This document shows, one piece after another, positions 1 through 63,421 of a stretch of DNA of 63,421 bases. A program made the position numbers and the translations under genes. Below the pieces are notes generated by a model, which saw only the letters and a list, made by a program, of their open reading frames with translations, was not told the origin of the DNA and did no database searches. Source of the stretch: a virus. The DNA lies in the IMG/VR virus record IMGVR_UViG_3300043672_000009, positions 1 through 63,421 of that record; one strand, given 5' to 3'. Positions within the stretch are counted from its first letter, which is position 1. Each line of letters opens with the position of its first letter.

Positions 1-127
1 TCTGGGCTGAAAACCTGCTGGCCGGCCCCGAAACGCTCGATGCCTGTCTGCACCGCCTCTGTGGCACCTTCCGTAACGGCTCCGGCCGCACCCATGGCTC
101 CGGCTTGTCCGAGGCGGGTTCCGAGGC
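1..127. repeat. Terminal overlap: bases 1-127 identical to 63295-63421 (circular closure or terminal redundancy)
   Basis: Base-by-base comparison of the two window ends shows an exact 127/127 match. Confidence 0.95.
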
Positions 128-992
128 GGGTTCCGAGGCCCGGGATCCCGACCTTTCCGGTGACGGCACCGATGCCGAGTTTGTCGGTCAGGCCCTCGAC
201 ACCGCCTGCGGCCAGCCCGGCGGCCCAGACGCGCGCCAAGTCGCCGCCGCTCAGGGCCTCACCCTTCTTCAACGCTTCGGCTTCGGCCTCCGGGTAGATC
301 GTGCCCAGCTCCTGCGCCCCGCCGAACGCCAGCAGCGCCGACGTGGAACCGATGTTCTTCGCCACTGCCCTCGTGGCCTGTTGCACCGCCTGTTCCGCCG
401 TGAGCTTGCCGGCGGCCGTGGCCATCAGGTCGTTGGCCTCCTTGAGCACGGCCTTGCGGATGAGCGCCGTTGCCGCTTCTTTGACGGCGCCCTTGGCGAC
501 CAGGCCGGTGATCGCGCCGCCGGCAGCAGAGACCGGGGCGGCTTGGGGGGCGACTGCCGCGCCAACTGCTCCCCCGAGTAGGGACATGGCCACAGCCTCT
601 CCAGCCTGCCCAGCAGCGTACCCAAGGCCGTACTGAGCCCAGTCAATAAGCGCGCCCAGGTCGCCATCCTTCGCGCGCTTCCATGAGGTCGTGAGTTCAT
701 CCGTGTCCTTCTGCAGGGGCTGGAGTTTCTCCATGCCCTCGGTGAAGCCGGTCAAGCCCCAGTTCTTGATGCCGGTGGAGATGCCGCCAACACCGAAAGC
801 CTTTTCTCCGGTGGCGCCCACCAGCCCGGCCACGCCCTTGAGGATTGGCACGGTCTGGCCCATCGCCACCTTGAAGCCGCGCGCGGTGTCTCCGGGTCCG
901 CCATCCGCCGGCACAAGGTCAGCGAACATGCCGTAGCTCTGCTCTGGCGCCGGTTTGCGTGCACCCGGGATCAGGTCATCGAACATGCCCAT
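1..992 (-). CDS. 5' (N-terminal) part of the junction-spanning large virion/ejection protein. It continues in 60873-63421, about 1137 aa in total.
   Basis: ATG at 992 (MGMFDDLIPGARKPAPEQSYGMF...). The frame stays open to base 1 and is in phase with the ORF starting at 63389 (position 95 equals 63389; 992-95 is divisible by 3). The sequence is Gly/Ala-rich with membrane-like segments. Confidence 0.75.
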   Translation of the reverse strand, partial: MGMFDDLIPGARKPAPEQSYGMFADLVPADGGPGDTARGFKVAMGQTVPILKGVAGLVGATGEKAFGVGGISTGIKNWGLTGFTEGMEKLQPLQKDTDELTTSWKRAKDGDLGALIDWAQYGLGYAAGQAGEAVAMSLLGGAVGAAVAPQAAPVSAAGGAITGLVAKGAVKEAATALIRKAVLKEANDLMATAAGKLTAEQAVQQATRAVAKNIGSTSALLAFGGAQELGTIYPEAEAEALKKGEALSGGDLARVWAAGLAAGGVEGLTDKLGIGAVTGKVGIPGLGTRLGTRLGQAGAMGAAGAVTEGATEAVQTGIERFGAGQQVFSP

Positions 993-995
993 AGG

Positions 996-2117
996 TCACC
1001 GACCGGGGTACGGAGTTGCAGGACCGGCTTCGTACATGGCCCGCTCTCGGCGCCTGATCTCCTCCTGCGCCTTGGCGTAGTCGGGGTGCCGTTCGCTGTA
1101 CTGACGAAGTTTGAATGTCGGCGTCGTTTCAATGCTCAAGCCGGCCGGCGCCATGCTGGTTCCGCGCGCCTGACCTCGCTGAACAAGTGGCACTTGTGGG
1201 TCAAGTGATGTGGTGGCGCCTAGTTTTGCGCCGAGCGGCGCATACCCCATATCCTGCAGCTTCTTGAGCACGGCTTCCCGAGGCGCCCCCGCGGCGATGG
1301 CCGCTTCCGCTTCCTTGTGCGCCTGCGCCTCCGGCACCGCCGGCTTGCTGTTGTCGATGCCCAACTGCTTGGAATACTGGTCAATGCGCACCCTGGCCTG
1401 CCGCACCGTTTCCTCGGCCTCCTTCTTCGCTGCCGGGTCGGCCATGGTGTCGGCCAGGATCTTCAGGGCCGGCGCAATCGCCTTCTCGGCACCATCGATC
1501 GCGGCGCGCAGCTTGTCTTCCTTGCCGGGCTTGCTCTCGAACACGTCGAGCTTCGCGCGCAGTTCCTTTTCCTTCGCGCCGTCACCCGCCTGCACCGCGG
1601 CAGCCAGTTCGGTGCGGAGTTGGTCCAGGCGTTTGTACGCCATGGTCTGGAACCGTATCCGTTCAGCATCGGCTTGAGCCGCCACAGAATCTGGGGCGCG
1701 TGTGGCTTCTGCGATCTTCTTGGCCGACTTGAGGTACTCGGGGTCGGCGCCGCCGGCCTTCGTGGCATCGCGGGCTGCGTTGGCCTGCGCTGCTGCCGTG
1801 GCTGTTGCGGTGTCGATGGCACCCTGCCGGATGCGCGGGTCGTTGGCCTGCGTGGCCTTGGCCTCCAGTTCGGCCGCCGAAGATGCCGCGGTGTCCTTGC
1901 CGGCCTCCGCGCGCAGTCTCTCGCGCCGGGCCGGGTCGTTCTGGAACGCGTCAACGTCCTGCGCGGTCTTGACAGCGTAGACGCGCTGCAACTTGGCCAG
2001 GGCCTGGGCGCGTTGCTGCTGCATCTGCGAATCGAGGTACTTGTTGGCGATGTCGGTCACACCGGCAGCCGCACCACCGATGCCACCAGCCAGCGCCCGA
2101 GCGAATAGGCTTGCCAT
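996..2117 (-). CDS. Internal virion/ejection-module protein, coiled-coil rich (373 aa)
   Basis: ORF track. Ala/Lys/Glu-rich helical composition. It ends 3 nt before the next gene in the late operon. Confidence 0.7.
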   Translation of the reverse strand: MASLFARALAGGIGGAAAGVTDIANKYLDSQMQQQRAQALAKLQRVYAVKTAQDVDAFQNDPARRERLRAEAGKDTAASSAAELEAKATQANDPRIRQGAIDTATATAAAQANAARDATKAGGADPEYLKSAKKIAEATRAPDSVAAQADAERIRFQTMAYKRLDQLRTELAAAVQAGDGAKEKELRAKLDVFESKPGKEDKLRAAIDGAEKAIAPALKILADTMADPAAKKEAEETVRQARVRIDQYSKQLGIDNSKPAVPEAQAHKEAEAAIAAGAPREAVLKKLQDMGYAPLGAKLGATTSLDPQVPLVQRGQARGTSMAPAGLSIETTPTFKLRQYSERHPDYAKAQEEIRRRERAMYEAGPATPYPGR

Positions 2118-2129
2118 GCGTTCCTCCCG

Positions 2130-2702
2130 TCAGGCCATCGGACCTTGAGGCGCTTCCGGCACCTCTTCGGGCTGGCCGGGTGCGGCCCCCTCTTGCTGTT
2201 CCTCGCCAGCATCACCCGGCACCGCCTGCGCCGCCGCCTGCATGATCTGGTCAGGCGTGCCGCCCAGCTTCTGGCCCACCAGCACGAACATCATGCGGGC
2301 GGCCTCGTTGTAGTCCTCTTGCGTGACCGGCTGGCCGGCCGACGTGAGCACCTCGGCGGCCTCACCCATCAACTCCATGCCGGCCGGGAACAGGGCCTTG
2401 TCCGGGATGCCTCCCTGGGTCTGCTTGTCCAGCGTCAGAAGCAGCCCCGTCACGTTCTCGGCCATCTTCTTCGGCACCGGGTCCTGGCTCTCGATGGCCG
2501 CCTTCATCTGTTCCTGCATCTGCGGCGAGTACATCACCTTGACACCGGCGGCCACGACACGATCTACCACGTCCTTGATTTCTGGTGGCACGAACTGCGA
2601 GATGTCCGGGCGCTTGAATGGCTCGCCACCTGACTCGCCACCGGTTGCCCCGGCGGGGACCGCCTTCTGGGCCTGCGCCCGCTGCATCAAGCTGTCGTTC
2701 AT
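2130..2702 (-). CDS. Hypothetical virion-module protein (190 aa)
   Basis: ORF track. 4-nt overlap with the upstream gene (2699-3463). Confidence 0.65.
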   Translation of the reverse strand: MNDSLMQRAQAQKAVPAGATGGESGGEPFKRPDISQFVPPEIKDVVDRVVAAGVKVMYSPQMQEQMKAAIESQDPVPKKMAENVTGLLLTLDKQTQGGIPDKALFPAGMELMGEAAEVLTSAGQPVTQEDYNEAARMMFVLVGQKLGGTPDQIMQAAAQAVPGDAGEEQQEGAAPGQPEEVPEAPQGPMA

Positions 2703-3463
2703 GACTGGTTCCCGTAGGTGATGCGGATCGGCCGGTTCAGGTTCGACCTGGCACGCTCTATCAGCGAGCGTTGATAGTCATTCTGCTCTTGCAGCAGCGC
2801 CTCTTGTTGGGCCTTGCCGTAGGCTTGGACGCCACCTTGAACGGTCTGGCCGATCAGCTTGGCCGTGTTGGGGTTGTTCTCAATGGTCTTTCCCATGCCC
2901 TTGACGCGGTCCCAGAACGACTGCATGTCGTTCGATGTCAGGCCCTGGGCGTAGTCTTGGATCGGCGCCGACACGTTGGTGGGCGCCGACAGCGGGACCG
3001 TGGTGGCGCCCTGCATGCTGCGGGCTTGCGCCGCCTCAATCAGGCCGGGCGACTGGGCGCCGGCCTCCCCCATGGGCATGAACTGCGGCGCTGTGGCCGG
3101 CACGTTGGATGCGACCCCACCAACTGTTTCCGCGGCACCTGCGGCTCCGGCACCGCCCGCCCCAGCAGTCTCTGCGGTGATCTCGTCCACCGCGGCACCG
3201 CCACCAGTGAGGCCGCCTCCTGACGATGCGGCGGTCCCCGCGGCGTTGCTCGCCAGCGTGCCTATCCCACCAGCCAGCGACAAGATACCGCCGATCTTCA
3301 TCAGGTCTTTCTTGCCTGTGAGCGCCCCAACGCCGGTCATGATGGCGCCAGCCACGGTGGCATAGGCAGCGATTGTTCCGAGCACAGTGGTTGCGGTCGC
3401 GACGGCTGCGACACCTGCTGCGCCGGCGGCGAACGATGCAATGATCGGAATTGCGATGGCCAT
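2699..3463 (-). CDS. Membrane-associated internal virion protein (254 aa)
   Basis: The N-terminal ~80 aa are Gly/Ala/Ile-rich hydrophobic segments (MAIAIPIIASFAAGAAGVAAVATATTVLG...), followed by a polar C-terminal domain. Confidence 0.65.
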   Translation of the reverse strand: MAIAIPIIASFAAGAAGVAAVATATTVLGTIAAYATVAGAIMTGVGALTGKKDLMKIGGILSLAGGIGTLASNAAGTAASSGGGLTGGGAAVDEITAETAGAGGAGAAGAAETVGGVASNVPATAPQFMPMGEAGAQSPGLIEAAQARSMQGATTVPLSAPTNVSAPIQDYAQGLTSNDMQSFWDRVKGMGKTIENNPNTAKLIGQTVQGGVQAYGKAQQEALLQEQNDYQRSLIERARSNLNRPIRITYGNQS

Positions 3464-3466
3464 GTC

Positions 3467-3907
3467 TTACCCCTTGTAGAAGAGCGCGTTGCTTTGGCCA
3501 CGGTCGAACCCGTACCGAGCCAAGAGGCGGGCCATGCGCGGATCGGCCCCCTCTTCGATGGGGAAGTGCACGCGCCGGATCTTCATGTCGTCGTCCGCCC
3601 ATTTGCGAAGCTCTGCGATGAGATGGCGGCCAGCTCCAGGCACCACGGCTCTGCACATCACCACGTGCGCCTCCCAGCGTTCGAAGAACAGCATCTCGCT
3701 GGCGAGCGCTGCGATGGCGCCGACGATGATCCCGTCTTGCACGGCGGCCATGCCAAAGTGCGGCGCACCGCGGCGGACGAGTTCAATCACAGCTACCACG
3801 CGATCGCGGGCTACATGCAACGGAAAGCGCTCCGCCCGCATGCCATCGATAGCGAAGGCCGCAAGTTGTGGCACTTCGTTGGCTGCGACCATGCGGTACT
3901 CAAGCAC
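3467..3907 (-). CDS. GNAT-family N-acetyltransferase-like protein (146 aa) embedded in the ejection-protein module
   Basis: Acetyl-CoA motif-A-like segment (CRAVVPGAGRHLIAELRKWA). Size and beta-alpha pattern are typical of GNAT. Confidence 0.6.
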   Translation of the reverse strand: MLEYRMVAANEVPQLAAFAIDGMRAERFPLHVARDRVVAVIELVRRGAPHFGMAAVQDGIIVGAIAALASEMLFFERWEAHVVMCRAVVPGAGRHLIAELRKWADDDMKIRRVHFPIEEGADPRMARLLARYGFDRGQSNALFYKG

Positions 3908-3908
3908 G

Positions 3909-4823
3909 TCAATCGCCCCCGCTGTCGCCGCCAGGGTTCCCGTTGTACGGGTCGGGAGGAGGTGCTGGGGCTGCCGGCGGTGCTGGGGCTGCCGGCGGCA
4001 AGTTGAAGTTCAGCAGTTGCGACACGTCAACACCCGTGGTGCTTTGCCAGAACCTGGAGAAGGCACCGAACGAGTCCATTTGGTTCTGGATCAGCGTGCG
4101 CTTTGCGGCCTCGTCAAGGTTCGCATTGTTCTGGATGTTGCCGATGTTCACGCTCATCTGCTGCCACGCCTGCGAGATGTCGCCGTTGGAGCTGATGGCC
4201 GACTGGTTCGCGTTCTGCAGCCCCGCCAGCCGTACTTGATTCTCACGGTCCAGCCCGGCCTGCATGCCTTGAAACTGCTGCGCCGCTGCGAACTGTTGTT
4301 GTTGCTGGGTGCGCTGGGCAGCTTGCTCCGCAAGCGATTGGCCGAACTGCGATGCCTGGTTGGCGATCTGCGTGGCGTTCTGGGCCGAGTTGACCTCGAA
4401 CTGGCTTTGGTTCTGCGCCAGGCTGCGGTCTTGTTGCTGGTTGCTGTTCTCCAGGCCCAGCGCCTGACCGCCCAGCGTAGCCCCGATCTGCGCGTTCGTG
4501 GTCGAGGCGTTGTTGCGGGCGCCCTGGTTCGTGAGTTGCTGCTGCTGGTACAGGCCGGCGTCGGCATTCGCGATGGGCGTGGCGGCCCCGATGACGGCCT
4601 CTTGCGCGGCTTGCGCCGACAGGCTGGAGTTCGTGAGCCCGCGCGCCGCCGCCGCCTGCCGGCCGCGCGTGTCGGCCTGCGTCATCAGCGGCGAGTCCTG
4701 CCGGGTGATCGCATCGACCCGGCCGGCAACGCCCTTCGACTCGTCAAACTCCGCTGTCGTCGGCGTGACCTGGTTCGCCGCCGTCAGGTCCTGGGCTTGC
4801 TCCATCAACGATTTGGTGGCCAT
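3909..4823 (-). CDS. Gln/Asn-rich virion protein (304 aa) with a Pro/Ala-rich C-terminus
   Basis: ORF track. GGAG lies 9 nt upstream of ATG 4823. Extreme Q/N content. An 18-bp x2 tandem at ~3961-3997 encodes PAAPAP repeats. Confidence 0.7.
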   Translation of the reverse strand: MATKSLMEQAQDLTAANQVTPTTAEFDESKGVAGRVDAITRQDSPLMTQADTRGRQAAAARGLTNSSLSAQAAQEAVIGAATPIANADAGLYQQQQLTNQGARNNASTTNAQIGATLGGQALGLENSNQQQDRSLAQNQSQFEVNSAQNATQIANQASQFGQSLAEQAAQRTQQQQQFAAAQQFQGMQAGLDRENQVRLAGLQNANQSAISSNGDISQAWQQMSVNIGNIQNNANLDEAAKRTLIQNQMDSFGAFSRFWQSTTGVDVSQLLNFNLPPAAPAPPAAPAPPPDPYNGNPGGDSGGD

Positions 4824-5040
4824 CGGCTTTGCTCCGGTTCATGTCTTTCAGTGCCTCGACAAAGTGCTCGGCCTTGTCGATGCGGCCCTGCATCTCGTCG
4901 ATTCTGGCCCTGAGTGCGTCATTGTCCGCCAATGCGATCTCGGCCTGCGCCTGCGCCTGCGCGCATCGGTTCATGGCCTCGTCGCGCTGTCGCGCAACCG
5001 CGTTGAGAAGGGCCTGCTCTCCGGTGATTCTTTCAGCCAT
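4744..5040 (-). CDS. Small coiled-coil protein (98 aa). Its 3' end overlaps the next gene by 80 nt.
   Basis: ORF track. The N-terminal 70 aa are helical (AQAQAQAEIALADNDALRARIDEMQGRIDKAEHF). The C-terminal tail is of doubtful quality. Confidence 0.5.
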   Translation of the reverse strand: MAERITGEQALLNAVARQRDEAMNRCAQAQAQAEIALADNDALRARIDEMQGRIDKAEHFVEALKDMNRSKADGHQIVDGASPGPDGGEPGHADDSGV

Positions 5041-5055
5041 TTGATCTCCAATTAC

Positions 5056-6207
5056 TTACTGAATTCGGTGTGAGAACGTAAAGAATACTGTACCTGTCCC
5101 AGTTGCTCCGCCAGACAGAAACGAAATTAATGCTCTATCGCTTGCTGTATCACCACTTACTCTTCCAGAGTTGACCGACAGATCGCAAGTTGCCACACCA
5201 GTCAGATCTGTAGTTGCGACAATATCTGATGCGTTGGCCAATGAAACTGCGACAGTTGTTAGTGTCGATGTGGCGGTAATGCTTATTTGCAAAGTTCCAT
5301 ATACATGCACAAGGTCATTTATTCTGTATGAATGACTTAGAAGCGGCGTGGGCGATGTGCAATTTGCTATTGCCGTAACCGTTGGTGTATATGTTGAAGC
5401 CGTGAGACGGCCGCCTCCGCCGAAACTACCGGCCAATGTGATTATGTCTGCGGCAGCATCTCCAAGCGCCACCGTCCCGTTGAAGACTGCAGCGCCAGCA
5501 ACTGCCAGGGTCGCGAGCGTGCCAAGGCTGGTGAGCGATGAGGCCGTGACGTTGGCCGCGAGCGTGGTGCCCGTGAGTGTTCCGGCCGGCGCAACGACGT
5601 TGGCATTGGTCGCCGCCGTGATGAGTCCCTTGGCGTTGACCGTGAGCACCGGTATAAGCGTGCTGGATCCGAACGATCCGACGTTGGCGTTCACGGTGGC
5701 CAGCGTCAGCGTGGTACCGGATGTGGTGGCGTCACCCGACAGGTTCGCGCCGGCCGTGGCCAGACCCTTGGCGTTGAGCGTGGCCGCCGCAAACGTGCCG
5801 ATGTTGCTGTTGACGGTGGCCAGTGTGCCGGCGGCCGTGACGTTGCCGGAGCCGTCAAACGCTGGCGACGTGTAAGCCAGATCCCCGGTGATGCTGATCG
5901 TGCGGGGCGTGGCCAGGGTGGTCGCGGAGCCCGTGAGCGGCCCAACGAACGATGCGGCTGTGGCGGATCCGCTGACGGTCAGGGCACCGGTCACCGCCGC
6001 CGTCGATCCGCTGAGCGACAGCACCGACGATGCAGCGAGCGCCGTAGCCCCGCTGTTGACCGTGATGACCCTGTTGGCGTTGCCGGAGAACGCCGGCAGC
6101 TTGTCGAAGGCCGCCGCGATCGATGCGTATTCGGAGCGGATCGGTGACGATGAGCCGGCCGACCGTTGCCCAGGCGTGCCGCTGACGTTGTAGTAGGGAT
6201 TCGTCAT
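5056..6207 (-). CDS. Tail fibre A (383 aa)
   Basis: The N-terminus MTNPYYNVSGTPGQ...SSPIRSEYASIAAAFDKLP is shared with tailspike B. It has Thr/Ala/Gly-rich fibre repeats (ATTLATPRTISITGD, AGTLTGTTLAANVTASSLTSLGTL). The 3' ~350 nt are visibly GC-poor. Confidence 0.85.
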   Translation of the reverse strand: MTNPYYNVSGTPGQRSAGSSSPIRSEYASIAAAFDKLPAFSGNANRVITVNSGATALAASSVLSLSGSTAAVTGALTVSGSATAASFVGPLTGSATTLATPRTISITGDLAYTSPAFDGSGNVTAAGTLATVNSNIGTFAAATLNAKGLATAGANLSGDATTSGTTLTLATVNANVGSFGSSTLIPVLTVNAKGLITAATNANVVAPAGTLTGTTLAANVTASSLTSLGTLATLAVAGAAVFNGTVALGDAAADIITLAGSFGGGGRLTASTYTPTVTAIANCTSPTPLLSHSYRINDLVHVYGTLQISITATSTLTTVAVSLANASDIVATTDLTGVATCDLSVNSGRVSGDTASDRALISFLSGGATGTGTVFFTFSHRIQ

Positions 6208-8273
6208 CGCGCCGACTTCCTGGACTTGCGGGGCCTGAAGTGCATGATCCCCGACGAGAGCGTGAACTCCTTGAAGATCGCCGACGAACTGGAGAACCGC
6301 AGTGCGATGTTGAGCCCGGTGCCGTTGATCTCCATCTCGCCCGGGCCCAGGTTGCGGCCGTCCCAGGTGAATTCGTCCCAGACCATGCTGGGCGTGTCCC
6401 AGAACACCGAGGTGAGGTTGATGACCTCCGTCTGCGGTAGGTCTCCGTGCGCACGCTCCGGCTTGCCGTAGTTCAGCTCGTACGTCACCATGAACTCGGC
6501 GTAGCCTTCTCCCTGCAGCTCCAGTTCGACACCTGTGTACCGCTTCTCCACCCTGCGGTTGCCCTGCGGGGAGAACACCAGCGTGAAGGAGGCGTCGATA
6601 GCCGTGCCATCGAACGATGTGCCAACGTCCATCTGGTACACGAAGCCGTTGTCGGACCCGAAGAACGACTGGTCAACGGTGTCCGTGGCATCGCCCTGGC
6701 ACGCGCATGTCACCGGGTTCGGAAACAGCACCGGCATGCTGCCCACGAGCTTGCCGTTGCTGACGGTCATGTAGATCCCGTAGCCGTCACTGAAGAAGAC
6801 GCGGTACTGGCTCTTGGTGCGGTGCCGTGACGATCCGGAGCACAGCGACCGACGCGTGACCGTGAACGGTCGGATGTTCTGCGTCAGCGTGGCGGGTGTG
6901 AAGCTGCCGAAGTTCTGGGTCGCCGACAGGGACGACACGCCGATGTCGCCGAACGACAGCACTTGGCCTCCGACGCGCTGGGTCCCGTACGGCCTCGCCC
7001 CGGCGCTTTCTTCAAACGGCACCGGGTTGAAGTCGAGTGCGGTGTTGCCGTAGATGATGTCAGTGGTCTCCTGCGTCAACACCGCCATCACGCCGACTTG
7101 CTGGCTACCCGGCAGCCGAACCATGCCAGTGACGGTGCCGCTGAAACGGTACTCGGCGCCGCCCGCACCAGCGCTCCAGTTGTACGGCGTGGAGAGGCCG
7201 CTGTTTTGGACGTTGGCGCCGAATGAGAACCACAGGTGATCCTTGTGCATCAGCACGTTGGTCGGGGCGTCAACGGCCTGTCCAGTCGCCAGCGGGGTCA
7301 GAGTGGTGCCGTCGAACTCGAAGCCGCGGTTCACGTTGTCGCAGCCGTAGATGCGGGTGCCCAGGCCGAAGTTTCCTTTGTCGGTCTGGACACGTCCGCC
7401 AGGCAGGAGCGTGATCGCGGTCTCGGCGCCTGACAGCGTGGCCGCGCCGCCACCGGCCGATACACCGGCCGTGAACGGGCCGCCGGTAATGCCATTCACG
7501 ATGAGCCGGCCGGCAGCGGTACCGCCCGCCCACGTCCCGCTCTGCAGCGAGATGCCGCGCACCGTGGCACTCGTGCCGCCCTTGGTGATGGTCTCGCCGG
7601 CCACGTACTCCGAGGTGCCCAGCGTGAACGCCAGCTCGTACATCAGCGGGATCAGCACCCAGCCACCCGCAGATTGCTTGTAGATGGCCAGGGCGGTGCC
7701 GCCGGCATTGTTCCGCCACACGTACCGGATGCCGTTCAGGCTGGCCACGCCGCGGATGGGTCCGGATCCCGGAACGGCTGCGATGTCGGCCCGGTACACA
7801 TTCGCCGCCAGCCCGGTCTGCACCGCATCGTAGTTGGCCGCAGAGCTGAAGCCACCCAGTTCCGTCACGGTGCCCTGCACGGGCCCGGCCACGGTGATGT
7901 TCTCTGCGACCACGAACGCGCTGACGGCCTTGGTGTAGGCCACCAGGTACGAAGTCCCGGAGATCAGCGTCACCGATATGACGACACCGGTTGCGCCAGA
8001 CGTTGCCCCGGTGATGGTGTTGCCGGCCACGATGCTGCCGGTGATGTTGAGCGTGATCGTGTTGTAGGTCGCATCCGATGGGGATGGGTGACCGTCGAAC
8101 CGATCGTAGCCCGGGATGCGCGTGTAGCCGCCATCGATGGACTGCTCAAAGTTCAGCGCATCCCGGCATCGCCCCGACTTCAGTTGCGAAATCGGGCTGA
8201 CCAGATCCAGCCCGCCGCGGAACTCGATCGGGTCAAAGTCCGTGGTGGTGGCGGGTATGCGCAGTTGTTTCAC
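6204..8273 (-). CDS. Large tail structural protein (~689 aa, in a tail-tube/nozzle-like position)
   Basis: Long ORF between adaptor-like genes and the tail fibre. I place the start at GTG 8273, just after the upstream stop (8281-8283). The Arg-rich N-terminal extension in the ORF track overlaps the upstream gene. The start is uncertain. Confidence 0.7.
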   Translation of the reverse strand: MKQLRIPATTTDFDPIEFRGGLDLVSPISQLKSGRCRDALNFEQSIDGGYTRIPGYDRFDGHPSPSDATYNTITLNITGSIVAGNTITGATSGATGVVISVTLISGTSYLVAYTKAVSAFVVAENITVAGPVQGTVTELGGFSSAANYDAVQTGLAANVYRADIAAVPGSGPIRGVASLNGIRYVWRNNAGGTALAIYKQSAGGWVLIPLMYELAFTLGTSEYVAGETITKGGTSATVRGISLQSGTWAGGTAAGRLIVNGITGGPFTAGVSAGGGAATLSGAETAITLLPGGRVQTDKGNFGLGTRIYGCDNVNRGFEFDGTTLTPLATGQAVDAPTNVLMHKDHLWFSFGANVQNSGLSTPYNWSAGAGGAEYRFSGTVTGMVRLPGSQQVGVMAVLTQETTDIIYGNTALDFNPVPFEESAGARPYGTQRVGGQVLSFGDIGVSSLSATQNFGSFTPATLTQNIRPFTVTRRSLCSGSSRHRTKSQYRVFFSDGYGIYMTVSNGKLVGSMPVLFPNPVTCACQGDATDTVDQSFFGSDNGFVYQMDVGTSFDGTAIDASFTLVFSPQGNRRVEKRYTGVELELQGEGYAEFMVTYELNYGKPERAHGDLPQTEVINLTSVFWDTPSMVWDEFTWDGRNLGPGEMEINGTGLNIALRFSSSSAIFKEFTLSSGIMHFRPRKSRKSAR

Positions 8274-8280
8274 GGGTGGC

Positions 8281-8628
8281 TCAGTTGCCGTGGAAGTTGC
8301 CAGCGACCTTGATTTCACCGGCCGCAACCACGGTTGCATCGGCATCTGGTCCGAGCAGCGTGATCGCCATCGCCAGGCCACTCGGGAAGTACATGCCATC
8401 GACACCGAGTTGCAGCGCCACCGTGCCATTGGCCGGCACGCCCACCGTGAGCGCCGGCACTGACGTGCCAACCGTCGGCGCCACTGCCAAGTTGTACAGC
8501 TTCACAAAGCCGATGGCCGCCCCGGTGTTGGTGGCGATCAGCGTCTTCAGCGTGGTGCCGCCGGCTGACAGCAAGCGGGCATTGGTGCTGGCCGCGGAGT
8601 TGACCAGGATCGGGTTCATTTGCGACAT
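8281..8628 (-). CDS. Small beta-rich virion protein (~115 aa)
   Basis: ORF track. ATG 8628 is preceded by GAGGA and follows the upstream stop at 8639-8641. Confidence 0.6.
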   Translation of the reverse strand: MSQMNPILVNSAASTNARLLSAGGTTLKTLIATNTGAAIGFVKLYNLAVAPTVGTSVPALTVGVPANGTVALQLGVDGMYFPSGLAMAITLLGPDADATVVAAGEIKVAGNFHGN

Positions 8629-8638
8629 GGTGGTGTCC

Positions 8639-9295
8639 TCACTCATCGCCCAGGGGGCCGCCCATGCGCATCTGTGGCAGGCAGCACTTCAGCAAGTCCG
8701 CCCACAGGCGGTCGTGTTTGACTACGGCCGTTTGCCGCTGCACCCCGGCCTCATCGAAGTCGGCATAGTGGATCAGCGCGTGCCAGATGATCAGTTCGTG
8801 CAGGTGCTCTGGCATGCCAGGGGTGTCAGCGTCCACCGTCATCCGCGTTGGGTTGGTGTATCGCTCGATGTCCACCGCGGTTGCGGCGCTGACGGTGGCA
8901 TTGAACACCAGCGCCAGGTCTGGCCGAACCGTCCACGTGGTGACACCGTTCTGGCTGTTCAGCGTGCGGTAGGCCGTCCTGAACTCGTCCCAGGCCATGT
9001 AGCACAGGTTGCGCCATGACGTGGAGCCGTCGTTGAAGTAGGCCGACTCCTTGTCGTAGCGGGCCGGCGCCAGCGCACCGGCAATGACGTTTAGCCCGAG
9101 CGGGATCGTGACCTGGGCGTTCGACCACATCCATGACCAGTTGCGCTTTGCCTGGATGTCAAGCCACGACTGATTCACCCAGTTCACGATCCGACCACTC
9201 TCCAGCGACCCGTCTTGGCTCACGACGGTGGTGGGCCCGGTGCCGTTGACACCCGCCTCGTGGGCGAGCTGCTGGCAGAGTTGCAGGAAGTTCAC
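8639..9295 (-). CDS. Putative head-tail adaptor/tail-proximal protein (218 aa)
   Basis: Position downstream of the capsid genes and size. No motif recognised with certainty. Confidence 0.55.
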   Translation of the reverse strand: MNFLQLCQQLAHEAGVNGTGPTTVVSQDGSLESGRIVNWVNQSWLDIQAKRNWSWMWSNAQVTIPLGLNVIAGALAPARYDKESAYFNDGSTSWRNLCYMAWDEFRTAYRTLNSQNGVTTWTVRPDLALVFNATVSAATAVDIERYTNPTRMTVDADTPGMPEHLHELIIWHALIHYADFDEAGVQRQTAVVKHDRLWADLLKCCLPQMRMGGPLGDE

Positions 9296-9298
9296 GGA

Positions 9299-9808
9299 TC
9301 AACCCTGCTTGTTCATGCGCGCCAGCCAGCGGCGGCCGTACGGGCTCGGGTCCATGATCACGTCGAAGGGGTACTGGTGCGCCGTGGTGCTCTTGCGCAG
9401 CATGCCGTTGGCCGACGTGCGGTCATGGTTCTCCACGGTCTCGTACGACGTTGGTTGGCACTGGGCGAGCCGCTCCACAAACGCGCGTTGGATGCGGATG
9501 GGGATGCCGCGCAGCAAGCACCGCTGGTCGCCGTTGATGCCCACCGGGATCTCTTGGTAGGCGTTCTTGTCGGTGGCCCGGTGGATCTTGATCACCATGG
9601 GGTCCTGCATGAACTTCTCGTACGCAAGCCTGTCGCCCACGCCGTGGAAATCAGGCACCGCCTCGATCTGCTGCACCATGCGCTGCCGCGTCATCGCGCT
9701 CGGGCTCATCATGTCCAGGATCTGCAGTTCGTCGTCTTCGTTGTCGTCGTACTCGTGAGCAACATCGTCGCCGGTGTACTCGGTGGGGTTGTGTGTGGCT
9801 CGGCCCAT
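9299..9808 (-). CDS. Hypothetical head-module protein (169 aa) with an acidic N-terminus
   Basis: ORF track. 3-nt spacing to the next gene. Confidence 0.6.
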   Translation of the reverse strand: MGRATHNPTEYTGDDVAHEYDDNEDDELQILDMMSPSAMTRQRMVQQIEAVPDFHGVGDRLAYEKFMQDPMVIKIHRATDKNAYQEIPVGINGDQRCLLRGIPIRIQRAFVERLAQCQPTSYETVENHDRTSANGMLRKSTTAHQYPFDVIMDPSPYGRRWLARMNKQG

Positions 9809-9865
9809 GGCACTAGCTCCTTGATGGTTTGGTGGTGGGCCAGTGGTGCCGGCCCTGTTGTTGGA

Positions 9866-10324
9866 TCAGTAGGCGATCGGCTTGCTGTAGTCGATGGCGA
9901 CGTTGTGGAACGTCGCTGTGACGCTGGCAGCACTCAGGTCGGTTGCGGCCGGTGTGAACGTCGTCGCCGCGGTGCGAACCAGGATGGCACCCAGGCAGGC
10001 GAAGCCATCGATGTCGCCCGGCCACTCGAAGGCCCCCGGCACATAGCTGGTGCCGGTCAATGACGTTTTGACGGCCGACTGCAGCACCGTCACAGTGCCA
10101 GCAGAGTTCGTCATGATGAACAGCGCGCACGTTTGGTGGTTGCCCAGGGCCACAAACGTCGTGCCCGTGAACGCCGCCATGGCGATGTTGTCGGTGATGG
10201 CCTTGCTGAATGCTCGTCCGCCGATGACGAAGTGGGTGAGCGCGGCCAGTTGGTACGTGTTGGCACCCGTACCTTCCAGCACGCCGGCTGCAACGAGGCA
10301 GAAGTTGTCGCGTGAGGTTTGCAT
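9866..10324 (-). CDS. Putative head decoration/accessory protein (~152 aa)
   Basis: ATG 10324 with AAGGAA 6 nt upstream. Lies immediately after the major capsid gene. Beta-rich. Confidence 0.6.
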   Translation of the reverse strand: MQTSRDNFCLVAAGVLEGTGANTYQLAALTHFVIGGRAFSKAITDNIAMAAFTGTTFVALGNHQTCALFIMTNSAGTVTVLQSAVKTSLTGTSYVPGAFEWPGDIDGFACLGAILVRTAATTFTPAATDLSAASVTATFHNVAIDYSKPIAY

Positions 10325-10389
10325 GATATTTCCTTTGTCGTTTGGGCTTGTGGCCGGGCACGTGGCCCGGCCTGTCGTCACCCGGTGGA

Positions 10390-11463
10390 TCAGTTCATCA
10401 GCGCCGAGGCACCGACTTCACCGACAGCCATCCAGAACTCGTTGAGTCGGACGACTGCCATGTACCCGGAGGCGCCGACGTACCCGCGCTGGCCGAGCGG
10501 ATCGTCCTTCGTCTTCATCCCGGCCGGCAGGATCGACACCGTCTTCATGCTCGCCGAGCCCCGCAGCATCACGTCGCCGAAAGATTCTTCGGACAGCACG
10601 ATTAACGAGTACACGTCGATCAGTTCGGCGCCCGTCGTGTTGGGCACGCCACCAGCCAGCCGCGTGTTCAGCGTCGTTGCCGCCCCCGCATTCAGGTACG
10701 GAGCCATGTGCGTTGACACGATGAACCGGTACGGACCCACAGAGCCCAGTTCCTTTTCGTGGATTCGCTTCTGGCTGGAGTACTCGCTGGCATGGATGAA
10801 GCCGTTCAGCGCCCGAACATCGTTCTCCAGGTCGCCGCTGCAGACGATGATGAACCCGCCCTCCACCGGCTGCGTGCCGACACCGGGTGAAGCTGTCAGC
10901 ACCTCGGTTACTTCCCCGGCGATGTTGTTGGTGAAGCCACGCTTGATGTTGTTCAGCATGTTCACGGACACGAGCCCCGTGATCAGCGCCCGGCTCGCCA
11001 CCGCACCCGCCCGGTAGACGTTCGTGCCGGCCTTGAGCTGTCCGTAACGGATCAGCTCCATCAGCAGGCCCATCCGTTCCCCGGCGATCTTCTTCATTTC
11101 GGGTGGAACATCGTCCTCGTACATGTCGGCGACGCGGTTGGAGAAGCGGTACAACACCCCGTACTCCTGGAGCTGGACCGTGATGTCCTGGTTGCCCACG
11201 GTCTCCGCTGCGGGGGTCTCTCCCTCGTTCAGAAGGTGGGCCGCCGGGTCAACGCTCCAGGTGTTCGGAGACGCTGCAGTGGCACCCTTCGGCAGCCAGC
11301 GGCGGAACACCGCGGTATCGCTGGACTGGCCAGGGATGTTCAGGTCGTGCTTGATCGACACCCCCACGCGGCCGAACACCTCGACGGGTGCGGCGTGCTT
11401 GAGGATCTGGGCTTTCCAGCGGCCAATCCGGGCCGTTACGGTGCTCATGGTCTGGCCGGACAT
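10390..11463 (-). CDS. Major capsid protein, N4 gp56-like type (357 aa)
   Basis: AAGGAG 6 nt upstream of the start. Located after the scaffold gene. Sequence pattern (LQEYGVLYRFSNRVADMYEDD, GPYRFIVSTHM...) recalled as N4-type HK97-fold capsid. Confidence 0.8.
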   Translation of the reverse strand: MSGQTMSTVTARIGRWKAQILKHAAPVEVFGRVGVSIKHDLNIPGQSSDTAVFRRWLPKGATAASPNTWSVDPAAHLLNEGETPAAETVGNQDITVQLQEYGVLYRFSNRVADMYEDDVPPEMKKIAGERMGLLMELIRYGQLKAGTNVYRAGAVASRALITGLVSVNMLNNIKRGFTNNIAGEVTEVLTASPGVGTQPVEGGFIIVCSGDLENDVRALNGFIHASEYSSQKRIHEKELGSVGPYRFIVSTHMAPYLNAGAATTLNTRLAGGVPNTTGAELIDVYSLIVLSEESFGDVMLRGSASMKTVSILPAGMKTKDDPLGQRGYVGASGYMAVVRLNEFWMAVGEVGASALMN

Positions 11464-11487
11464 GGCAGACTCCTTTGGTGTGGCCGG

Positions 11488-12375
11488 TTACCGGGTGGGC
11501 TTTCGCAGCTCCGCCTCGAAACCTTCCTCTTCGGTTTGGGGAACACTGGCACGGCTCGCACTTGGCCGCGCAGCCCCTTGCGGGGTCACTGCGGCCGCGA
11601 TCCGGCCAGTCCTCTTCTGCACCACCGTGCTCGTTTGCGAGCCTTGCGCATCCGTCCTGAACTTGTCGAACTTGTTCATCGCCGTGATGAGTACCCCAGA
11701 CCGGTTCGTGCGCATGACCTCCGTCTGGTACTCGGACGACTGGCGCCCGAGCCACAGCTTGAAGTCTGTCCCGCCGATCTTGTCGCCCCAGCCCGGGTAC
11801 TCCTTGTCCAGAAGCGCCATCTCCGGGTCTGTGGCCGGCGCAGGGGCCGGCGACTGTGTCGGTGGTGGTGAGGCATCCGTCTTCGGTTGCACGGTCTTCA
11901 GGGTGGCAGTGACGTAGTCCTCTACGGCCTGGGCCGCTCCGGGGAGTTCATCAAGGGCCTTGGCGAGGTTCTCGTCGCGCTTGGGTGGCTCCGGTGGCGG
12001 TGTCGGGGCGGTTTTGACGCGCGCCAACTCTGCCCTGGCCTCTTCCAGCGATCGGTTCAGTGCGGAAACGCGTCCGCGGTTCGACTCGGCCTCATGCCGT
12101 AGCGTCGGAAGCTCCGCCAACACGTCCCGCACGGCGGGAGGTAGATCGGCGTAGGGGTCGGTGGCCTCGTTGGGTGCTGGGGCCGGCGTCGGGCTCGCTG
12201 CCGGCGCTTGAGGCGTCGGTGCTGGGCTCGGAGTCGGTTCGGCTGCAACCTGGGTTGGCTTGGGAGCCGGGTCCAGGTCATCCTCAACGGGCTTCTCGCT
12301 TTCCTCGGCAAACGCCGCTTCCTCCGCGGCCTGGTTGGCGGCGTAGTCGTCGGCTGACATGCGGTCCTGTGACAT
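11488..12375 (-). CDS. Scaffolding protein (295 aa)
   Basis: Acidic, Ala/Pro/Glu-rich low-complexity protein lying between the portal and capsid genes. Confidence 0.65.
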   Translation of the reverse strand: MSQDRMSADDYAANQAAEEAAFAEESEKPVEDDLDPAPKPTQVAAEPTPSPAPTPQAPAASPTPAPAPNEATDPYADLPPAVRDVLAELPTLRHEAESNRGRVSALNRSLEEARAELARVKTAPTPPPEPPKRDENLAKALDELPGAAQAVEDYVTATLKTVQPKTDASPPPTQSPAPAPATDPEMALLDKEYPGWGDKIGGTDFKLWLGRQSSEYQTEVMRTNRSGVLITAMNKFDKFRTDAQGSQTSTVVQKRTGRIAAAVTPQGAARPSASRASVPQTEEEGFEAELRKPTR

Positions 12376-12411
12376 GGTGGTGGTTACTCGTATTTGCCCA
12401 GTTGGGCACCT

Positions 12412-12633
12412 TCAATCGTCGGTTCCGTCTTCCGAGGACACCGACACCCGTACTGGGGCCGCCCGCTTGGGCAGCGCCAGCATTTCCTTGATCTCGCGGA
12501 TCCGGCCGCGCACTGCAGCCGTACCCTTCTCATCTAGTTCGCCTTCAAGCTGGCCGCGCAGCACCTCCAGCCGGCCGGCGAGGTGTTCCTCAAGCCTGGC
12601 CCACATGTCGGTATTGAAGTCGGATCGCTTCAT
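12412..12633 (-). CDS. Small helical protein (73 aa)
   Basis: ORF track. Lies 4 nt after the portal stop. Confidence 0.55.
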   Translation of the reverse strand: MKRSDFNTDMWARLEEHLAGRLEVLRGQLEGELDEKGTAAVRGRIREIKEMLALPKRAAPVRVSVSSEDGTDD

Positions 12634-12636
12634 GGC

Positions 12637-14919
12637 TCAGATCCCAGTCCCGGAGGTGTTCTGCGGCGCGAGCTTCATCTGCATCTCGTCGCTCTTCATC
12701 CGGTTGTCCATGGCCTTGCCTGCCAGCATCGCCTTCATGTCGGCGAAGCTGATCTGCTGGTGGCCCTGCAGCCTCAGCATTTCCAACTGGATCTCGAACT
12801 GGTGCAGCCGCTCCGCGGACTGTCGATCGGCTTCGGCCTGTTGGGCCTTGAACTGCATCTCGGCCTGCGCCTGCGCACCCCGGGCTTCGTTCGTGGCCTG
12901 CAGCCCCTCGTTGCGGATCTGGGCGGCCTGCACGCGCGGATCCTGCGGCGGTTGCTGCTGCGCGCGCTCCGCGGCCTTGGCCTTGGACTCGTCAGGCGTG
13001 TATTGCACGGTCTTGATGTTGAACCCGCGAGCCCGCGCGATCTCCGCAATGAGCTTCTTCGGGTCCAGGTCGAGCGACGGGTCATCCTTGCTGGCCCACA
13101 GCATCACCAGGAAGTCGCTGTCTTCCGCACGCTGCACCAGCGCCGTGGCGCCACGGGCAGCAATCTGCGTGTCGCCCTTGTTGCCGGCCGGGATGGTGGG
13201 GTCCTGCATGTACCAGTCGTTGTATCGGCGCAGGTGCGGCACGATGAGGTAATCGTCGTACTGCTTGGCGATCACCCGCAGCGGGCTGGTCATGTTGGCC
13301 ATCAGCAGCCGCATGCCGCCCAGCGTCTCGGGTGTGGCGCCCTCCTTGAGCATGCCCTGCATCAGGATGGGCAGGTTGCTCAGGATGTCGAGCATCTCCA
13401 GCCAGAACTGCACGATCCCCTGCAGTTCGGCCTGCATGCTGGGGATGTTGAAGCTGGCGAACGCCTTTTGAATGTCGTTGATCGCATCCGACGCGTTGAA
13501 TCTCCACAGCTTGCGTCCGGTGATCTCGTAGATGCCATCCTCTGGCTCCACGGCATTGCCGTCGAAGACGATCTGGGGGCCGCCCGACAGGCCCGCGTTC
13601 TCCATCAGCTTGCGCACGGCCGCATTCAGGCCACGCTGTGCCACACCGACCTTGCGCGGGATGCCGCGGCCCCACGGTTGCCCGTCCACGATGTCCCAGG
13701 GGAACAGGTCGTACGGAAAGGTGCCGGTCTCCAGTGGGTTCAGGGCGCACTTCACGGCCCGGCCGTTGACCATGGTGAGGATCGCGGCCACCGGCGGCCC
13801 GATCATGTCGCCATCGTCCAACAGGCTCTCTCCGTCGCCCTTGCCTCGGTCCAAGCCCATCATCACCAGGTCTTCGGGGTCAACCTGGCCGTAGTAGTAG
13901 TAGACCTCGTACAGGCGCGCGTCGTTGAACGTGTCGCCCACGCCGTCGCGCCGCACGTCGGAACTGCCGCGCCCCACCAGCCGCGGACCCTCTTCCAGCG
14001 CCAGCGCAATCGACCCGGTGTCGTAGTCGGGTAGCGCAGCCAGGTCGGCCAGTGCGCGCCCGGTCAGAAAGTCGCGCTCCACGCAGTAGGAGCCCTTGTG
14101 CACGTTGTCGCCGCAGTCGGGCGCCGGGAAAAAGTCCTGCACGCGGATGCGCCTGCTGGTCGGGTCGATCTTCTTGGTGATGTCCAGCACGCCGATGCCG
14201 TCACGGATCGACCACTTCTTGGTGCACCGCTCCACCGGGATCGGACCCTTCAGGATCCCCGTCCCCAGCCGCCCGGCATCCCGGATGACCTTGCGCATCT
14301 CGGCGTAGACGGCGCCCTCTACGAACTTGTCCTCGATCCACAGCGCCTCTTTCTTTGCCGCTTCGTCCGCGCGGTGGTTAATCAGCTCGGCCACGTCCGA
14401 GGCGGGCGCCTGGCTGCCGTCCCCGAGCTGCACAGGTGTCTGCGTGCCCTGCTCTACTGCGTCGTCCAGGTCAGGCACCGGCGTGCGCTTCGTCTCCCAC
14501 GGCTTGTCGTCGTGCGGGACCAGCATCTCCTGCACCCGCGCTACGGCGATGTCGGTCTTGGGAGCCGTGACGTTCAGGTAGAGCGTGGACTGAGCGCCGG
14601 CCCGCTTCTTCTTAGGCAGTTGGTCGCGCGTCTTGACCACGTGCCGGGCGGTGCTGATTGCGTCCACCCCGTTGTACTGGTCTTCGTCCTCGGCCCAGAT
14701 CTCTTCGATGCCGGAACTGGCGCGGGCCTGCATGGCCTCGTAGATGCGCCGGTTGACGCGCGATTCCAGGATGGCCTTGTGGCCCTCTTGATCGTCGTAC
14801 GCGGCATCTTCGGCGCCATAGTCCTGCGTCGGCTCGGGCTCCACCTGGGCCGGCTGGCGCGAGCGCTTCAGCGCCTGCTGCTTGGGCGTCTTGCCCGGCT
14901 GGGTGGGTGTCGTGACCAT
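12637..14919 (-). CDS. Portal protein (~760 aa)
   Basis: Large ORF directly downstream of terL. Start moved to ATG 14919, which couples to the upstream stop (14919-14921). The C-terminus has a coiled coil. Confidence 0.8.
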   Translation of the reverse strand: MVTTPTQPGKTPKQQALKRSRQPAQVEPEPTQDYGAEDAAYDDQEGHKAILESRVNRRIYEAMQARASSGIEEIWAEDEDQYNGVDAISTARHVVKTRDQLPKKKRAGAQSTLYLNVTAPKTDIAVARVQEMLVPHDDKPWETKRTPVPDLDDAVEQGTQTPVQLGDGSQAPASDVAELINHRADEAAKKEALWIEDKFVEGAVYAEMRKVIRDAGRLGTGILKGPIPVERCTKKWSIRDGIGVLDITKKIDPTSRRIRVQDFFPAPDCGDNVHKGSYCVERDFLTGRALADLAALPDYDTGSIALALEEGPRLVGRGSSDVRRDGVGDTFNDARLYEVYYYYGQVDPEDLVMMGLDRGKGDGESLLDDGDMIGPPVAAILTMVNGRAVKCALNPLETGTFPYDLFPWDIVDGQPWGRGIPRKVGVAQRGLNAAVRKLMENAGLSGGPQIVFDGNAVEPEDGIYEITGRKLWRFNASDAINDIQKAFASFNIPSMQAELQGIVQFWLEMLDILSNLPILMQGMLKEGATPETLGGMRLLMANMTSPLRVIAKQYDDYLIVPHLRRYNDWYMQDPTIPAGNKGDTQIAARGATALVQRAEDSDFLVMLWASKDDPSLDLDPKKLIAEIARARGFNIKTVQYTPDESKAKAAERAQQQPPQDPRVQAAQIRNEGLQATNEARGAQAQAEMQFKAQQAEADRQSAERLHQFEIQLEMLRLQGHQQISFADMKAMLAGKAMDNRMKSDEMQMKLAPQNTSGTGI

Positions 14920-15197
14920 TACAGCGCTCCCTTGAACCATACGCCCAGGTATGCGCGTTGAGAGAGAACGTCATCGGCGTTGTAGTGCTGAAGAATCTCA
15001 AGTCGCCGCACCTCTCGGCCCCGTCCGTACTGATCGATGTGCGCCTTGAGCATTGCGCGCACATGGTCCGTATTCAGCGACGAACATGAGTAGCCGCACG
15101 CACGCGCACTGCGGCGGCAAACAAATACCAACCCGTCTTCGCTGGATTCGTGAACCATTGGTTCTGAGGCGGGTGTCGGCATGGTGGCCACGGTCAC
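14919..15197 (-). CDS. Small protein between terL and portal (92 aa)
   Basis: ORF track. Overlap-coupled at both ends. Confidence 0.5.
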   Translation of the reverse strand: MTVATMPTPASEPMVHESSEDGLVFVCRRSARACGYSCSSLNTDHVRAMLKAHIDQYGRGREVRRLEILQHYNADDVLSQRAYLGVWFKGAL

Positions 15198-16717
15198 ATC
15201 CCCATCTCGTCGTCAACGCTGTAGGCGGCGATCTTGTCCGGCGCCGGCCTGACCGGCTGCGGCTTCGGTGGGATGGCCAGCGTCAGGCCCAGGCTGTCGG
15301 CTTCGTCTGGCGATGGCAGGCCGCGCAGCTTCATATCGTCCTTCGGCTCCATCAGCAGGAGGCCGCCCTTGTAGAAGTAGCGGGTGCCCGTAAGCGCCAC
15401 GCGCAACTCTTGCTCGTTCGGGATGCTGGCGGTCTTCAGCCACTCCAACATCTCGGACCAGATGAAGGCGCGCAGGTTGTAGTGTTTGCCGTTGTCCAGC
15501 CTGATGGAGCTGTTCACGTCCACCACGATGCCCTTTGGGTACCATCCGCGCATGATGTCCGCCACACCCGCGCCGATGCCGATGGTGTCGATGGCAACCT
15601 GTTCTGGCATCTCGCCGAACTTCAGGATTTCCTGCTTCGCCCGTCCTGCGGTCGATGCCACATCCGACTTTCCCCACTTGACCTGACCCAGCAGCACGCG
15701 CCCGCGGCGGAACGACAGCACGCACTTGTCGTTGCCGAAGCGGGCCACGTCCAGCCCTACACGTATGCGTCCGATCGGTCGAACATCAGCCGGGCCGCGC
15801 GACTGCGCCAGCGTCACGATGCCGCTTGAGATGTAGGAGTTCATCACCGAGGCGCTGTAGTCTCTGTCCACCTCCTGGGCCAGGGCCACGGCGGTCATGT
15901 CGCGCTTCTGTTTGGCGTACCAGTCCTTGCCCTTGCGCGGATCGTCGCGCCAGTCGAAGACGAATACCTTGGTGACACCGCCATGCACCTTCGCCCAGAA
16001 CGGATTGCCCTCACCGTTGGGCGTGCTGATGTCGATCTTGACGTTCGAGGTTTGGCTCAGCGCCATGTCAGCGCTCTCGGGGTGGTCCCAGTGGGCGCTT
16101 TCGTCCTTGAAGTAGATCGTTGTCCGCCCGCCGCGTCCGATGTTCCCGCCTGACTCGCCGATGATGGCCGCGCCTTCCATGCGCGGGTCTGGGTTCACGA
16201 TGCGCATGTGGGCCGCGTGCCGCTCTTCGGCGTACCCGGATGGTTTGAACTCGTGCGGCAGCATGCGGATGAAGAAGCGCAGCTTCCAGAATAGGCACTG
16301 CGGGTCATCGGATTTGTCCACCAGGTCCTCTTTGCGGGAGCCGAAGCCGATGACCGAGCCAGGGTGGTAGATCCACATCCAGGCTGCCACGGCCACGCAC
16401 AGCCAGCTCAGGCCCATGTCGCGGCTCTTCTCGACCGCGCCATCCTCGCGCTTCTTCCAGAGCCCGGCCACCCAGTCGATGAACTCTTCCTGCTTCTGGA
16501 ACAGGATGAACGGCATCGTCGTCGGCCGGTTGCTGTTCGCATTGCGCGGGTCGAACGTGCAACCCCAATCGTTGATGAAATCGACTGGGTTGTCTTTGTA
16601 GTGCGCCTGCACGCCAGGCAGCCGCTCCGGGGCCGCGCGCAGGGCCTTGAGCTTGGCCACCCGATCCGCCCACACGGCGTTGTAGTCAGGCGCCAGCCAG
16701 TCGATTTGCACGCTCAT
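15194..16717 (-). CDS. terL: Terminase large subunit (507 aa)
   Basis: ATPase segment VEKSRDMGLSW, plus a C-terminal nuclease-like part (VGLDVARFGNDKCVL, IDTIGIGAGVAD). Confidence 0.9.
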   Translation of the reverse strand: MSVQIDWLAPDYNAVWADRVAKLKALRAAPERLPGVQAHYKDNPVDFINDWGCTFDPRNANSNRPTTMPFILFQKQEEFIDWVAGLWKKREDGAVEKSRDMGLSWLCVAVAAWMWIYHPGSVIGFGSRKEDLVDKSDDPQCLFWKLRFFIRMLPHEFKPSGYAEERHAAHMRIVNPDPRMEGAAIIGESGGNIGRGGRTTIYFKDESAHWDHPESADMALSQTSNVKIDISTPNGEGNPFWAKVHGGVTKVFVFDWRDDPRKGKDWYAKQKRDMTAVALAQEVDRDYSASVMNSYISSGIVTLAQSRGPADVRPIGRIRVGLDVARFGNDKCVLSFRRGRVLLGQVKWGKSDVASTAGRAKQEILKFGEMPEQVAIDTIGIGAGVADIMRGWYPKGIVVDVNSSIRLDNGKHYNLRAFIWSEMLEWLKTASIPNEQELRVALTGTRYFYKGGLLLMEPKDDMKLRGLPSPDEADSLGLTLAIPPKPQPVRPAPDKIAAYSVDDEMGM

Positions 16718-17337
16718 GACGACGCCCTCTGCGAGGCGAGCCAGCGATAGTGTTCGGCTGGCGGCGCGTCGCTATTTGGTGCCGGCTGCTGCGGATCGGC
16801 ACCGGTGTCCTGCCCGTAGCAGATGCGCTCCGAGTGGATGAGCTTGGTCAGGTTGTCGGTCAGCAGGCGCAGCACGTCGGCACGCGCCTTGATGGCGATC
16901 ATGTGGGGCGGTTCTGCTGTGCGCTCCTTCTCCGATCTGGCGCGCAAGTCGGCCATGGTGTTGAAGCACAGGTCTCGCAGCGCCCGGATGTCCGTGCGGT
17001 GTCGCATCAGTACCTGGGTGTTCACCTCGGCCAGGGCCGCCACTACCTCGGCCGTGGCCGGCAGCGCGCTCTCGATCTGCTTGCGGATCTTCTTCGCAAC
17101 GTCGGCGTGCTTGGTCTTGGACACCTCGATCTCGGCCATGTTGGCCTGCGTGGCCACATCGACGGCCCGCTTGAGATCCTTCTGCCAGCCTTCGCGGTTG
17201 GCGATCTTCTGAATGTAGGTGTGGCTGCGCTGGTACTTCGCACCCAGCTCCCGATCAGTGAACGCGCCGGTTCGGTAGTCCCGAGACAGCGCGTCCAGGT
17301 CGAGAGGGGGAAGCCGTGGCTTCTGGTCGCCCATCAC
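16714..17337 (-). CDS. terS: Terminase small subunit (207 aa)
   Basis: N-terminal HTH-like segment (FTDRELGAKYQRSHTYIQKIANREGW). ATGA coupling to terL. Confidence 0.75.
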   Translation of the reverse strand: MMGDQKPRLPPLDLDALSRDYRTGAFTDRELGAKYQRSHTYIQKIANREGWQKDLKRAVDVATQANMAEIEVSKTKHADVAKKIRKQIESALPATAEVVAALAEVNTQVLMRHRTDIRALRDLCFNTMADLRARSEKERTAEPPHMIAIKARADVLRLLTDNLTKLIHSERICYGQDTGADPQQPAPNSDAPPAEHYRWLASQRASS

Positions 17338-17516
17338 AGCGCCCCTGCACCGCGCTTAGTCGCCCGGTACACCCGCATGTATTCGCGCATGTAGCCGGGG
17401 CTGTGGCGGTCCTTGGAGCGGTCCTTGGATCGCTTGGCCGGCCGGTCAGCGGGCTGCGTGGTGTTTACGCTTGCCGTGCCCTGTGTAGCTGGGTTCACGG
17501 TCAGGCGGTTTGCCAT
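17334..17516 (-). CDS. First small ORF of the late operon (60 aa, basic)
   Basis: ATGA overlap with the terS start. A TATGAT element lies 8 nt upstream of its ATG. Confidence 0.5.
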   Translation of the reverse strand: MANRLTVNPATQGTASVNTTQPADRPAKRSKDRSKDRHSPGYMREYMRVYRATKRGAGAL

Positions 17517-17546
17517 GAGCCGGAATCATACAGGTGTTTATGGAGC

Positions 17547-17597
17547 GGTTGCCAGAGGTGTGCTTGGCAACCTGTGGTCTGGCAACCCTTGGCAACT
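17547..17597 (-). promoter_or_regulatory. Cluster A of four [CT]TGGCAACC / GGTTGCCAG motif copies upstream of the late operon
   Basis: GGTTGCCAG 17547-17555, CTTGGCAACC 17563-17572, CTGGCAACCC 17579-17588, TTGGCAACT 17589-17597. Includes the palindrome GGTTGCCA-N10-TGGCAACC. Confidence 0.6.
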
Positions 17598-17611
17598 GGC
17601 TGTTTGCGCGC

Positions 17612-17641
17612 CACCGGGCCGGTGTATGGGCCGGCCCGGTG
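17612..17641 (-). terminator. Perfect 11-bp GC stem-loop (CACCGGGCCGG-N8-CCGGCCCGGTG) between the middle operon and late operon. No clear U tract.
   Basis: Read directly. A second imperfect hairpin is at 17712-17733. Confidence 0.4.
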
Positions 17642-17778
17642 GGTTCTCGTTCGCTGCCCTGCGCCCGTGGTGAGTTGTCTGGGTGCGCCGGCCGGCCCTT
17701 CCAGTAGGTGCGGGTCCCGGGAGAAACGGGCCCTACCTTCCGGCGCGGGCCAATGATGCCATGGTTCCGGCTGGCGGG

Positions 17779-17988
17779 CTACAGCGCCCGAAACTCAGCC
17801 TGGGCCGCATCCAGTTGCGCCTGCAGGTCGGCCATGATGGCCATGCCCACCACCTCTGCACCGGCCGGGCTCAGTTCGATGTCTGGCCACGCCGGGGTGC
17901 ACTCTTCGGGACCGGCGGAGATGACGCCCGCCAGCAGCTTGATGCGCCGGTCCAGCTCGTTGGCGCGGGCCAGGGCCTGCGGGGTCAC
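17779..17988 (-). CDS. Small helical protein (69 aa)
   Basis: ORF track. 4-nt overlap with the upstream gene. Confidence 0.55.
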   Translation of the reverse strand: MTPQALARANELDRRIKLLAGVISAGPEECTPAWPDIELSPAGAEVVGMAIMADLQAQLDAAQAEFRAL

Positions 17989-18488
17989 AGCGCGCCTACC
18001 TTGGCCGGTTTGAGCGCCGCGATGCGCTCATCCAACACGTCGCGCAGTTCGTTCATCAGGGTCTGCTGCCGAATCAAGCGGCGTTGCTCGGCGTACTGGA
18101 TGTCCAGAAACGCCTGCGTGTTGATGAACAGAGTGAGCTTGACGATTCGCTCGCGCAGTTCGTCGCGCTCTGCGATCACGCTCTGTTGGTTCGGCTGCAG
18201 GTTGGGCGTGGGCTGTGTGGTGGGCTCGGTCATGTTCAGGTGCTTTCGCAAGATGTTGAGCGCTTCGGTTTCTGGCAGGCCGGTAAGCCCTATGTCGCAC
18301 TTTGCGCGGAAGAGCCACAGTTCCCTGATTACCGAGGTGGCCCTCGGCCGTACCTCGTGGTCCATGGTGCATTCTTCAAGGTCTCTGAGTGCCTCGCCCA
18401 TCGCCAACTGCAGGCGTGACGCGTGGCGATCAATCTCGCTCCTGCACGTAAGGTCTTTCACCAGGGCCTCCAACTGGTCTTCGGTCAT
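17985..18488 (-). CDS. Hypothetical protein (~167 aa). The C-terminal helical domain resembles the small phage family annotated as crAss001_48-related.
   Basis: ATG 18488 in an ATGA overlap with the upstream stop. C-terminal pattern IAERDELRERIVKLTLFINTQAFLDIQYAEQRRLIRQQTLMNELRDVLDERIA. Confidence 0.6.
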   Translation of the reverse strand: MTEDQLEALVKDLTCRSEIDRHASRLQLAMGEALRDLEECTMDHEVRPRATSVIRELWLFRAKCDIGLTGLPETEALNILRKHLNMTEPTTQPTPNLQPNQQSVIAERDELRERIVKLTLFINTQAFLDIQYAEQRRLIRQQTLMNELRDVLDERIAALKPAKVGAL

Positions 18489-19279
18489 GCCGTCTTGCCT
18501 TTCTGGGCGCGCTTGCGCTCTCGGTCGATGATCCTGATGGCCTCGCGGCGCCGCTCCCGGTGGGCCGCCCGGCGCTCCGAGTTGGTCTTGCCGCGTGGTT
18601 TTGGCTCTGTAACGGCCCCGTTGGTCTCCGATTTCTCGGGGTTTGACCAATTCTCGGCCGATTCCGTAACGGACGCAACCGGATCGGACGGGGCGCCCAG
18701 CAGCGTGAGCATATCGGCCTGCAGGGCGGCCAGTTCGTCGGCCTCTGTCTGGCCCAGGCCGTCGCCTCCCACGCACGCCTTGGCCGTCAGGGTGCGCCAG
18801 CGCGCGATCTGCGCCTCTTGGTCGGCTGTGCGGGGCTGGTGGCGCTCCGGCTGGGGCGTGGCTGGCTCAGTGGCTTCAGCGGGAGCCGTGGGCGCGGCCT
18901 GGCTGGCCTCTTGCTGGATCATCCCGTCGCCCAGGGCTGCCGCAGACTCGCCAGCGGGCGGCGCCTTGCGTGGCCTGCGGGCCTTGCGCTGGGTGGCGGC
19001 TGGTGTTGGCACGGCCAGACCAACCTGCGCATCGGCCCATTCGTAGCCCATCCCGTCGCGCACCGGATGCGCCTTGGCATCGCTGGGCACCAGCACCACA
19101 TCCGCAGCCCCGCAGTGCGGCGCATGCAGCCTGCGGCACGCCTGGCAGCGCGTCAGGGCCACCATGGGCGGGCGGGCGCTTGGCAACCCAGGGCCACCCG
19201 AGAGGTTGCCAGCCAGCGTTAGTGCCTGCTTGCAGCCGATGGCAGCCGAATGGTCGATTCCGCATTTTGTGCACCGCAC
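18485..19279 (-). CDS. Cys-rich (zinc-ribbon-like) protein with a basic C-terminus (~264 aa); candidate regulator
   Basis: GTG 19279 with AAGGAGAG 5-6 nt upstream. CxxC pairs (RCTKCG, RCQACRRLHAPHCG). Arg/Lys-rich tail. Confidence 0.6.
   Translation of the reverse strand: MRCTKCGIDHSAAIGCKQALTLAGNLSGGPGLPSARPPMVALTRCQACRRLHAPHCGAADVVLVPSDAKAHPVRDGMGYEWADAQVGLAVPTPAATQRKARRPRKAPPAGESAAALGDGMIQQEASQAAPTAPAEATEPATPQPERHQPRTADQEAQIARWRTLTAKACVGGDGLGQTEADELAALQADMLTLLGAPSDPVASVTESAENWSNPEKSETNGAVTEPKPRGKTNSERRAAHRERRREAIRIIDRERKRAQKGKTA
19179..19212. promoter_or_regulatory. Everted motif pair CTTGGCAACC-N15-GGTTGCCAG inside the 5' end of the Cys-rich gene
   Basis: Read directly. Confidence 0.5.
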
Positions 19280-19293
19280 TATTTCTCTCCTTT

Positions 19294-19364
19294 GGTTGCC
19301 AGAATGCGCACCATTGTGGTGATTAATGAGGTCTGGCAACCCTCGATTTTTGGCTTTGGCAACC
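19294..19364 (-). promoter_or_regulatory. Cluster B: GGTTGCCAG (19294-19302), CTGGCAACCC (19333-19342), TTTGGCAACC (19355-19364) in the divergent control region
   Basis: Same direct-direct-inverted arrangement (read on the minus strand) as cluster A. The innermost copy abuts the RBS of the 19279 gene. Confidence 0.6.
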
Positions 19365-19469
19365 ATTCTTGACTGTATCCGCTATCTCCGCGCCCCGATA
19401 CCGCTGTCTGGCCGTCAACCATGCCTCTTACCGTTCGTCGGAAAGTGTTGTGCACGTGTGAAATGCATC

Positions 19470-19497
19470 TTGCATCGCTACGTTTCGCACCTATACT
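19470..19497 (+). promoter_or_regulatory. Sigma70-like early promoter TTGCAT-N16-TATACT
   Basis: Read directly. The -10 ends 6 nt before ATG 19504. Confidence 0.45.
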
Positions 19498-19548
19498 ATT
19501 CTCATGCATCCGGCGCTGGGCTGGCTGCGAGACCAGATGGAGAGCGAC

Positions 19549-19761
19549 ATGAACAAGGGCGAGCAGCGCGAAGTGCAGAAGATCCGGGCCTTGGTGTCCG
19601 CTGGCGAAATGGACATGGCCGCTCGCTCGATGGCCCCGCTGCTCAGGGCGGCCTCTGTGCGGAACCGCGATGAGTTGCTTGGCGTGGCCAACGAGCTCAA
19701 GATCCGCAACCACCTGCGCGCCTTGAATGGCACCTACGTGGCGAACGGCGAAGCCTGCTGA
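19549..19761 (+). CDS. Early small protein (70 aa from ATG 19549; 85 aa if leaderless from 19504)
   Basis: GGAGAG lies 4 nt upstream of ATG 19549. The ORF track starts at 19504. Confidence 0.55.
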   Translation: MNKGEQREVQKIRALVSAGEMDMAARSMAPLLRAASVRNRDELLGVANELKIRNHLRALNGTYVANGEAC

Positions 19762-19812
19762 CCACCCCGCGCCCTACGGGGCGCCTCGCAACCACACCAC
19801 GGAGTTCCATCC

Positions 19813-20025
19813 GTGCCGGCCACCATCACCCACGACAGCGACCTGCGCCGCCATCTGATGATCGAGGCCCGCGCCCGTGCAATCGAGCAGGCCGGCCCCC
19901 AGGCGCACACCCAGGCGCCGCGTGAGCCGATCCCGGCGCGCATGCCGCTGCTGCTGCCCAAGCACAGCGTGTTGGAGATCTGGCACACGGCCACCGGCTG
20001 GACCATGCGGAAGGTGGTGTTGTGA
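19813..20025 (+). CDS. Early small protein (70 aa)
   Basis: GTG start with GGAG 9 nt upstream. Confidence 0.5.
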   Translation: MPATITHDSDLRRHLMIEARARAIEQAGPQAHTQAPREPIPARMPLLLPKHSVLEIWHTATGWTMRKVVL

Positions 20026-20252
20026 GCGTCCGCACGGTGGTTGTTTTCCCCAACTCAGTTGGGGCAATCAGCGGGGTGTCGTACGTTGAGATAGGCATGC
20101 GGCACGACGGGCACAAGGGCGTGCGTCTGCTTCGCTCCGCGTTCAAGGATTCAGAATTGCAGGACGAAAACGGGCTGGCGTGGCGCGCGGCCGAACTGAT
20201 GGCGCAGTCGCTGCGGCTGCCCGCAATCAACGCAACCGCCCCTCGGGGCTAA
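20022..20252 (+). CDS. Early small protein (76 aa)
   Basis: GTGA overlap coupling with the previous ORF. Confidence 0.5.
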   Translation: MSVRTVVVFPNSVGAISGVSYVEIGMRHDGHKGVRLLRSAFKDSELQDENGLAWRAAELMAQSLRLPAINATAPRG

Positions 20253-20262
20253 GGAGATAAGC

Positions 20263-20475
20263 ATGGAAGGCTTCACCGAAGTCACGTGGGAGCAGTTTTT
20301 TGCCGCTGTCGGTCCGCGCGACGTGCACCCCCGCGCTGAGCGCGAGCGAAGTCTGTGGATGGATGTCAAGACACACGATGTGATCGGCATCACGACACCC
20401 GGCTACGCCAACGGCTGGACGCCGTCCGGCAAAGCGCCGGACGTCTACATGCTCCGCGCCAGCCTGCTCGTTTGA
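20263..20475 (+). CDS. Early small protein (70 aa)
   Basis: ORF track. AAGGAG lies upstream at ~20251. Confidence 0.55.
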   Translation: MEGFTEVTWEQFFAAVGPRDVHPRAERERSLWMDVKTHDVIGITTPGYANGWTPSGKAPDVYMLRASLLV

Positions 20476-20557
20476 ATCCAGCGGCATCCCTGGGTGGGAT
20501 GCCAGTGCAGTCGCACACCGCGCCCGGCGGCCACCGGGCAGACATTGGAGCATCACT

Positions 20558-20941
20558 ATGCGCATCAAACTTCTCGCCTCGGCAGCCGTGATCCTTGGCG
20601 CCTGCGGCTGCACCAGCGATGCCGACATCGCATCGCACAACCTCTCTCGGGCCGCCGATCAGTTCGAGGTGTCGCGCCGCATCGTGTTTTACAACGGCAT
20701 CACGGGCGACTACATGCTGACGATTGAGGGCCTGTGCTCGCTGGGGAACGCCGACAAGCCGCGCGAGGTGTCCGTGACGTGCAAGGTCGGGCCTGGCGCC
20801 TACAAAAAGCACTTCCTGGGCCTGTCCGACAACGTGACGTTTTTCCTTGAGCAGGTGGAGCCGGTGGCCGCCAGCCCGTACCACTACCGCGTGGTCTTCA
20901 AGCCGCTCGCCATCATCCCGGACATCGACATCCGCAAGTGA
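20558..20941 (+). CDS. Lipoprotein (127 aa), moron-like
   Basis: Signal peptide with lipobox MRIKLLASAAVILGAC. The gene is bracketed by stem-loops at 20483-20503 and 20968-20987. Confidence 0.8.
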   Translation: MRIKLLASAAVILGACGCTSDADIASHNLSRAADQFEVSRRIVFYNGITGDYMLTIEGLCSLGNADKPREVSVTCKVGPGAYKKHFLGLSDNVTFFLEQVEPVAASPYHYRVVFKPLAIIPDIDIRK

Positions 20942-21021
20942 CCTGATTTCGGAGTCGCACCGGGGCGGCGCCGCTGGGAGGCGGCGCGTAAGTCCCCACC
21001 ACCCGCCACCTGGAGCCGATC

Positions 21022-21231
21022 ATGACCACAACCCTGCACGTGCAGCCCGAAGACAACCTCGCGGCACAGGCGCTTGAATTCGCGCTTGACCAGATATTCC
21101 TGCGCGCCAACGCGTCGCGCCTGGAGTGGTGGGTGACATCCGCAGGCACGGTGCCGGTGGAGATCACCCGGCAGCCGAACTGGACCAACGACGTGCGCCA
21201 AGTGCCGCGCATCGTGCTGTGGATTGCGTGA
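21022..21231 (+). CDS. Early small protein (69 aa)
   Basis: ORF track. Confidence 0.5.
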   Translation: MTTTLHVQPEDNLAAQALEFALDQIFLRANASRLEWWVTSAGTVPVEITRQPNWTNDVRQVPRIVLWIA

Positions 21232-21425
21232 TGGGCGCCGATCTGCGCCAGCAGTACCAGGATGCTTACGTCGAGTGGATGGACGACAGCCAGTCGGCGG
21301 GCGATCTGGAAGAGCGGCTGGCGGCGGCCCTGAAGCTGCATGCCACGCTCGCGGCTTTGACTGCGGCCGGCCTGACGCGGGCGCAGGTGGCCGAGGTGCA
21401 TGCCGAGTACGTCGATTTTCTTTGA
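21231..21425 (+). CDS. Early small acidic protein (64 aa)
   Basis: TGATG coupling to the previous ORF. Confidence 0.5.
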   Translation: MGADLRQQYQDAYVEWMDDSQSAGDLEERLAAALKLHATLAALTAAGLTRAQVAEVHAEYVDFL

Positions 21426-21439
21426 CTGGATCTAGAAGC

Positions 21440-21715
21440 ATGAACACCTGCAAAACCTGCAAAACCTGCAAGCACTGGCAAGAGCCAGAAAAGAGCGACA
21501 CATGGCACCCGAGGCACATGTGCGTGCCGATCGATCCAGACACTTTCAAACCAATGGATCGTGGCTTTGAGGTGCGGCTGTGCAAGATGCCAACGCAGAC
21601 CCTCTTCGAAGCTCCCGTTGAGCGCAACGGATTTGGTCTTACAGATGGAAGCGATTACATGGCCGTGATGGCGACCGCCGAAGATTTCGGATGCGTGCGC
21701 CACGAAACCACTTAA
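21440..21715 (+). CDS. Cys-rich small protein (91 aa)
   Basis: MNTCKTCKTCKHW... (9-bp x2 tandem caaaacctg), ending in ...FGCVRHE. Confidence 0.55.
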   Translation: MNTCKTCKTCKHWQEPEKSDTWHPRHMCVPIDPDTFKPMDRGFEVRLCKMPTQTLFEAPVERNGFGLTDGSDYMAVMATAEDFGCVRHETT

Positions 21716-21730
21716 CCACCGGAGAACCGC

Positions 21731-21988
21731 TTGACCCCATTGCCCGACGAACTGGCCCGCACCATCATCAACCAGGCCGAACAGCTCGGCGCCTACATGG
21801 TCCCGATGATCACGCTTTGTGAATCCCAACTCACGGGCCCGCAGGAGCGGCTGGTGTTCTGGGCTGGGCTCATGGCGTACCTCGGTGGCTTTGCAGCCTC
21901 CGAGCTGGGCAATGAGGCCCTGTACGCCATCTCCGCGATGACTGACAAGCTCACCAACCGTGTCATAGGCGAGAAAACAGCCCACTGA
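21731..21988 (+). CDS. Early small protein (85 aa, TTG start)
   Basis: ORF track. GGAGAA lies upstream. Confidence 0.45.
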   Translation: MTPLPDELARTIINQAEQLGAYMVPMITLCESQLTGPQERLVFWAGLMAYLGGFAASELGNEALYAISAMTDKLTNRVIGEKTAH

Positions 21989-22022
21989 CCACCCAACCAG
22001 CCCCACCAGCAAGGAGAACGCC

Positions 22023-22580
22023 ATGACCCGCAAAATCACCAACGGTGACCAGATCTACCGCGAACGCTGCACCGTCGAGATGTGGCAGCGCCAACATGCC
22101 CGGCGCGACGGCATGAACCCCAGCACCTGGGCGTACCCGGGCGAGCACCACCAGTGCCCAGATCGCGGCGCCCGTTGGGTGTGGTTGGCCGTCGTGATCG
22201 TGTGCACCCTGCTGGCGATCGGGATTGCCACGGGCGCGAAGGCGCAGACGGTGGGCGTGAACGTCGCCACGGCGCACACCGAGAGTGGCTACCGCTCCGA
22301 CACGCTGGGCGTGTACTACCGGGCCGCCAGCGGGCTCGGGGGTGGCGTCCTGCGCAACAGCTACGGCCGCACATCGGTGCACCTGTCGCAGACGTGGGGG
22401 CTGGGGAGTGCTGGCCCCGTGGTCTTCAGCGGCACGGCCGGCGGCATCACCGGGTACGAGTGGGCGCCCGTGATCCCGCTGGTGGCGCTGTCGGCGCGGG
22501 TTGGTCACCACGCACTGCACCTGCTTCCGAATCCGCGGGGGGCCAGCGCGATCAACTATGCACTGGAGTTCCCATGGTGA
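22023..22580 (+). CDS. Small outer-membrane beta-barrel-like protein with an internal signal peptide (185 aa as listed)
   Basis: WLAVVIVCTLLAIGIATGAKA-QT signal-like segment, alternating beta pattern, and an aromatic C-terminus ALEFPW. Confidence 0.6.
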   Translation: MTRKITNGDQIYRERCTVEMWQRQHARRDGMNPSTWAYPGEHHQCPDRGARWVWLAVVIVCTLLAIGIATGAKAQTVGVNVATAHTESGYRSDTLGVYYRAASGLGGGVLRNSYGRTSVHLSQTWGLGSAGPVVFSGTAGGITGYEWAPVIPLVALSARVGHHALHLLPNPRGASAINYALEFPW

Positions 22581-22780
22581 GAACCGCAAAGGGGGCGAAA
22601 ACCGCAAAGGCTGTGAAGCGCGCTGGGCGGCCCAAGATCGGCCGGCGCGTGCAGATCATCCTCAGCCCCGCCCATGAGGCGTATGCGGCCACGCAGGGCA
22701 AAGACATGTCTGATGGGGTGAGGGCTTGCCTGGACCGCTGCATGCGGACCGACATGCGCAAGCCGATCGTGTTCGGGTAG
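22574..22780 (+). CDS. Ribbon-helix-helix-like small basic protein (68 aa), last gene of the early operon
   Basis: Basic N-terminal tail followed by RVQIILSPAHEAYAATQGKDMSDGVRACLDRCM (strand-helix-helix pattern). Confidence 0.5.
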   Translation: MVRTAKGAKTAKAVKRAGRPKIGRRVQIILSPAHEAYAATQGKDMSDGVRACLDRCMRTDMRKPIVFG

Positions 22781-22785
22781 CCGAG

Positions 22786-22844
22786 GTGCCCACAAAGGCC
22801 GAAGCCCTCTCAGGTTCGCGACGCTGACAGGGCTTCGGTGGCAC
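22786..22844. terminator. Long stem-loop at the convergence of the early (+) and lysis (-) operons
   Basis: CCGAAGCCCT (22799-22808) pairs with AGGGCTTCGG (22829-22838). Outer pair GTGCC/GGCAC. No U tract. Confidence 0.4.
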
Positions 22845-22917
22845 ACGGGACGCCCGCTTTCCTGCGTCCTGACGATTTTAGGGTTCGTGCAATTGCCATG
22901 CCAGGATTATGGCACGA

Positions 22918-23331
22918 TCAATGCTTTGTGACAGGCCACGTGCCGCCGGCCCGCTCGATGGCCTCTTTGGCGGCACCCGGCTTCAACACATGTGGCGCCG
23001 CACCGTCTGCCAGGGCCTCCACAATGCGTCGCGCATTGCCATCGGCAACCTCGCGCTCGATGGCCTCCACTTCGCGTCGGTCGATGACCCTGAACGTCAA
23101 AGAGCCATTCGGGTTGTCCAGTTGGTCAAGCACAGGGGCGCTGCCAGTGAAGTCTGCAGCGATGGCGTCCATGTCGGCCTGCGTGATGGTGACAGGCTCC
23201 CGCCCGACCAGCTTGTGCAACAGGATCAGGGTGTACTTCTGTTCCTGCATCGCCTCGTCGTGCCCGTCGATCTGAACTTCGGTTTGCTCCTGCTTGGATT
23301 CCATAACGCTCTCCGGTGATTGGGCCGCCAT
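22918..23331 (-). CDS. Hypothetical protein (137 aa; the start may be 23304)
   Basis: ORF track. Last gene of the leftward operon. Confidence 0.55.
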   Translation of the reverse strand: MAAQSPESVMESKQEQTEVQIDGHDEAMQEQKYTLILLHKLVGREPVTITQADMDAIAADFTGSAPVLDQLDNPNGSLTFRVIDRREVEAIEREVADGNARRIVEALADGAAPHVLKPGAAKEAIERAGGTWPVTKH

Positions 23332-23332
23332 C

Positions 23333-23605
23333 CTACCGCGGCCACGTCTGGATGACGGCGCGGCCTTGGGCGTCGCAGATGACCAGCGCGGCCCGGGTGC
23401 CCACCAGAAGCTCCACCGCCTGGCCGGCAGTCACTTCACCGCCTGGGATCGGTGGCGCCTGATCCAGGCACGGGCGCCACACCGGGGCGGGCTCCAACAC
23501 CCGCAGCGGCATCGATGGCCCGCAGGCGCTCAGCGAGCCCAGGCAGAACAGCATCGCGCACGTCGCCAGTTGCCGGGCATGGGATTGGTTGGGGTGGTGG
23601 TGCAT
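23333..23605 (-). CDS. o-spanin (Rz1-like lipoprotein, ~90 aa)
   Basis: Lipobox LGSLSAC. Pro-rich mature part. Its start lies inside the i-spanin gene in another frame. Confidence 0.75.
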   Translation of the reverse strand: MHHHPNQSHARQLATCAMLFCLGSLSACGPSMPLRVLEPAPVWRPCLDQAPPIPGGEVTAGQAVELLVGTRAALVICDAQGRAVIQTWPR

Positions 23606-23828
23606 TGGGCCTCCGTAGCGCGGCCTGCACCGCTGATTGAACGCCGGCCAGGGCTTGGTCAGCGGCGGCCCGGCGTTCCATGCTGCGCTCCATTTGGGCC
23701 ACCACGGCGCGGGCTTGGTCGGATTGTTCTCTACCGGCGCGCGCGTCCCGCCAGTCCCACCCAAGCCAAGCTCCACCCAGGAAAGCGCCGATGATGATGA
23801 AGCCGGCGCCTACTTGGGTTGGTGTCAT
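23436..23828 (-). CDS. i-spanin (Rz-like, ~130 aa)
   Basis: N-terminal TM segment (VGAGFIIIGAFLGGAWLGW) followed by a charged helical periplasmic domain. Overlaps the o-spanin. Confidence 0.75.
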   Translation of the reverse strand: MTPTQVGAGFIIIGAFLGGAWLGWDWRDARAGREQSDQARAVVAQMERSMERRAAADQALAGVQSAVQAALRRPNAPPPQPIPCPATGDVRDAVLPGLAERLRAIDAAAGVGARPGVAPVPGSGATDPRR

Positions 23829-24046
23829 ACCGCGGCCAACTGGTGGCATGCGGAGATACGTTCGCCAAGGGCCTCGGCGTAGTTCTGCATGGCTCTGAAC
23901 TGTCTCTCCAGCCTGGCCTGCTCTGCCAGATCAAGATCCGGAAAGCCCATCCATCGAAAAAACTTGCTCATATCTCCAAGATCTTCACCAAGGCACCGCA
24001 GTTGTTCGGTCATGCGGTGCAGGTCTGTTTGCGTTGCAGGTGACAT
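23825..24046 (-). CDS. Small protein between endolysin and spanins (73 aa)
   Basis: Overlap-coupled at both ends. Confidence 0.5.
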   Translation of the reverse strand: MSPATQTDLHRMTEQLRCLGEDLGDMSKFFRWMGFPDLDLAEQARLERQFRAMQNYAEALGERISACHQLAAV

Positions 24047-24543
24047 CACGAATCGACCCCTCGCTGCACCCAGTCCGCGGCCCGCGCGTAGTTTTCGTCC
24101 CACGTCTCGGGGCGCGGCTTACCGGGTCGCCATGTGCGCAGGTAGCACAGCCAGCTCTCGGGCGTGACGTGCCCGGGATTGGCCTCAACAAGCACATGAG
24201 GGTCCGTCCACAGCAGGAGCCGCGCGAAGGCCGCCGCCAGCACGTCGTCAGTCTGCAGGGCCTCCCACACGTCCTGCGCCACGGGCGGTACGGAGTGGGC
24301 ATCGCACACCTTGGTGGCGGCGATGGCCGTGGCCGGGTGCTTCAGTACGCCACGCACACCGCCATCGCGCTCGAATTGCCAGAAACCACGGGCCGGGCCG
24401 GCGAAGTGTTGGGTGCGGAACCTGAAGCCGGATTCTTGCAGGCCGATGGCCAGCATCATGATGCGGGCGTTGTCGGACTCCATCACTTGCGGCAGGAGCT
24501 TCAGCGCCGGCAGGATCATGGTTTGGTCGATCTGGTGCAGCAT
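24046..24543 (-). CDS. Endolysin, lysozyme/transglycosylase-like (165 aa)
   Basis: AIGLQESGFRFRTQ and GFWQFE motifs. Located between the holin-type genes and the spanins. Confidence 0.65.
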   Translation of the reverse strand: MLHQIDQTMILPALKLLPQVMESDNARIMMLAIGLQESGFRFRTQHFAGPARGFWQFERDGGVRGVLKHPATAIAATKVCDAHSVPPVAQDVWEALQTDDVLAAAFARLLLWTDPHVLVEANPGHVTPESWLCYLRTWRPGKPRPETWDENYARAADWVQRGVDS

Positions 24544-24800
24544 CAGCGCTTCCCCCAAGGGTGCCGGTGGCGCATCGTCCATGGCGGCCTGCCGCAGCGG
24601 CGCCAATGCATCCACTCGCCCACCGCTACTGCGGCTAGGCCCGCGCCGAGGATCCACTCCCGGGTGCCCGCACCGGTGCCGGCGATCATCGCGATGCCGG
24701 CCACGGCCACGCCGAACAACCCCACGGTGCTGACCACGCCCGTCAGGATGCTCGACGATAGCGCCGGCACCAGGGCCGCACCCAGCAGCAACCACCCCAT
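24543..24800 (-). CDS. Small membrane protein (85 aa), holin/antiholin-like
   Basis: Two to three hydrophobic segments (MGWLLLGAALVPALSSSILTGVVSTVGLFGVAVAGIAMIAG...). Confidence 0.6.
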   Translation of the reverse strand: MGWLLLGAALVPALSSSILTGVVSTVGLFGVAVAGIAMIAGTGAGTREWILGAGLAAVAVGEWMHWRRCGRPPWTMRHRHPWGKR

Positions 24801-24811
24801 CGTCTCAACGC

Positions 24812-25144
24812 TCACTTGCCGCCCCCGCGAAACACGTTCAGCAGGCGCGTCAGCACGTCGATGATGGGCGTCTCCTGCAAGTACCGGATGCAACCGTCCA
24901 CCGCGACAAGGCCAAAGGCCCCGGTGGCGCCCACCACGCCCGCGAACGCGTGCGGCGTGTCCAGCATGCCCAGGGATCCGGCGATGGCTGGCCCGAACAG
25001 GATTGCGCAGGCCCAGCCCCCAAAGAGGTTGCAGGCCCGCAGCCACCATGATGCGCCGCTCATGGCCCGCAGCCCGATGATGCTGCCGAGCAGGCCGGAG
25101 ATGAACGGGTTGGCGAGCAGCGCCTCGGGCTTGAAATCACTCAC
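24812..25144 (-). CDS. Holin-like membrane protein (110 aa)
   Basis: Three hydrophobic segments and a charged C-terminus. Adjacent to the endolysin. Confidence 0.65.
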   Translation of the reverse strand: MSDFKPEALLANPFISGLLGSIIGLRAMSGASWWLRACNLFGGWACAILFGPAIAGSLGMLDTPHAFAGVVGATGAFGLVAVDGCIRYLQETPIIDVLTRLLNVFRGGGK

Positions 25145-25517
25145 GGATTCCCCATACGCTGGCCAGGAACACCAGGAACGCGGAGAAGCCGATGGCTGCC
25201 AGCGGGAGCCTGAGCATTTCGCCCAGCCAGCCAGACCACTGCGCAGGTATCACGCGCGGGTCGCCGACCAAGCCGGCAATGGCTGTCATGGATCCCTCGG
25301 CGGCGCCGAATGCGAAGATTCCGACCAAGGCCGTACGCTTCTTGCACCGCTTCATGAGCATCAGCGTGCCGGCCAGCGCGAGCCCGTACAACCAGGCGAT
25401 GTGCATGCCGTCGGCAACGTAGTGAGCCAGTGGGCGCACGGCCTCAGATGGGAATAGGTGCTCGCCGTACGTCAGGGCCAGCATGACGATTCCCATGGCC
25501 ACGATCAGCCACGTCAT
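25137..25517 (-). CDS. Polytopic membrane protein (~126 aa)
   Basis: ATG 25517. About four hydrophobic segments. Confidence 0.6.
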   Translation of the reverse strand: MTWLIVAMGIVMLALTYGEHLFPSEAVRPLAHYVADGMHIAWLYGLALAGTLMLMKRCKKRTALVGIFAFGAAEGSMTAIAGLVGDPRVIPAQWSGWLGEMLRLPLAAIGFSAFLVFLASVWGIRE

Positions 25518-25663
25518 TGCGGCTTGATCGGCCCGGACCCGCCGCCACCCATCACCCGGTACGCCTCGGACCGCAGCGACCCTTCGGGGGCCTGTGCGCA
25601 GGTATGCAGCGCCCACCGGTACACGGCCACAGCCGCAGCGAATCCAAGTCCGAAGGTCAGCAT
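25514..25663 (-). CDS. Small membrane protein (49 aa)
   Basis: MLTFGLGFAAAVAVYRWAL... AAGGAG lies upstream. ATGA coupling downstream. Confidence 0.45.
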   Translation of the reverse strand: MLTFGLGFAAAVAVYRWALHTCAQAPEGSLRSEAYRVMGGGGSGPIKPQ

Positions 25664-25684
25664 GCCGTGCTCCTTTGCGCGCCG

Positions 25685-25718
25685 CCCGCCAGCATCACAC
25701 ATCTGGCGTGCTGGCGGG
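25685..25718 (-). promoter_or_regulatory. 10-bp GC stem-loop with an alternative pairing partner, immediately upstream of the lysis cassette
   Basis: CCCGCCAGCA-N14-TGCTGGCGGG. The loop holds a second CTGGCG that could pair with the same left arm. Confidence 0.35.
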
Positions 25719-25739
25719 TAGTGTAGCGCGCGCCGCGGG

Positions 25740-26132
25740 TCAGGCCGGAGCAGGCTCCGGGTCACCGATGCCGAGCCCGGGGATCGGTTCGCAGCCCTGG
25801 GCCGCGCGCGCGTTGTCGCTCGGCGGCTGGGCCGGAACCGGTGCTGATTCCGCTGCACCTTGCGCCTTGGCTTGGCCAACCTGGTACGGCATCCAGCCAG
25901 CTTGCCCGGCCCCGGCATCGTCGTAGGTGTCGCGCAAGGTGATCTGCGTCTTGCCCGGGCACCGGCCCGCGGACTCGTTCACCACGTCCAGGTTCACGGT
26001 GCCGTCGTCGTGCACGTAGGTGATGGTGGCGTCGAACGGCTGCCGGCTGTCGTAGTAGTTCGTGTCACGCTCTCGCTGGTGCGGGTGATACCAGACCTTG
26101 CGGCCGACGGTGGGAGTGATTGCCATGTTCAT
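25740..26132 (-). CDS. Hypothetical protein (130 aa)
   Basis: ORF track. Confidence 0.6.
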   Translation of the reverse strand: MNMAITPTVGRKVWYHPHQRERDTNYYDSRQPFDATITYVHDDGTVNLDVVNESAGRCPGKTQITLRDTYDDAGAGQAGWMPYQVGQAKAQGAAESAPVPAQPPSDNARAAQGCEPIPGLGIGDPEPAPA

Positions 26133-26173
26133 CCTTCGATGGTTGTGCCGCGACTATGGGCGCGCGGCAAGCC

Positions 26174-26623
26174 CTATACCAAGCTGGCCTGTGGTGCCGT
26201 GCGTTCGATCTTCGTCACCCGCACCACAAGCCGCTCTCCGTGTTCATCAGGTTCCATCAGGTAGCCGAAGATCCGACGCACCCACTTGTCATCCACGATG
26301 ACCACGCCCTTGATGGCGTCGAGCATCACCTTCATGGCGTTGTCCAGGTCGATGCATTGCACGGTGTCGTCCCAGTCGGTCCCGAAGTCGCGCATGCGCT
26401 TCTTCCAGTCCAGTGGGCGGTGCGGTTAAAGCATGTACTCGACCTTCACGCGACCCTCAATGGGTGCCGTGATGCCGGCCGCTTTGGCGATGGCCTGGAC
26501 AGTCTTCTTGTACTCCTTTGCCTCCTTCGTCGGCACGATGGTGATGTGGCCGCCGATTGGTACGGGGCGCCAGTATTTGTTACTCGACAGGACCGGCAGT
26601 TGCAGCACGACGGGATCGCTCAT
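26174..26623 (-). pseudogene. rusA: RusA-type Holliday junction resolvase interrupted by one in-frame TAA (26426-26428)
   Basis: ORFs 26426-26623 and 26174-26395 are in the same frame. Joined reading: ...RVKVEYML*PHRPLDWKKRMRDFGTDWDDTVQCIDLDNAMKVMLDAIKGVVIVDDKWV (RusA D-x-DN ... DD signature). Confidence 0.75.
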
Positions 26624-28062
26624 AGGTCATCGTCGGCGTAGTTGTAGCCGGCGCTCGTGGGTTTGCTGGTGGACACCTTGGACTTTGGTGAAACGTCCAC
26701 CTGGCTCGGCTCCCACCGTTGCGTCTTGGGGTGGAATTCCATCGCGAAACGCACCTGATTCTCACCGTCTCTGTTCTTCGCGACACAGCACCCGACAACC
26801 CGGTATCCCGGGCACCTGAAGTGGTTCCACAAAAAGATGATGATGTCGCTGCTTTGCTCCAACGAACCACTGTCTCGCAGATCACGCATTGTGGGCTCTG
26901 GTGACGATCTGTTCTCCACCTCGCGGTTGAGCTGCGACAGCACCAGGAACGCAACACCCATGCGTTTCGCGATGGTCTTGAGGCCCTGTATGATTTTTCC
27001 GATCTCTCGGTCTCGCGTCTCGCCCTTGATGCCATCCCCGGCGCACTCCTGGATGAAGTCCAGTATGAGCAGCTTTGGTCCCTCACGCCGCTTGGATCCG
27101 ACTTTGCCTTGTATGGCGGCCAGCGTGAGGGCCGGCTCATCGTCGATGAATATCGGTAGTTGCCGCACACGTTCTGCCGACTCGCTCATGATCGACCATT
27201 CCAGGTCGTTGAGCTGGCCCGTCTTCAGCTTCGTGAGTTCGATACCGCTGTCTGCCGCCACGAGCCGGAGCATGCACTGCATCTTCGGCATTTCCTGCGA
27301 CAGAATTACCACCGGGCGGCCCGCGCGCGCAAAGGCCGTTGCGATCGCGTTCGCCTTGGACGATTTCCCGACTGATGGACGGGCCGCCAGCGCAATGACC
27401 TCGCCTGGCCTGAATCCACCATCCAGCACGCGATCAAGTTCCGGCACACCGGTAGACCATGCTGGAACCTGCGTGCCGTCGGCAAGCTCGTTCATGCGAT
27501 CCAACAGCGGCACCATCAGATCGCCGACGTGCTCAGGAACACCGCGAACACTGTGCTCCTGCAGGTTGGCGAACATCGCGGCCACGCGGTCCAGCTTCTC
27601 GGCCACGTCGCCCTCGTCGTCGAACCCTACGCTGCAAGCCTCGTCGCCCGCCGCAACAATCTGCCTCCGAATGGACCTCTCGCGCACCACCTCCGCGTAG
27701 CGCCTGATGTTTGCGGCGTTGGGGACGGCCTGGGCGAGTGAATTGACGTACGGCAGCCCGCCAGCGTCATCAGCCTTATTCGTGGCCGTGAGGGCCTCGA
27801 ATACCGTGTATGAATCGATGGGTTTGTTGGCCGCCGACAGCGCGCAGATGGCGTCGAAAATCAGCTTGTGCTCATACCGGTAGAAGTCTCGATCGTTCAG
27901 CAGATCGGCAACGCGGTCCAACGAGTCCGGGAGCAGCAGCAGGGCGCCTAGAACGTTTTGCTCGGCTTCCAGCGAGTGGGGCGGAACGCGCAGCCGTGAA
28001 ACTTCGTTGTCGCGCGGATCCGATGCGCCACCCGACAGGGTGGGCGAACTCTTCCGGCTCAT
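26620..28062 (-). CDS. dnaB: Replicative DNA helicase DnaB (480 aa)
   Basis: PPHSLEAEQNVLGALLL N-terminal motif. Walker A is ARPSVGKSS. DFIQ and other RecA-fold motifs are present. Confidence 0.92.
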   Translation of the reverse strand: MSRKSSPTLSGGASDPRDNEVSRLRVPPHSLEAEQNVLGALLLLPDSLDRVADLLNDRDFYRYEHKLIFDAICALSAANKPIDSYTVFEALTATNKADDAGGLPYVNSLAQAVPNAANIRRYAEVVRERSIRRQIVAAGDEACSVGFDDEGDVAEKLDRVAAMFANLQEHSVRGVPEHVGDLMVPLLDRMNELADGTQVPAWSTGVPELDRVLDGGFRPGEVIALAARPSVGKSSKANAIATAFARAGRPVVILSQEMPKMQCMLRLVAADSGIELTKLKTGQLNDLEWSIMSESAERVRQLPIFIDDEPALTLAAIQGKVGSKRREGPKLLILDFIQECAGDGIKGETRDREIGKIIQGLKTIAKRMGVAFLVLSQLNREVENRSSPEPTMRDLRDSGSLEQSSDIIIFLWNHFRCPGYRVVGCCVAKNRDGENQVRFAMEFHPKTQRWEPSQVDVSPKSKVSTSKPTSAGYNYADDDL

Positions 28063-28625
28063 GGTTGCGCGGCCTCGTGGTTAGATCCATTCATGCGGGG
28101 CTGCCTGGGTGTCTCGACAATGCGCTTGCGCGTGTCAGCGCGGATAACGAACTCGTACCCGGCCACCCAGCTCTCAAACCCCTTGCCGCGCTCCTTCCGA
28201 GCCATGATGTGATCGTCCTCAAAAACGCGCTGGAAGTAGCGGCGCGTCCACTTCAGCGCTTGCGGTTTGTCCGTGGCGCGCACGCTCTTCGTGTCGTCGG
28301 CGCCAATCTTGACGGCCGTGAACAGCCATACCCAAAACTGCCTCGTTGCGGCTTTGCGCTGCACGTCCATCGTCTTCACGCGTGGCAAGCGCGCATCTTT
28401 CTCCGGGTTGCAAAGCTCATCGTGGTAGATGGCGATGATGTCGTCGTACGGGCATAGCGGGATGCTTGGTGCGGTAGTTGGTCTCGGTGCCGGCGGCTTG
28501 CCAAGCGCATCGCTGCGGCCCTGGTTGTAGATGGCCGCCACGATGTCGCGTAGTGCACATCCTTGGTCGGTCAGTTCGTGGAACATCTTAATGGCTGCTT
28601 CCGCTTCCTTGTCGTCGGGTGACAT
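28059..28625 (-). CDS. Replication-associated protein (possible initiator/helicase loader, 188 aa)
   Basis: Positioned directly upstream of, and overlapping, dnaB. No motif assigned with confidence. Confidence 0.5.
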   Translation of the reverse strand: MSPDDKEAEAAIKMFHELTDQGCALRDIVAAIYNQGRSDALGKPPAPRPTTAPSIPLCPYDDIIAIYHDELCNPEKDARLPRVKTMDVQRKAATRQFWVWLFTAVKIGADDTKSVRATDKPQALKWTRRYFQRVFEDDHIMARKERGKGFESWVAGYEFVIRADTRKRIVETPRQPRMNGSNHEAAQP

Positions 28626-28632
28626 GGGCGGA

Positions 28633-29466
28633 TCATGCTTCGAGTGCCGACTTCACTTCCCCGAGTGTCAGGGCCTCCAGAAGCGTTCCTCCCGCCTCGC
28701 CCAGAACCCACTGCAACACGGCGCGCGCCACGCCAGTCGATAGGTCTCGCTCGGCCACGATTTGCGCACGCGTCCGCATCCTGGGCGCGCTGTTGCCACC
28801 GACTATGGCGCGTTGTTGGCGGGCCTTGGCGTGGCCCTTGAGCGACTCACCGGCCACCTCCAATTCCTTGACCTTGGCGCGTTGCTCGGCTGGGCTCAAC
28901 TTCGACAGTGCCCGCGCGTGCCCGACGCCGATCTTGCCGGCCTCTACCGCGTTCTTCACGGCGCTGCAGCACTCCAGCAGGGCCAGCGTCGATGTGACGG
29001 TCTGGGCCGTGCACCCGAAGATCACGGCCAGGTCTTCAGGTGTCTTGCCGTACGTGACCAAGCTGGCCATCTTGCCGGCCCGCCCCAGCGGGCTGTCTGG
29101 GGTACGCAGTTCGTTCGCTGACACCATCGCCCCAGCGTTGTCCTGCGTGCGCTTCACGGGTCGAACAACGGCCGGGATCAAGATTTTTACATCGAGCCGC
29201 GCATTGGCCTCAGCCGTGTTCTTCACGCGCTGGCGCCCGTCCACCACTTCAATGTCTCCGGTCTCCGGATTCTTGGAAACGATCACGGGCTCGATCACGC
29301 CCATCTCCATGATGTTCCTCACCATTGCCTCGCTGACTGGCAGGTGCACCCGCACGTCGTAGAGCGGGTGCGTCTCGTCGGTCACCAGAGTCAGGTCTTC
29401 CGGGAGGTACATCAGCAGGTTCGTGCTTCCGCGTGCGCGGTTGGCTTTCTTCGAGCTTTGGCCCAT
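28633..29466 (-). CDS. parB: ParB/Spo0J-like nuclease-domain DNA-binding protein (277 aa)
   Basis: ParB N-terminal box GVIEPVIVSKNPETGDIEVVDGRQRV. HTH-like middle region. GGAG RBS. Confidence 0.85.
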   Translation of the reverse strand: MGQSSKKANRARGSTNLLMYLPEDLTLVTDETHPLYDVRVHLPVSEAMVRNIMEMGVIEPVIVSKNPETGDIEVVDGRQRVKNTAEANARLDVKILIPAVVRPVKRTQDNAGAMVSANELRTPDSPLGRAGKMASLVTYGKTPEDLAVIFGCTAQTVTSTLALLECCSAVKNAVEAGKIGVGHARALSKLSPAEQRAKVKELEVAGESLKGHAKARQQRAIVGGNSAPRMRTRAQIVAERDLSTGVARAVLQWVLGEAGGTLLEALTLGEVKSALEA

Positions 29467-29507
29467 TCGAATCTCCGTGGTGGTGGATGCGCAAGCGCAA
29501 AGTTAGG

Positions 29508-30803
29508 TCAGGACTCTGCCGCCGGTGCGTATTCCTGCCACCGCGGATAGATCAATGACCCGTCCGAGTTTCTCCAGGTGCTCGCCACAGCGGCATGTGC
29601 GTTTCTTGAAGCATCACCACCGTAGGCGCCTGGCTCAACGCGCAGCATGTACCGCTTCACCGTCCCATCCGGCTCCGGCGTGCTGTTGAGCAAGTCCACG
29701 TAGATGATCGGCTCGTCGTTCGGCACTTCCTTGCGCAACAGTCGGGCCGTGCGCAGACCGACCAGCGCATGGTCAGCGGAAATCTCGTGTACAACCACCG
29801 CGCCGCTGTCAACAACGTACTTGGCGGGACCGTACAGGTCGATCATCACGCGCCTCACCTCGGCATTCTCTTCAGCCTCAATGCGAGCCACAGTCAGGGT
29901 CGATCGGTCGTTGATGATGTCGCCCGGCACAACCACCCCGTGCACCGCGTAGGTACTCCACCCATCGGCGTAGGCGCAGGCCGGCCCGGTTTCGCAGTGC
30001 AGCCGGCCGCGGTCATCCACAAGCAGGACAGTGTGCCTATCCGTGGTGATGCACATCCCATCCATCGGCCACCACCACGCACACTCGCGCGATTGCTCAA
30101 TCCACAGGTCCAGGGTCTGCCGCTGCTTGTCGGTGTACTTGACACCGATCTTGTTGCAGAAATCGTAGAACACCTCCCAAGCGCACCAATGGCCGCCAGC
30201 GAAATAGTCCCAGTTGATCTGGCCACTGAGCTGGTCCCTGAGCTGGTCCCAGAGCTGGTCCCTGAGCTGGTCCCTGAGCTGGTCCCTGAGCTGGCCCCTG
30301 AGCTGGCCCCAGAGCTGGTCCCAGAGCTGGTCCCAGAGCTGGCCCCTGAGCTGGTCCCTGAGCTGGCCCTCGAGCTGGCCCTCGAGCTGGCCCCTGAGCT
30401 GGCCCCAGAGCTGGACCCAGAGCTGGACCCAGAGCTGGTCCCAGAGCTGGTCCCCGAGCTGGTCACTGAGCTGGTCCCTGAGCTGGTCACTGAGCTGGTC
30501 CCAGAGCTGGTCCCTGAGCTGGCCCCTGAGCTGGTCCCTGAGCTGGCCCCTGAGCTGGCCCCCGTTGGGACCTTTTTTCGCCACCATCCGCATCACCGCG
30601 ATGGCAAGCATGCCAACTGCCGGCGACGTGAAGTGCATGAATTCTGGCGCGTCTTTCCCGATCGCGGCGTACATCGCCTGGATCGCTGCGCGCGCCTTTG
30701 TCTGGTTGATCGGCCGCGTGCTGCGGCCGATGGCCAGCCACTCGTTGTAGGTGGCGCGCATTTGCGCCTCCTGCTCTTGGGTCAGTTTCTCGATCTTGCT
30801 CAT
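29508..30803 (-). CDS. Tetrapeptide-repeat protein (431 aa). It has an 85-aa N-terminal domain, about 29 QLxD-type repeats, and a C-terminal domain recalled as DUF6745-like.
   Basis: Start MSKIEKLTQEQ at 30803. C-terminal pattern DRGRLHCETGPACAYADGWSTYAVHGVVVP ... AEVRRVMIDLYG ... RYMLRVEPG. Confidence 0.75.
   Translation of the reverse strand: MSKIEKLTQEQEAQMRATYNEWLAIGRSTRPINQTKARAAIQAMYAAIGKDAPEFMHFTSPAVGMLAIAVMRMVAKKGPNGGQLRGQLRDQLRGQLRDQLWDQLSDQLRDQLSDQLGDQLWDQLWVQLWVQLWGQLRGQLEGQLEGQLRDQLRGQLWDQLWDQLWGQLRGQLRDQLRDQLRDQLWDQLRDQLSGQINWDYFAGGHWCAWEVFYDFCNKIGVKYTDKQRQTLDLWIEQSRECAWWWPMDGMCITTDRHTVLLVDDRGRLHCETGPACAYADGWSTYAVHGVVVPGDIINDRSTLTVARIEAEENAEVRRVMIDLYGPAKYVVDSGAVVVHEISADHALVGLRTARLLRKEVPNDEPIIYVDLLNSTPEPDGTVKRYMLRVEPGAYGGDASRNAHAAVASTWRNSDGSLIYPRWQEYAPAAES
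30216..30563. repeat. 12-bp tandem array, 29 units (plus-strand unit GAGCTGGTCCCT and variants)
   Basis: Counted unit by unit. Variation is confined to a few unit positions (encoding R/W/S/G/E then D/G/V). The QL codons are invariant. Confidence 0.95.
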
Positions 30804-30831
30804 TGGGTGTCTCGCGGTTGTCTCGTGTTGT

Positions 30832-31218
30832 TCAGTCTTGGACCCGGCGCAGTTCGGACGGCGTGTACTCCACCTGGGTCGGCAGTTTGTAGATGCCGGG
30901 CGGCAGCGTGTGCTGGGTATGTTCTTCATGGCGCAACGTCACCGTTTCCACCACCTCCAGGTAGCGGTCCCCGGCCGCGTCACGCCACAGCCGGGCCTTG
31001 GTCTGCGCGCGGGCGATGGCGGCGTCAGCGACCTCGCCCGCCTTCTCCAGGCCCTGGGCCACGTGGTCGTAGATAGCATGGCAGTGACCGGTCACCTCGC
31101 CGTAGGCCAGCACGATGCGGTTGCCATCGGCGGGAATCTCGGTGCAGCCATTCGGCAGGATGGCCACCGGCTGCAGTTGCACATCGCCCTGGCGGACTTG
31201 TTGCTGTTTCGCGTTCAT
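30832..31218 (-). CDS. Small beta-barrel-like phage protein (128 aa)
   Basis: N-terminal RQGDVQLQPV...GEVTGHCH pattern, common in phage hypothetical proteins. Confidence 0.6.
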   Translation of the reverse strand: MNAKQQQVRQGDVQLQPVAILPNGCTEIPADGNRIVLAYGEVTGHCHAIYDHVAQGLEKAGEVADAAIARAQTKARLWRDAAGDRYLEVVETVTLRHEEHTQHTLPPGIYKLPTQVEYTPSELRRVQD

Positions 31219-31295
31219 TTCACTTCCTTTTCAGCCGCAGAAGACGCCCTGCGGGTTGGCGTTCAGATTGATAGGACGTGCGCCAGCTTGGCGTC

Positions 31296-32960
31296 TCAGT
31301 CCCAACGGTCCAGCACGTAGCTCAGGATGCTGCCAGCGGACCACACGCGCGCCGTGGCATTCCAAGATGCACTCGACTTGCTGAGCATCAAACCGGCCGC
31401 GTGCGGTTCCTTCAAACCTTCGATGCTGGCGCCTTTGGAGTACGCCTCAATCACCGAGCGGATGCCGTGGAACTCGGCCTTCATGATTTCCGGGAACAGA
31501 GCCGCCCCTGCCATTCGCGTTTCGCGCGCTCCGGACAGGACGAATATCACGCCGGCGCCGTGGTGTTCGTTGCAACCACCCCACATCGACGGCTCCAGCG
31601 TGATCGCATCCACGCCCACAAACTCCCCGCCATCTAGGCCGAACTGGCGCGCGCTTGATCCGTGAACCCAGACGTACGACGAAACTGGGTTGCGCGCGTC
31701 TTCGTGATCACATTGAAGGATCGGTGGGGCGTCAGCGTTCACGGCTGTCACCAGGGCCGTGAAGTTTCCGATATTCGGAACCATCATCTCCATGCGCTCC
31801 GCATTCGGCAGCACGATGCACCGGAACTTATTCCACGTCATCGTCTGCGCAGGGATGCGCATGCTGGAAGGCGCCGGCTCTGCGCCCTTCGGCTTCAGGT
31901 GGCCGAACACGCCACCAGCAGGCGCATCGGGCTTGGCAGGCGCTGGGCGCCACAGAGCTTTCACCTCATCCAGTCGCGCGAACCTGCGCGCAAGCGAACC
32001 GGCCGCACCAAGCTGCGCCATCACCTTCTCGGCTGCCGCGATGGCGCCAGCGGTTGGCGCCGCCTGCGGGCGCTGGTACTGAAGCGGGCTCATCTTGGCC
32101 TTGAACGCGCTCGAAACGTTTTCGAAGCACTTGCCGGCCGCGATGTCTTCCAGCAGCGTGCCGATCATGCTGCTGCGCGGATGGCAGAAGCCGGCCGGGG
32201 CCGATGCGACAGCGCGCCACACGACGTTGGCCTTGCCAGTCCCATGCGAGCCAGCCCGGGCCACGTGCAGGCCATGCAGCCACTCGGCTTGGCCGAGCAC
32301 CTTCTCGGCACGATAGAGCGAGTCGCTGCGCAGTAGTTGTAGCGCCGTCTCCAGGTGCGGCAGTTTGAACTCTTCCAGGGCGCGCATGACCGTGTTGAAG
32401 TCTTCGCGCTTCTCGGCCATCACCTGGCTTTCGGTCTGGGTGAAGCCCTTGTGCAGCATATCGGCGAGCGGCACCACAGCCAGGTGGCGCCATGGGCCAG
32501 TCTGCGGGGTGCCCCACACCTTGTCGGACGACACGAACGGCCACATCACACGCGCCCGTCGCACTTCCTTGGCCATGGCCGCTATGGCCGGCTTGTAGGC
32601 TGCCGGCGCATCGTCCTCATGCCAGATAGCGGACGTTGCCATTCCGGCGCCGTCGATGGTGACCAGCGAACCGAAGCGTTCGATGAATTTCCGGCAGGCG
32701 TGGCAGTTGTGGTGCTGACGTTCTGCCGGGTCCGTGAAGCTGCCCAGGTAGGTGCCCCACAGGTCCCGCGCATCGGTCTGGAACAGCGGCACGAATCCGC
32801 CGTCGATGTTCGCCATGAAACGGGCCTGTACGCGAGCCAAGAAGGCTTCGTACTCTGCGTCGTCGTGGTTGCCGTGCGCTACTGCGCTCTCTGAAATCTG
32901 GATGTTCACGCTGATCCTTCGTTGCGAGGCCGAATGCACCCGGTCTCTTGGTGGTTTCAT
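31296..32960 (-). CDS. 554-aa protein of unknown function with a HHNCHACRKFIERFG Cys/His motif
   Basis: ATG 32960 in an ATGA overlap with the upstream stop. The ORF-track N-terminal extension overlaps the upstream gene and is Arg-rich. Confidence 0.7.
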   Translation of the reverse strand: MKPPRDRVHSASQRRISVNIQISESAVAHGNHDDAEYEAFLARVQARFMANIDGGFVPLFQTDARDLWGTYLGSFTDPAERQHHNCHACRKFIERFGSLVTIDGAGMATSAIWHEDDAPAAYKPAIAAMAKEVRRARVMWPFVSSDKVWGTPQTGPWRHLAVVPLADMLHKGFTQTESQVMAEKREDFNTVMRALEEFKLPHLETALQLLRSDSLYRAEKVLGQAEWLHGLHVARAGSHGTGKANVVWRAVASAPAGFCHPRSSMIGTLLEDIAAGKCFENVSSAFKAKMSPLQYQRPQAAPTAGAIAAAEKVMAQLGAAGSLARRFARLDEVKALWRPAPAKPDAPAGGVFGHLKPKGAEPAPSSMRIPAQTMTWNKFRCIVLPNAERMEMMVPNIGNFTALVTAVNADAPPILQCDHEDARNPVSSYVWVHGSSARQFGLDGGEFVGVDAITLEPSMWGGCNEHHGAGVIFVLSGARETRMAGAALFPEIMKAEFHGIRSVIEAYSKGASIEGLKEPHAAGLMLSKSSASWNATARVWSAGSILSYVLDRWD

Positions 32961-33448
32961 GTTCTGTCGGCCTGCATTGGCGCCGGCCGCTTCGTTGCCG
33001 AGCCCGACTTCGCGTTCAGCCTCTGCCGCGTCTTTGCTGGGTGGTTGCCGTGGACCCATGCCAAGCAGTGAGAAACCAGTTCGGCGCATTGCTTGGCGTC
33101 CATGTGCGCGATGTGGGCGCGCTCCTGCGGCAGGTTCATTACCACCCGCATCCACGCGTACGCGGCCTTTCGGTTCATATGGCCGCGCTCCCACAAGGCA
33201 TCGAATGCGGTGTGCGACTTGCTGCGGGCCTTGCGTGTTGCCAGGTCTGCCAGGGTCCCGAGCGGCTCCGTTCCATCGCTGTCGATCTTGACACCGTTCT
33301 CCCACCGGTACGTGCCGGCCTTGTGGGTTCCGACGTACGCGCCGCACGGTAGGCAGGACCACGCCATTCCGTAGCTGCGACCGCGGTAGATGGCCGCGGA
33401 GTCGATGAGCTTTGCGGGCCGATTGCAGTATGGACAGATTGGTTCCAC
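32957..33448 (-). CDS. Zinc-finger protein, DUF3268-like (163 aa)
   Basis: CPYCNRPAKL...WSCLPCGAYVGTH. GTG start with GAGAGG RBS. Confidence 0.7.
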   Translation of the reverse strand: MEPICPYCNRPAKLIDSAAIYRGRSYGMAWSCLPCGAYVGTHKAGTYRWENGVKIDSDGTEPLGTLADLATRKARSKSHTAFDALWERGHMNRKAAYAWMRVVMNLPQERAHIAHMDAKQCAELVSHCLAWVHGNHPAKTRQRLNAKSGSATKRPAPMQADRT

Positions 33449-33518
33449 GCGCGCCTCTCGTCTAAGTAATGCTCTGGAATTGAATCACCATAGACAGACT
33501 AATGCAGGGGTTGACTGA

Positions 33519-33550
33519 TCCCCCTACCGCCCACCCTCTCCCGCTCATCC
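33519..33550 (-). other. G-quadruplex-type motif on the minus strand (GGG-N6-GGG-N3-GGG-N1-GGG-N5-GGGGG)
   Basis: Reverse complement of ccccctaccgcccaccctctcccgctcatccc. Confidence 0.5.
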
Positions 33551-33789
33551 CTGATATCCAAGATTCCATCATCGGACTCTGACGTTTAAGCGGCCGACTA
33601 ACTCCGCTGGTACGTCCCTACCACCCTCATCAGCCTTTGATGAGTCATTCGCTGGTCTGCCTGGGATGGCTCGCCAACAGGCCCCCTGCGGCGCCCTGGT
33701 TCTTGGATGCTGGTATCGATCTCAGCGCGGTCTTTGTCCGGTGCCCCGATGGCAAGGGCATGGCTCGTCACCACTGCCCGACCGGAGGC

Positions 33790-33874
33790 CCAGAAACGCA
33801 AAAGCCCCCTCGACTGCGTTCCAGGTGCTGCAACACCGGCAGGGCGTGTGCCCTGGGAACGCATGCGAGGGGGC
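33790..33874 (-). terminator. Very long imperfect hairpin followed by TTTTGCGTTTCT on the minus strand (intrinsic terminator-like)
   Basis: AGCCCCCTCG...CGAGGGGGCT outer stem (33802-33811 / 33865-33874). Inner stems GCGTT/AACGC, CCAGG/CCTGG and GCACAC/GTGTGC. Confidence 0.6.
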
Positions 33875-33968
33875 TCGAATGCTGAATCCACTGTTGCAGC
33901 AGTAGTGAGTGAAATGTGCCACAACTTCTCTTCCGCGTCAACACCACTCATCACATTTCGTGCGTCCA

Positions 33969-34238
33969 TCAGAACACCTCGAAACCCAGTTCGCGTAGGT
34001 CGGCCAGGGTCACCGTCTCCAGCCCGACCACAGCCAGGTACGCGGCCAGCGCGCCGGAATAGTCCGCATCCAGCACCATTCCGAAGTCGTCGGCGCCAAA
34101 GACGCCGCAGCGCCAGAATTCACCCTCCGGTCCGAGTGGGCGACACTGCATGCGCAGCCACTTGCGGCCGTACAGCGCCATGGATGGGTGGAAGTCTTCC
34201 TGGGTTGGCACCAGGCACTGCCGCGACGGTGCTTTCAT
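33969..34238 (-). CDS. Hypothetical protein (~89 aa)
   Basis: ATG 34238 overlap-coupled to the upstream stop. Confidence 0.55.
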   Translation of the reverse strand: MKAPSRQCLVPTQEDFHPSMALYGRKWLRMQCRPLGPEGEFWRCGVFGADDFGMVLDADYSGALAAYLAVVGLETVTLADLRELGFEVF

Positions 34239-34492
34239 CAAAGGTCCTTGCCGCCCATCAGGATCTTCACATCCGTCCACCCCATCGTCTCGACGTAGCG
34301 CCTGATCTGCTCGGCTGCCTCACGGTCGAAGTAGGGGTGCTCGTGGGCCGCCACGACCCGCCGCTTGCGCACCACGGTCTGGGTCTTGCCGGCGTTCCGG
34401 CTGTGCTTCTTGCTGGCCCGCATTCGCCGCTCGTAGGAGATCGTGCCTGGCGGTCTGCCGGTCACAACGAAGCCGCCGCGGTCGGCGCTCAT
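34238..34492 (-). CDS. Small basic protein (~84 aa)
   Basis: ATG 34492 in an ATGA overlap with the Cro-like gene stop. Confidence 0.55.
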   Translation of the reverse strand: MSADRGGFVVTGRPPGTISYERRMRASKKHSRNAGKTQTVVRKRRVVAAHEHPYFDREAAEQIRRYVETMGWTDVKILMGGKDL

Positions 34493-34668
34493 TGGGTGAC
34501 CCGAAACCAACGCGGCCTTTTGGCCCGCAGGAACCGCTCATGCTTCGGCGGCAGGTTCGGTTTCCAGGTCGGCCCGTACGTCGTCAGCACGGAGACGCCG
34601 AGGAGTTCGGCGAGCTTGTCGCGCCCACCCGCACGCTTGATTGCTTGGGATGTTTCCATGCTGCGCAT
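34489..34668 (-). CDS. Cro/YdaS-type HTH regulator (~59 aa)
   Basis: METSQAIKRAGGRDKLAELLGVSVLTTYG...W. First gene of the leftward operon, next to a palindromic operator. Confidence 0.7.
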   Translation of the reverse strand: MRSMETSQAIKRAGGRDKLAELLGVSVLTTYGPTWKPNLPPKHERFLRAKRPRWFRVTQ

Positions 34669-34697
34669 TGTGCAGACTTTCTTTGTTTTTGCGAATA

Positions 34698-34737
34698 GGC
34701 GACTTGCACAATCGCGAATTGTTGTGGCATAGTCGCC
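34698..34737. promoter_or_regulatory. 40-bp composite palindrome (GGCGACT..ACAAT-CGCGA-ATTGT..AGTCGCC) overlapping the candidate rightward promoter TTGCAC-N18-CATAGT (34704-34733)
   Basis: Read directly in the 93-bp divergent intergenic region. Confidence 0.6.
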
Positions 34738-34761
34738 CAACGGTTAACACTGGGGATCGAG

Positions 34762-35001
34762 ATGGATAAAGATGCGCTTCAAGCGCAGGGATGGCTGACA
34801 CGTCGCATGGTGCCGGTGTGCATCGGCCACGAAGACCCGCACGACGGCAAGCGTGAATACGTCGTGCAGTGGATTGAGCGCGCCGATGACGCGGAGTGGG
34901 ACGAATACTCAATCTGGGCGCACACCGGCGCCGATGCCATGCACGACTGCTACGAACGGCACGGCCTGAATATCACCGTCGTGGTGGTGCGTCCGCTGTG
35001 A
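34762..35001 (+). CDS. First rightward gene, small acidic protein (79 aa)
   Basis: ORF track. GGGGA lies upstream. Confidence 0.55.
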   Translation: MDKDALQAQGWLTRRMVPVCIGHEDPHDGKREYVVQWIERADDAEWDEYSIWAHTGADAMHDCYERHGLNITVVVVRPL

Positions 35002-35960
35002 CCCACGACCGCACCAAGCACTTGGGCGGCAGCGATGCTGCGGCCGTCATGGGCCTGAGCCCATGGGCCACGCCGATGCAGGTGTGGCGCCTGAAGACTG
35101 GCCGAACCGTTGACAGCATCGACGCCAAGCGGGCGAAGATCTTCCGGCGCGGCCACCTGCTGGAGCCGGTGATTCTGGAGATGGGCACCGACCGACTGCA
35201 GGAGATGGGCTTGGAGGTGGAACCGGTGTGCCGAAACGAGCGGTATCACGATCCGGAGCACCCGTTTCTGTCGGTTGAGATCGACGCCGAGTTCATCCTG
35301 TCCGGTGAGGTGGAGATCAACGGCACGCGTGTGGTGTTCGACCGCGAGCCCGTGAACTGCGATGCCAAGTCCGTGCACGGCTTCGCATCGAAGAAGTGGG
35401 GGGCCGAAGACACAGAGGATCTGCCGATTGAGTACGCGGCCCAGTTCATGACCGGGCTCATGGTGCGCGGCCGGCGCTACTGTGTGGTGTTCGCGATGCT
35501 GGGCATGGACCACGTGGGCATCTACTGGGTTGTTCGAGACGATACGACCATCGAAGCGATGCGCTCGAAGCTGGTGTCGTTCTGGTTTGATCACGTGCTG
35601 GCCGACGTGCCACCGGACCCGATTGCGTACGACGACATCACGTGCATCTTCCCCATGGACGACGGGCAGTCGGTGGAGGCGACGCCAGAGATCGCCCAGA
35701 AGGTCGCGAAGCTGGCGTCGGTGCGCAGCAGCCTGACGGTGCTGAAGGCTCAGGAGGACTTCCTCAAGTTCGACATCGCCGACTTCATCAGCCCGCATGC
35801 CGTCCTGACGTACAAGGGCAAGAAGATCGCATCTTGGAAGGGTCAGCCCAACACGCATTGGCTGGCCGACGAACTAACCAAGGATCACCCCGAGTTGGTT
35901 CACCGTTACCGCGAGACCAACACCGTACGAGTTTTGAGAGTCATCAAGGAGAAATCATGA
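34998..35960 (+). CDS. YqaJ/lambda-Exo-like recombination exonuclease (~320 aa)
   Basis: GGSDAAAVMGLSPWATPMQVWRLKTG N-terminal signature. GTG 34998 overlaps the upstream stop. Confidence 0.85.
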   Translation: MTHDRTKHLGGSDAAAVMGLSPWATPMQVWRLKTGRTVDSIDAKRAKIFRRGHLLEPVILEMGTDRLQEMGLEVEPVCRNERYHDPEHPFLSVEIDAEFILSGEVEINGTRVVFDREPVNCDAKSVHGFASKKWGAEDTEDLPIEYAAQFMTGLMVRGRRYCVVFAMLGMDHVGIYWVVRDDTTIEAMRSKLVSFWFDHVLADVPPDPIAYDDITCIFPMDDGQSVEATPEIAQKVAKLASVRSSLTVLKAQEDFLKFDIADFISPHAVLTYKGKKIASWKGQPNTHWLADELTKDHPELVHRYRETNTVRVLRVIKEKS

Positions 35961-37099
35961 GCGAGCAACAACGTGGCAGCGCCGGCCTCAAGGCGGCGGC
36001 TACCGGGACCGAGGTGGTGGAGCAGAAGCGGTCCATTTTCACCTATTTGGATCACCCCAAGGTGCAGGCTGGCATGCAGGCCGTGGCGTCCAAGTACCTG
36101 CAGCCGGAGCGGATGCTGCGGCTGTGCGTGAACGCCGCGAAGAAGACGCCCCACCTGGTGGAGTGCGATCCGCACACCGTGCTGGGCGCGATGATGACAT
36201 CGGCCGCTCTGGGCCTGGAGCCGAACACGATCCAGCAGCAGGCGTTCCTCATCCCGTACAAGAAGCGTGTCAAGCGCGGCAACCAATGGGTGGATGAGTA
36301 CGACTGCCAGTTTCAGATCGGTGCCCGCGGGTTCATCACCCTGTTCTACCGCGCACCGCAGATCCTGTCTGTGGACGGCGACAGCATCCACGACGGCGAC
36401 ATCTTTGAGCACATGAAGGGCTCCGAGAGCTTCCTGCGCTACAGCAAGGCGCTGCACAACCGTGGCGCGCTGCTGGGTGCGTTCTCGCACGTGCGGCTCA
36501 AGGATGGCGGGGAAAGCGCCTGCGTGCTGCCGGTGGAGGAGATCTACAAGATCCGCGCCCGCAGCGAGACATTCAAGGCGCTGCAGAAGCGTGTGCAGGA
36601 CGAACAAGACCCGAAGGAGCGCGACAAGCAGCAGCGAAAGCTGGACGAAACCCCGTGGGTTATGTGGGAAGACGACATGGCGATGAAGTCGGCGACGAAG
36701 AAGCACTCCAAGGTCCTGCCGATTGCCGCGTCCGATGCCGCCCTGATGGCTGCCGCAGAGATCGACAGCCGTGGCGATGCTGGCGCCTTCGATCTGCGTG
36801 CGATGCAAGACCCGTCGATGGTGCGCGCCGTGGTGCATGAGGGCATGGAACCGCCGCCACCCGAGCAGGACGACGACGATCCGGAAGTCAGCACGGAGAC
36901 CTACGGCACGCGCGGGCCTGGGTCGACGCCAGTGCCCACGGAGAAGCGGCCACCGGCTGAGAAGGCCGATGACTGGCAGCCGACCGCCGCCCAACTGAAG
37001 GCCATCCGAGACCGAGAGATCCAAGAGGCGGCGGCCAAGGACGCCCAACAAACAGCGCCGCAGCGCCGCACGCGGCCGACCCAGGGAGGCATGGAATGA
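35957..37099 (+). CDS. recT: RecT-family single-strand annealing protein (~380 aa)
   Basis: Follows the exonuclease with an ATGA overlap. RecT-like core (CDPHTVLGAMMTSAALGLEPN...QFQIGARGF) and an acidic/Pro-rich tail. Confidence 0.8.
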   Translation: MSEQQRGSAGLKAAATGTEVVEQKRSIFTYLDHPKVQAGMQAVASKYLQPERMLRLCVNAAKKTPHLVECDPHTVLGAMMTSAALGLEPNTIQQQAFLIPYKKRVKRGNQWVDEYDCQFQIGARGFITLFYRAPQILSVDGDSIHDGDIFEHMKGSESFLRYSKALHNRGALLGAFSHVRLKDGGESACVLPVEEIYKIRARSETFKALQKRVQDEQDPKERDKQQRKLDETPWVMWEDDMAMKSATKKHSKVLPIAASDAALMAAAEIDSRGDAGAFDLRAMQDPSMVRAVVHEGMEPPPPEQDDDDPEVSTETYGTRGPGSTPVPTEKRPPAEKADDWQPTAAQLKAIRDREIQEAAAKDAQQTAPQRRTRPTQGGME

Positions 37100-38871
37100 A
37101 GCTCTCAAAACTGGCCGTGCACGGCTTCGTCGGCATCAAGAGCATCGAGGTAGATCTGACCACGCCCGTGCACCTGTTCTGCGGCAGCAACTTCGCCGGC
37201 AAGTCCAGCGTCTGCGATGCGGTGGCGCTGGCGCTGACGGGCAACCTGGGCCGCGTGGCGCTGAAGAAGGACGCCGGGCAGCTCGTGCACGACGGCGCCA
37301 AGGCCGCGGCGTGTGAGGTCACCGAGAACCTGATGCTCCGCGGTAACAACGAAGACGGCATGCGCACCGAGCGGGTCTACGGCGTCACCATCACTGCCGC
37401 CGGCAAGATCCACGAGGCGCGCGAGGCCGAAGTCGATCCGACACTGCAGTACGTGCTGGACGCCCAGCGGTTCGCGGCCATGGACCAGAAAGAGCGTCGC
37501 ACCTTCCTGTTTGGCTTGATGCGGGTGCGGCTCACGCCCGCCAGCATCGTCGAGCGGTTGGAGCAGCGCGGGTGCGACAAGTCCCGCGTCGCCGAGATCG
37601 CGCCGCTCCTGCGCAGTGGGTTCGATGCCGCTCACGAGCAGGCGAAGAACAGCGCCACCCAGTCCAAGGCCCTGTGGCGCAACATCACCGGCGAGACGTA
37701 CGGGGAGGTCAAGGCCGCAACGTGGACGGCCGCGGAGCCCGATGTGAACCGGGCGATGGACGAGAGCCTTGTGCAGGCCAGCGCCCAGCAGATCGTCACG
37801 ATTGACGAACTGATCGCGAAGCAGAACCAGGCCATCGGCGGCCTGAAGAAGCTGCGTGATGAAGTCGCGTCCAAGCGTGCCAAGTTGCCGGCGCTCCGCC
37901 TGGAGGCCGAGAAGGTCGAGCGCCTGCGCAAGAAGCTGTTGGTGGACCGCGAGTCGATGGAATCCATGGAGGCCAAGGTGGCGAGCGCCAGCGGTGCCCC
38001 GCGGCCCGTGCAGACCTGGGCTTGCCCGTGCTGCGCATCGCTGTTGGTGCTGCAGGATGCCAAGCTGGTGGAGCATGTGCCGCCTGCGGGCGGCACCCCG
38101 TCCGACGCTGGACAGTTGCCGGCGTACGAGGCCATCCTACGCATGTGCAAGTTGGCGGTCGCCAACACGGAGCGCGACATTGCCGCCGCCGAATCGGCAC
38201 AGCGCCAGATCACCGACATCGATGCCTTGGACGACTTCGGCGAAGACGACACCAAGAGCATCGCCGACGCAGAGGCTGAGATCACGCGCCTGGCCGCAAA
38301 GAAGGTCGAAGTGCTGACCATGATCGAAGCATCGACGCAGTACACCAAGGATGTGGATGCAGCGAAGAAGAAAACCGCCGACGCTGCCGTCATGCATACC
38401 GCTGTCAGCGAGTGGGCAGCCATCGCCAAGGAACTCTCTCCCGATGGCATACCGGCCGATATCCTGGCCGCGACGCTGACGCCGATCAACACGCGCCTGA
38501 AGCAGTCGGCGCTCGACACCGGGTGGCCGGAGGTTGCGCTCGACGGCGACATGGTGGTGCGCGTTGGAAAGCGCATCTATGGGTTGCTGTCGGAGTCGGA
38601 GAAGTGGCGGGCCGATGCTGTGATCGCCGAGGCAATCTCCCATATCTCGGGCCGCAAGCTGCTGGTGCTGGACCGCATGGACGTGCTGGATCCGCAGTCG
38701 CGGCCGCAACTCATCGGGTGGCTCGACACCCTGGCCGACTTCGGCGACATCGACACCGCCATCGTGTGCGGGACGCTGACGAAGAAGCCGACAAGCCTGC
38801 CGAAGACGATCACGGCGCATTGGGTTGTCGGCGGCGAGATCCTGGCTGATGCCGAGTTTGAGGAGGTTTGA
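37096..38871 (+). CDS. Rad50/SbcC-like ABC ATPase with a central CPCC hook-like motif (591 aa)
   Basis: Walker A is GSNFAGKSS. Signature-like LSESEK. Walker B is LLVLDRMDVLD. A coiled-coil middle carries CPCC at 38023-38034. Confidence 0.8.
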   Translation: MKLSKLAVHGFVGIKSIEVDLTTPVHLFCGSNFAGKSSVCDAVALALTGNLGRVALKKDAGQLVHDGAKAAACEVTENLMLRGNNEDGMRTERVYGVTITAAGKIHEAREAEVDPTLQYVLDAQRFAAMDQKERRTFLFGLMRVRLTPASIVERLEQRGCDKSRVAEIAPLLRSGFDAAHEQAKNSATQSKALWRNITGETYGEVKAATWTAAEPDVNRAMDESLVQASAQQIVTIDELIAKQNQAIGGLKKLRDEVASKRAKLPALRLEAEKVERLRKKLLVDRESMESMEAKVASASGAPRPVQTWACPCCASLLVLQDAKLVEHVPPAGGTPSDAGQLPAYEAILRMCKLAVANTERDIAAAESAQRQITDIDALDDFGEDDTKSIADAEAEITRLAAKKVEVLTMIEASTQYTKDVDAAKKKTADAAVMHTAVSEWAAIAKELSPDGIPADILAATLTPINTRLKQSALDTGWPEVALDGDMVVRVGKRIYGLLSESEKWRADAVIAEAISHISGRKLLVLDRMDVLDPQSRPQLIGWLDTLADFGDIDTAIVCGTLTKKPTSLPKTITAHWVVGGEILADAEFEEV

Positions 38872-38873
38872 GC

Positions 38874-39095
38874 ATGGACACCATCATCTGCCGCGACATC
38901 TATATCCGGCACACCGACACCAATGGCGGACGCTCCGTCCATTGTCACCGCGTTTGGGACGCCCAGCGCTTCATCGACTCGCAAAAGCGCGAAGCTGCTG
39001 AGGCGAACCGGCGCGTGCAAGAAGCGGGCGATATCGATCTGCGGCTCGCCAAGGTCGAGCAGATCACCGAAGAGCAATACCAGCAAGAGCGCTGA
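38874..39095 (+). CDS. Small protein (73 aa)
   Basis: ATG 38874 with GAGGAGG 7 nt upstream. Confidence 0.55.
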   Translation: MDTIICRDIYIRHTDTNGGRSVHCHRVWDAQRFIDSQKREAAEANRRVQEAGDIDLRLAKVEQITEEQYQQER

Positions 39096-39122
39096 GGCGC
39101 TACAACCACGAAGGAGAACCGA

Positions 39123-39353
39123 ATGATGCTACAAGGTAACAACACGCTCACGCTGAGCAAAGAAGCTACGCGATCGTTGATCGAAGAGGTGCTTAACCGC
39201 CGCTTCGGCGTCAGCAACATCCGCGTCACCGACGTGCAGGCGCTTTACTCCGGCATGGAGATCGACTTCACCACCGATCCGTTGCCGGCCGTTGAACCGG
39301 CCCCGGAGCCGGTTCTGCAGCCCGGCCAGCCGGCCGACGCATCGCTGGACTGA
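39123..39353 (+). CDS. Small protein (76 aa)
   Basis: ORF track. AAGGAGAA lies upstream. Confidence 0.55.
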   Translation: MMLQGNNTLTLSKEATRSLIEEVLNRRFGVSNIRVTDVQALYSGMEIDFTTDPLPAVEPAPEPVLQPGQPADASLD

Positions 39354-39387
39354 TCCGGCGCAACAACCGAAACCACATAGGAGCACC

Positions 39388-40011
39388 ATGAAAGCAATCG
39401 TGTTCGATACCGAGACATCCGGGCTGCCAGATTGGCACACGCCCAGCGAAGACCCGAGCCATCCCCACATCGTGGAGCTTGCCGCCCTGCTTGTGGACGT
39501 GGACAGCCGCGAGGTCATCGACCAGGTGGACGCCATCATCAAGCCGGATGGCTGGGTGATTCCGGCCGATGTGTCCACCATCCACGGCATCACCACCGAG
39601 CACGCTATGGACGTTGGCCGGCCGGAGCGCGAGGTGGTTGAGCAGTTCGTTGCGCTGTGGCGGCACGCTGGGTTCCGCGTGGGCCACAACGTCTCGTTCG
39701 ACGATCACATCCTGCGCATCGCGTTCAAGCGCTCGCTGCAAGACGAGGCCCTTGCCGAAGAGTTCAAGGCCGGCGGCAAGGTGTGCACGCAACTGCTGAG
39801 CACGCCCATCCTGAAGCTGCCGCCCACGGCGAAGATGGTGGCGGCCAGGCGCACCCACTACAAGAGCGCCAACCTCACCGAGGCGTACGAGTTCTTCACT
39901 GGGCGCAAGATGCACGGTGCGCACCGGGCGATGGATGATGTTCGGGCCTGCATGGCGGTCTACTGGGCCATCAAAGACGGCATCACGACGGCTCGGCCTC
40001 CGCAGTCCTGA
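39388..40011 (+). CDS. DnaQ-like DEDDh 3'-5' exonuclease (207 aa)
   Basis: Exo I is VFDTETSGL. Exo II is GHNVSFDDHIL. Exo III is HRAMDDVRA. Confidence 0.85.
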   Translation: MKAIVFDTETSGLPDWHTPSEDPSHPHIVELAALLVDVDSREVIDQVDAIIKPDGWVIPADVSTIHGITTEHAMDVGRPEREVVEQFVALWRHAGFRVGHNVSFDDHILRIAFKRSLQDEALAEEFKAGGKVCTQLLSTPILKLPPTAKMVAARRTHYKSANLTEAYEFFTGRKMHGAHRAMDDVRACMAVYWAIKDGITTARPPQS

Positions 40012-40030
40012 ACAAGTTTCCAGGGCGCGC

Positions 40031-40069
40031 CCGGCCGCATGTCTGATCCCCAACGTGCTTTGCGGCCGG
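40031..40069 (+). other. 9-bp GC stem (CCGGCCGCA/TGCGGCCGG) with a 21-nt loop after the exonuclease gene
   Basis: Read directly. No U tract. Confidence 0.3.
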
Positions 40070-40125
40070 CCCAGTTCACAAGACCGGCGCCCTATTTCTT
40101 CTCCACCAACACAAGGACCAACGTC

Positions 40126-40875
40126 ATGTCATTCGAGCTGCTGAAGTGGGAACCCGTTCGCATCCGGCACGTCAACCTGCGGCGCGAGAAGCATGGCGAG
40201 GAAACCGTGTCGGCTCTGGATATCAAGGTCGAACTGCCGATCGAGAATCTGCGCCTGGACATGTTCCATCCGGAACTGTGCGACAAGACCTACTTCAATC
40301 GCGAGGCCGGGTCTGGCCAGCTTGCGATTGATGAGGTGCCGGAGACTCTGCCGAACCTGATCTTCCCGCAGATGAAGGCGCCCCGGAAATGGGATTTTGA
40401 GTTGAAGGGCGCGCGCGTCGTGTTCGACTACGGGCTTGGCGAAGAGCGCGGATCGAACATCGACTTGCACGGCTGCAAGGTCAAGGGCTTCGAACTGGAG
40501 ATGATCGAGGGCGGATCCGTGAACGTGGTGTTCACCATCCAGAACAGCGAGTTCCCGGATGGAGCCCTGGACAAGCTGCGCCACAAGCTGGACCAGGAGC
40601 TTCCGGTGCTCATCGTGCCGGCTGGCGCCGAGTGCGCGCTGCTTGTTCCGGTGGCCGAGCCGAAGGATCCGCCGAAGCAGAAGCCGCCCCGGGCGAACTC
40701 CAACAATGTCATCGACTTCCAGGTGCCGAAAGATGCTGCGCCTGATGCGCCGCCGACCATCGACCCGGCGCAGTTGGCGATAACGCAGGCGATGGAGTCG
40801 GCCGCATCGCCGGCACCGGCCACGGATGCGCCGAAGGCCCGCGGCTCGCGCAACACGCCGGCCAGCCTGGAGTAA
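40126..40875 (+). CDS. Hypothetical protein (249 aa)
   Basis: ATG 40126 with AAGGA upstream. Confidence 0.6.
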   Translation: MSFELLKWEPVRIRHVNLRREKHGEETVSALDIKVELPIENLRLDMFHPELCDKTYFNREAGSGQLAIDEVPETLPNLIFPQMKAPRKWDFELKGARVVFDYGLGEERGSNIDLHGCKVKGFELEMIEGGSVNVVFTIQNSEFPDGALDKLRHKLDQELPVLIVPAGAECALLVPVAEPKDPPKQKPPRANSNNVIDFQVPKDAAPDAPPTIDPAQLAITQAMESAASPAPATDAPKARGSRNTPASLE

Positions 40876-40879
40876 CGCA

Positions 40880-41068
40880 ATGTTTCACCCGTACAACGAG
40901 CAGACCGCCGGCACGCAGGACCGCATCGCATGGACGCTGTGCCAGATCATTGACGACGACGCCCCATTGCGCTGGACGCGGTATAGGGCTGCCGCAACGT
41001 GCATTGCGCGCAACGAGAAGCTGATGTCCGACCTGAAGGCGCTTGGCGAACTGGTGGGGGCAAGCTAA
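40880..41068 (+). CDS. Small protein (62 aa)
   Basis: ORF track with an internal ATG. Confidence 0.5.
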   Translation: MFHPYNEQTAGTQDRIAWTLCQIIDDDAPLRWTRYRAAATCIARNEKLMSDLKALGELVGAS

Positions 41069-41394
41069 TGACCGACACGCAAGGTGGCATCGGCTGGGCG
41101 GACCCGCGCATGGATGTGCTTTCGTCGAAGTGGGTGGACGATCCCCAGCACATAAAGAAGTTTTGCGAAGGCGCGTCATGGTCGGTGGTCGGTTGGACTG
41201 ACGCAGCACGCGCCGTGTTTCGTAATGGCGACATAGTTGAACTGTCTGCCAAAGAACTGTACGACCTCGAAATCAAGAGCGACGACCAGAGCAGAAACGG
41301 CTACGTCATTCTGAAGGCGTGCTATATGAAGCTCATGAAGCAGCGCGATGTGTGGTCTGGGTACAAGAAATACTGGGCCTCTGCCGCGAACTGA
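41068..41394 (+). CDS. Hypothetical protein (108 aa)
   Basis: TAATG coupling to the previous ORF. Confidence 0.55.
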   Translation: MTDTQGGIGWADPRMDVLSSKWVDDPQHIKKFCEGASWSVVGWTDAARAVFRNGDIVELSAKELYDLEIKSDDQSRNGYVILKACYMKLMKQRDVWSGYKKYWASAAN

Positions 41395-41402
41395 GAACCG
41401 AC

Positions 41403-41687
41403 ATGCCGACACCAAAGATCTACGTCACCGGCCCGATGTTCCTGGGTGGCCCGCTGCACGCCACATCCTGCACCGGTGTGTCGGGCCCAACCTTCGCCAG
41501 CACGCGCACAGTCGGCGTCGGCGACATCCACCGCGCCACCGTGAAGACGGAGCCCGGCGAGCCGCGGCAGTACCGGGCCATGGTGACGGACTTCTACCGG
41601 AGCATGCCGCCGCCGGAAGGTTTGTATGCCTGGACCCACTACGTTCATGCCTCGCTGACGGATGCGCAGGCAATGGAGTACATCTGA
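41403..41687 (+). CDS. Hypothetical protein (94 aa)
   Basis: ORF track with an internal ATG. Confidence 0.5.
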   Translation: MPTPKIYVTGPMFLGGPLHATSCTGVSGPTFASTRTVGVGDIHRATVKTEPGEPRQYRAMVTDFYRSMPPPEGLYAWTHYVHASLTDAQAMEYI

Positions 41688-43282
41688 TGAGCACCAACCT
41701 GCAGCCGTACGACGAGAAGCTGATTCCTGAGCCAGACACCCGCTCCGACATGCACATGGATGGCCGGGGCCGCCCAGCCTACACCGCCCACTGTGTGCGC
41801 CGCATCCTCGCCGACTCGCACGCGCACTACGAGAAGCTGTTCAGCGCCGCCTCCGCAAACGGCCCGAGCATCGCGCAGGTGGAGGCTGGCGCCCAGGCGC
41901 TGCATGAATGCGGGTTTGGTGGCGAAGAAGGAAAGGCCGCGCGCGCGGCCACGGCAGACTCCGTGTGGCGGGCGATGCAGGAAGTGCCGGGCGCTCCGGT
42001 GCGTGTCGCACAGCCCGCCGCATCGCTCGCAGCCTGGCTCGCCAACAACGTGCCGGAGTTGCAGCAACGCATGTACCGCGTCAGCGACGTGGAGGCAATG
42101 CGGGATGCACTACTGCCGGAGTGCTGGGCTGCGGCCATTGCATCGGTACATCCCGCTGGCGATGCGGCCATGCCGGTGGTGGCGCACATGGTCACATCGG
42201 AAAAGGCGAACCACAAGGGACTGTTCCTGTTTGACAGTCACGCCGAAGACATGCGCAGATCCAGCGCAGCCCCAACTGACGCGAGGCATGACGCGCTCGT
42301 ACGCCAGTCCGACGCACAAGCAGCGCTGGCAGCGAAGGACGGTCTCATCGCCGGCCTGGAAGCTGACCTGGTGGAAGAGCGCAACCGCATCGCCAGCATG
42401 CGCACAGAGTGGGGCGCAGAGGTTGCGGCACTCACGCAGACCATCGCCGACAGCGATGCAGTGGTGCGGGCGATGGAGAAGCAGCGCACCATTTCCACCA
42501 CGTTCCGGCTGGCAGAGCGAGAGCGGGCTGATGCGCACAAAGCCGAACTGACGGCGCAGGCCAAGCACGCCGAAGACGTGGCTGACGCTGCGAAGGCGCG
42601 TATCGCGGAGCTTGAAGACAGGCTCAGCGTGTGCGATCACCACCTGTCAGCGTACCCAGAATCTGCGCCGTCAATGATTCTGTCCGGTGACATTCGAGCG
42701 ACACTTGACAATCCGACCATCAACACGCGTGGCGCACTTTCTGACGCGCCAGCCGTGAGCATGGGCGGCGCCGGTGTCACCGTCACGCTGGCGCAGCCCG
42801 ACAGCCTGGACTGGGATGCGCCGGATCGGCGCCCACAGCCGTGCTGCGGCGACCCAACGAACTGCGATGCCGCGGCGATGGGTGTGTGCTCGCCGGTTGC
42901 TGCCGCCGAGGCGGCCGGCGTCGCTGCATGCGTGACGTGCGGCGCTCCGTCTGGGGTGCCGGCGGCGCCGTGGCGAGATCACGCTGAGCAGCGCATCCGC
43001 ACATGGCGCCAGCGCACCATGAACTGGTCCGGTGATCGCCTGGGCATCGACGACTTCATGGGAGCCGAATCGATCGACGATCTTGTTGATTGGGTGTGCG
43101 ACGAGTACGCCGGGCCAGCGAACCGATCTACGTCGGCACAGCGCGATACCGCCGCCATGCTGGAGGAGCACATGCGGCTGGTGGATGAGGCAGTTTCTGC
43201 CGCCTCTGGAGATGGTTCGTTTCGGCTGGGTATCAGGGATCTGATCGAGGCCAGCGCAAAGTGCATGCTGGGGATCGCATGA
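41687..43282 (+). CDS. Coiled-coil protein with a Cys-rich segment (531 aa)
   Basis: TGATG coupling to the previous ORF. Central heptad-like region. CCGDPTNCD...CVTCG. Confidence 0.6.
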   Translation: MSTNLQPYDEKLIPEPDTRSDMHMDGRGRPAYTAHCVRRILADSHAHYEKLFSAASANGPSIAQVEAGAQALHECGFGGEEGKAARAATADSVWRAMQEVPGAPVRVAQPAASLAAWLANNVPELQQRMYRVSDVEAMRDALLPECWAAAIASVHPAGDAAMPVVAHMVTSEKANHKGLFLFDSHAEDMRRSSAAPTDARHDALVRQSDAQAALAAKDGLIAGLEADLVEERNRIASMRTEWGAEVAALTQTIADSDAVVRAMEKQRTISTTFRLAERERADAHKAELTAQAKHAEDVADAAKARIAELEDRLSVCDHHLSAYPESAPSMILSGDIRATLDNPTINTRGALSDAPAVSMGGAGVTVTLAQPDSLDWDAPDRRPQPCCGDPTNCDAAAMGVCSPVAAAEAAGVAACVTCGAPSGVPAAPWRDHAEQRIRTWRQRTMNWSGDRLGIDDFMGAESIDDLVDWVCDEYAGPANRSTSAQRDTAAMLEEHMRLVDEAVSAASGDGSFRLGIRDLIEASAKCMLGIA

Positions 43283-43824
43283 GCGCCCGCGATCTGTTGG
43301 CATCGTGCGAGCGCGATGCGCTTGTCAGCGAGTGCGGCATGTTCAGGTACTGGCTGCTTCGCCGGTGGGGATCGGCCCCCATGCTGCTGTTCGTGATGCT
43401 GAACCCCAGCACCGCGGATGCCAGCGTTGATGACGCCACGATCCGCCGGTGTGCGACCTTTGCAGATGCTCACGGGTACGGCGGCTTCTTGGTGGCCAAC
43501 CTTTTCGCCTACCGGGCCACGAAGCCGGCTGACCTGAAGCGCGCCGGCTATCCGGTCGGGCCTGAGAACGACGTGCACATCCGGCGCCTTCTGGGCGAGT
43601 GCGGCCACGTCTGCGTGGCATGGGGCGCCAACGCGGCCGACCTGGAGCGGCCCCAGGTCGTGCTGCCAATGATCCGCAGCGTCGGCATCGTTCCGCTGTG
43701 CCTGGCCATCACCCGAAGCGGCCACCCGCAACACCCGCTGATGCTGGCGAGCGCGTGCCGGCTGCATCCGTTCACCATTGGCGCGATCGAGGACACCATG
43801 TTCAATCGGGAGGCTCTGACATGA
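43279..43824 (+). CDS. DUF1643-family protein (181 aa)
   Basis: FRYWLLRRW...LLFVMLNPSTADASVDDATIRRC...GYGGFLVANLFAYRAT pattern. Confidence 0.75.
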   Translation: MSARDLLASCERDALVSECGMFRYWLLRRWGSAPMLLFVMLNPSTADASVDDATIRRCATFADAHGYGGFLVANLFAYRATKPADLKRAGYPVGPENDVHIRRLLGECGHVCVAWGANAADLERPQVVLPMIRSVGIVPLCLAITRSGHPQHPLMLASACRLHPFTIGAIEDTMFNREALT

Positions 43825-43946
43825 AACGCGCAAGCAGTTGGATTGCCGGCTACGGCTGGGCCTACATCATCAGCATCGTGTTGCGCTGGATCGTTGCCGC
43901 TGGCGTGTGCGTCGTTCTGGCGATGGTGATCGCGGGGGCGCCATGA
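43821..43946 (+). CDS. Small membrane peptide (41 aa)
   Basis: ATGA coupling at both ends. One to two hydrophobic segments. Confidence 0.45.
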   Translation: MKRASSWIAGYGWAYIISIVLRWIVAAGVCVVLAMVIAGAP

Positions 43947-44221
43947 GCCTCACCCCCACCACCGTCAAGTTCAACCTGGACCTGCCGGCCAGGGATAGCA
44001 CCGGGCCGATCAACGACTTCGGCCAGCACAAATTCGTGGTGCTGCGCAAGCTGTCCGAGATGCGCATTGCCACGCGCGCCGAGCTGCTCACCGCCCTGAT
44101 CATGTCGGACGCCCAGGCCACGGCCGCGCTGGACAAGTTGGTCGATGCCGGAATGGTCCGCGATGTCGATGGCTTCCTCACCGTCACCGAGGCTGGGGCG
44201 TCGAAGCTCCTGGCGCTATGA
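43943..44221 (+). CDS. Winged-helix-like small protein (92 aa)
   Basis: KFVVLRKLSEMRIATRAELLTAL...LDKLVDAGMV pattern. Confidence 0.5.
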   Translation: MSLTPTTVKFNLDLPARDSTGPINDFGQHKFVVLRKLSEMRIATRAELLTALIMSDAQATAALDKLVDAGMVRDVDGFLTVTEAGASKLLAL

Positions 44222-44403
44222 CCGACCCAACCGAACACGCGCAGATGTGCGAAGACTGCGAGACGCGCGAGCAGCGCCTGAGCGACTACGAGCGCGGCTT
44301 CGTGGACTCGATCAAGGCCCAGTTGGCAGCCGGTCGCACGCTGTCGAAGAAGCAGGCCGACAAGCTCGAAGAGATCTGGGACCGGGCGACAGACGGCGGT
44401 TGA
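44218..44403 (+). CDS. Small protein (61 aa)
   Basis: ATGA coupling to the previous ORF. Confidence 0.5.
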   Translation: MTDPTEHAQMCEDCETREQRLSDYERGFVDSIKAQLAAGRTLSKKQADKLEEIWDRATDGG

Positions 44404-44450
44404 CACGCCGGCGTGTTAGCACCACATTACAGAAGCACAAGGAGCAGACC

Positions 44451-45215
44451 ATGCGAATCAACGATCCTGAAGACCGCGCCATACGGCTGCACAGCCATGC
44501 CATTGCGGCGGCCAGGGAGCCGAATCCGGCCACGAAGACGGTGCAGAAACCATGCACAGCGGTGTGGGCGGAATCGTTCTCCAAGATCATGGGCGAGGGA
44601 GTTGCGGGCGATCCGGAGCCGGCCATGCGCTGCGGCGTCGATCTGGCAAAGCCAGGGACCGACACGGCGGCGGGTGTGAATAGTCGCAAGCCCAGTGTCA
44701 TTGACGCAATTCATGGCTCCGTGAGACTACCGCCCGGAGGCGCGCTTGCCGTGAATGCTGTCGGAGATGGGTTTGTTGGCGTCAAGCCGCCCAACAACAC
44801 CGCTGACCACGCGGCGTTCGCAATGAAGGCCAACATCGCGGCACACAAGGTCGCAGCATTGCATCGCGAGGGCTCGTGTGGGTTCGGCGCTCTTCTGACA
44901 CAGGCCCGTGTCAGTTGCGGCCTACCAGCGCAGCCGTTCGATGATGAAGACCGCAAGGAGTCATTGAGGCAGTTGGGTGAGAAGTTCGACAAGGCCATGT
45001 TTCTGGCCCTTACCGGTGGCCGCAAGCCCGGCGAGTTCTTCGTTGGAGATCGGGTCTACGTGACAACGCCCGGGATGAGGGGATTGTGCTTCACCCTACT
45101 GCGCAGCGATATGCATAGAAACTGGACCGCGAGGGCGGATGGAAAGAACGATGGAGTCATTTTTGTTCAAGACCATCACATTCGCCTGCTTGACGAACAG
45201 CCCGACGTGTCATGA
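44451..45215 (+). CDS. Hypothetical protein (254 aa)
   Basis: ATG 44451 with AAGGAG 7 nt upstream. Confidence 0.6.
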   Translation: MRINDPEDRAIRLHSHAIAAAREPNPATKTVQKPCTAVWAESFSKIMGEGVAGDPEPAMRCGVDLAKPGTDTAAGVNSRKPSVIDAIHGSVRLPPGGALAVNAVGDGFVGVKPPNNTADHAAFAMKANIAAHKVAALHREGSCGFGALLTQARVSCGLPAQPFDDEDRKESLRQLGEKFDKAMFLALTGGRKPGEFFVGDRVYVTTPGMRGLCFTLLRSDMHRNWTARADGKNDGVIFVQDHHIRLLDEQPDVS

Positions 45216-47815
45216 GCTACGAGGCGTTCCTGAAATCCAAGGTGCGGCTGGCCGAGCCGCATGGCTTTGCTATCGATGCGTCGGAAGTGAGCGCGGTACT
45301 GAAGCCGCACCAGGTTGCCATCGTGGTGTGGATGGTCATGATGGGGCGCGCGGCTTGCTTTGCGGCATTCGGTTTGGGCAAGAGCGTGATCCAACTGGAG
45401 GTTGTGCGCATCATGCGAGCCAGGGCCGGTGGCATGGGGTTGTTGGTAATCCCTCTGGGCGTCCGCGCCGAGTTCATGCGCGACGCCGCCATGCTCGGAA
45501 TCGTCGTCAAGTTCGTGCGCCGCATCGAAGAGTGCGACGACCCGGACGGCATCTACCTTACCAACTACGAGACGGTGCGCGATGGCAAGATGGACCCGCG
45601 CCTTTTCTCCGTGACAAGCCTGGACGAGGCCGCCTGTCTGCGCGGCTTCGGCGGCACCAAAACCTTCCGCGAGTTCATGGCCCTATTCGCCGGTGACGAT
45701 CGCCGCGATCACCTCAATGCCCGCGTGCAGACGAAGTCGGTGCTCTATCGCTTCGTGGCCACGGCCACGCCCAGCCCGAACGACTATGTCGAGTTGCTGG
45801 CCTACAGCGCGTTCCTGGGCGTTATGGACGTTGGCCAGGCGAAGACCCGCTTCTTCAAGCGCAACAGCGAGAAGGCCGACGAGCTGACGATTCACCCTCA
45901 CAAGGAACGCGAATTCTGGTTGTGGTGCGCGAGCTGGGGCCTGTTCGTCCAGCGGCCCAGCGACCTGGGGTTCAGCGATGAAGGCTACGAGTTGCCGCCT
46001 GTCGATGTGCGCTGGCACGAGATCCCGGCCGATCATGCTGCTGCCGGCGAGACGCACTACGGCCAGGGCCTCATGTTCAAAGAGCAGGCTCTGGGTGTGG
46101 TGGAAGCGGCGCGAGAGAAGCGCGACAGCCTGCCGGCGCGCATCAACAAGCTGATGGATCTACGCGCCGAAGACCCGGCAGCCCATCGCGTGATCTGGCA
46201 CGACCTGGAGGCGGAGAGACGCGCGATCGAGCGTGCCATCCCTGGCGTTGTAAGTGTCTTCGGCAGCCAGGAGCTGGACGAGCGCGAGCAGATCGTGGCC
46301 GCCTTCTCAGAAGGCCGCGTGCAGGAGTTGGCCGGGAAGCCTGTGATGCTTGGCAGTGGCTGCAACCTGCAGCGGCACTGCGCCTGGGCCGTGTTCCTTG
46401 GAATCGGCTTCAAGTTCAACGACTTCATCCAGGCCGTGCACCGGCTGCAGCGGTTCTTGCAGACGCGACCCGTTCGCATCGATTTGATTTACACCGAGGC
46501 GGAGCGCGAGGTGCGCCGCCAGCTTGAGCGTAAGTGGAAACAGCACAATGAAATGGTGGCACGCATGACGGAAATCATTCGCGAGTTCGGACTCAACCGG
46601 GCCGCCATGGCCTATACGCTTACGCGCAAGATGGGCGCGGAGCGTGTCGAAGTCAAAGGCGACGGCTTCACTCTGGTAAATAGCGACTGTGTGCCGGAAA
46701 CACGGCGCATGGCCGACAACAGCGTTGGCCTGATCCTTACTTCAATCCCGTTCAGCACGCAATACGAGTACTCGCCGAATTACGCGGATTTCGGCCACAC
46801 AGACACCAATGACCATTTCTTCCAGCAGATGGACTACCTGACGCCTGAACTGATGCGCGTACTGCACCCCGGGCGCCTGGCTGCCATCCACGTCAAGGAC
46901 CGCATCGTGCCGGGCGGAATGACCGGCCTGGGCTTCCAGACCGTCTACCCTTTCCACTGCAAGACCATCGAGCATTTCCAGCGGCACGGCTTCGCCTACA
47001 TGGGCATGAAGACGATCGTCACTGACGTGGTGCGAGAGAACAACCAGACATACCGACTCGGGTGGTCGGAGCAATGCAAGGACGCCAGCAAAATGGGCGT
47101 TGGCATGCCGGAGTACCTGCTGATATTCCGCAAGCCCCCGAGCGACACCTCGAACAGCTACGCCGACAAGCCGGTTGTGAAGCTGAAGCCATTCAGCCTA
47201 GACGCTGACGGCAACATGATCCAGTTCGATCGAGAAAAGCCCATGGTGGTCGGCACCGGCTACTCGCGTTCTCGCTGGCAAGTCGATGCCCACGGTTTCA
47301 CCAGATCATCCGGAAACCGCCTGCTGACACCCGATGAACTGCAGGGCCTGACGCACGCTGACATCTTCAAGATGTTCAAGAATCACTCGCTCGAAACTGT
47401 CTACGACTTCGAGCACCACGTGCGCATCGGAGAGGCGCTGGAAGAGACGGGCCGGCTGCCAGTCACCTTCATGCTTCTGCAGCCGCAGAGCTGGGCTGAT
47501 GATGTGTGGACCGACATCACCAGAATGCTGACACTCAACGGGGCCCAGTCGGCGAAAGGCAAGGAAATGCACCTTTGCCCCTTGCAGTTCGACATCGCGG
47601 ATCGTGTGATTGCGCAGTTCAGCATGCCGGGTGAGACGGTGCTGGACCCGTTTGGCGGCCTGATGACGGTTCCTTATCGAGCCGTCCTCGCCAACCGACG
47701 CGGCTACGGCATCGAACTGAACCCGTCGTACTTCACGGACGGTGCCGCCTACTGCAAGGCTGCGGAGCGTGAAATGAGCATGCCATCCCTGTTTGACGCC
47801 GTTGGTGCCGCATGA
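45212..47815 (+). CDS. Fusion of an SF2 (SNF2/DEAD-like) helicase and a C-terminal N6A/N4C DNA methyltransferase (867 aa)
   Basis: Helicase motifs: I is FGLGKS, II is LDEAACL, VI-like is QAVHRLQRF. Methyltransferase motifs: IV-like is TSIPF (46742-46753), I is VLDPFGGLMT (47639-47668). Confidence 0.85.
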   Translation: MSYEAFLKSKVRLAEPHGFAIDASEVSAVLKPHQVAIVVWMVMMGRAACFAAFGLGKSVIQLEVVRIMRARAGGMGLLVIPLGVRAEFMRDAAMLGIVVKFVRRIEECDDPDGIYLTNYETVRDGKMDPRLFSVTSLDEAACLRGFGGTKTFREFMALFAGDDRRDHLNARVQTKSVLYRFVATATPSPNDYVELLAYSAFLGVMDVGQAKTRFFKRNSEKADELTIHPHKEREFWLWCASWGLFVQRPSDLGFSDEGYELPPVDVRWHEIPADHAAAGETHYGQGLMFKEQALGVVEAAREKRDSLPARINKLMDLRAEDPAAHRVIWHDLEAERRAIERAIPGVVSVFGSQELDEREQIVAAFSEGRVQELAGKPVMLGSGCNLQRHCAWAVFLGIGFKFNDFIQAVHRLQRFLQTRPVRIDLIYTEAEREVRRQLERKWKQHNEMVARMTEIIREFGLNRAAMAYTLTRKMGAERVEVKGDGFTLVNSDCVPETRRMADNSVGLILTSIPFSTQYEYSPNYADFGHTDTNDHFFQQMDYLTPELMRVLHPGRLAAIHVKDRIVPGGMTGLGFQTVYPFHCKTIEHFQRHGFAYMGMKTIVTDVVRENNQTYRLGWSEQCKDASKMGVGMPEYLLIFRKPPSDTSNSYADKPVVKLKPFSLDADGNMIQFDREKPMVVGTGYSRSRWQVDAHGFTRSSGNRLLTPDELQGLTHADIFKMFKNHSLETVYDFEHHVRIGEALEETGRLPVTFMLLQPQSWADDVWTDITRMLTLNGAQSAKGKEMHLCPLQFDIADRVIAQFSMPGETVLDPFGGLMTVPYRAVLANRRGYGIELNPSYFTDGAAYCKAAEREMSMPSLFDAVGAA

Positions 47816-48480
47816 ACCAAACACCGAAGACGGGCCGCCCGTCCCCAATGCAAGACGCCATCCGAGAGGTCCTGACCGCCGGCCCGGCGCTTGGCATGAC
47901 CTTGGTGGAGATCCGCGAGGCCACCGGCCGCAAGGCGCAGCAAACCGCGAACACGCTGAAGCACATGCTGAACGTGGGCAGCATCTTCTGGGTGTATGTG
48001 AAGCCGCGTTCCAGGTACTTCCTCACTGAGGCCGCTGCTGAGGCCTCCAGGCCGGCAGTGATGGAGGCCGAGAAGGTGCTGCGCAAGGAGATGCGTCAGG
48101 CGTCCATCGCGCGTTCCGTGATCGCCAAGCGTGAGCGGAACGCCGCGAACCCAGATCGACGGCCACTCGGGCGGCCCCGCAAAACGGCGCAGGAGAAGGC
48201 CGCGCAGCCGAAGCACAAGGCGGAGGGCGGCCACTGCTGGAAGCGCGTGCCGGCCCAAGCAAGCGCCTCAGAGATGCCGCTGTTGGTGCCATCATCACCG
48301 CCGCGGAAAGTGAGGGCGCCAGCCGGTCCGCCCGTAGTGATCTGGCCGGCGCACGTGAAGGTGAAGAAGTCGCCACCCAAGAAGGACATGCGCTTCGCGC
48401 CCGATGATGGCTTCGTCGGTGAGTTCGTGAAGGCGGGCATTGGGCGCTACCTGCAGACGCAGGAGGAAGCGGAATCGTGA
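47812..48480 (+). CDS. Winged-helix N-terminal domain protein with a basic linker (222 aa)
   Basis: IREVLTAGPALGMTLVEIREATGRKAQQTANTLKHMLNVGSI. Confidence 0.55.
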   Translation: MNQTPKTGRPSPMQDAIREVLTAGPALGMTLVEIREATGRKAQQTANTLKHMLNVGSIFWVYVKPRSRYFLTEAAAEASRPAVMEAEKVLRKEMRQASIARSVIAKRERNAANPDRRPLGRPRKTAQEKAAQPKHKAEGGHCWKRVPAQASASEMPLLVPSSPPRKVRAPAGPPVVIWPAHVKVKKSPPKKDMRFAPDDGFVGEFVKAGIGRYLQTQEEAES

Positions 48481-48698
48481 GCCAACAAGACCCGCCAATG
48501 TCGCTAGCTTCCGAGATGCTTCTGCGCGACGTGCGGCAACTCGTCAAACGTTATGGCTCGGCCGTGGTCACTGGTTTTGTATTGCGATCAAGTGGCGGCA
48601 CCCGCGATTGGCCAGAGGACCCAGGTGTCAAGATCGTTGACGTGAAACTGAGCTACTTTGGCGACGACTTCGACCGCTTCACGTTTGGGCCGTCATGA
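48477..48698 (+). CDS. Small protein (73 aa)
   Basis: Overlap coupling at both ends. Confidence 0.5.
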   Translation: MSQQDPPMSLASEMLLRDVRQLVKRYGSAVVTGFVLRSSGGTRDWPEDPGVKIVDVKLSYFGDDFDRFTFGPS

Positions 48699-49216
48699 GC
48701 GACACGTTCGAGGTTGTGCTCCAGCCCGACAACCCGGGCGACTTCCGCGACGCCTTCACGCGGGCCTACCGATTCGCCGAGGTGATGCTGCGCAACGGTG
48801 AGCGCATGCGGCTGCGCGTGGAGATCGATGACAACGACGTGCGGCATGCCCAGCGCAAGTTTCTACACGGGATCGTGTTCAAGCAGATCAGCGAGCAAGT
48901 GCGCGTTGGCGATACCGGAGAGCGCTACGTCATATCCATCTGGAAGGAGTATTACCGCAAGCTGTTTCTGCCCGACGTGTGGGAGCACTACAAGCTCCCC
49001 GGAGAGAAGCGGGCCACACCGCGCCGGGTGCGCCAATCCACGGAAGACTTGGGCGTCAAGGCGTACGCGGAGTACACCGAGCGCGTGACAGCCCACGCAG
49101 AAACCGAATGGGGCGTCGAGTTCGTCTTCGAGGAAGACGGCCAAGAGTACCTCCGTCGCAAGCCTGGCAGCCGCCAGAACCCGAAGCACAAGCCAATCCT
49201 GAAGGCGGTTGCGTGA
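48695..49216 (+). CDS. NinB/Orf-like recombination mediator (173 aa), tentative
   Basis: HAQRKFLHGIVFKQISEQ...WKEYYRKLFL pattern, and a nin-region-like context. Confidence 0.45.
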   Translation: MSDTFEVVLQPDNPGDFRDAFTRAYRFAEVMLRNGERMRLRVEIDDNDVRHAQRKFLHGIVFKQISEQVRVGDTGERYVISIWKEYYRKLFLPDVWEHYKLPGEKRATPRRVRQSTEDLGVKAYAEYTERVTAHAETEWGVEFVFEEDGQEYLRRKPGSRQNPKHKPILKAVA

Positions 49217-49237
49217 CGCAACAAAGTGGAGCGCAGA

Positions 49238-50248
49238 ATGACTGAAAACACGAAGATCGAATGGGCCGATAGCACGTTCAACCCATGGACCGGTTGCACA
49301 AAGGTCGGCCCAGGCTGCGACCACTGCTACGCCGAGGGCTGGGCCAAGCGCAGCGGCAACGTGCAATGGGGTCCGCACGCCGAGCGGCGCCGCACCACAC
49401 CAGCGAACTGGCGCAAGCCGCTGCAGTGGGAGCGCGATCACCAGGCGTTCCATGCCCAGCACGGCCGCCGGCAGCGCGTGTTCTGCGCCTCGCTGGCCGA
49501 CGTGTTCGACAACGCAGTGGATCCGGCTTGGCGAGCCGAGCTGTTCGCGCTCATCGATCGGACGCCGCACCTGTGCTGGTTGCTGCTTACCAAGCGCATA
49601 GGGAACGTGGCGGCCATGGTTCAGGTACCAGGCATGCAGAAGTGCGGACTGCCTCCCAACGTCTGGCTCGGTGCTACTGTGGTCAACCAGGAAGAGGCGG
49701 ACCGCGACATTCCAAAGCTGCTGGCCGTGCCGGCGCGTGTGCGGTTCTTGAGCATCGAGCCGATGCTGGGACCGATCGACCTCGGGCTGCAGTGCGAGAA
49801 CTGGTCCGACGACATCATCATGGACCCCGAGACTGGCGCATTCGAGTGCTGCAAGGCCTGCGACTACACCGGCATCGGCAATGCCATCGACTGGGTGATA
49901 TGTGGCGGCGAGAGCGGCCCCGGCGCGAGGCCGATGCATCCCGACTGGGCCCGTTCGCTGCGTGACAAATGCGCCAGTGCCGGCGTGCCGTTCCTGTTCA
50001 AGCAATGGGGCGAGTGGGCCGAGCACGACAGCCACCGGGCGGTACGCACCGTCAGCATGGACACCGATATCGGCCAGACGCTGGCCACACGCTGCGAAGG
50101 CTTTATCAGCCGGTCCGGCGAGTTCGTGCGAGACATGGCCTACGCCACTACCGACGATCCATACCGCGGCATGGTGCACGTCGGCAAGAAGGTGGCAGGC
50201 CGCCTGCTGGACGGCGTGGAGCACAACGGCTTCCCGTCGCCCACATGA
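49238..50248 (+). CDS. Phage Gp37/Gp68 (DUF5131) family protein (336 aa)
   Basis: TKIEWADSTFNPWTGCTKVGPGCDHCYAE N-terminal signature. Confidence 0.8.
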   Translation: MTENTKIEWADSTFNPWTGCTKVGPGCDHCYAEGWAKRSGNVQWGPHAERRRTTPANWRKPLQWERDHQAFHAQHGRRQRVFCASLADVFDNAVDPAWRAELFALIDRTPHLCWLLLTKRIGNVAAMVQVPGMQKCGLPPNVWLGATVVNQEEADRDIPKLLAVPARVRFLSIEPMLGPIDLGLQCENWSDDIIMDPETGAFECCKACDYTGIGNAIDWVICGGESGPGARPMHPDWARSLRDKCASAGVPFLFKQWGEWAEHDSHRAVRTVSMDTDIGQTLATRCEGFISRSGEFVRDMAYATTDDPYRGMVHVGKKVAGRLLDGVEHNGFPSPT

Positions 50249-50544
50249 GCCGAATCACCGCCAGCGCCCGCAACGAAGACTGCACCATCCGCCTGCCCGG
50301 CATCTGCACCTTCGACCCCGCCAAGACGATTTGGTCACACGCCAGGTGGGGCCGCGCCGGCAAAGGCAGGAGCATCAAGCCGATGGACCTGTGCGGGGCG
50401 TACGCGTGCACAGCCTGCGATGCTGCGTTTGACCAGTTGCAAGGCGCCAAGGCCGCTGGCCTGACCCGCGCGCAGATCGATGCCGACTGGATGATGGGCC
50501 ATCTGGAGTCTTTGGTGAAGCTGCGGGCGAAGGGGCTGGTTTGA
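50245..50544 (+). CDS. DUF1364-like Cys-rich protein (99 aa)
   Basis: CTIRLPGICTFDPAKTIWSHAR...KPMDLCGAYACTACDAAFD. Confidence 0.65.
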   Translation: MSRITASARNEDCTIRLPGICTFDPAKTIWSHARWGRAGKGRSIKPMDLCGAYACTACDAAFDQLQGAKAAGLTRAQIDADWMMGHLESLVKLRAKGLV

Positions 50545-50894
50545 AGCGCTCCGACATGGATGCCATGATGAACCGGTTGGCCTGCACGCGCCCGGAACTG
50601 CCCACGGCAATCCTCTCGGACAGCACCATCGAGCCTGGCAGCGTGATGGTGGCAGTGCGCACCGTGGCCGGCAGTTTGATGATTGCCATCGATGCGAAGG
50701 AGTGGGACCCGCTGCGGGCTGCGGAGGCCCTGGGCTTCCAGGTGCCCGGCTCGATCAGGAAGGTGGCCCAGGAGACGATGGCGGGCCGGTGGACGAAGGA
50801 TGCTCAGGACCGCCGAGCCCGGGCTGCGGCAGAGGCTGCAAAGGTCGCCGCAGAGAAGGCGCCCGCGAAGCCAGCCAAGAAGGCGAGGCCATGA
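50541..50894 (+). CDS. Last rightward gene, hypothetical with a Lys/Ala-rich tail (117 aa)
   Basis: ORF track. ATGA-type coupling. Confidence 0.55.
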   Translation: MKRSDMDAMMNRLACTRPELPTAILSDSTIEPGSVMVAVRTVAGSLMIAIDAKEWDPLRAAEALGFQVPGSIRKVAQETMAGRWTKDAQDRRARAAAEAAKVAAEKAPAKPAKKARP

Positions 50895-50966
50895 TGGCGA
50901 CGTGCACCGCCACCGCCACGAGGCCCCACGGACCGAAGGCGGCCATCAGGGCGGTGTAGCCGAGTG

Positions 50967-51209
50967 CTATGGCTGCGCCAGAGAGCATGCGCCGCCGCCC
51001 AGCATGCGCAGCAGATCACGGTATGCGTCAATACCTCGAATGTCCTGGCCAATGTGCAGCGGCTCGGTACACGTTGCATCAGCCGGTATTGTGACGCCGC
51101 TGATTTTGCTGGCCGCTGACGATGCAGTTTCGGCCTGCAGGTGTGTCGACACTATCGCGCCGTCTTTGATTACAAGGTGCGAGTGTCTGCTTATGTCGAT
51201 TGGTTTCAC
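50967..51209 (-). CDS. Small protein downstream of the tailspike (~80 aa); possible RBP chaperone/accessory
   Basis: GTG 51209 with AGGAG overlapping the tailspike stop (TAGGAGAAGAAGTG). Confidence 0.5.
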   Translation of the reverse strand: MKPIDISRHSHLVIKDGAIVSTHLQAETASSAASKISGVTIPADATCTEPLHIGQDIRGIDAYRDLLRMLGGGACSLAQP

Positions 51210-51217
51210 TTCTTCTC

Positions 51218-53359
51218 CTAGTTTGCTGTAGTTACGTCGGCGCCGATCTGGATCCACAGAATTCCAGAGCCATAACTCTTGTCATGGGCGAATGTTCTTG
51301 TAATAGTGAACCCGTTTGCTGGTTGCGTTGTTGATGCAGCCTTAATCTGTGCACCCCATGTCAGCGCACCAAGGGCACCGCCCGTTGGGTTCCTGATCTT
51401 CACAACTACCTCAATGCCATCAATTGGCAATGACGGCTCATTGACAATAAATGCCGTCGCGTTATTCGGGACGATATTAAACTTCCTGCCAAGTGCCGTA
51501 TTCGGAGTCATGCTTGCCGAGTACGTCACAGTAACCCATGGATCGCCACCCTTGTCATATCCACTATATCTGGACGCTACCGACGTTTTGACGTTGATAT
51601 AGCGGTTGAACGGCTCGGCGGCGTCGTTTATAGGCGTCGTTGCGTCAGTGTATAACCCACCGATAATGGTATTATGAATGACACTGGAGTCATTCATGTC
51701 CAGGAATTGCGCGTGCACTCCAATGATGGTGTTGTACTCGCTTGACGAGAAAAACTGCAGCTTCCCCCCAAGGCCTCCGTTACCGTTGCCTTTGATGACC
51801 CCGTTTGAGCATGAGCCAAACTTCATCGCTGCCCCCTCAAAATAGGGGCCTTCTAGTGTGTATCCGTCGCAATTAGACAGGAACACCGAAGGGTTGGCTG
51901 TGCTTGTTGATAAGTCCTCCGATTGCAATAGCCCGCCAAATATGCGAATCCCAAAGTTCGGGCCTGTTGCGTCACAACGGATGCCACAGGCGCCAGCCTT
52001 GTATCCTGTGCTTGACAGCATGTCGGGATCATAAATGCTTATGTCATGGCAGAATCCACCGGTCATGTACACGTGGTGATCAATGTCGGTTGCAGTAACT
52101 ACCGGCGGAATAGTAACCGCATTGTCGTTATTGTCTGGCCATGACTTGCAATCATGAATAACGCCGCTGTTGGTATTTTTTAGCTTGATGCCAGTGCCGG
52201 CCATCATTGTGACAACGCGCTCAATCCTCCAGCGGATTGTATTGTTTGTCGTGCCGTCAACCAGGATACCATTGTTGGGGTGTGACGAATTACCGGTAAG
52301 TAGCATATCCCGGATCGTCCACTGCGACCGACCAGAACAATCAAACGTAGGCTTATTGGCTGAGCACCCGTTTATCAGTTGTGTAGCTTGTTCGTCACCG
52401 AATATCACCAGGGCTTTTGCAAGCACGGACCCAGCGGGACCCGGTGTAAGTGATTCTGTCACCAAGTATGCCCCGGCCGGTATATACGCTTTTCCCCTAT
52501 AAGCCCCAGTTCCGCAGCACAGAATTGCATTCTGTATTGCCGTCGTCATGTTTGTAGTGCCTGGGATAGTGTTTGTGCCGTATCTAAGTGCATTACCTGG
52601 TGGATACCAGTAATTAGTAGGCGTTACGCCGGCAGCCGCCTCTACAGCAGTTCTTGCGTACACGTTATTCAAGAACAGACCGAGACCAAACGTATAAACC
52701 GCGCTCGGGATATAGGCCAGCAGGTTGACGGCATTGCTCGCGCTGGTGGTGTCGGCCAAGATATCCGTGAGCAACGTGAGCCTGGCGAGCGCAACGCTCC
52801 CAGACGACAGGTTCGATGCATTCAGCGTCGTGAGGCTGGCGCCAGAGCCGCTGAATGTGGCCGCTGTGACGCCACCCGTTACGGACAAACTACCGAGTAC
52901 CCCCAAGCTCGTGAGAGACGAAGCCGTGACGCCGGGCGCCAACGTAGCCCCGGTCAGCGTTCCGGCCGCAGCCGTGACAGTGATGTCCGCTGACCCGCTG
53001 AACGGCACGCCGTTGATGTTCCTGGGGGTCTGGAGCGTGGTGGCCGTGGAGGCGTTTCCCGTCACGTTGCCGGTGACCGTGCCAGTGAGGTTCCCGGTGA
53101 TGCCGCCGCTAGCGGACAGGGTGGTAAACGCGCCCGTGCTGGGTGTCGTGGCACCGATAGGTATGTCGTCGATGGTTCCGATGGGCTCCAGGCCATTCGC
53201 GCCCGCATTGATCCGGATGAGCTTCAGTGCGTTCCCGGAGAGCGTTGGCAGTTTGTCGAATCCGGCCTCGATGGCCACGATCTCCGCCCGGATCGGCGAC
53301 GATGCGCCTGGGGCATGAGAACTCGGCGTGCCCGACTTGGTGAAGTATGGGTTGGTCAT
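51218..53359 (-). CDS. Tailspike B with a right-handed beta-helix/pectate-lyase-like body (713 aa)
   Basis: The N-terminus is shared with fibre A (MTNPYFTKSGTP...SSPIRAEIVAIEAGFDKLP). Beta-helix-type repeats. The body (51218 to ~52720) is visibly GC-poor. Confidence 0.85.
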   Translation of the reverse strand: MTNPYFTKSGTPSSHAPGASSPIRAEIVAIEAGFDKLPTLSGNALKLIRINAGANGLEPIGTIDDIPIGATTPSTGAFTTLSASGGITGNLTGTVTGNVTGNASTATTLQTPRNINGVPFSGSADITVTAAAGTLTGATLAPGVTASSLTSLGVLGSLSVTGGVTAATFSGSGASLTTLNASNLSSGSVALARLTLLTDILADTTSASNAVNLLAYIPSAVYTFGLGLFLNNVYARTAVEAAAGVTPTNYWYPPGNALRYGTNTIPGTTNMTTAIQNAILCCGTGAYRGKAYIPAGAYLVTESLTPGPAGSVLAKALVIFGDEQATQLINGCSANKPTFDCSGRSQWTIRDMLLTGNSSHPNNGILVDGTTNNTIRWRIERVVTMMAGTGIKLKNTNSGVIHDCKSWPDNNDNAVTIPPVVTATDIDHHVYMTGGFCHDISIYDPDMLSSTGYKAGACGIRCDATGPNFGIRIFGGLLQSEDLSTSTANPSVFLSNCDGYTLEGPYFEGAAMKFGSCSNGVIKGNGNGGLGGKLQFFSSSEYNTIIGVHAQFLDMNDSSVIHNTIIGGLYTDATTPINDAAEPFNRYINVKTSVASRYSGYDKGGDPWVTVTYSASMTPNTALGRKFNIVPNNATAFIVNEPSLPIDGIEVVVKIRNPTGGALGALTWGAQIKAASTTQPANGFTITRTFAHDKSYGSGILWIQIGADVTTAN

Positions 53360-56300
53360 TGCATCTGCTCCCGCACTCTCTCGCGCATCTCACGAGGTGC
53401 CGACTTGATGGTGCGCTCTTGGCGCGTCGCCCGCATCTCGCGGACCCGTTGGATGACTTGGCGCATGGTGATCCGCATCGGGGTGTCCTGGTTCTTGGCG
53501 TTCCAGTCCGCCAGATCTCGCTGCGCTTCCTTGACCTTGGCCTGGTCGCCGTCATTGAGACCCTCAGCCCACTTGCCGGCGATCTCTCCCTCAACGTTCT
53601 TTACCAGTTGGATGCTGCGCTGCACCTCCTGCATCCGGCTGGATTCGCGCGCCACCTCCGCAGGCTGGAAGCCGATGAACTTCATGGCCGCGTCCACGGG
53701 GCCGGTGTCCAGCACCTTCTGTTCCCGCTGGTTGCGGTACTCGCCGGTGTTCCACATCTGCATGGCCTTGGCCATGTTCTGGATCGCCGTGGGCGCCATC
53801 TTCAACCCGGCCTCGGCCACGTCACCAGCCAACAGTTTGGTGCCGGCGTCGATGGCGTTCTTGGCCAAGCCGCCGGCCGCACCCGCGAACTCCAGCACGT
53901 CTTTGCTCCGGTCGGTGTTGCTGCGCAGAAGGGCGCCGGTGCCCGGCAGCAGGTTGCCCATGCTCAGACGTAGGCTCATGTCGATGGGGAAGCCTGGCAG
54001 GCTGGTGAGGCCCCGCGTGGCCACGTCCGCGGCGATGTTGCCCAGGCCCAGGGTGTCGGCCACGAACTTGCGCTTTGCCGCCTTGCTGCTGAAGTCGTAG
54101 CCCAGCGCCTGCGCCAAGGTGTCGATGGCGTCGTCCAGGTCATCCGCGAACGGCAGGCCACCGGCGCCCGCCACCAGCACCAGCACCGCCAGGGCGATAC
54201 CGACCGCGCGCTTGCCCTGTGGCCCGCTGCGCCACATCCGCGCCAGGAACTCCAGATAGTGGATGCTGAACTGCTTGAACGTCATGGCGGTGGCGCCGAT
54301 CGGTCCACGCGCCCAGTTGCCGCGATTTCCTCGGTTGTACAACCCTTGCGTCTCGATCACCGCCTTCTCTGCGAACCCGAACGGGTCCGGGTTGTGCGTT
54401 TCCTTGGCGACGTTGTAGGCGGCCACGAAGGTGACGCGCCGATTGAACTGCTCGCTCAGGCTGAACAGGCTACCCCAGATGAACGCCGCCTTCTTCAGCA
54501 CCGGGTGGTTGCCCAGGTTCTTCATCGCTTCGGCTTGCAGGTGGTGGATTTCCTGCGGGCTCACGATGCCGTCGTCTTCGGCGCGCTTCATGGCCTTGCC
54601 GATCTCGCCCGTTGGCGCACCCGCTGCCACCGTTCGCGCGGCCGCCATCAGGTGTTGGGTCGCCTTGGCGAGGCCGCCGAACTGCGACAGGTAGGGCAGC
54701 GTTATCGTGATCGGCTGCGTCAGGTTGGTGGCCGCGCTGGCCACGCTACCGCCGATGAACTGGGTGAACAGCAGCCCGCGGAAGCCGGCTGCTTCTTCCT
54801 GGGGATCCTGGACGTACTGCACCAGCTTCAAGGCGTCGTCTTTCAGGTCGCCCTGCTCTTTCGGTACCTCGTCCGCCCACTTCTTCGCGCGACCCAGGTT
54901 GAGGTTTCCGCTGGCCATGCGGGCATTGCTGGTGACGAAGCTCGCCAGCACGCGCGAGGTGTCCTCGCTGAACCCGGAGATGCCCTGGCGATGGATCATG
55001 CGCTTCATGGCGCTGCGGTTGTTCTTCGTCAGCCGCAGGAAGTCCTGGTAGACCTCGTTGTTTGCGTTGCCGGTGGTCTGGGCGAACAGCTCCAGCGCAT
55101 CCAGCGGCAGCCCGGCATACAGCTTATAGGCTTCCTGGCTCATCAGTCCGCGTTTGAAGTCGGCGCCATTGAACTCCGGTTCGGCCTGCATCTCGCGCGC
55201 CGCCTTGTTGGCCTCTCGGCGTGATTCGTACATGCCGAAGAACTCGGTTTCGCCGGCGCGCGTGATGTGCAGGGTGTGGCGCCCGAAGCGCATCAACGGG
55301 GCATATCCCTCTGCCTTCAGCCGGTCCACCTGCGTGGACTTGTCGGCGATGGCCTCATAGGTCTTGTCGAGGCTCACCTTGCGATCGGGCTTCGCGGCGG
55401 CAAGCGTGTTGAAGTGCTGGTTGATGATGGAGGCGGCATCGGCCAGGTCTGCGGCGGCCAGGACCTGCGCGGCCACGGCATCCCCGTCACCACCCGCAAG
55501 CCGCACCATTTCGCTTTTTGCCAGGTCGGTGAGCGACTGGTCTACCGCAGCCCGGAACTCGTTGTACAGGCCGATCTGGGCGCCGCTGAACCCCATCCTG
55601 CGAAGTTCCGGCTCCGTGAACACCACACCCGCCCGCAGGAACTCGCGCTCGAACTTGTCGTTCACCATCTTCTCGAAGCGGTCCAGCGGCTGGCCCTGCC
55701 ACATCTTCAGAACCTGGCCGGTGAGGCGATTGCCGCGCACCAGCAACTGCGCCTTGGCCTGCGGTGTCAGCTTGTCGGCGGCGGCCTTCACATCGTCGAT
55801 CTTCACCAGCTTGTGGCCGGCATCGCGCGCCCACGACAGCGTGCCCTGGAACACGGCGGACCCGGCCGCCTTCAGGTCTGCGGCCGTCGCCTCGCCGTGA
55901 CGGAACAGGCCACCCTTCTTCAGGTCCAACCAGCTCTCCAGCTTCGGCAGGATCGTCGGCGCCATGTCGGCGGCGGCATTGCCGAAGATGTTGATGTCCT
56001 TGATGTAGTCCTGCACGGCATCGAAGACGCGGCCGAACGTCAGCGGGTGGTTCTGGGCCTTGGCGTACTGGGTGCCGATGGACCGGCCCCAGAACCCGAG
56101 CTTGCCGGCGTTGCTGGTGATGTCGAGGAAGAGGTTGCGGGCTGCGGTCTGGTTGAAGCCGCGGATGCCTTCGCGCATGGTGTCGGCGACGCTGCGGCGG
56201 ATGTCCTTCGATTCGGCCTGTTCTGGCACGCTGCGAGCCGGCGCAGTGGGCCCGTTCGTGATGAACTCGCGCGCCGGCACCAGGATGTTTGCCACGATGT

Positions 56301-57087
56301 CGGCATCGGTGAGTGCGACCTTAATGCCGATGGCGCGCAGGAACTGCTTCACGGCGGCGATGGCCCGCTGCACCAACGTTGCCTCGGGCGTGCGCTCTGC
56401 CATCTCGGCCAGGATCTCTTCAGCCACCGTCAGCCGGTCTTCGGTCTTGGCCAGGTCCATGCCGTACTGCGTCGCCTTGGCCCGCATGCGTTCGTCGTTC
56501 GCCTTCGCCACCTCATCCAGGATCGGCAGCAGCTTGCGCCCGAACAGCCCGCGCAGCCCGGCGTGCCCGATGGTCTCGTGGAACAGCACCCGCACCACCT
56601 GGCCATCGGTTTTGAGTTGGTCGGCCACCAGGTAGACCTTGCCGCCCTCCCAGTAGCCCTGCGTCGCCCCGTCTGCGCCCTGCGCCTTGGCATCCCGGTC
56701 AACCTTCTTCGCGGCTTCTGACGCATCGGCCATCGACCCAAGCACAACCACCTCCGGCGCATTGGCCCAGCCGCTGGTGACGGCATCAACCACGGTCTGC
56801 ACATCGTAGCTCGACATGCCGGCGGACGGTTCAGCGCGTTGCATCACCACCGGTGCGGGCGCAGGCGGTGGCGTGAACACATCAGCGTGCTGGGCGCGCA
56901 GCAGCGCAATCACCTCGCCCCGCTCGCCGTTGACTTGCTCCAGAAGATCATCCACCGCCGCACGCTCGGCGGCCTTGGTGGCCATGCCTGCCTTGACGTA
57001 GGACTCGATGCCATCGGTGAGTGCCCCCAAGTCCTGGGTGCCCAGGGTCTTGATGGCCCGGAGGCAGAAGCTCATTCGCACTGTCAT
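53356..57087 (-). CDS. Large ejection/internal-virion protein (1243 aa), PLxRFG-type, with an HExxH metallopeptidase-like motif and C-terminal membrane segments
   Basis: HETIGH at 56563-56580. PLMRFG at 55282-55299. Hydrophobic VGIALAVLVLVAGAGGLPF near the C-terminal third. Confidence 0.8.
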   Translation of the reverse strand: MTVRMSFCLRAIKTLGTQDLGALTDGIESYVKAGMATKAAERAAVDDLLEQVNGERGEVIALLRAQHADVFTPPPAPAPVVMQRAEPSAGMSSYDVQTVVDAVTSGWANAPEVVVLGSMADASEAAKKVDRDAKAQGADGATQGYWEGGKVYLVADQLKTDGQVVRVLFHETIGHAGLRGLFGRKLLPILDEVAKANDERMRAKATQYGMDLAKTEDRLTVAEEILAEMAERTPEATLVQRAIAAVKQFLRAIGIKVALTDADIVANILVPAREFITNGPTAPARSVPEQAESKDIRRSVADTMREGIRGFNQTAARNLFLDITSNAGKLGFWGRSIGTQYAKAQNHPLTFGRVFDAVQDYIKDINIFGNAAADMAPTILPKLESWLDLKKGGLFRHGEATAADLKAAGSAVFQGTLSWARDAGHKLVKIDDVKAAADKLTPQAKAQLLVRGNRLTGQVLKMWQGQPLDRFEKMVNDKFEREFLRAGVVFTEPELRRMGFSGAQIGLYNEFRAAVDQSLTDLAKSEMVRLAGGDGDAVAAQVLAAADLADAASIINQHFNTLAAAKPDRKVSLDKTYEAIADKSTQVDRLKAEGYAPLMRFGRHTLHITRAGETEFFGMYESRREANKAAREMQAEPEFNGADFKRGLMSQEAYKLYAGLPLDALELFAQTTGNANNEVYQDFLRLTKNNRSAMKRMIHRQGISGFSEDTSRVLASFVTSNARMASGNLNLGRAKKWADEVPKEQGDLKDDALKLVQYVQDPQEEAAGFRGLLFTQFIGGSVASAATNLTQPITITLPYLSQFGGLAKATQHLMAAARTVAAGAPTGEIGKAMKRAEDDGIVSPQEIHHLQAEAMKNLGNHPVLKKAAFIWGSLFSLSEQFNRRVTFVAAYNVAKETHNPDPFGFAEKAVIETQGLYNRGNRGNWARGPIGATAMTFKQFSIHYLEFLARMWRSGPQGKRAVGIALAVLVLVAGAGGLPFADDLDDAIDTLAQALGYDFSSKAAKRKFVADTLGLGNIAADVATRGLTSLPGFPIDMSLRLSMGNLLPGTGALLRSNTDRSKDVLEFAGAAGGLAKNAIDAGTKLLAGDVAEAGLKMAPTAIQNMAKAMQMWNTGEYRNQREQKVLDTGPVDAAMKFIGFQPAEVARESSRMQEVQRSIQLVKNVEGEIAGKWAEGLNDGDQAKVKEAQRDLADWNAKNQDTPMRITMRQVIQRVREMRATRQERTIKSAPREMRERVREQMQ

Positions 57088-57749
57088 TCGAGTGCTCCCG
57101 ATGTGACGGCGGCTATGACAATGGCCAAGATGGCCTCGTTCTGCCGCTTGATTTGCTGGTTGCGATCATAGGCCCGAGCTAGTTTTCTGGCGTGTCCGCC
57201 GCCCGGTGAGGCCGCGGGCTGGTCTGGGGGCTGGCCCAGTGGCGCCTGGGTTTCAACATCCGGCGGCAAGTAGGCGTGCAGGGTGTTGGGTGCACGCCCG
57301 CGAACGAACCCATCATCGAGCACGGAGCCAAACACGTCTGCATCAGGCGGCAGCGCGGCCGTGAACTCGTCGCCCCAGTTCCTGGATGCCGCAGCACCGT
57401 CATCCAGCATTCCAGCGAACAGGTCCACCACGGGTTCGGCTGGCGCATCCGGAGCGGAGGCCGCCCACTCATCGCCAATCCGGCGCCGGGGCCGGCCATC
57501 GTCCAGCACCGGCTGAAACAGGCCAACGTCCGGAGCCAGGAAGGCTTGCCATGCGTCCGCCCTCCGCTTGCGCTTGGACGCTTCTTGGGCGCCCGGGTAG
57601 AGCAAGTCCGGAACCGCATCAACCTGCAGGATCCCTGGGTGCCATCCGCTGTCGGCCCGCTGGCGCTTGCGTCCCCCGTCGTCCAGTGCTGGGCACAGCA
57701 GGTCAACCGCTGGCGCGGCACCGCTGGTGAGCGCCAGCAGCAGCGACAT
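57084..57749 (-). CDS. Repeat protein (221 aa) with about five copies of a D-hydrophobic-F/L..LDDG..W module
   Basis: VDLLCPALDDGG, VGLFQPVLDDGR, VDLFAGMLDDGA and ADVFGSVLDDGF were read in the translation. Confidence 0.6.
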   Translation of the reverse strand: MSLLLALTSGAAPAVDLLCPALDDGGRKRQRADSGWHPGILQVDAVPDLLYPGAQEASKRKRRADAWQAFLAPDVGLFQPVLDDGRPRRRIGDEWAASAPDAPAEPVVDLFAGMLDDGAAASRNWGDEFTAALPPDADVFGSVLDDGFVRGRAPNTLHAYLPPDVETQAPLGQPPDQPAASPGGGHARKLARAYDRNQQIKRQNEAILAIVIAAVTSGALE

Positions 57750-57752
57750 GCG

Positions 57753-58007
57753 CTACCCGCCGAACAGCAGAACGTCACTCGTCGAGAACGACTCCGGCGC
57801 GTACTTGGCGGCCAGGTGCACAACCAGACCCTGCTTGAGCCGCCACAGCAGCGTGGACTCGTTGCTGTAGTTCGATGGGGTGACGGTGGCGCTGTCGCTG
57901 CGCTTGTCGCCCGTCATGAACACGTAGTCGATGCGGTACTGCACTGGAGACGCGTCGGTCTCGCGGCTTGCACAACGGATGGTGGCGTAGACCTTCACAG
58001 AGAGCAC
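57753..58007 (-). CDS. Small virion-module protein (84 aa)
   Basis: ORF track. Confidence 0.5.
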   Translation of the reverse strand: MLSVKVYATIRCASRETDASPVQYRIDYVFMTGDKRSDSATVTPSNYSNESTLLWRLKQGLVVHLAAKYAPESFSTSDVLLFGG

Positions 58008-58267
58008 CCCCGAACGTCAGCCTGCGTGTACGCCTGGGGCGGCTGGATCAGTAGATTGATGGCCTCTGCCAGTGCCGTCTGAAGGTCGTTGGCGATCTGC
58101 GTGGCGTTCTGGGTGATATTGCAGACGAGTACAACCTCGCCCGACACCTGCCCGGTGACAAAACCTGAGCACCGGTACTGCACGAGAAACTCGGCCTGGT
58201 CTTCTGTCAGGTTTGAACTGCTCGTAATCGTAATGATGCGCCCGATGACGCGTGATTGCCCGGCCAT
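57995..58267 (-). CDS. Small virion-module protein (90 aa)
   Basis: ORF track. Confidence 0.5.
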   Translation of the reverse strand: MAGQSRVIGRIITITSSSNLTEDQAEFLVQYRCSGFVTGQVSGEVVLVCNITQNATQIANDLQTALAEAINLLIQPPQAYTQADVRGCSL

Positions 58268-58270
58268 GGA

Positions 58271-59734
58271 TCACTCCCAGGTGTAGACGAAGCTCACCAT
58301 GTGCGCTATCACGCCGGCCGTGCCCACCGTGCCGACGTGCTTGGTGACCAGCGCCACGAACTCGACAGGGTTCACGAACACCGGCGCGTCGCCCATGTCA
58401 AAGAACTGACATGTCTGCGCGACCTTCGTGCTTACGGCCTGGGCGGCCGTCACTATTTGGTCAAACGGCAGCGCAATCCTTCTTGGGGCTTTGGTCGTGG
58501 CAGCCTCCGCCGTAGCAAGGGATACGGCGGTGTGCCCAAACGCCAGCGACCACTGGCACGCGAACGGACCACCTGTAATGACCGTCTGGATGTAGCTCCA
58601 CAGGCTGATGCCGCGAATGGCCAGGCGGCGCCCCTGCACGCTGGCCGTGCCAACCGGAACCTGGAAGCTGCAAATGATGCCGTCCGTGTTCACGGCCAGC
58701 GTCGCCGTTTCCCAGAACTGGCCGCCCAGCCCACTGCCAAGCGCCGCCGTGGTGTTGGTGGGCACCGCAGCAGTCGGGTTCGCGCTGTTGGCGTAGTTGG
58801 CCAGTGAGCCCATGGTTCCGCCGCTCAGGCCCTGGTAACTGCCGTGGATGGCGTTGCCAAGGATGCCTGCGGTACGGTCAATCAGCGGCCCCCCGACGCG
58901 CACCGAGTAACACGAAAGCTGGAAGTTGATGACCGAACCGGCCGCACCGCCAACGATGGCGTGGCGCACGCTCAGTGGCATCGTGGCCGAGGCAAACGGC
59001 TGGCCATTGCCGGTCGGGGTCTGCAGCGAGCCATAGATGCGGACCGACAAGCCGTCGTTGATCCACCACTCAACCTGTCGCTGGTTGATGTACAGAATGA
59101 ACTGGTACTTCTTGTTGTTGGCGTAGGTGAAGGCGAAAACAGACGTAGTAGTCTCGGTGCCGTTGTAGTTCACCACCCCCTGCAAGCCCGCCGACGTAAG
59201 GCGGAAGTACGCGCCGTCAGTTGGCGAGTAGGGGTTGGCAGCGCCGCGCCGGTAGGCGCCAAAGTCGATGGTGGTGTTGGTGGCCGGCTGGGCGCTGAAC
59301 GATGCCTCGATGTCGAAAGCCAATGTCGCCGTGCCAAGCAGCGGGAACTCTGCGTAGCTACCAAACGACGTTCCTGTGGTGGTCGTTGTTATGTTTGTGC
59401 CGTTGGTTGTCAGCGCGCCAATAGCCCACGTGTTTGTCATCGTGGTGTTGGCGTAGGTGTGCTTGCCGGTGTTCTGGGCCGTGTAGTTGAATATCTCGTT
59501 GTCAACAAGCCAGTCTGGCGCCGTGCGCATCCGGTAATCCAGATCCACCTCTGGCGCGTATAACTGCGGCGCTCCAGATATCACCCCATCGTCGTTCTCT
59601 GAATAGTTCTTGACCCCGCCGATGTTTGCCGCATTGTTGAATGAGTCCGTCTCCGGGATCACCTTCAGTTGGTTCGTGCCGGCGACTTCAGCGACGCTGC
59701 CGCTCGTGTTGCCTTCAATCCTTATGCCTGCCAT
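58271..59734 (-). CDS. Beta-rich structural protein (487 aa), unknown role
   Basis: ORF track. Thr/Asn/Gly/Ala-rich and all-beta-looking. Not fibre-like. Confidence 0.7.
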   Translation of the reverse strand: MAGIRIEGNTSGSVAEVAGTNQLKVIPETDSFNNAANIGGVKNYSENDDGVISGAPQLYAPEVDLDYRMRTAPDWLVDNEIFNYTAQNTGKHTYANTTMTNTWAIGALTTNGTNITTTTTGTSFGSYAEFPLLGTATLAFDIEASFSAQPATNTTIDFGAYRRGAANPYSPTDGAYFRLTSAGLQGVVNYNGTETTTSVFAFTYANNKKYQFILYINQRQVEWWINDGLSVRIYGSLQTPTGNGQPFASATMPLSVRHAIVGGAAGSVINFQLSCYSVRVGGPLIDRTAGILGNAIHGSYQGLSGGTMGSLANYANSANPTAAVPTNTTAALGSGLGGQFWETATLAVNTDGIICSFQVPVGTASVQGRRLAIRGISLWSYIQTVITGGPFACQWSLAFGHTAVSLATAEAATTKAPRRIALPFDQIVTAAQAVSTKVAQTCQFFDMGDAPVFVNPVEFVALVTKHVGTVGTAGVIAHMVSFVYTWE

Positions 59735-59735
59735 T

Positions 59736-60035
59736 TCATGTACTCCAGACGAAACGGCACTTCACCGTGCCGGTGAGGCGCAGTTCCAGCGCCGTCGCAG
59801 TGATGTCGAATCCGGTGCCAACCACGATGTTGTCCGCGGACAGCTTCACCGTCTGCGGGAAGATGTGCTTGTGCTCGTAGGCGTTGTGGTCGGCGGTGCT
59901 GTCGTTGCCCATGAACCAAGCCTCCACGTAGGCGCCACTGCTGATGCCGGCCTGCCCGGTCACCGTGGTGGTGGCCGTGTTCGTCCCCGGCGCCGAGCCG
60001 AAGTTGATCGTGGCCGTCCCGGTGCCAGTGGCCAC
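59736..60035 (-). CDS. Small beta-rich protein (~99 aa)
   Basis: GTG 60035 lies 1 nt after the upstream TAA. The long ORF-track version (to 60608) is Arg/Pro-rich and overlaps the better gene. Confidence 0.55.
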   Translation of the reverse strand: MATGTGTATINFGSAPGTNTATTTVTGQAGISSGAYVEAWFMGNDSTADHNAYEHKHIFPQTVKLSADNIVVGTGFDITATALELRLTGTVKCRFVWST

Positions 60036-60036
60036 G

Positions 60037-60477
60037 TTAGTACTCTTCGATCGTGATCGACAGGTTGCACGCCTGTGGGGTCTGCCCGGCTGGCGCCCGG
60101 ATGCTGATGCACTCCCCGTTGCGGGCCTCAAGCACACCGTCAGGCCATGCCCGCGAGTACGGGATGCCCAGCGCGTTGAACCCGGTGGTGATGCCGTTCG
60201 TCTCCGGCACCGGCTGCACGCTCCAGGTGGTAGCCGTGGTGAAGGCTGCCGCGGGCTGGTCGGAGTGGTCCGCCTTGCTGGGCACGATCGCCCCGCCCGG
60301 CGTGGTCCCCGCGGGCGCCCGGCTGATGGTGAACGCCTGGGCCGCTGAACTGGAACCCTGGCCCACGACGTTGAACTCCACGACACGGCACCGGCGGCTT
60401 GCCGCGCTGATGATGGTGAGCACGTCGTTCCCGGTGACCGCAGTGACGCCCTCGCGCTTGATGATGTACTTGCCCAT
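60037..60477 (-). CDS. Small beta-rich protein (146 aa)
   Basis: ORF track. Confidence 0.6.
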   Translation of the reverse strand: MGKYIIKREGVTAVTGNDVLTIISAASRRCRVVEFNVVGQGSSSAAQAFTISRAPAGTTPGGAIVPSKADHSDQPAAAFTTATTWSVQPVPETNGITTGFNALGIPYSRAWPDGVLEARNGECISIRAPAGQTPQACNLSITIEEY

Positions 60478-60480
60478 GGC

Positions 60481-60894
60481 TTACCCTTCGGTTGGTGTTG
60501 CGGTGATGTTCTCGATCGCGCCGTGTCGATCGTAGTTGACGTTGAAGCTCCACGGCTGGCGCGGACGGCCCGGCTCTGGCTTCGGCATGGCACCCAGTGC
60601 GGACGCAAAGGCGCGGGTCACGGTGTCGAGTTGCTGGCGGAAGCTGTCAGCCTGCTGGCGCAGCATCTCTTCCACCTCGGTGCGCGACAGGGTGTCGGGT
60701 GGTGGGGCAGTGGGCGCTGGCGGGGCAATGGTCGGCTCGGGCGCCTCGGGTGCTGGTGCCGGCGGCTCCGGCGCCACCTCGGTGCGCGCGGTGTTGAAGC
60801 GCCGGCCATCGATCTCAAGCTCGGCCCCGTCTTCCAGGGCCATGCGCTTGAGCTGGGCCGCGGTCAGTTCTCTCACGTCCCGCCCTCCAGGCAT
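60481..60894 (-). CDS. Hypothetical protein with a Pro/Ala-rich linker (137 aa)
   Basis: ORF track. Its start overlaps the end of the large gene. Confidence 0.55.
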   Translation of the reverse strand: MPGGRDVRELTAAQLKRMALEDGAELEIDGRRFNTARTEVAPEPPAPAPEAPEPTIAPPAPTAPPPDTLSRTEVEEMLRQQADSFRQQLDTVTRAFASALGAMPKPEPGRPRQPWSFNVNYDRHGAIENITATPTEG

Positions 60895-63421
60895 TTCAGC
60901 AGCGCCTTCAGCGCATCCCGGCGCGCGTCAAGTCGGCGCATCGCCTTGGCCGCGTCCATCCGCAGCGTGCCGGTGCCGCCCGTGTCGGCGATCTTGACCT
61001 TGCGCTCCAGCGTGCGGCCCTCCAGTGCCTTGTAGTTGTCGGCGAAGGCCGCCTTGTTGTCGAGCTTCGTTGACTCGGCTCCGGTGGTGACCCCAGGATT
61101 TGGCGCTGGATTGGTAGTGCTTGCCTTTGTGATTTTGTTGCCTGCATGCATCGCACCGTAAGCTTCGTAACCAGTAATGTCGTCCTTTGGCGACCACAGT
61201 TCCAGCGGGCTTCGCCCAACCGCCGGTTCTTCGTACACGGCGATGTTGCGGCTTGATGGTGACGCCCCCCACTTTCCGGCTTGCTCATTCCAGGTCAGTA
61301 GCGTTGCCTTGCCATTTTTGATGGCTACCCGGGCCCCACGCGCCCCGATGTTGCTCCGACCGGCCACAGAAAGCACCGAGGCATCGCCATCAACGTAGAC
61401 AGTTCTTGCGCTCCGCTCTTTTTTACCGAAATCTCCCTCGTGCCCGACATCACCACGAGCGGCCTTGTTGCGCGTTGTTGTGCCATCCTCGTGAACAACG
61501 TATGTCGATCCCTTGGCTGTTGTGAACTTATCTACCCTAGCGGCTTGTACACCGGTGGCGGCGGCTCCGGGTACTCCTTCGGCGGGCTGTTGAACGCTTG
61601 CTGCCGGCGCCACCTCTTGGCTTGCCGTGGCTTTTCCTGTTGGTGTGGCCGCATCCGTTGTGCCTTCGCGTTGCTGCGTCGCCGTGGGTTTGGCGCCGCC
61701 AGTGGTCGGTTTCGGCCGGCTCATGCTGGGCAGCCGAGCCTTCAGCGCAACCGGCGTGAACTCGCCGCTTATCGACCCGAACACCTTGTCGCCGAAGTTG
61801 TCGGCGAAGCTGGCCTTGTAGATGGCCGTCGCCTCTTCGGCGCTATCCACCCCCGTGATGACCTTGGGTTCGTCGAAGCGACCGGTGCCGGGATGGTTCT
61901 GGTTGATGACCCAGAAGCGGCCGTTCTCGCCCTTGTCGCCGATGAACAGGTCAACGTGATCGCCGTCCGATGCCTTGGTGCCCTTGATGTAGCCGTAGTC
62001 GGCTGGCATCGTCACTTTCCAAGGTTCGGTGGCATCGGCCTTGCTGCGGCGCTCCGAACCTTTTGGGTTCTCGATGCTCACGTCCAGGCCGCTGATGCGC
62101 ACGTGGCCGAGCTTGTAGTTTCCGGCCGTCTTCTGGGCGTCGGTGGGCTCCGGCAGGTCGTTGGTCGGGCTGGTGGCGGCCTCGTTGGCCTTGGCCCGGA
62201 TCTCTTCCACCCGGCCCAGCCCAGCGCGCGCCAGCGCCTCCTGCATCGCCGTAGGCGCCTCGACTTTGGCGGCGCGCGCAACTGCGGCGGCCCGCTGGTC
62301 CTGCTCTGCGGCCTTCTCCGGGATCGCGGCGGCCTGGCTGGCTCGCGCGTTGGCAGCATCGCGCTCTGCCTGGGTGAACGCGGCGGCCTTCTCTTCTGGC
62401 GTGGTCGGCGCGCGGTATGGGGCCGGCTCCGGCAGCGCCAACGGCTCGGCCACGGTCGCCGGCTCCGGCTGGACGAAGCGGCCCTCACCCACCATGACAG
62501 CGGCTCGCGTCACCGGCGTGGCGGTGCCGTCTGGGCCGACTTCGATGACGCGGCTGGGCGGTGTCACCCGGCCGGTCGCCTCCGGTGGCACGGCTTCCGT
62601 CTGCGGCGCGGCCGTGGTGGCCGTCAACTGCCGTGCCGGCTCGCTACGTCCCATCGGCTGCAACTGCGCACGCGACAGGATTGCCTCTGCCGCCTGGAGC
62701 AGGTGATCCCGCGTCTTCATCGAGATGTTCTGAGCCATGTTGTCGGCGACGCTGGCATAGTAGGCGATGTCGACCAGGGCCTGCGGCCCCATCACCTCGC
62801 GGACCTGTTGGCGCACCCGGCCGCTCTTGAGTTGCTCCTGCACCGTCAGTACGCGGTCGCTGAATGGCGCTTCGGGCGTGATCTGGGCGCTTGGCTGCGT
62901 CAGGGCGGGTGCTGGCTGGGTGGTCAGTGGCGACGGTGCCAGAGACGGCGCGCGCATTGCGCCGATGCCGGGCTCCGTGGGGATGATCGTGCCGTCCTGG
63001 AAGATGCTTGGCACCGGTGCGGTCTGGCTGCCGAAGCGGCTGTTGTCGGTAGCCACCCAGCCTTCCATGCGGTTCAGCGCACCCTCTGCATCCAGCCCAG
63101 CCGGCAGCACCGGGGCGATGTAGGTGTCCTCGAATGCCTTGACGGCGTCGTCGGGCGTCTCTGCGGCCGCGATGCGTTCGAAGGCAGCGTCCGATCTGGC
63201 CCGCTCTGCCCCGCGGAATGCGCCGATGGCTCCGCCGATGGCTCCGCCGCCAAGGGCACCCAGCGCCGCCGAGTTGATGATGTCGCGCTGGCCCTCTGGG
63301 CTGAAAACCTGCTGGCCGGCCCCGAAACGCTCGATGCCTGTCTGCACCGCCTCTGTGGCACCTTCCGTAACGGCTCCGGCCGCACCCATGGCTCCGGCTT
63401 GTCCGAGGCGGGTTCCGAGGC
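60873..63421 (-). CDS. 3' (C-terminal) part of the junction-spanning large virion protein. It contains an inorganic-pyrophosphatase-like segment.
   Basis: GNYKLGHVRISGLDVSIENPKG...PADYGYIKGTKASDGDHVDLFIGD (~61740-62132). The listed Met at 63389 is internal to the full gene. Confidence 0.8.
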   Translation of the reverse strand, partial: LGTRLGQAGAMGAAGAVTEGATEAVQTGIERFGAGQQVFSPEGQRDIINSAALGALGGGAIGGAIGAFRGAERARSDAAFERIAAAETPDDAVKAFEDTYIAPVLPAGLDAEGALNRMEGWVATDNSRFGSQTAPVPSIFQDGTIIPTEPGIGAMRAPSLAPSPLTTQPAPALTQPSAQITPEAPFSDRVLTVQEQLKSGRVRQQVREVMGPQALVDIAYYASVADNMAQNISMKTRDHLLQAAEAILSRAQLQPMGRSEPARQLTATTAAPQTEAVPPEATGRVTPPSRVIEVGPDGTATPVTRAAVMVGEGRFVQPEPATVAEPLALPEPAPYRAPTTPEEKAAAFTQAERDAANARASQAAAIPEKAAEQDQRAAAVARAAKVEAPTAMQEALARAGLGRVEEIRAKANEAATSPTNDLPEPTDAQKTAGNYKLGHVRISGLDVSIENPKGSERRSKADATEPWKVTMPADYGYIKGTKASDGDHVDLFIGDKGENGRFWVINQNHPGTGRFDEPKVITGVDSAEEATAIYKASFADNFGDKVFGSISGEFTPVALKARLPSMSRPKPTTGGAKPTATQQREGTTDAATPTGKATASQEVAPAASVQQPAEGVPGAAATGVQAARVDKFTTAKGSTYVVHEDGTTTRNKAARGDVGHEGDFGKKERSARTVYVDGDASVLSVAGRSNIGARGARVAIKNGKATLLTWNEQAGKWGASPSSRNIAVYEEPAVGRSPLELWSPKDDITGYEAYGAMHAGNKITKASTTNPAPNPGVTTGAESTKLDNKAAFADNYKALEGRTLERKVKIADTGGTGTLRMDAAKAMRRLDARRDALKALLKCLEGGT
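63295..63421. repeat. Second copy of the 127-bp terminal overlap
   Basis: Identical to 1-127. Confidence 0.95.

Follow-up and report, generated by a model that had tools for sequence, protein, structure and literature searches.

The stretch of viral DNA analysed here (the window: the whole 63,421 nucleotides of IMG/VR record IMGVR_UViG_3300043672_000009) contains, in a 262-bp gap between two leftward gene groups (17517–17778), a tight cluster of GTTGCCA heptamers, and the question that this locus raises is which protein the repeats serve and in which process. A first-pass annotation, made from the letters alone, read the gap as the site of a dedicated phage regulator that controls late transcription, by activation or by antitermination through neighbouring hairpins. 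All of the sequence elements that it listed were found again where it had placed them; as to their main function, comparative evidence points away from late activation or antitermination and towards packaging recognition by the small terminase subunit, TerS. We put at about 70% the probability that the heptamers bind the helix-turn-helix (HTH) of TerS and that the cluster, hereafter array A, is a pac/cosB-type packaging site, with probable repression of the promoter it overlaps.

Because the first and last 127 nt of the window are identical, as in a circular assembly, the minus-strand gene block that begins at 17516 and runs to position 1 continues from 63294 to 51218, and the 30-kb late operon of the first-pass annotation is correct once the molecule is closed. 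The first gene of this operon is a 60-aa ORF (17334–17516, minus strand) with the motif HSPGYMREYMRVYR, which is present in L008, L011, L219, L223 and L222, gave no match in protein family searches, and meets the start of terS in an ATGA overlap. TerS (16714–17337, minus strand) was identified by its match to PHROG 1206 (E = 1.5e-20), and the stop of its gene overlaps the start of terL (15194–16717, minus strand), whose product matches PHROG 5989 and which has tblastn matches to annotated TerL genes. Upstream of the gap lies a three-gene operon encoding a Cys-rich 264-aa protein (18485–19279, minus strand), in which two zinc knuckles (C-X2-C-X3-H-X3-5-C) are combined with a basic C-terminus, a 167-aa protein (17985–18488, minus strand) with a C-terminal Sequestin domain (PF21825), a family that acts as an anti-Thoeris sponge (bioRxiv 10.1101/2025.07.12.664507), and, after it, a 69-aa protein (17779–17988, minus strand). 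The Cys-rich protein matched no family, DNA-binding families included; an assignment as an HNH endonuclease was considered and dropped, its conserved residues being those of the two CCHC knuckles and a Pfam match being absent.

Encoded before terL, and with an N-terminal HTH (recognition helix SHTYIQK, 17206–17226) and a helical core, the product of 16714–17337 fits a small terminase subunit. A jackhmmer search linked it to the annotated TerS proteins of phages SEN34, USP_25 and Orisa03. An AlphaFold2 model predicts a three-helix HTH followed by a long helical hairpin; searched against BFVD, this model scored best with a TerS (E = 4e-4). Against the PDB, no significant match was obtained with Foldseek from the model or with phmmer from the sequence. 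The C-terminal tail of TerS changes along with TerL type, and TerS is the sole carrier of a TerS-type HTH among the ORFs of the window. Megablast of 16.5–20.5 kb against 50,697 phage records returned no close relatives, a scan of metagenome contigs with TerS returned nothing, and a terS/terL search of viral contigs found L002 and L003 with a different upstream organisation and no copy of the motif.

Array A (17547–17597, minus strand) comprises three direct copies of GTTGCCA (starts 17596, 17586 and 17571) and one inverted copy, TGGCAAC (17554–17548), which are the four copies within 51 bp that had been described. Read on the minus strand, the direct copies are aGTTGCCAAg (17596–17590), GGTTGCCAGa (17587–17580) and GGTTGCCAAg (17572–17565), the last being followed after 10 nt by the inverted cTGGCAACC (17554–17547). 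The array lies 180 bp upstream of terS, with terL and the portal gene coming after terS. Its heptamers are unchanged, between spacers that differ, in five genomes (the window, L008, L011, L219 and L223), and it is kept in L219 and L223 despite TerS proteins only 48–52% identical and, in L219, a different TerL type.

Frequencies over the whole window bear this clustering out, as the first-pass annotation had proposed to check against background. The longer motif GGTTGCCA occurs 11 times against 3.4 expected, a count that none of 100 shuffles reached, and eight of the 11 copies fall in array A and two further arrays, B and C. The 7-mer GTTGCCA is extremely clustered, though not enriched overall (18 copies versus 12.6 expected): its maximum per 60 bp is 4, and per 1.9 kb 9, whereas 1000 first-order Markov simulations gave at most 2 and 5, respectively. 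Outside the arrays, nine single isolated 7-mer copies are scattered over the window; they include the two that had been noticed by eye (at 5189 and 31120, given earlier as about 5186 and 31106).

Array B (19294–19364, minus strand) has two direct copies of GGTTGCCA (19364–19357 and 19341–19334), with the invariant A-tract CAAAAATCG between them, and an inverted TGGCAACC (19301–19294); the Shine-Dalgarno sequence of the Cys-rich gene, which starts with GTG, follows directly. The earlier view that the arrangement of array A recurs here is right as to the presence of a motif cluster; the arrangement itself is only similar, with two direct copies and one inverted copy at wider spacing (23 and about 39 bp). 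Array B is conserved in L008, L011, L132, L133 and L219, where it adjoins a variable stretch. Array C (19181–19211, minus strand), which had been overlooked, lies within the Cys-rich gene, where that gene encodes the linker, and consists of an inverted (19211–19204) and a direct (19188–19181) heptamer. Among relatives its heptamer is kept while copy number, orientation and reading frame differ, which indicates selection on these heptamers as DNA. The Cys-rich gene heads the upstream operon, with array B on one side of its start and array C on the other, and it was found in every relative that has these arrays; in L222 and L220 neither the arrays nor, by tblastn, the gene was found. In the leftward gene block just two non-coding gaps of any size were found, and arrays A and B lie in them; each gap precedes the first gene of a group and heads a leftward transcription unit. 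The part of the first reading which saw in the repeats a dedicated binding array for a phage protein is upheld.

Beside array A lies a block, CCTGTATGATTCCGGCTCATGGCAAACCGCCTGAC (17500–17534, minus strand), made up of TATGAT, 8 nt, an ATG and the first codons of the 60-aa ORF. TATGAT (17530–17525) agrees with a −10 element at five of six positions and stands 8 nt ahead of the ATG at 17516, with no Shine-Dalgarno sequence in between. Identity across the block is 100% among the window, L008, L011, L219 and L223, five genomes whose TerS proteins are only 48–52% and whose 60-aa proteins are 61% identical, and it keeps a fixed 12-nt distance from the inverted heptamer across a spacer of varying sequence; L222 has another sequence in the same layout (TTGCAT-N17-TACATT-N7-ATG). 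The inverted heptamer sits at the −35 position of TATGAT, where the −35 itself is poor, and a sigma-70 consensus scan of 17000–20500 found no complete promoter in either gap. We consider the block probably a promoter with a leaderless start, the alternative being a terminase cleavage region; the −10-like hexamer that had been proposed for a near-leaderless start stands, being present beside array A and conserved in relatives. Several other candidate elements were set aside. A sigma-54 promoter was rejected on inspection, TGGCA being present with no TTGC at −12 spacing in array A or B. The direct heptamers do not serve as sigma-70 −35 boxes (TTGCCA), there being no −10 at 16–18 bp from any copy and the scan being negative. 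Copies 1 and 2 of array A fit a lambda CII-like TTGC-N6-TTGC, which array B does not, and the fit was taken as coincidence. A second copy of CTGTATGATT at 26986 (plus strand), inside dnaB, was judged a chance match, its similarity extending no further.

Two structured elements lie farther upstream in the gap. The GC-rich hairpin without a U tract that had been placed at 17612–17641 with 11 bp is confirmed at 17611–17642 (minus strand), with a 12-bp stem and an 8-nt loop. It has the GC stem of an intrinsic (Rho-independent) terminator and lacks the U tract on the transcribed strand, a T-rich tail being present only on the plus strand, in the non-transcribed orientation. In L008 the base of the stem is kept and the inner part replaced, in L011 a C-to-U change retains pairing as G-U, and in L219 a same-strand tRNA-Gly gene lies just upstream; the stem is thus retained through changes of the loop and of its inner part. 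The hairpin probably terminates transcription from the upstream operon, or insulates array A from that operon. The imperfect hairpin at 17712–17733 is likewise present, as the tip of a longer predicted structure (17660–17752, minus strand), of which the window, L008 and L011 share about 80 nt without a change; in L219 a C-G pair of the hairpin stem is replaced, with compensation, by A-T. Folding of the gap gave a z-score of −2.4. In Rfam, the window as a whole produced no hit at the gathering score, and 17300–19700 produced none at E ≤ 1. In the direction of transcription both hairpins come before array A and the −10-like element, and the ATG follows that element after only 8 nt, whereas Q-type antitermination calls for a terminator downstream of the promoter; antitermination through the hairpins, as first proposed, does not fit this layout.

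The association of the motif with TerS emerged, without prior assumption, from a bare DNA motif scan of viral contigs. This returned 120 loci, 21 of them with at least three heptamers within 90 bp, and in at least eight of the 21 (L015, L020, L048, L052, L061, L077, L098 and L107) the cluster, two or three exact direct GTTGCCA copies and one inverted copy, lies inside a terS-like gene whose product is 25–30% identical to the window TerS. We compared 94 TerS homologues, from 80 prophage loci, five phage records, six viral contigs, and the window contig with two close relatives. About 75 of the 94 have three exact direct heptamers inside terS, at the same codon positions and at 15/12-bp spacing (12/13 bp in some heptamer classes), often with an added inverted copy; in L217, L153 and L197 this copy and the direct ones belong to different heptamer classes, which counts against a uniform part for it in recognition by TerS. 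These internal arrays sit in the linker-coding segment after the HTH, about 70–110 bp from the helix and about 170 bp from the terS start, and their heptamer offsets in distant homologues (0/15/27/43) nearly coincide with those of array A (0/10/25/42), which shares their overall span and orientation pattern. In 19 genes of the GTTGCCA class the six Val and Ala codons of the repeats are GTT and GCC in 18–19 of 18–19 genes, whereas for other conserved Ala codons the commonest codon reaches only 39–63%; judging by this codon usage, the internal repeats are selected at the level of DNA, their synonymous sites being frozen. In the other classes all three repeats change together (VA, VS, VR, VT, VN).

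The heptamer co-varies with the recognition helix of TerS. There are eight heptamer classes, and every recognition-helix sequence pairs with one heptamer only: SHTAIQK and THQAISK with GTTGCCA, SHTAINK with GTTTCCA, THGAINK with GTATCCA, SEGAIRK with GTACGCA, SHVAIAK with GTTACCA, and NHATILK with GTAACCA. TerS pairs that are 81–87% identical may differ jointly in helix and heptamer, while identity within a class goes down to 42%. The window follows the pairing even though its array lies outside terS (helix SHTYIQK, upstream heptamer GTTGCCA), as does a second displaced case, L177, with helix TEGAIRK and a GTACGCA array about 1 kb upstream. Part of the co-variation could reflect co-inheritance of helix and array as a cassette; the two are separated only in the window lineage and in L177. 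In the window, the terS linker that aligns with the VAK repeats of relatives holds a decayed internal array, EVSKTKHADVAKKIRKQIES (17068–17127, minus strand), with one degenerate copy left, GTTGCGA. Homologues 41–46% identical to the window TerS, such as L220, keep an internal array of four GGTTGCCA copies and an inverted copy, and by their sequences are apparent evolutionary intermediates towards the displaced array of the window.

Array A lies beside terS, consists of short oriented repeats that are conserved as DNA, and follows the site–helix pairing, features that would be expected of a pac- or cosB-type site. The comparison shows that the arrays exist and are kept as DNA, that they go with this TerS family, and that heptamer and recognition helix co-vary; from it we infer that TerS physically binds, that DNA is cut within or close to array A, that the site is of pac or of cos type, and any effect on transcription. 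In the mechanism that we propose, TerS oligomers would assemble on the three direct heptamers and the inverted heptamer of array A and recruit TerL, which would cut nearby and begin the filling of the capsid; in the window lineage the internal terS array would have decayed, leaving the working array 180 bp upstream in a non-coding gap. Because array A overlaps the −35 region and an operon start lies between arrays B and C, TerS probably also represses promoters. At array A it would overlap the −35 of TATGAT and autoregulate the late operon, and at arrays B and C it could shut off, late in infection, the zinc-knuckle/Sequestin operon, which is presumed to be early; the GC-rich hairpin and TerS repression together might keep transcription out of the packaging complex. 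Repression of overlapped promoters is plausible by analogy with SPP1, whose terminase both starts packaging and represses its own production (PMC6316719, which cites Chai et al. 1997). Arrays B and C would act either in such repression or as accessory packaging sites. A more far-reaching version, in which residues of the recognition helix specify the heptamer written three times in terS and the multiplied array of the window makes TerS a late repressor that ties early shut-off to packaging, is offered tentatively, as a possibility on the doubtful side. Most family members have one array and the window lineage three; the packaging model does not predict B and C.

Known packaging systems offer partial likenesses. 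In P22, pac is one asymmetric site some 22 bp long. Like P22-like and other headful phages with pac in terS, most members of the window family have the site inside terS, and L220, a relative with such an internal array, encodes a P22-type portal; but theirs is a triple heptamer repeat rather than a single site, and the window has its array outside terS. In lambda, cosB comprises the sites R3, R2 and R1, one of them inverted, which the winged HTH of TerS (gpNu1) binds just upstream of Nu1; the packaging specificity classes of lambda, 21 and N15 pair TerS helix with site, and in N15 an accessory site, inverted, lies within terS (PMC4669245). The window resembles lambda in having several short repeats, one inverted, upstream of terS, and in that helix and site change together. 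It differs in that its TerS shows no detectable similarity to Nu1 on inspection and was linked to it by no search tool, in having 7–8 bp sites at 10–15-bp spacing instead of 16-bp R sites around an IHF bend, in an ancestral array position inside the gene, and in that neither cosN nor cosQ was identified in the window. In SPP1, pac extends over the PL1/PL2 promoters, the ribosome-binding site and the beginning of gene 1, and the terminase represses its own production (PMC6316719). As in SPP1 (pacL, pacC and pacR; G1P), TerS boxes would stand on both sides of a gene start, and the site overlaps a promoter-like element as the SPP1 pac does late promoters; however, the TerS family and box sequences are different, and the window arrays are split over two loci 1.7 kb apart, one of them heading a different operon.

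One competing explanation is the reading of the heptamers as operators of a dedicated transcription factor, for example the CCHC protein encoded at 18485–19279, with arrays B and C in autoregulation and array A in late activation or antitermination. P2-like phages do have zinc-finger late activators (Ogr/Delta), and lambda Q/QBE, P2 Ogr and Mu C sites likewise place a short motif beside a weak promoter heading a late operon. Consistent with this, the arrays lie in two gaps that each precede the first gene of a group, the inverted heptamer of array A stands at the −35 position, where a weak −35 paired with a good −10-like hexamer is typical of activator-dependent promoters, and arrays B and C were seen only in genomes that encode the zinc-knuckle protein. 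Yet many phages carry the same heptamer within terS, again as three direct copies and an inverted one, and there it tracks the TerS helix; a second protein would have had to evolve the same specificity. Moreover, the zinc-knuckle gene was not found by tblastn in L220, L222 and four prophage loci with an array of the same or a variant kind, its product has no DNA-binding family match, and family searches of the window found no homologue of the lambda Q, P2 Ogr or Mu C regulators. The inverted heptamer of array B, abutting a Shine-Dalgarno sequence, is placed like a repressor site rather than an activator site, and hairpins that precede the array and promoter-like element do not fit lambda-Q-type antitermination. 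We consider this explanation unlikely.

It is similarly improbable, in our estimate, that the arrays are TerS sites with a mainly regulatory role here, the true recognition or cleavage site lying elsewhere, for example at 17500–17534 or in the B/C region. All three arrays occupy promoter or 5′-gene positions, an invariant 35-bp block stands at fixed spacing beside array A, and the B/C region straddles a gene start in the manner of SPP1 pacL and pacR, which belong to a system in which terminase self-represses and pac spans promoter, ribosome-binding site and 5′ coding region. Array A, however, matches the geometry of the internal arrays, and because these lie mid-gene without promoter context, packaging recognition would be the function that the arrays share. 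A further reading, in which an initiator or a ParB-like protein binds the repeats as replication-origin iterons or as a partition site, was suggested by GTTGCCA-type clusters that adjoin primase/helicase-like genes in unrelated viral contigs (L031, L038, L054 and L130), by five direct copies at 11-bp spacing in L112, and by an HTH_ParB protein that relatives of the window encode elsewhere in their genomes; but the arrays always accompany terS, the replication genes of the window (DnaB at 26620–28062, and others) are 7–10 kb away, and no AT-rich unwinding element lies beside array A, which makes this reading very improbable. Array A also resembles part of the terS linker of relatives, as a non-functional relic of a duplicated terS fragment would. 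That the clustering is such a relic, or due to chance, is nevertheless scarcely credible: no simulation came near the clustering observed, the heptamers are invariant in five genomes while their spacers diverge, and those of array C are retained across shifts of reading frame.

If TerS recognition of the heptamers is confirmed, array A marks the packaging start of an uncultured 63-kb phage, and the packaging specificity of a widespread proteobacterial TerS family would be readable from sequence as helix–heptamer pairs. This would help to predict pac sites, transduction hot spots (pseudo-pac sites) in host genomes, and which satellites or prophages can hijack which helper phage; it would also aid the engineering of packaging-specific phagemids and help to keep such arrays from being mislabelled as transcriptional operators. 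With its relocated and triplicated arrays, the window would allow terminase to be examined as a transcriptional regulator in a phage other than SPP1. In the literature we found no description of such a heptamer code or of a GGTTGCCA pac site.

Nucleotides 1-127 of the window are identical to 63295-63421, so that the record is a circular (or alternatively circularly permuted) phage genome assembly of 63,294 bp and 64% GC; no close relative was found among 50,697 phage records. The 262-bp non-coding gap considered here lies within a long minus-strand gene block. Upstream in the direction of transcription are minus-strand genes encoding a Cys-rich protein of 264 aa (18485-19279), a 167-aa protein with a C-terminal Sequestin/PF21825 domain (17985-18488) and a 69-aa protein (17779-17988); downstream, on the same strand, are a 60-aa ORF (17334-17516), the small terminase TerS (16714-17337; PHROG 1206, E = 1.5e-20) and the large terminase TerL (15194-16717), followed by the portal gene and the remaining structural genes. 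In the circular assembly, the block crosses the junction, continuing from position 1 into 63294->51218, and thus attains the ~30 kb that the first-pass annotation had assigned to a late operon. A divergent intergenic region (19280-19503) separates the Cys-rich gene from plus-strand genes, presumably early, that begin at 19504. It contains a promoter-like TTGCAT-N16-TATACT (19470-19497, plus strand) pointing away from the arrays, toward these small genes, in a segment kept in all relatives (GAATAGTATAGGTG...).

The elements previously listed for the gap are all present: three direct and one inverted copy of the heptamer GTTGCCA on the minus strand (array A, 17547-17597), including the arrangement GGTTGCCA-N10-TGGCAACC; a GC hairpin (17611-17642), with a 12-bp stem and no U tract on the transcribed strand; and an imperfect hairpin (17712-17733). 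The reported recurrence at 19294-19364 holds in part, as this array B comprises two direct and one inverted copy, more widely spaced, while a third motif pair inside the Cys-rich gene (array C, 19181-19211) had been overlooked. The window contains 11 copies of GGTTGCCA (3.4 expected; 11 reached in 0 of 100 shuffles), eight of which fall in arrays A, B and C. Maxima of four heptamers per 60 bp and nine per 1.9 kb were observed, against never more than two and five, respectively, in 1000 Markov simulations. Coordinates, shuffles and simulations thus confirm the cluster as an observation.

Related contigs were reached via homologues of the Cys-rich protein and of TerS, the most useful being L008, L011, L132, L133, L219 and L223, all of which keep the arrays. 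In L219 (TerS 48% identical to that of the window, TerL from a different family) and L223 (TerS 52% identical), all four array A heptamers are intact at unchanged offsets, with diverged spacers. The array C heptamers are retained although their number, orientation and reading frame differ between relatives, and therefore reflect selection on DNA. The motif cluster is both real and functional. Beyond the inverted heptamer of array A, a 12-nt spacer of variable sequence leads into CCTGTATGATTCCGGCTCATGGCAAACCGCCTGAC, a block of 35 bp with 100% identity across the five genomes compared; this block could be either a promoter core with a leaderless start or part of the terminase cleavage region. 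The TATGAT hexamer noted in the first-pass annotation matches the -10 consensus at 5/6 positions and is separated from the ATG by 8 nt that contain no Shine-Dalgarno sequence; contig L222 has an equivalent layout of different sequence (TTGCAT-N17-TACATT-N7-ATG). The ORF that follows is conserved (60-66 aa; HSPGYMR.YMR..R motif) before the TerS gene in the window, L008, L011, L219, L222 and L223, has no Shine-Dalgarno sequence and appears leaderless. At the equivalent position, contig L220 has a 59-aa gene with no similarity to the window's 60-aa ORF by tblastn.

A viral-contig collection was scanned for the bare pattern GGTTGCCA-N5-25-TGGCAACC, and the returned loci were compared with all window ORFs; TerS was the only window protein recurring beside clustered motifs. 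In eight loci (L015, L020, L048, L052, L061, L077, L098, L107), two to three exact direct copies of GTTGCCA and one inverted copy lie inside a TerS-like gene (25-30% identical to the window's TerS), in the linker-coding segment directly after the N-terminal helix-turn-helix (HTH). Family members without GTTGCCA carry another heptamer three times at exactly the same codons of terS, such as GTACGCA in Salmonella phage SEN34, GTATCCA in Pseudomonas phage USP_25 and GTAACCA in Enterobacter phage ENT1. After the addition of 80 prophage loci, the comparison set comprised 94 TerS homologues. In ∼75 of these, an exact repeat occurs three times in direct orientation, spaced 15/12 bp apart (12/13 bp for some classes), and an inverted copy often follows ∼16 bp beyond. 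In 19 GTTGCCA-class genes, from hosts including Providencia and Lysobacter, the six Val/Ala repeat codons are always GTT/GCC, while the commonest codon at other conserved Ala codons accounts for just 39-63%; judged by this codon usage, the repeats are a feature of the DNA, not of the protein. In the terS linkers of L217, L153 and L197 (∼3160-3230 in each), the inverted copy belongs to another class than the three direct copies (for example, direct GTTTCCA or GTTAACA with inverted TGGCAAC), and the inverted copy may be partly constrained by the encoded protein (LATE).

Among the TerS homologues compared, there are eight heptamer classes, and every recognition-helix sequence pairs with one heptamer only: SHTAIQK and THQAISK with GTTGCCA; SHTAINK and THTAIGK with GTTTCCA; THGAINK with GTATCCA; SEGAIRK with GTACGCA; SHVAIAK and SHVAIGK with GTTACCA; SHVAIHK with GTTAACA; NHATILK with GTAACCA; and SDTA(I/V)RK with GTTCGCA. 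In these comparisons the classes do not follow overall TerS similarity: helix and heptamer can both differ between TerS proteins with 81-87% identity, and members of the GTTGCCA class can be as little as 42% identical. Since helix and internal array are only ∼70-110 bp apart, co-inheritance as a cassette contributes to the pairing.

The window's TerS has a helix of the GTTGCCA type (SHTYIQK) and a linker without repeats. Alignment with homologues that have VAK repeats and share 41-46% identity with it (L220, for example, has four copies of GGTTGCCA and an inverted copy) identifies the window's EVSKTKHADVAKKIRKQIES as the decayed counterpart of the VAK-repeat segment, with one degenerate copy, GTTGCGA, left. 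Array A provides the GTTGCCA-class heptamer outside terS, with the same overall span as the internal arrays (42-43 bp, first direct to inverted copy) and the same orientation pattern. No other window ORF has this TerS-type HTH. In an AlphaFold2 model of TerS, a three-helix HTH leads into a long hairpin of helices; a small terminase is the best match to this model among predicted viral structures, and there was no significant PDB match. The cluster is best explained as a recognition array for the phage's own TerS, relocated out of terS, to which TerS would bind. A second, independent displaced array is seen in L177, where three copies of GTACGCA and an inverted one (1925-1975) occupy the extreme 5' end of an ORF of 156 aa. 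This ORF lies ∼1 kb upstream of a terS whose product has the helix TEGAIRK and a linker without repeats of its own.

TerS oligomers would recognise the array A heptamers and recruit TerL, whereupon packaging would start, either headful (pac) or cohesive-end (cos); one relative whose array is internal has a P22-type portal, a hint that this part of the TerS family packages by the headful route. For repeated TerS sites upstream of terS and for helix/site pairing, lambda cosB is a precedent, with three sites, one inverted, just upstream of terS, and paired helix/site specificity classes (PMC4669245). The earlier proposal of a phage regulator or antitermination site finds only partial support; TerS recognition explains the array best, and a putative second role in regulation is likely. 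The inverted heptamer of array A occupies the -35 position of the putative TATGAT promoter and that of array B directly adjoins the Cys-rich gene's Shine-Dalgarno sequence, positions that suit repression. SPP1 pac, overlapping promoters PL1 and PL2 as well as the RBS and the 5' end of gene 1, offers a precedent for an array overlapping a promoter-like element with proposed repression by terminase, as SPP1 terminase represses its own synthesis (PMC6316719). While this kind of element is already known (pac, cosB), the relocated, triplicated arrays of the window lineage and the family-wide heptamer/recognition-helix code inside terS appear to be undescribed in the searchable literature.

Lacking a U tract, the GC hairpin falls outside the definition of a classical intrinsic terminator. 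The base of its stem is conserved; the inner part is replaced in L008, and a change in L011 keeps pairing as G-U. In L219, a tRNA-Gly gene (4576-4653) is inserted in the homologous gap, between a conserved structured segment and the GC hairpin, just upstream of the latter and co-oriented with the flanking operons, an arrangement suggesting that transcription enters the gap from upstream and ends at the hairpin. No tRNA gene is present in the window. The structured segment (17660-17752) is invariant in close relatives, with one compensatory change in L219, and has no Rfam match.

Arrays B and C are the least explained part of the finding. They were seen only in genomes also carrying the Cys-rich gene, whose start they flank, and they head the operon that encodes the Sequestin-domain protein. 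As the Sequestin family was recently shown to act as an anti-Thoeris sponge for 3'cADPR (bioRxiv 10.1101/2025.07.12.664507), this upstream operon is probably expressed early. Arrays B and C could serve a larger packaging complex as accessory sites, or be bound by the Cys-rich protein itself; we prefer the reading that TerS, accumulated late in infection, would bind them and turn the upstream operon off, which would also keep transcription from reaching array A. The Cys-rich protein, for which no family assignment was obtained, combines two C-X2-C-X3-H-X3-5-C zinc knuckles with a variable, acidic middle, where the window copy has a ∼55-aa insertion, and a strongly basic, conserved C-terminus (TN.ER.AA.R.R...IDRERKRAQKG). 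In the gene between it and the terminase module (17985-18488, minus strand), a fused N-terminal extension of ∼100 aa precedes the Sequestin domain.

GTTGCCA-type clusters also adjoin primase/helicase-like genes in unrelated viral contigs (L031 2967-3015, L038 7417-7770, L054 991-1105, L130 8448-8790 and L112 5122-5270, the last with five direct copies at 11-bp spacing), and may be origin iterons of other elements with a similar heptamer. The minus-strand region 51218-63389 encodes large virion-associated proteins of 1243 aa (53356-57087) and 838 aa (60873-63389) that match segments of giant phage protein families of 3,400-4,650 aa, one annotated 'DarB-like antirestriction'; the giant protein appears to be divided among several ORFs in the window.

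Follow-up and report, generated by a model that had tools for sequence, protein, structure and literature searches.

The window analysed here, a stretch of 63,421 nucleotides of viral DNA, raises the question why a phage gene should carry a strictly periodic 12-bp tandem array in its middle, and whether this array acts as DNA or through the protein that it encodes. TRF called the array at 30215-30562, with a period of 12, 29.0 copies, 91% matches and a score of 489. No other tandem repeat in the window comes close to it by this measure, in line with a preliminary description of this DNA, in which it was named the most striking non-random structure. In its coding register the array spans 30210-30557 on the minus strand; indels are absent, and its phase is therefore perfect. 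The perfect-phase array described earlier thus exists, but its register is shifted with respect to the coordinates given at that time (30216-30563), and the 29 equal units counted then resolve into 28 clean units and one degenerate one. The 28 perfect-phase units (30222-30557, minus strand) all read CAGCTC-NNN-GNC and encode (Q-L-[R/W/S/E/G]-[D/G/V])x28. The terminal 29th unit, CAGATCAACTGG (Q-I-N-W; 30210-30221, minus strand), joins the array to the C-terminal region, and a QLNW/QINW junction is also present in the close homologues P0001 and P0002. As the preliminary description had stated, the Q and L codons (CAG CTC) are constant in all 28 clean units, and the variation is confined to a third residue (R in 13 units, W in 9, S in 3, E in 2, G in 1) and a fourth (D in 16, G in 10, V in 2). 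All differences between units of this array are non-synonymous and fall at unit positions 7, 8, 9 and 11 only. Of the 24 occurrences of the pattern CAGCTCNGGGNC in the window, 23 lie within the array; the number expected from shuffles is 0.38. The two main variable bases of the unit flank a GGG run.

The array codes for a repeat segment within a protein, since only the Q-L-x-x frame runs on without interruption into conserved N- and C-terminal domains. The whole gene (29508-30803, minus strand) encodes 431 amino acids, and homologues starting with M[AS]KI.KLT support the ATG at 30803. The N-terminal domain (aa 1-82; 30558-30803, minus strand) is conserved in the family, as seen with phmmer against homologues, and is not in Pfam. 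The C-terminal region (aa 199-431 plus stop; 29508-30209, minus strand) matches the Pfam family DUF6745 (PF20530) with 141.1 bits and E=3.6e-41 over residues 227-409; as the gathering threshold is 27 bits, the protein is a member of this family. The DUF6745 identity that had been suggested for this part of the protein is therefore correct, and the two parts separated by the array, about 82 and about 234 aa long, are close to the 85 and ~230 aa proposed at that time. All 60 of the 60 aligned homologues match the DUF6745 model with scores far over the gathering threshold. The model spans only the C-terminal domain of the window protein, and the N-domain, the tetrapeptide array and the neighbouring partner gene (see below) appear in no curated family description that we found; a full-text literature search found no paper naming DUF6745. 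A PDB profile search gave no match for the repeat protein, Foldseek retrieved nothing with E<1 from the PDB and only other DUF6745 proteins from BFVD. Matches to the Pfam Trigger_C, TIGR00115, typeIV_Cas7 and DUF2939 models were below threshold, lay on the repeat and were discarded as low-complexity noise. Invariant residues of the C-terminal region are H269, G281, N313, E315, R318, N373, S374, Y385, P391, A405, Y425 and P427, and conservation is very high in the C-terminal 126 aa. In the AF2 model, pLDDT is 85-96 in the N-domain, 90-98 in the C-terminal region and about 50 in the array, which is predicted as a low-confidence helix. Physically, the segment could take the form of a rod, of a flexible tether or of a displayed surface.

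The layout of N-domain, tetrapeptide array and DUF6745 is family-wide. Searches found 805 homologues of the C-domain, and a search with the repeat only returned 1,066 cluster representatives; among the best 150 of these 1,066 matches, 140 carry the N- and/or the C-domain and 129 carry both. In IMG/VR, relatives are found on 520 viral contigs, of which 80 were fetched, almost all with an array of 12-bp period. The array is retained in phages of Actinobacteria, Proteobacteria and Cyanobacteria. Its scaffold residues vary by lineage (QLxD, NLxA, SVxD, QVxS, AVxG, AATx) and are uniform within each array; one member has a tripeptide variant with a 9-bp period. Homologues have between 0 and about 99 units, with a median of about 29. 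In the members without an array (P0115, P0109, P0118 and P0102) a short linker joins the N- to the C-domain, and the array is therefore dispensable for the core function. As for the window phage itself, the isolated-phage collection contained no close relative of its genome, a scan of genome contigs gave a single distant locus only, a metagenome scan gave no relative over 62% identity, and its exact protein had no match in a collection of 15 billion proteins.

To describe how the units vary, 82 arrays with 2,354 units were surveyed, each unit being compared with the consensus of its own array. At unit positions 7, 8 and 11, fractions of 0.49, 0.17 and 0.29 of the units differ from the consensus; at none of the remaining positions, third-codon positions included, does this fraction exceed 0.033. 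Across these arrays, 2,258 codon differences are non-synonymous and 110 synonymous. Variation is thus limited to two residues per unit, x and x+1, which in nearly every array show about three and about two alleles, respectively, at near-maximal entropy. The variable residues include R, W, G, D, E, Y, S and H, with Gly among the commonest. Judged by these constraints on frame and codon position, selection acts on the protein.

Natural sequences that are otherwise identical are polymorphic for whole units. In 8/8 array-bearing clusters of proteins that are at least 90% identical, members differ by whole-unit indels of 1-7 units, and several such pairs have zero substitutions elsewhere (e.g. P0001/P0391/P0392); where near-identical proteins seem to differ by substitutions at the variable positions, units may in fact have been rearranged. 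A repeat-less control cluster of five members has no indels and up to 32 substitutions. Two loci, L100 with 27 units and L097 with 14, share 99.8% identity along 6.5 kb, and the ends of the deletion lie within identical units. The sequences are metagenomic, and some of the copy-number differences between contigs could reflect collapse by the assembler. A comparison of copy number among relatives had been suggested in the preliminary description; it revealed an array that is not invariant, the opposite of the outcome named there as contrary to its proposal.

Directly upstream of the repeat gene lies a partner gene (30832-31218, minus strand) that matches phrog_27831 and encodes a His-rich protein of 128 aa. 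Its invariant columns form the motifs RQGDV, GExTGHxHxxxDH and HEEHxxH, and, like the C-terminal 126 aa of the repeat protein, it is very conserved. We found 1,189 homologues of this partner. Counted from the locus table, it lies directly upstream on the same strand in about 57 of the 60 loci with upstream sequence, and it lies directly downstream of the repeat gene in three loci. By this gene order, the partner and the repeat gene form a two-gene cassette. The partner protein had no match in Pfam, NCBIfam, PADLOC or a PDB profile search; its AF2 model reaches a pLDDT of only 62, and Foldseek found nothing with it. The cassette lies in early operons, where it adjoins Cro/GerE-like regulators and is near anti-restriction-type genes, and the window phage also encodes DarB-like antirestriction proteins. 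A sigma-70 promoter scan of the region found nothing.

A close syntenic relative, L087, carries at the same place an SQVx array with the unit AGGTCAGGTCGC, which is unrelated to the unit of the window. In blastn comparisons of the two, HSPs stop at 30822 and begin again at 29886, and the flanks are 82-92% identical; the break falls exactly at the gene start, and homology returns in the middle of the C-domain. The N-domain, the array and the first half of the C-domain (29887-30821, minus strand) have thus been exchanged as a mosaic block between close relatives. Together with the early-operon setting and the DarB-like proteins, this swap suggests that the locus behaves like an arms-race locus.

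On balance, the array probably, though by no means certainly, represents a hypervariable tetrapeptide segment that is retuned by whole-unit slippage in an early-region phage protein with a likely role in counter-defence. In this early-region protein the segment joins the conserved N-domain of about 80 aa to the DUF6745 C-domain. Because the units are 12 bp long and nearly identical, replication slippage or unequal exchange could add or remove whole units and leave the frame intact, and slippage is the mechanism to which the whole-unit differences point. Variants in repeat number and in the order of the variable residues would then arise far more often than point mutations and would change the length, the stiffness or the displayed residues of the segment. 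The altered segment might in turn retune a contact with a partner that itself evolves rapidly, most probably a defence component encoded by the host or a prophage, so that the array may serve adaptive tuning. The preliminary description had seen in the array an in-frame, slippage-prone tunable spacer or contingency locus, and this view is supported by the range of 0 to about 99 units, by the whole-unit differences and by an analogue, the mycobacteriophage protein Tweety gp54. Some observations fit this explanation less well: the highly conserved C-terminal 126 aa and the partner would also suit a housekeeping or enzymatic role, some members are array-less (P0115, P0109, P0118 and P0102), and the flanks of gp54 are non-homologous, so that function can be transferred from it by analogy only.

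Tweety gp54 is the closest precedent for the DUF6745 repeat protein and its only analogue that has been examined by experiment. Dedrick et al. reportedly showed in 2017 that gain and loss of repeats in this protein retunes its activity against prophage defences. In both proteins, a 12-bp/4-aa array lies between an N-domain and a C-domain that are each unique, and both are encoded in the early region of a temperate-type phage. In both, each tetrapeptide has two invariant and two variable residues, as in the Q-L-x-x of the window; the variable ones include W and G, and both arrays are GC-rich. In gp54, the first six bases of the 12-bp unit and the third-codon positions are invariant (PMC2884959). 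As in gp54, the last two codons of the unit vary at their first and second positions in the window array, and the family-wide ratio of 2,258 to 110 agrees with this. The close relatives Tweety gp54, Che8 gp57 and PMC gp51 have 48, 26 and 15 units, respectively (PMC2884959), and repeat number likewise differs between close relatives in the DUF6745 family. As summarised in two reviews, gp54 acts against prophage-encoded (p)ppGpp-synthetase-like defences and is retuned by its repeat number, and defence-escape mutants of Tweety gain or lose repeats and so retune counter-defence (PMC9262239, PMC8549241). By this analogy, a counter-defence role of the repeat protein seems plausible. However, the flanking domains of the two proteins are not homologous (BLASTP E=19; hhalign probability 0.2-1.2%), and homology to the gp54 flanks was rejected; the window protein is therefore an analogue and not a member of the gp54 group. 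In gp54 the N-domain measures 142 aa and the C-tail 38 aa, without a Pfam match, in contrast to the 82-aa N-domain and 234-aa DUF6745 region of the window protein, and the gp54 scaffold is AA instead of QL. The conserved His-rich partner gene is a feature of the DUF6745 repeat family.

The alternative that survives best, although we regard it as unlikely, is that the array is a neutral expandable linker, i.e. a slippage-prone low-complexity insert in a permissive inter-domain loop that tunes nothing and is selected only against stops and frameshifts and for solubility. Such a linker would agree with the wide range of unit numbers and the array-free members, with the low AF2 confidence in the array and with the 9-bp/tripeptide member, according to which no precise fold seems to be required. 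A drifting linker should, however, gain synonymous differences at least as fast as non-synonymous ones; the frozen synonymous sites and the almost exclusively non-synonymous variation in two residues count against it. Moreover, polymorphism of the variable residues persists despite a concerted evolution that homogenises the scaffold 1-5 nt away. The retention of the array in phages of three bacterial groups and the block exchange of the module between close relatives also speak against neutrality.

An improbable further possibility is that the N- and C-domains pack together and the array protrudes from them as a displayed surface, whose variable residues contact a variable ligand. The short linker of the repeat-less members would fit an insertion in a surface loop, and the predicted model of the repeat protein reaches a pTM of 0.71 though a quarter of the chain is at low confidence. 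The variable residues are of types typical of binding interfaces, but Gly is among the commonest of them. In the case of Tweety, it was the repeat number that mattered (PMC9262239, PMC8549241). A displayed surface would in any case be a sub-variant of the slippage-tuned segment and not a true alternative to it.

Far less probable than either is a function at the DNA level, for which the preliminary description had proposed a centromere/parS-like array for ParB or origin iterons. The repeat gene was correctly placed directly upstream of parB: the ParB-like gene (28633-29466) is next in the direction of transcription, and in both the window and L087, parB, an initiator-like gene and dnaB follow directly downstream of the repeat gene. 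Iterons and some plasmid centromeres typically consist of dense direct repeats. Against this stands the co-occurrence in the fetched flanks of 85 homologous loci, of which one has ParB, two an initiator homologue and four DnaB. In L087, the ParB, initiator and DnaB genes are retained at about 82% DNA identity next to an unrelated array unit. The unit of the window has no palindrome beyond AGCT, no inverted repeat uses the array as a site, and one chance copy lies elsewhere; palindromic or dispersed sites are thus missing. Between lineages the DNA unit is wholly different and the period-4 protein pattern stays, the frame is always kept, and the non-synonymous variation and the codon-position constraints point to selection on the protein. 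The parS/iteron reading was therefore rejected.

A dedicated DGR-like or other targeted mutagenesis of the variable positions, suggested by variation at specific nucleotides that never creates a stop (NGG and GNC codons), which resembles the codon design of DGRs, and by the GGG run between the two main variable bases, is just as hard to credit and was rejected, because the 63-kb window holds no second copy resembling a template repeat (no match outside the array is longer than 13 nt), adenines are not singled out among the variable bases, positions 7 and 8 vary in another sequence context in lineages with AV, AT or QVxS scaffolds, and no reverse transcriptase was among the scanned proteins, which were part of the window ORFs.

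The slippage-tuned segment can be compared with other known repeat systems. Bbp36, the "variable region 2" of the Bordetella phages BPP-1/BMP-1, is an in-frame array in a non-essential early-region gene, with an N-domain, an array of 9-20 copies between isolates and a short C-tail (PMC2884959). Its unit is, however, 24 bp long and encodes the octapeptide GTATAGYR, and the units hardly differ from one another. Given this octapeptide repeat and the absence, by eye, of a DUF6745 C-domain, Bbp36 was rejected as a family member; BPP-1 was also absent among the tblastn matches in the phage collection. Classical contingency loci switch on and off by frameshift, with units that are not a multiple of 3. 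In these loci and in in-frame VNTR surface proteins, as presumably in the window array, tandem repeats make mutation locally frequent and reversible in a gene for antagonism. They are bacterial, whereas the window element is in a phage, and its unit is a multiple of 3, so that the protein is always made and only the middle segment changes. Pentapeptide-repeat proteins of the Qnr/MfpA type (A(D/N)LXX) resemble the window protein in their short repeat of a conserved small residue, Leu/Val and then variable residues. Here, however, the repeat has a period of exactly 4 rather than 5, and of 3 in one relative, length varies wildly, a Pfam pentapeptide match is absent, and AF2 predicts a low-confidence helix instead of a beta-helix.

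The usual view is that counter-defence proteins of phages evolve through point mutations or the exchange of genes, and to our knowledge Tweety gp54 has so far been an isolated curiosity of obscure mechanism. The gp54 repeats are a "dial" that retunes counter-defence in a single step (PMC9262239, PMC8549241). The present comparison adds the same 12-bp design, with frozen synonymous sites and hypervariable residues, in a far larger unrelated family with DUF6745 in phages of several bacterial phyla, together with unit-number polymorphism in natural populations and a conserved partner gene. By analogy with gp54, it is conceivable, although we would not call it probable, that hundreds to thousands of phages of Actinobacteria, Proteobacteria and Cyanobacteria possess in this cassette a widespread and so far unrecognised module for tunable host interaction or counter-defence. 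The array would then be a hypermutable dial that retargets a conserved effector domain through its unit number and the order of its variable residues, and the gp54 strategy would be a convergent one on non-homologous scaffolds. If true, this would define a general class of hypermutable phage loci, give the large DUF6745 domain a function and offer many tractable systems for studying how repeat number tunes specificity.

For viromics, such arrays also matter in that they break short-read assemblies, with 30 of about 100 loci ending inside the array, and spawn spurious ORFs in every frame. In the window, the long ORFs at 29769-31076 and 30214-30750 (plus strand) and at 29894-30490 and 30487-30741 (minus strand) are artefacts of this kind, which extend across the array because the repeat has no stop codon in any frame.

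The 12-bp array in the window is best described as a tunable, in-frame, contingency-like repeat at the protein level, as the preliminary description had proposed; natural polymorphism in unit number and the precedent of gp54, the tetrapeptide-repeat protein of mycobacteriophage Tweety, both support this reading. The repeat gene (29508-30803, minus strand) encodes 431 aa, and its start at the ATG at 30803 is supported because homologues begin M[AS]KI.KLT. Residues 227-409 match DUF6745 in Pfam (PF20530, E=3.6e-41), the family named earlier for the C-terminal domain. Tandem Repeats Finder returned one outstanding array in the window (30215-30562, period 12, 29.0 copies, score 489), so the tandem array stands as described. 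In coding register, 28 of the 29 units first counted are clean (CAGCTC-NNN-GNC, 30222-30557, minus strand), and the 29th, which follows them, is a degenerate CAGATCAACTGG (30210-30221, minus strand). Of 24 occurrences of CAGCTCNGGGNC in the window, all but one fall within the array (23), against an expectation of 0.38 from dinucleotide-preserving shuffles. The units encode Q-L-[R13/W9/S3/E2/G1]-[D16/G10/V2]; CAG CTC is constant throughout and all nucleotide differences between units are non-synonymous. The repeat lacks stops in all frames, and long spurious ORFs therefore also run across it in the remaining frames and on the plus strand. GC content is 69% in the array and 64% in the window. 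Each coding-strand unit at 30222-30557 (minus strand) carries a G3-G5 run (NGGGN), whose GGG core is flanked by both main variable bases. Mutagenesis at the ends of G-runs or G4 formation is possibly relevant to the window array; this G-run context is absent from some lineages. Within 30306-30437 (minus strand), units 11-14 (WV WV WG RG) resemble units 19-22 (WD WD WG RG), and this unit order suggests duplication of a multi-unit block within the array.

The distribution of variation was analysed in the coding frame of 82 arrays, comprising 2,354 units, with the most variable residue set as third and each nucleotide position scored by the fraction of units unlike their own array's consensus. 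Unit positions 1-6 hardly varied (.010,.011,.011,.011,.003 and.005), positions 7-9 scored.494,.170 and.033, and positions 10-12 scored.018,.285 and.026. Codon differences were non-synonymous in 2,258 cases versus 110 synonymous ones, a few of which are accounted for by mis-framed arrays. Pooled residues were Q/S/A/N at the first position, V/L/T at the second, R/G/W/D/E/S/Y/H at the third and D/S/A/G at the fourth, with entropies in most arrays of ~1.5 bits at the third and ~1 bit at the fourth. Scaffold codons are uniform within an array and differ between lineages, thus the units evolve in concert. Polymorphism 1-5 nt away from these homogenised codons is nevertheless kept or regenerated, which would require that diversity at these residues is selected for, or else that the mutation rate is raised locally. 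A mechanism of the diversity-generating retroelement type is unlikely: the window holds no second array-like template copy, and matches elsewhere in it do not exceed 13 nt.

Unit number is unstable in nature. Among clusters of proteins at least 90% identical, members differed by whole-unit indels of 1-7 units in 8/8 array-bearing clusters, with zero substitutions in the rest of the protein for the homologues P0001/P0391/P0392, P0002/P0410, P0027/P0409 and P0083/P0400. P0001, P0391 and P0392, the closest to the window protein, have 6, 9 and 4 clean units. Assembler collapse is unlikely for cluster 1, since its arrays of ~60-120 bp would fall within typical short-read lengths. The few apparent substitutions in the clusters lie almost entirely inside arrays, mostly at variable positions, and may reflect rearranged units instead of point mutations. 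In the control cluster, whose five members lack the repeat (P0102), there were zero indels in spite of up to 32 substitutions. Independently of these clusters, the contigs L100 and L097 align over 6.5 kb at 99.8% identity, and the only gap is the one between their arrays of 27 and 14 units; both ends of the deletion lie in identical TGGGACCAGCTC units. Between L044 and L069 the flanks are 96.7% identical, whereas the arrays are thoroughly reshuffled.

Judged from sequence comparison, the array is a protein feature common to the whole family. With the C-terminal region, free of the repeat, as query, 805 homologues were recovered, all DUF6745 and mostly metagenomic, in which tetrapeptide arrays separate the C-domain from a conserved N-domain of ~75 aa; P0115, P0109, P0118 and P0102 are array-less. 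The scaffold residue pair is lineage-specific (QLxD/G, NLxA, SVxA/D, QVxS, AVxG/D, AATx, QATx), and units have one hypervariable position followed by a semi-variable one. One DUF6745 homologue (L086:1-306) has an in-frame 9-bp/tripeptide array, [D/A]-A-[R/S/L], in place of the tetrapeptides; therefore, the period is not strictly fixed in the family. Searching exhaustively with just the repeat as query gave 1,066 cluster representatives (E<1e-3). The same N- and/or C-domain was present in 140 of the 150 best, and the remaining 10 were unrelated eukaryotic low-complexity proteins, except one divergent family member. Relatives are encoded on 520 viral contigs in IMG/VR, and nearly all of 80 fetched loci have an array of 12-bp period. 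Array length ranged from 6.8 to 99.4 units (median 28.8, 70 complete arrays), therefore the window array is typical. Arrays lie at contig ends in 30 of ~103 related loci (e.g. L016, L019, L037, L052, L061, L088), which shows that short-read assemblies break there. Such broken loci yield truncated or antisense gene calls, as at L088:3772-4287, called on the minus strand. Examples from isolated phages are gp38 of the Mycobacterium prophage prophiGD102-1 (46 units QL[RWG][DG], array DNA 86.5% identical to that of the window), a Manatee Spring siphovirus homologue (29 units SSL[RGEW]) and, from BFVD, Microcystis phage LMM01.

A full-text search found zero papers mentioning DUF6745. The closest precedent for the window protein is Tweety gp54, with a 142-aa N-domain, AA[GWQ][SY]x48 and a 38-aa C-tail. 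Its unit is also 12 bp, with the first six bases and third-codon positions constant and variation at unit positions 7, 8, 10 and 11; gp54 and its relatives have 48, 26 and 15 units, and selection for variation in the repeat was inferred (Pham et al., 2007, PMC2884959). According to the summaries in PMC9262239 and PMC8549241, gp54 was shown to be a counter-defence protein against the Phrann and MichelleMyBell prophage systems (Dedrick et al., 2017); repeat number goes up or down in escape mutants, "tuning" specificity by an obscure mechanism. The two proteins are alike in repeat design and dynamics, but outside the repeat the window protein has no homology to gp54 (BLASTP E=19, hhalign probability <=1.2%), and membership of the gp54 family was therefore rejected. 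Another analogue, Bbp36 "VR2" of Bordetella phage BPP-1, is built from octapeptide units. By this analogy and from genomic context, the repeat protein would tune counter-defence or host interaction; taken together with the tunable-repeat reading, this seems rather probable. The main rival, in which the array is a neutral expandable linker, appears unlikely. What is new is that a known repeat device occurs in an unrelated protein family that is much larger, is unstudied and has a conserved partner gene. An AF2 model from a 60-sequence alignment (pTM 0.71) gave pLDDT 85-96 for the N-domain and 90-98 for the C-domain, and drew the array as long helices at about 50; the array may be a rod, a tether or a displayed surface.

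The same-strand order (all minus) is a DUF3268 zinc-finger protein (32957-33448) and a large phrog_1735 protein (31296 to ~32900, E=3.4e-107) just upstream of the cassette, the 128-aa phrog_27831 partner (30832-31218), the repeat gene, ParB (28633-29466), an initiator-like protein (28059-28625) and DnaB (26620-28062). This neighbourhood had suggested a parS- or iteron-like role of the array DNA; of 85 homologous loci, just 1 has ParB in its flanks, 2 have the initiator homologue there and 4 have DnaB, which argues against such a role. A DUF3268 homologue recurs at two related loci (L019, L020). The window is a tailed-phage genome (64% GC) with genes for portal, terminase, amidase and DarB-like antirestriction proteins, and a search among isolated phages found no close relative. 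Two very large proteins (53356-57087 and 60873-63389, minus strand), one fused to an endolysin-like region, match DarB-like antirestriction/polyvalent-protein PHROGs; therefore, the phage appears to invest heavily in anti-defence functions.

The partner gene has 1,189 homologues. One lies directly upstream of the repeat gene on the same strand in ~57 of 60 loci with upstream sequence (counted from the table), and directly downstream in 3 loci; pairwise comparisons served as a check on this adjacency. In other phages, the cassette of partner and repeat gene heads an early operon, and a regulator of Cro or GerE type is transcribed divergently from it. The partner's invariant motifs of His, Asp and Glu residues (RQGDV, GExTGHxHxxxDH, HEEHxxH) suggest that it has a metal site; Pfam, NCBIfam, PADLOC and PDB gave zero family or structural matches, and its AF2 model was poor (pLDDT 62). 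In the close relative L087, the partner is 93% identical and the order of partner, repeat gene, ParB, initiator and DnaB is as in the window. DNA homology ends sharply at 30822 and restarts at 29886, a pair of mosaic breakpoints (window 29887-30821 vs L087:3610-4393). Between these breakpoints the array of L087 is SQV[GERW]x24, and both its N-domain and the first half of its C-domain differ from those of the window protein, whereas the last 126 codons of the repeat gene and the ParB/initiator/DnaB genes are ~82% identical. These breakpoints suggest that N-domain, array and half of the C-domain behave as a specificity module that can be exchanged, whereas the C-terminal stem carrying it is conserved. 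In L088 the partner is 90% identical and the array is of AT type, with the contig ending inside it. A second, different repeat protein of 244 aa is encoded in a relative of the window phage (L020:81-815, minus strand), in which N- and C-regions that are unique flank ~9 repeats of 12 aa each, DSTLDRIAAVAS. On several related viral contigs, further genes close to the cassette also carry long tandem arrays of in-frame period (6, 9, 18, 21 and 42 bp), at L059:800-1114, L069:18-208, L071:6729-6972, L078:3058-3341, L079:3318-3698 and L080:4085-4288.

What the first reader, a model, noticed from the sequence alone, without database searches (positions are those of the whole stretch)
33449..33968. 520-bp non-coding island: giant hairpin terminator, G-quadruplex motif and pyrimidine-tract direct repeats (candidate ori or structured RNA)
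This is by far the largest gap in an otherwise overlap-coupled genome, and it is visibly less GC-rich.
- The only long ORF here (33598-33969, minus strand) has mixed third-codon positions, unlike neighbouring genes, and contains the hairpin.
- A ~73-nt nearly continuous hairpin (33802-33874) is followed on the minus strand by TTTTGCGTTTCT.
- A canonical G4 motif lies on the minus strand at 33519-33550, about 70 nt upstream of the replication-operon start codon.
- Degenerate direct repeats CCCTACC..CACCCTC..TCATC occur at 33521 and 33615.
- A perfect 7-bp hairpin CTCATCA-N5-TGATGAG lies at 33625-33643.
- A DnaA-box-like ATCCAC lies near 33884.

The island sits between the Cro-like mini-operon and the operon encoding the Zn-finger protein, ParB, loader and DnaB. 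It could therefore hold the replication origin, the middle promoter, a regulatory RNA, or a combination of these.
Basis: partly seen in the sequence, partly recalled or inferred. Interest (0 to 1): 0.62.

Follow-up and report, generated by a model that had tools for sequence, protein, structure and literature searches.

The report
Conserved promoter-terminator-structured RNA cassette in phages
The gap holds no gene and shows no sign of a replication origin; it holds a self-contained cassette (promoter, giant terminator hairpin, roughly 300-base folded RNA) that five other uncultured phage contigs keep almost unchanged in front of different DNA-metabolism genes and that matches no catalogued RNA family.

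Summary
The non-coding gap is real, and the hairpin, U-tract and 7-bp hairpin are as described.

Five homologues were found. Two came from DNA pattern scans. Three came from searching with the spurious ORF that gene callers place across the element.
- All six loci share a promoter, TTGAC(G/T)-N17-CA(A/C)A(G/T)T, whose hexamers are fixed while the spacer varies.
- All six have a giant Y-shaped hairpin followed by UUUUGCNUUU.
- All six have a core of about 300 nt that is 80-92% identical, and the conserved block ends at or just before the first downstream gene's ribosome-binding site.

The flanking genes differ: DUF3268, DUF5710, DUF5131 or an 81-aa ORF downstream, and unrelated ORFs upstream.

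The core is not coding. It has 1-nt indels inside invariant blocks and no GC3 bias.

Compensatory changes support RNA helices on the minus strand:
- a 12-bp helix spanning about 140 nt;
- an 18-20-bp helix closing unrelated 89-204-nt inserts in four loci.

Rfam gives no match, and the phage and plasmid collections give none.

No origin features were found.

Best reading, at about 0.5: a cis-acting promoter-attenuator-leader RNA that gates the delayed-early replication operon. That it is a structured RNA family at all I rate at about 0.85. The function is inferred only. The tool for finding sequencing runs was closed.

The parts
33936..33941 (-). -35 hexamer TTGACG of the cassette promoter
   Evidence: TTGAC is invariant in all six homologues while the flanks and the 17-nt spacer vary. 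It begins 28 nt after the stop codon of the upstream ORF.
33913..33918 (-). -10 hexamer CACATT (family consensus CA[A/C]A[G/T]T, preceded by TG/GG). The inferred transcription start is near A33906.
   Evidence: The same promoter type recurs at 44400-44428(+) directly before a ribosome-binding site and an ATG. The start site is inferred, not measured.
33888..33905 (-). Small promoter-proximal hairpin (CUACUG...CAGUGG). The same 5' segment can instead pair with GGCAGUGGUGA at 33778-33768.
   Evidence: MFE fold. An 11-nt complementarity in the window and a 10-nt one in G1, despite an indel between them.
33803..33875 (-). Giant Y-shaped hairpin: 11 bp, a 2x2 internal loop, 8 bp, then a two-hairpin tip
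   Evidence: -60.5 kcal/mol, z = -5.3. The G1 copy folds the same way, with a C-to-U change that keeps a G-U pair. The four long-variant loci carry a 125-nt hairpin of the same shape but different sequence at the same place.
33792..33803 (-). U-tract UUUUGCGUUUCU directly after the hairpin; an inferred intrinsic terminator or attenuator
   Evidence: The long variants keep UUUUGCUUUUGG (UUUAGCUUUUGG in L022) after an unrelated stem.
33488..33792 (-). Conserved core RNA of about 300 nt
   Evidence: 80-92% identical among six loci whose flanks are otherwise dissimilar. Covariation: 14 double-change cells against 5.8 +/- 2.0 in shuffles, 0 of 500 shuffles as high.
33776..33789 (-). P1 hairpin GCCU-CCGGUC-GGGC
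   Evidence: One pair occurs as C-G, U-A and G-C across the homologues.
33709..33726 (-). Hairpin GCUG-N10-CAGC
   Evidence: U-A in three loci and C-G in the other three.
33697..33708 (-). 5' strand (AUCCAAGAACCA) of the long-range helix
   Evidence: Pairs with 33556-33568. Three pairs change on both sides in L019, L021 and L022.
33556..33568 (-). 3' strand (UGGAAUCUUGGAU) of the long-range helix
   Evidence: As above. G-U variants occur only on this strand's reading (one search compared).
33625..33643 (-). Invariant 7-bp hairpin CUCAUCA-AAGGC-UGAUGAG
   Evidence: Identical in all six loci and present in at least five of the six individual MFE folds.
33609..33622 (-). Hairpin GGUA-GGGACG-UACC, conserved in all six loci with one loop substitution in L022
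33521..33553 (-). Purine-rich linker of variable sequence. In the window it contains the G4 motif at 33530-33551.
   Evidence: Purine richness is kept but the sequence and the number of G-runs are not. G4 motifs are not enriched in the window.
33507..33524 (-). Terminal hairpin GGGG-AUCAGUCAA-CCCC with an invariant 9-nt loop
   Evidence: Invariant in all six loci.
33446..33459 (-). Ribosome-binding site GAGAGG and the GTG start of the DUF3268 zinc-finger gene (32957-33448)
   Evidence: In G1, L019, L021 and L022 the conserved block itself ends in GGAGAA, 7-8 nt before the next gene's start.
33598..33969 (-). Spurious 123-aa ORF across the hairpin and half of the core
   Evidence: No GC3 bias, no Pfam or PHROG hit, and the frame is broken by 1-nt indels relative to the homologues.

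Best explanation
The gap is a self-contained expression cassette read on the minus strand.

1. A sigma-70-type promoter (-35 at 33941-33936, -10 at 33918-33913) starts an RNA near 33906.
2. About 30 nt downstream the RNA forms a giant Y-shaped hairpin followed by UUUUGCGUUUCU. This is an intrinsic terminator or attenuator. It would also stop the immediate-early leftward transcript coming from the switch region near 34.7 kb.
3. Polymerases that read through transcribe a multi-helix leader of about 300 nt, 33792-33488, which is extremely conserved.
4. In four of the six loci the conserved block ends in the ribosome-binding site of the first downstream gene. In the window that gene is the DUF3268 gene, which heads an operon also encoding ParB and DnaB, and about 30 non-conserved nt lie between the block and its ribosome-binding site.

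I propose that the cassette works in cis as a two-step gate. The terminator limits how much transcription enters the operon. The folded core, through a conserved partner that is still unknown (a host or phage protein, or a small ligand), sets translation, stability or processivity of the delayed-early message.

Shown here: the conservation, the non-coding nature, the strand, the promoter hexamers, the hairpin-plus-U-tract architecture and the helix covariation.
Inferred: that transcription occurs, that termination occurs, and the regulatory role.
For: - Non-coding: there is no GC3 periodicity. 1-nt indels lie inside invariant blocks, and the amino-acid sequence is not conserved between compensating indels.
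- Six homologues: the window; G1 and G2 from IMG/VR; L019, L021 and L022 found through the ORF trick.
- The cassette is the stretch common to all six loci and the best-conserved DNA between the window and G1 and between the window and G2. The upstream ORFs are not homologous across the loci. The downstream genes differ.
- Promoter: the hexamers are fixed and the spacer varies.
- Terminator: two unrelated giant Y-hairpins both keep a UUUUGCNUUU-type tract directly after the stem.
- Covariation in the core: 14 double-change cells against 5.8 +/- 2.0 in shuffles, 0 of 500 as high, with slid controls at 0-1. With four sequences the result was 1 of 500.
- The helix closing the insert keeps 17-20 pairs around unrelated 89-204-nt inserts, with five double changes in G2.
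- Strand: the minus strand folds better, z = -2.65 against -0.70, and alifold gives -93.5 against -83.2. There are 42 G-U cells; 96% of cells pair on this strand and 88% on the other.
- The conserved block ends in GGAGAA, the ribosome-binding site of the next gene, in four loci. In L019 and L021 the differences between the two copies at the first codons after a UUG start are synonymous.
Against: - There are no transcript data.
- The core lies downstream of the terminator, so it cannot control that terminator co-transcriptionally as a riboswitch would.
- No complementarity of 7 nt or more links the ribosome-binding region to the upstream RNA in five of the six loci, so there is no evident sequestering helix.
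- The -10 element is far from TATAAT, and the consensus promoter scan did not flag the site.
- Only six sequences exist. The central 130 nt are nearly invariant, so their fold is unresolved and the individual MFE folds disagree.
- Conservation higher than that of neighbouring proteins, together with 89-204-nt expansion inserts, is more typical of stand-alone large ncRNAs than of simple leaders.
Confidence: 0.5

Rival explanations
1. It is a stand-alone large non-coding RNA, about 420 nt in the window and 650-750 nt in the long variants. It may be processed at its long duplexes and acts independently of the neighbouring genes, as proposed for the phage-associated large RNAs ROOL and GOLLD. Alternatively, the short promoter-to-terminator product of about 113 nt is a trans-acting small RNA.
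For: - It has its own conserved promoter.
- The cassette travels between unrelated flanks, and its 5' domain and core recombine as modules: the G1 core is 92% identical to that of L021 although their 5' domains are of different types.
- About 130 nt are nearly invariant.
- Peripheral inserts of 89-204 nt are closed by 18-20-bp helices.
- The long variants have up to 31 consecutive predicted pairs in L021, long enough to be RNase III substrates.
Against: - There is no terminator at the 3' end. The terminal hairpin has only 4 G-C pairs and a poor U-tract.
- The conserved block runs into the next gene's ribosome-binding site in four loci.
- The cassette always has the same orientation as the downstream operon and the same position, at its head.
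Confidence: 0.25
2. It is a transcript-primed replication origin. The promoter-driven structured RNA forms a persistent RNA-DNA hybrid at its purine- and G-rich 3' part and primes DNA synthesis, as ColE1 RNA II or the phage T4 R-loop origins do.
For: - The cassette heads the replication module in the window and in G2.
- A purine-rich tract is kept at the 3' end of the core in all six loci.
- The cumulative GC-skew minimum lies within about 1.5 kb.
Against: - The G-run content is not conserved: G2 and L022 have only two G-runs.
- In G1 and L022 the cassette precedes genes that are not replication genes, an 81-aa ORF and DUF5131.
- The skew minimum coincides with the strand switch of the genes.
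- There are no iterons, DnaA boxes or AT-rich element inside the conserved block.
Confidence: 0.1
3. The structure forms in single-stranded DNA, as a single-strand initiation site or a recombination site, rather than in RNA.
For: Covariation cannot distinguish ssDNA from RNA. Weinberg et al. 2017 (PMC5737381) make this point for plasmid- and replication-associated motifs of 223-349 nt.
Against: - A conserved promoter lies at a fixed distance and in the matching orientation.
- A U-tract follows the hairpin.
- The block abuts the ribosome-binding site.
- G-U (G-T) pairs occur on the transcribed-sense strand only.
Confidence: 0.05
4. A small protein is encoded here: the 123-aa ORF, or the longer ORFs that gene callers placed across the element in the relatives.
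For: Open frames span the element in several loci, and public gene calls exist for it (P0005, P0006, P0007).
Against: - There is no GC3 bias.
- Five or more 1-nt indels lie in conserved blocks.
- The amino-acid sequence changes completely between compensating indels while the nucleotides are conserved.
- There are no Pfam or PHROG hits.
- A profile search of 1.84 billion proteins found only these same artefactual ORFs.
Confidence: 0.02

Closest known systems
Lambdoid late gate PR' - 6S RNA - tR' with antiterminator Q
   Same: A promoter is followed within about 110-200 nt by a strong intrinsic terminator at the head of a long operon. Most transcripts would then be short unless read-through is induced.
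   Different: - No Q-like gene was found. The ORFs just upstream are not homologous between loci, and the window's upstream ORF has no Pfam hit.
- The gated operon is a delayed-early DNA-metabolism operon, not a late one.
- Lambda has nothing like the 300-nt conserved core after the terminator.
ROOL and GOLLD large phage-associated ncRNAs (Weinberg et al. 2017, PMC5737381; cryo-EM preprint 10.1101/2024.12.08.627333)
   Same: A large, ornate, multi-helix RNA carried by phages, with variable peripheral domains and unknown function.
   Different: - It matches neither Rfam model.
- It is not near tRNA genes; the window has none.
- It abuts a ribosome-binding site.
- It is known from only six uncultured phage contigs.
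P1/P7 c4 and P4 CI immunity RNAs in operon leaders (Rfam RF01695)
   Same: A structured RNA embedded in the untranslated leader of an early or replication operon, with a terminator in the leader.
   Different: - There is no Rfam match at E <= 10.
- No conserved antisense word is complementary to the ribosome-binding or start region.
- It is much larger.
ColE1 RNA II pre-primer
   Same: A promoter-driven structured RNA of several hundred nucleotides at a replication region, with a purine- or G-rich segment.
   Different: - No origin features were found.
- The G-runs are not conserved.
- No antisense RNA I-type unit is evident: the opposite strand has no U-tract after the hairpin.
- The cassette also sits in front of non-replication genes.
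DUF3268 RNA motif (Weinberg et al. 2017; discussed as a k-junction in PMC8191799)
   Same: A structured RNA candidate named for its position upstream of DUF3268 genes. The cassette precedes a DUF3268 gene in the window and in G2.
   Different: No Rfam family, whatever its name, matches this region even at E <= 10. Four of the six loci have a different downstream gene. I could not confirm that this motif's model is in the library that was searched.

Membership tests
Any Rfam 15 family (including ROOL, GOLLD, C4/CI, riboswitches, ribozymes, tmRNA, RNase P) | A covariance-model match at the gathering score, or at least a low E-value | tested here: not met
   There are no matches at gathering score in the whole window. 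At E <= 10 in 33350-34050 only two miRNA-hairpin artefacts appear. Nothing relevant appears in L019, L021 or L022. The window has no tRNA or tmRNA gene.
Intrinsic (Rho-independent) terminator | A G+C-rich stem directly followed by a U-rich tract on the transcribed strand | tested here: met
   The window has a stem of 11+8 bp followed by UUUUGCGUUUCU. Unrelated stems in four loci are followed by UUUUGCUUUUGG or UUUAGCUUUUGG. The 73-125-nt branched hairpin is atypically large.
Intrinsic (Rho-independent) terminator | Transcripts actually end there | not testable with these tools
Sigma-70-type promoter | -35 and -10 hexamers 16-18 bp apart, conserved while the spacer drifts | tested here: met
   TTGAC(G/T)-N17-CA(A/C)A(G/T)T is present in all six loci with variable spacers. 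The -10 hexamer keeps only A2 and T6 of TATAAT in every locus and A4 in five of six, and the consensus scanner did not flag the site.
Structured RNA (generic) | Compensatory base changes in predicted helices beyond the controls | tested here: met
   for the core, for the 5' domain and for the helix closing the insert. The sample is only six sequences, and the central part is invariant.
Bacterial or phage replication origin | Iterons or initiator boxes, DnaA boxes, and an AT-rich unwinding element | tested here: not met
   There are no direct-repeat families beyond chance pairs. There is no DnaA box within 2 mismatches in the gap, and none are enriched in the window. The core is 60% G+C.
G-quadruplex element | Four G3+ runs with loops of 1-7 nt, conserved among relatives | tested here: not met
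   The motif is present in the window at 33530-33551. It is absent in G2 and L022. Such motifs are not enriched: 7 found against 11.8 +/- 3.3 expected.
c4/CI-type antisense immunity RNA | A loop word complementary to target boxes, one of which covers the ribosome-binding site or start codon | tested here: not met
   There is no complementarity of 7 nt or more between the tail or ribosome-binding region and the upstream RNA in five of six loci. The one 8-nt match in the window is not conserved.
Lambda-type Q antitermination gate | A Q-family gene immediately upstream of the promoter | tested here: inconclusive
   The upstream ORFs have no Pfam or PHROG hits and are not homologous across the loci. 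Q families are diverse, so absence is not proven.
Protein-coding gene | A conserved reading frame, codon-position bias and homologues | tested here: not met

The most novel reading that the evidence does not exclude
The cassette encodes a new class of large, modular phage ncRNA, 420-750 nt long, with a nearly invariant 130-nt centre and exchangeable peripheral domains. It would have an autonomous biochemical role, for example a ribozyme, an RNA-only assembly like ROOL or GOLLD, or a decoy or hijacker of a conserved host machine. It would be transcribed from its own promoter and released by processing at its 20-30-bp duplexes. Its position at the head of the operon would then be secondary.
Probability: 0.2. 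Interest if true: 0.8.

Novelty: new variant of a known kind. Interest (0 to 1): 0.62.

Why it matters
- Phage early-to-middle switching is understood for only a few model phages. This is a portable promoter-terminator-leader cassette kept at 80-92% nucleotide identity, while the genes on either side are swapped.
- Its 300-nt core is more conserved than the neighbouring proteins and matches no catalogued RNA. That level of constraint implies a specific partner or a precise three-dimensional fold.
- If it is a gate, it is a new regulatory part for delayed-early phage genes in high-G+C, probably Gram-negative, hosts. If it is an autonomous large RNA, it adds to the small set of large structured bacterial and phage RNAs of unknown function.
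- The 'spurious ORF' trick used here is a practical way to find homologues of high-G+C non-coding elements in protein databases.

Tried and rejected
Searches that found nothing or only chance matches:
- blastn of the region or of the long variant against 50,697 phage records and 72,556 plasmids gave no match.
- The search for related loci with the DUF3268 protein, with the 103-aa upstream ORF and with an alignment of the two DUF3268 proteins found only G2.
- The search for homologous proteins with the DUF3268 protein found only relatives below 40% identity.
- The metagenome and genome-collection scans with CATCCAAGAACCAGGGCGCC gave only 20-25-nt chance matches. In hindsight that word lies on the covarying long-range helix and would miss L019-type members.
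- All eight scans of the viral collection were used, three through the search for related loci and five as DNA pattern scans; the pattern scans returned only G1 and G2.
- The genome search 'relatives' is not available for a virus record. The records behind L019, L021 and L022 are not held. The two MAGs with chance hits lack the element.

Readings considered and rejected:
- Hammerhead ribozyme, prompted by the CUGAUGAG word: the GAAA element is missing and there is no Rfam hit.
- parS or an operator array: helices that covary across 140-200 nt do not fit protein-binding palindromes.
- MITE or other mobile element: no terminal inverted repeats or target duplications were seen at the cassette boundaries in the alignments.
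- c4-type switch: no word complementary to the ribosome-binding site.

Limit: the individual MFE folds of the six cores agree on only two hairpins, so I do not offer a full secondary structure for the invariant centre.

Full report
**Context**

The window is a complete 63,421-bp IMG/VR virus record with direct terminal repeats and 64% G+C.

Around the finding, the minus strand carries an operon that begins with a DUF3268 zinc-finger gene (32957-33448). It continues through a phrog_1735 protein, a DUF6745 protein, a ParB-like protein and DnaB. Small ORFs at 33969-34510 lie upstream on the same strand. A RecE/RecT/SbcC-like operon diverges rightward from about 34.9 kb.

Earlier notes on this genome place a Cro-like gene and a divergent switch at about 34.7 kb, and report spanins, which would mean a Gram-negative host. 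I only partly checked the spanin claim: a LysC/Rz1-like Pfam hit falls below the family's cutoff.

**Checking the observation**

- The gap 33449-33968 lacks the strong GC3 periodicity of its neighbours and is modestly less G+C-rich, 0.587.
- The hairpin is real. It spans 33875-33803 on the minus strand, folds at -60.5 kcal/mol with z = -5.3, is Y-shaped with two tip hairpins, and is followed by UUUUGCGUUUCU.
- The 7-bp hairpin at 33625-33643 is real.
- The G4 motif exists at 33530-33551, but such motifs are not enriched in this G+C-rich genome: 7 found against 11.8 +/- 3.3 in shuffles.
- The 'DnaA-like' hexamer is more than 2 mismatches from the consensus. Near-boxes are not enriched either, 62 against 70.7 expected.
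- The degenerate pyrimidine repeats were not picked up by the repeat finder.

**Relatives**

A pattern taken from the hairpin found IMGVR_UViG_3300043637_000004, here called G1. Window 33485-33903 is 89.9% identical to it over 427 nt, although the adjacent genes do not match.

Two patterns from the core found IMGVR_UViG_3300042116_000004, here called G2. It shares only 33501-33793, at 85.5%, so it has the core without the window's hairpin.

Across whole records, the element is the best-conserved segment between the window and G1 and between the window and G2.

DNA scans of the metagenome and genome collections gave only chance 20-mers.

Gene callers place spurious ORFs across this G+C-rich element. 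I therefore searched the protein collection with those translations and fetched the contigs that encode the hits. This added three loci:
- L019 (ENA);
- L021 (NCBI GCA_013565735.1);
- L022 (Logan).

All three carry the element at 80-92% identity. An HMM search of 1.84 billion proteins added nothing further. No cultured phage or plasmid has the element.

**Not coding**

- There is no GC3 bias.
- Several 1-nt indels lie inside otherwise invariant blocks.
- Where two indels compensate between G1 and G2, the nucleotides stay conserved while the amino acids change completely.
- There are no Pfam or PHROG hits.

**Anatomy shared by the six loci**

1. *Promoter.* All six have TTGAC(G/T)-N17-CA(A/C)A(G/T)T, beginning at or within a few tens of nt after the end of the upstream ORF. 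The hexamers are fixed while the spacer and the flanks are unrelated. In the window the -35 is at 33941-33936 and the -10 at 33918-33913. The same promoter type occurs at 44400-44428(+), directly before a ribosome-binding site and an ATG.
2. *5' segment.* A short stretch carries a small hairpin.
3. *Giant Y-shaped hairpin followed by a U-tract.* The window and G1 have the 73-nt version followed by UUUUGCGUUUCU. G2, L019, L021 and L022 have an unrelated 125-nt version whose near-perfect stem reaches 31 consecutive pairs in L021, followed by UUUUGCUUUUGG. This version has its own covariation. Two unrelated sequences keeping the same shape and the same tail argues that hairpin plus U-tract, meaning termination or attenuation, is the selected feature.
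4. *Insert helix, long variants only.* An 18-20-bp helix closes inserts of 89-204 nt that are unrelated in sequence. G2 differs from the others at five positions on each strand, and all five changes are compensatory.
5. *Core of about 300 nt, window 33792-33488.* Its supported helices are:
   - P1, whose one pair occurs as C-G, U-A or G-C;
   - a GCYG-N10-CRGC hairpin, U-A in three loci and C-G in three;
   - a 12-bp long-range helix, 33708-33697 with 33568-33556, in which three pairs change on both sides.

   The core also has about 130 nearly invariant nucleotides, which contain the 7-bp hairpin and a GGUA-GGGACG-UACC hairpin. A purine-rich linker of variable sequence follows; in the window this is the 'G4'. 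The core ends in a terminal hairpin with an invariant AUCAGUCAA loop.
6. *End of the block.* In G1, L019, L021 and L022 the conserved block ends with CAUAUGGAGAA, and its GGAG lies 7-8 nt before the start of the next gene. For L019 and L021, synonymous differences show that the true start is a UUG upstream of the called start.

**Statistics and strand**

On the six-sequence core alignment, 96.3% of cells pair. Fourteen cells change on both sides, against 5.8 +/- 2.0 in shuffles (0 of 500 as high) and 0-1 in slid controls. The four-sequence test gave 1 of 500.

The minus strand is favoured on four counts:
- single-sequence z-scores of -2.65 against -0.70;
- alifold energy of -93.5 against -83.2;
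- 42 G-U cells, which would be A-C mismatches on the other strand, giving 96% against 88% of cells paired (this test is biased, because the structure was predicted on the minus strand);
- the orientation of the promoter, the U-tract and the ribosome-binding site.

The fold of the invariant centre is unresolved. The individual MFE folds agree on only two hairpins.

**A portable cassette**

- The upstream ORFs are not homologous across the six loci.
- The first downstream gene is DUF3268 in the window and G2, an 81-aa ORF in G1, DUF5710 in L019 and L021, and DUF5131 in L022.
- The G1 core is closer to that of L021 (92%) than to the window's (90%), although G1 shares the window's short 5' domain. 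The 5' domain and the core therefore recombine as modules.

**Comparison with known systems**

- Rfam 15 has no match at gathering score. Only hairpin artefacts appear at E <= 10 in the gap and at E <= 1 in L019, L021 and L022.
- It resembles the lambda PR'-tR' gate, a promoter followed shortly by a terminator, but I find no Q-like partner and lambda has no equivalent of the core.
- It resembles the P1 c4 and P4 CI leaders in position. There is, however, no conserved word complementary to the ribosome-binding region.
- It resembles ColE1 RNA II in size and in its purine-rich 3' part, but no origin features were found and the G-runs are not conserved.
- It resembles ROOL and GOLLD in being a large ornate phage RNA.
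- Weinberg et al. 2017 note that motifs associated with replication can be ssDNA (PMC5737381). Here the promoter, the U-tract and the ribosome-binding site argue for RNA.

Earlier notes from this scan describe promoter-leader-terminator units before the replication genes of unrelated phages. I took them as leads only and did not test them.

**Verdict**

I rate at about 0.85 that this is a genuine, previously uncatalogued structured RNA family with its own promoter. I rate at about 0.5 that it works in cis as an attenuator-plus-leader gate for the delayed-early operon. The main rival, at about 0.25, is an autonomous large ncRNA or small RNA. A transcript-primed origin (0.1) and an ssDNA structure (0.05) remain possible.

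All functional statements are inferences.

Noticed in passing
window 44400-44460 (+): A second promoter of the same type, TTGACA-N17-CACATT, is followed directly by AAGGAG and an ATG at 44452, with no structured leader. The pattern has 3 matches in the window against 0.21 expected.
   Followed up: partly
window 33892-33901 and 33826-33835: A perfect 10-nt complementarity links the promoter-proximal segment (UGCUGCAACA) to one tip branch of the giant hairpin (UGUUGCAGCA). The sequences are identical in G1, so there is no covariation test. It may be a pseudoknot or an alternative pairing.
   Followed up: partly
L005 8417-8436 / 8563-8582 and the core helix (G2); L019 likewise: In G2 and L019 the 5' strand of the insert-closing helix is also perfectly or nearly complementary (12 nt) to the 5' strand of the core's long-range helix, and the two words covary between loci. 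This could be an alternative pairing or switch, or a trace of an internal duplication.
   Followed up: partly
L019 796-830; L021 1640-1680: Synonymous differences (MRVNLNVKYE conserved) show that the DUF5710 gene probably starts at a UUG 7 nt after GGAGAA, upstream of the start called in the public gene models.
   Followed up: partly
window 19096-19555: Another stretch of about 460 nt has weak codon-position periodicity, G+C 0.59 and a G4 motif at 19156-19176. It may be a second sizeable non-coding region.
   Followed up: no
L019 3089-3194: A perfect palindrome at the contig end produces strong hits to miRNA hairpin models on both strands. It is most likely an assembly artefact.
   Followed up: no
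L017 (G2) 13450-14781: G2 carries the homologue of the window's DUF6745 tetrapeptide-repeat gene, with a long (D/G)AV-type repeat array.
   Followed up: no
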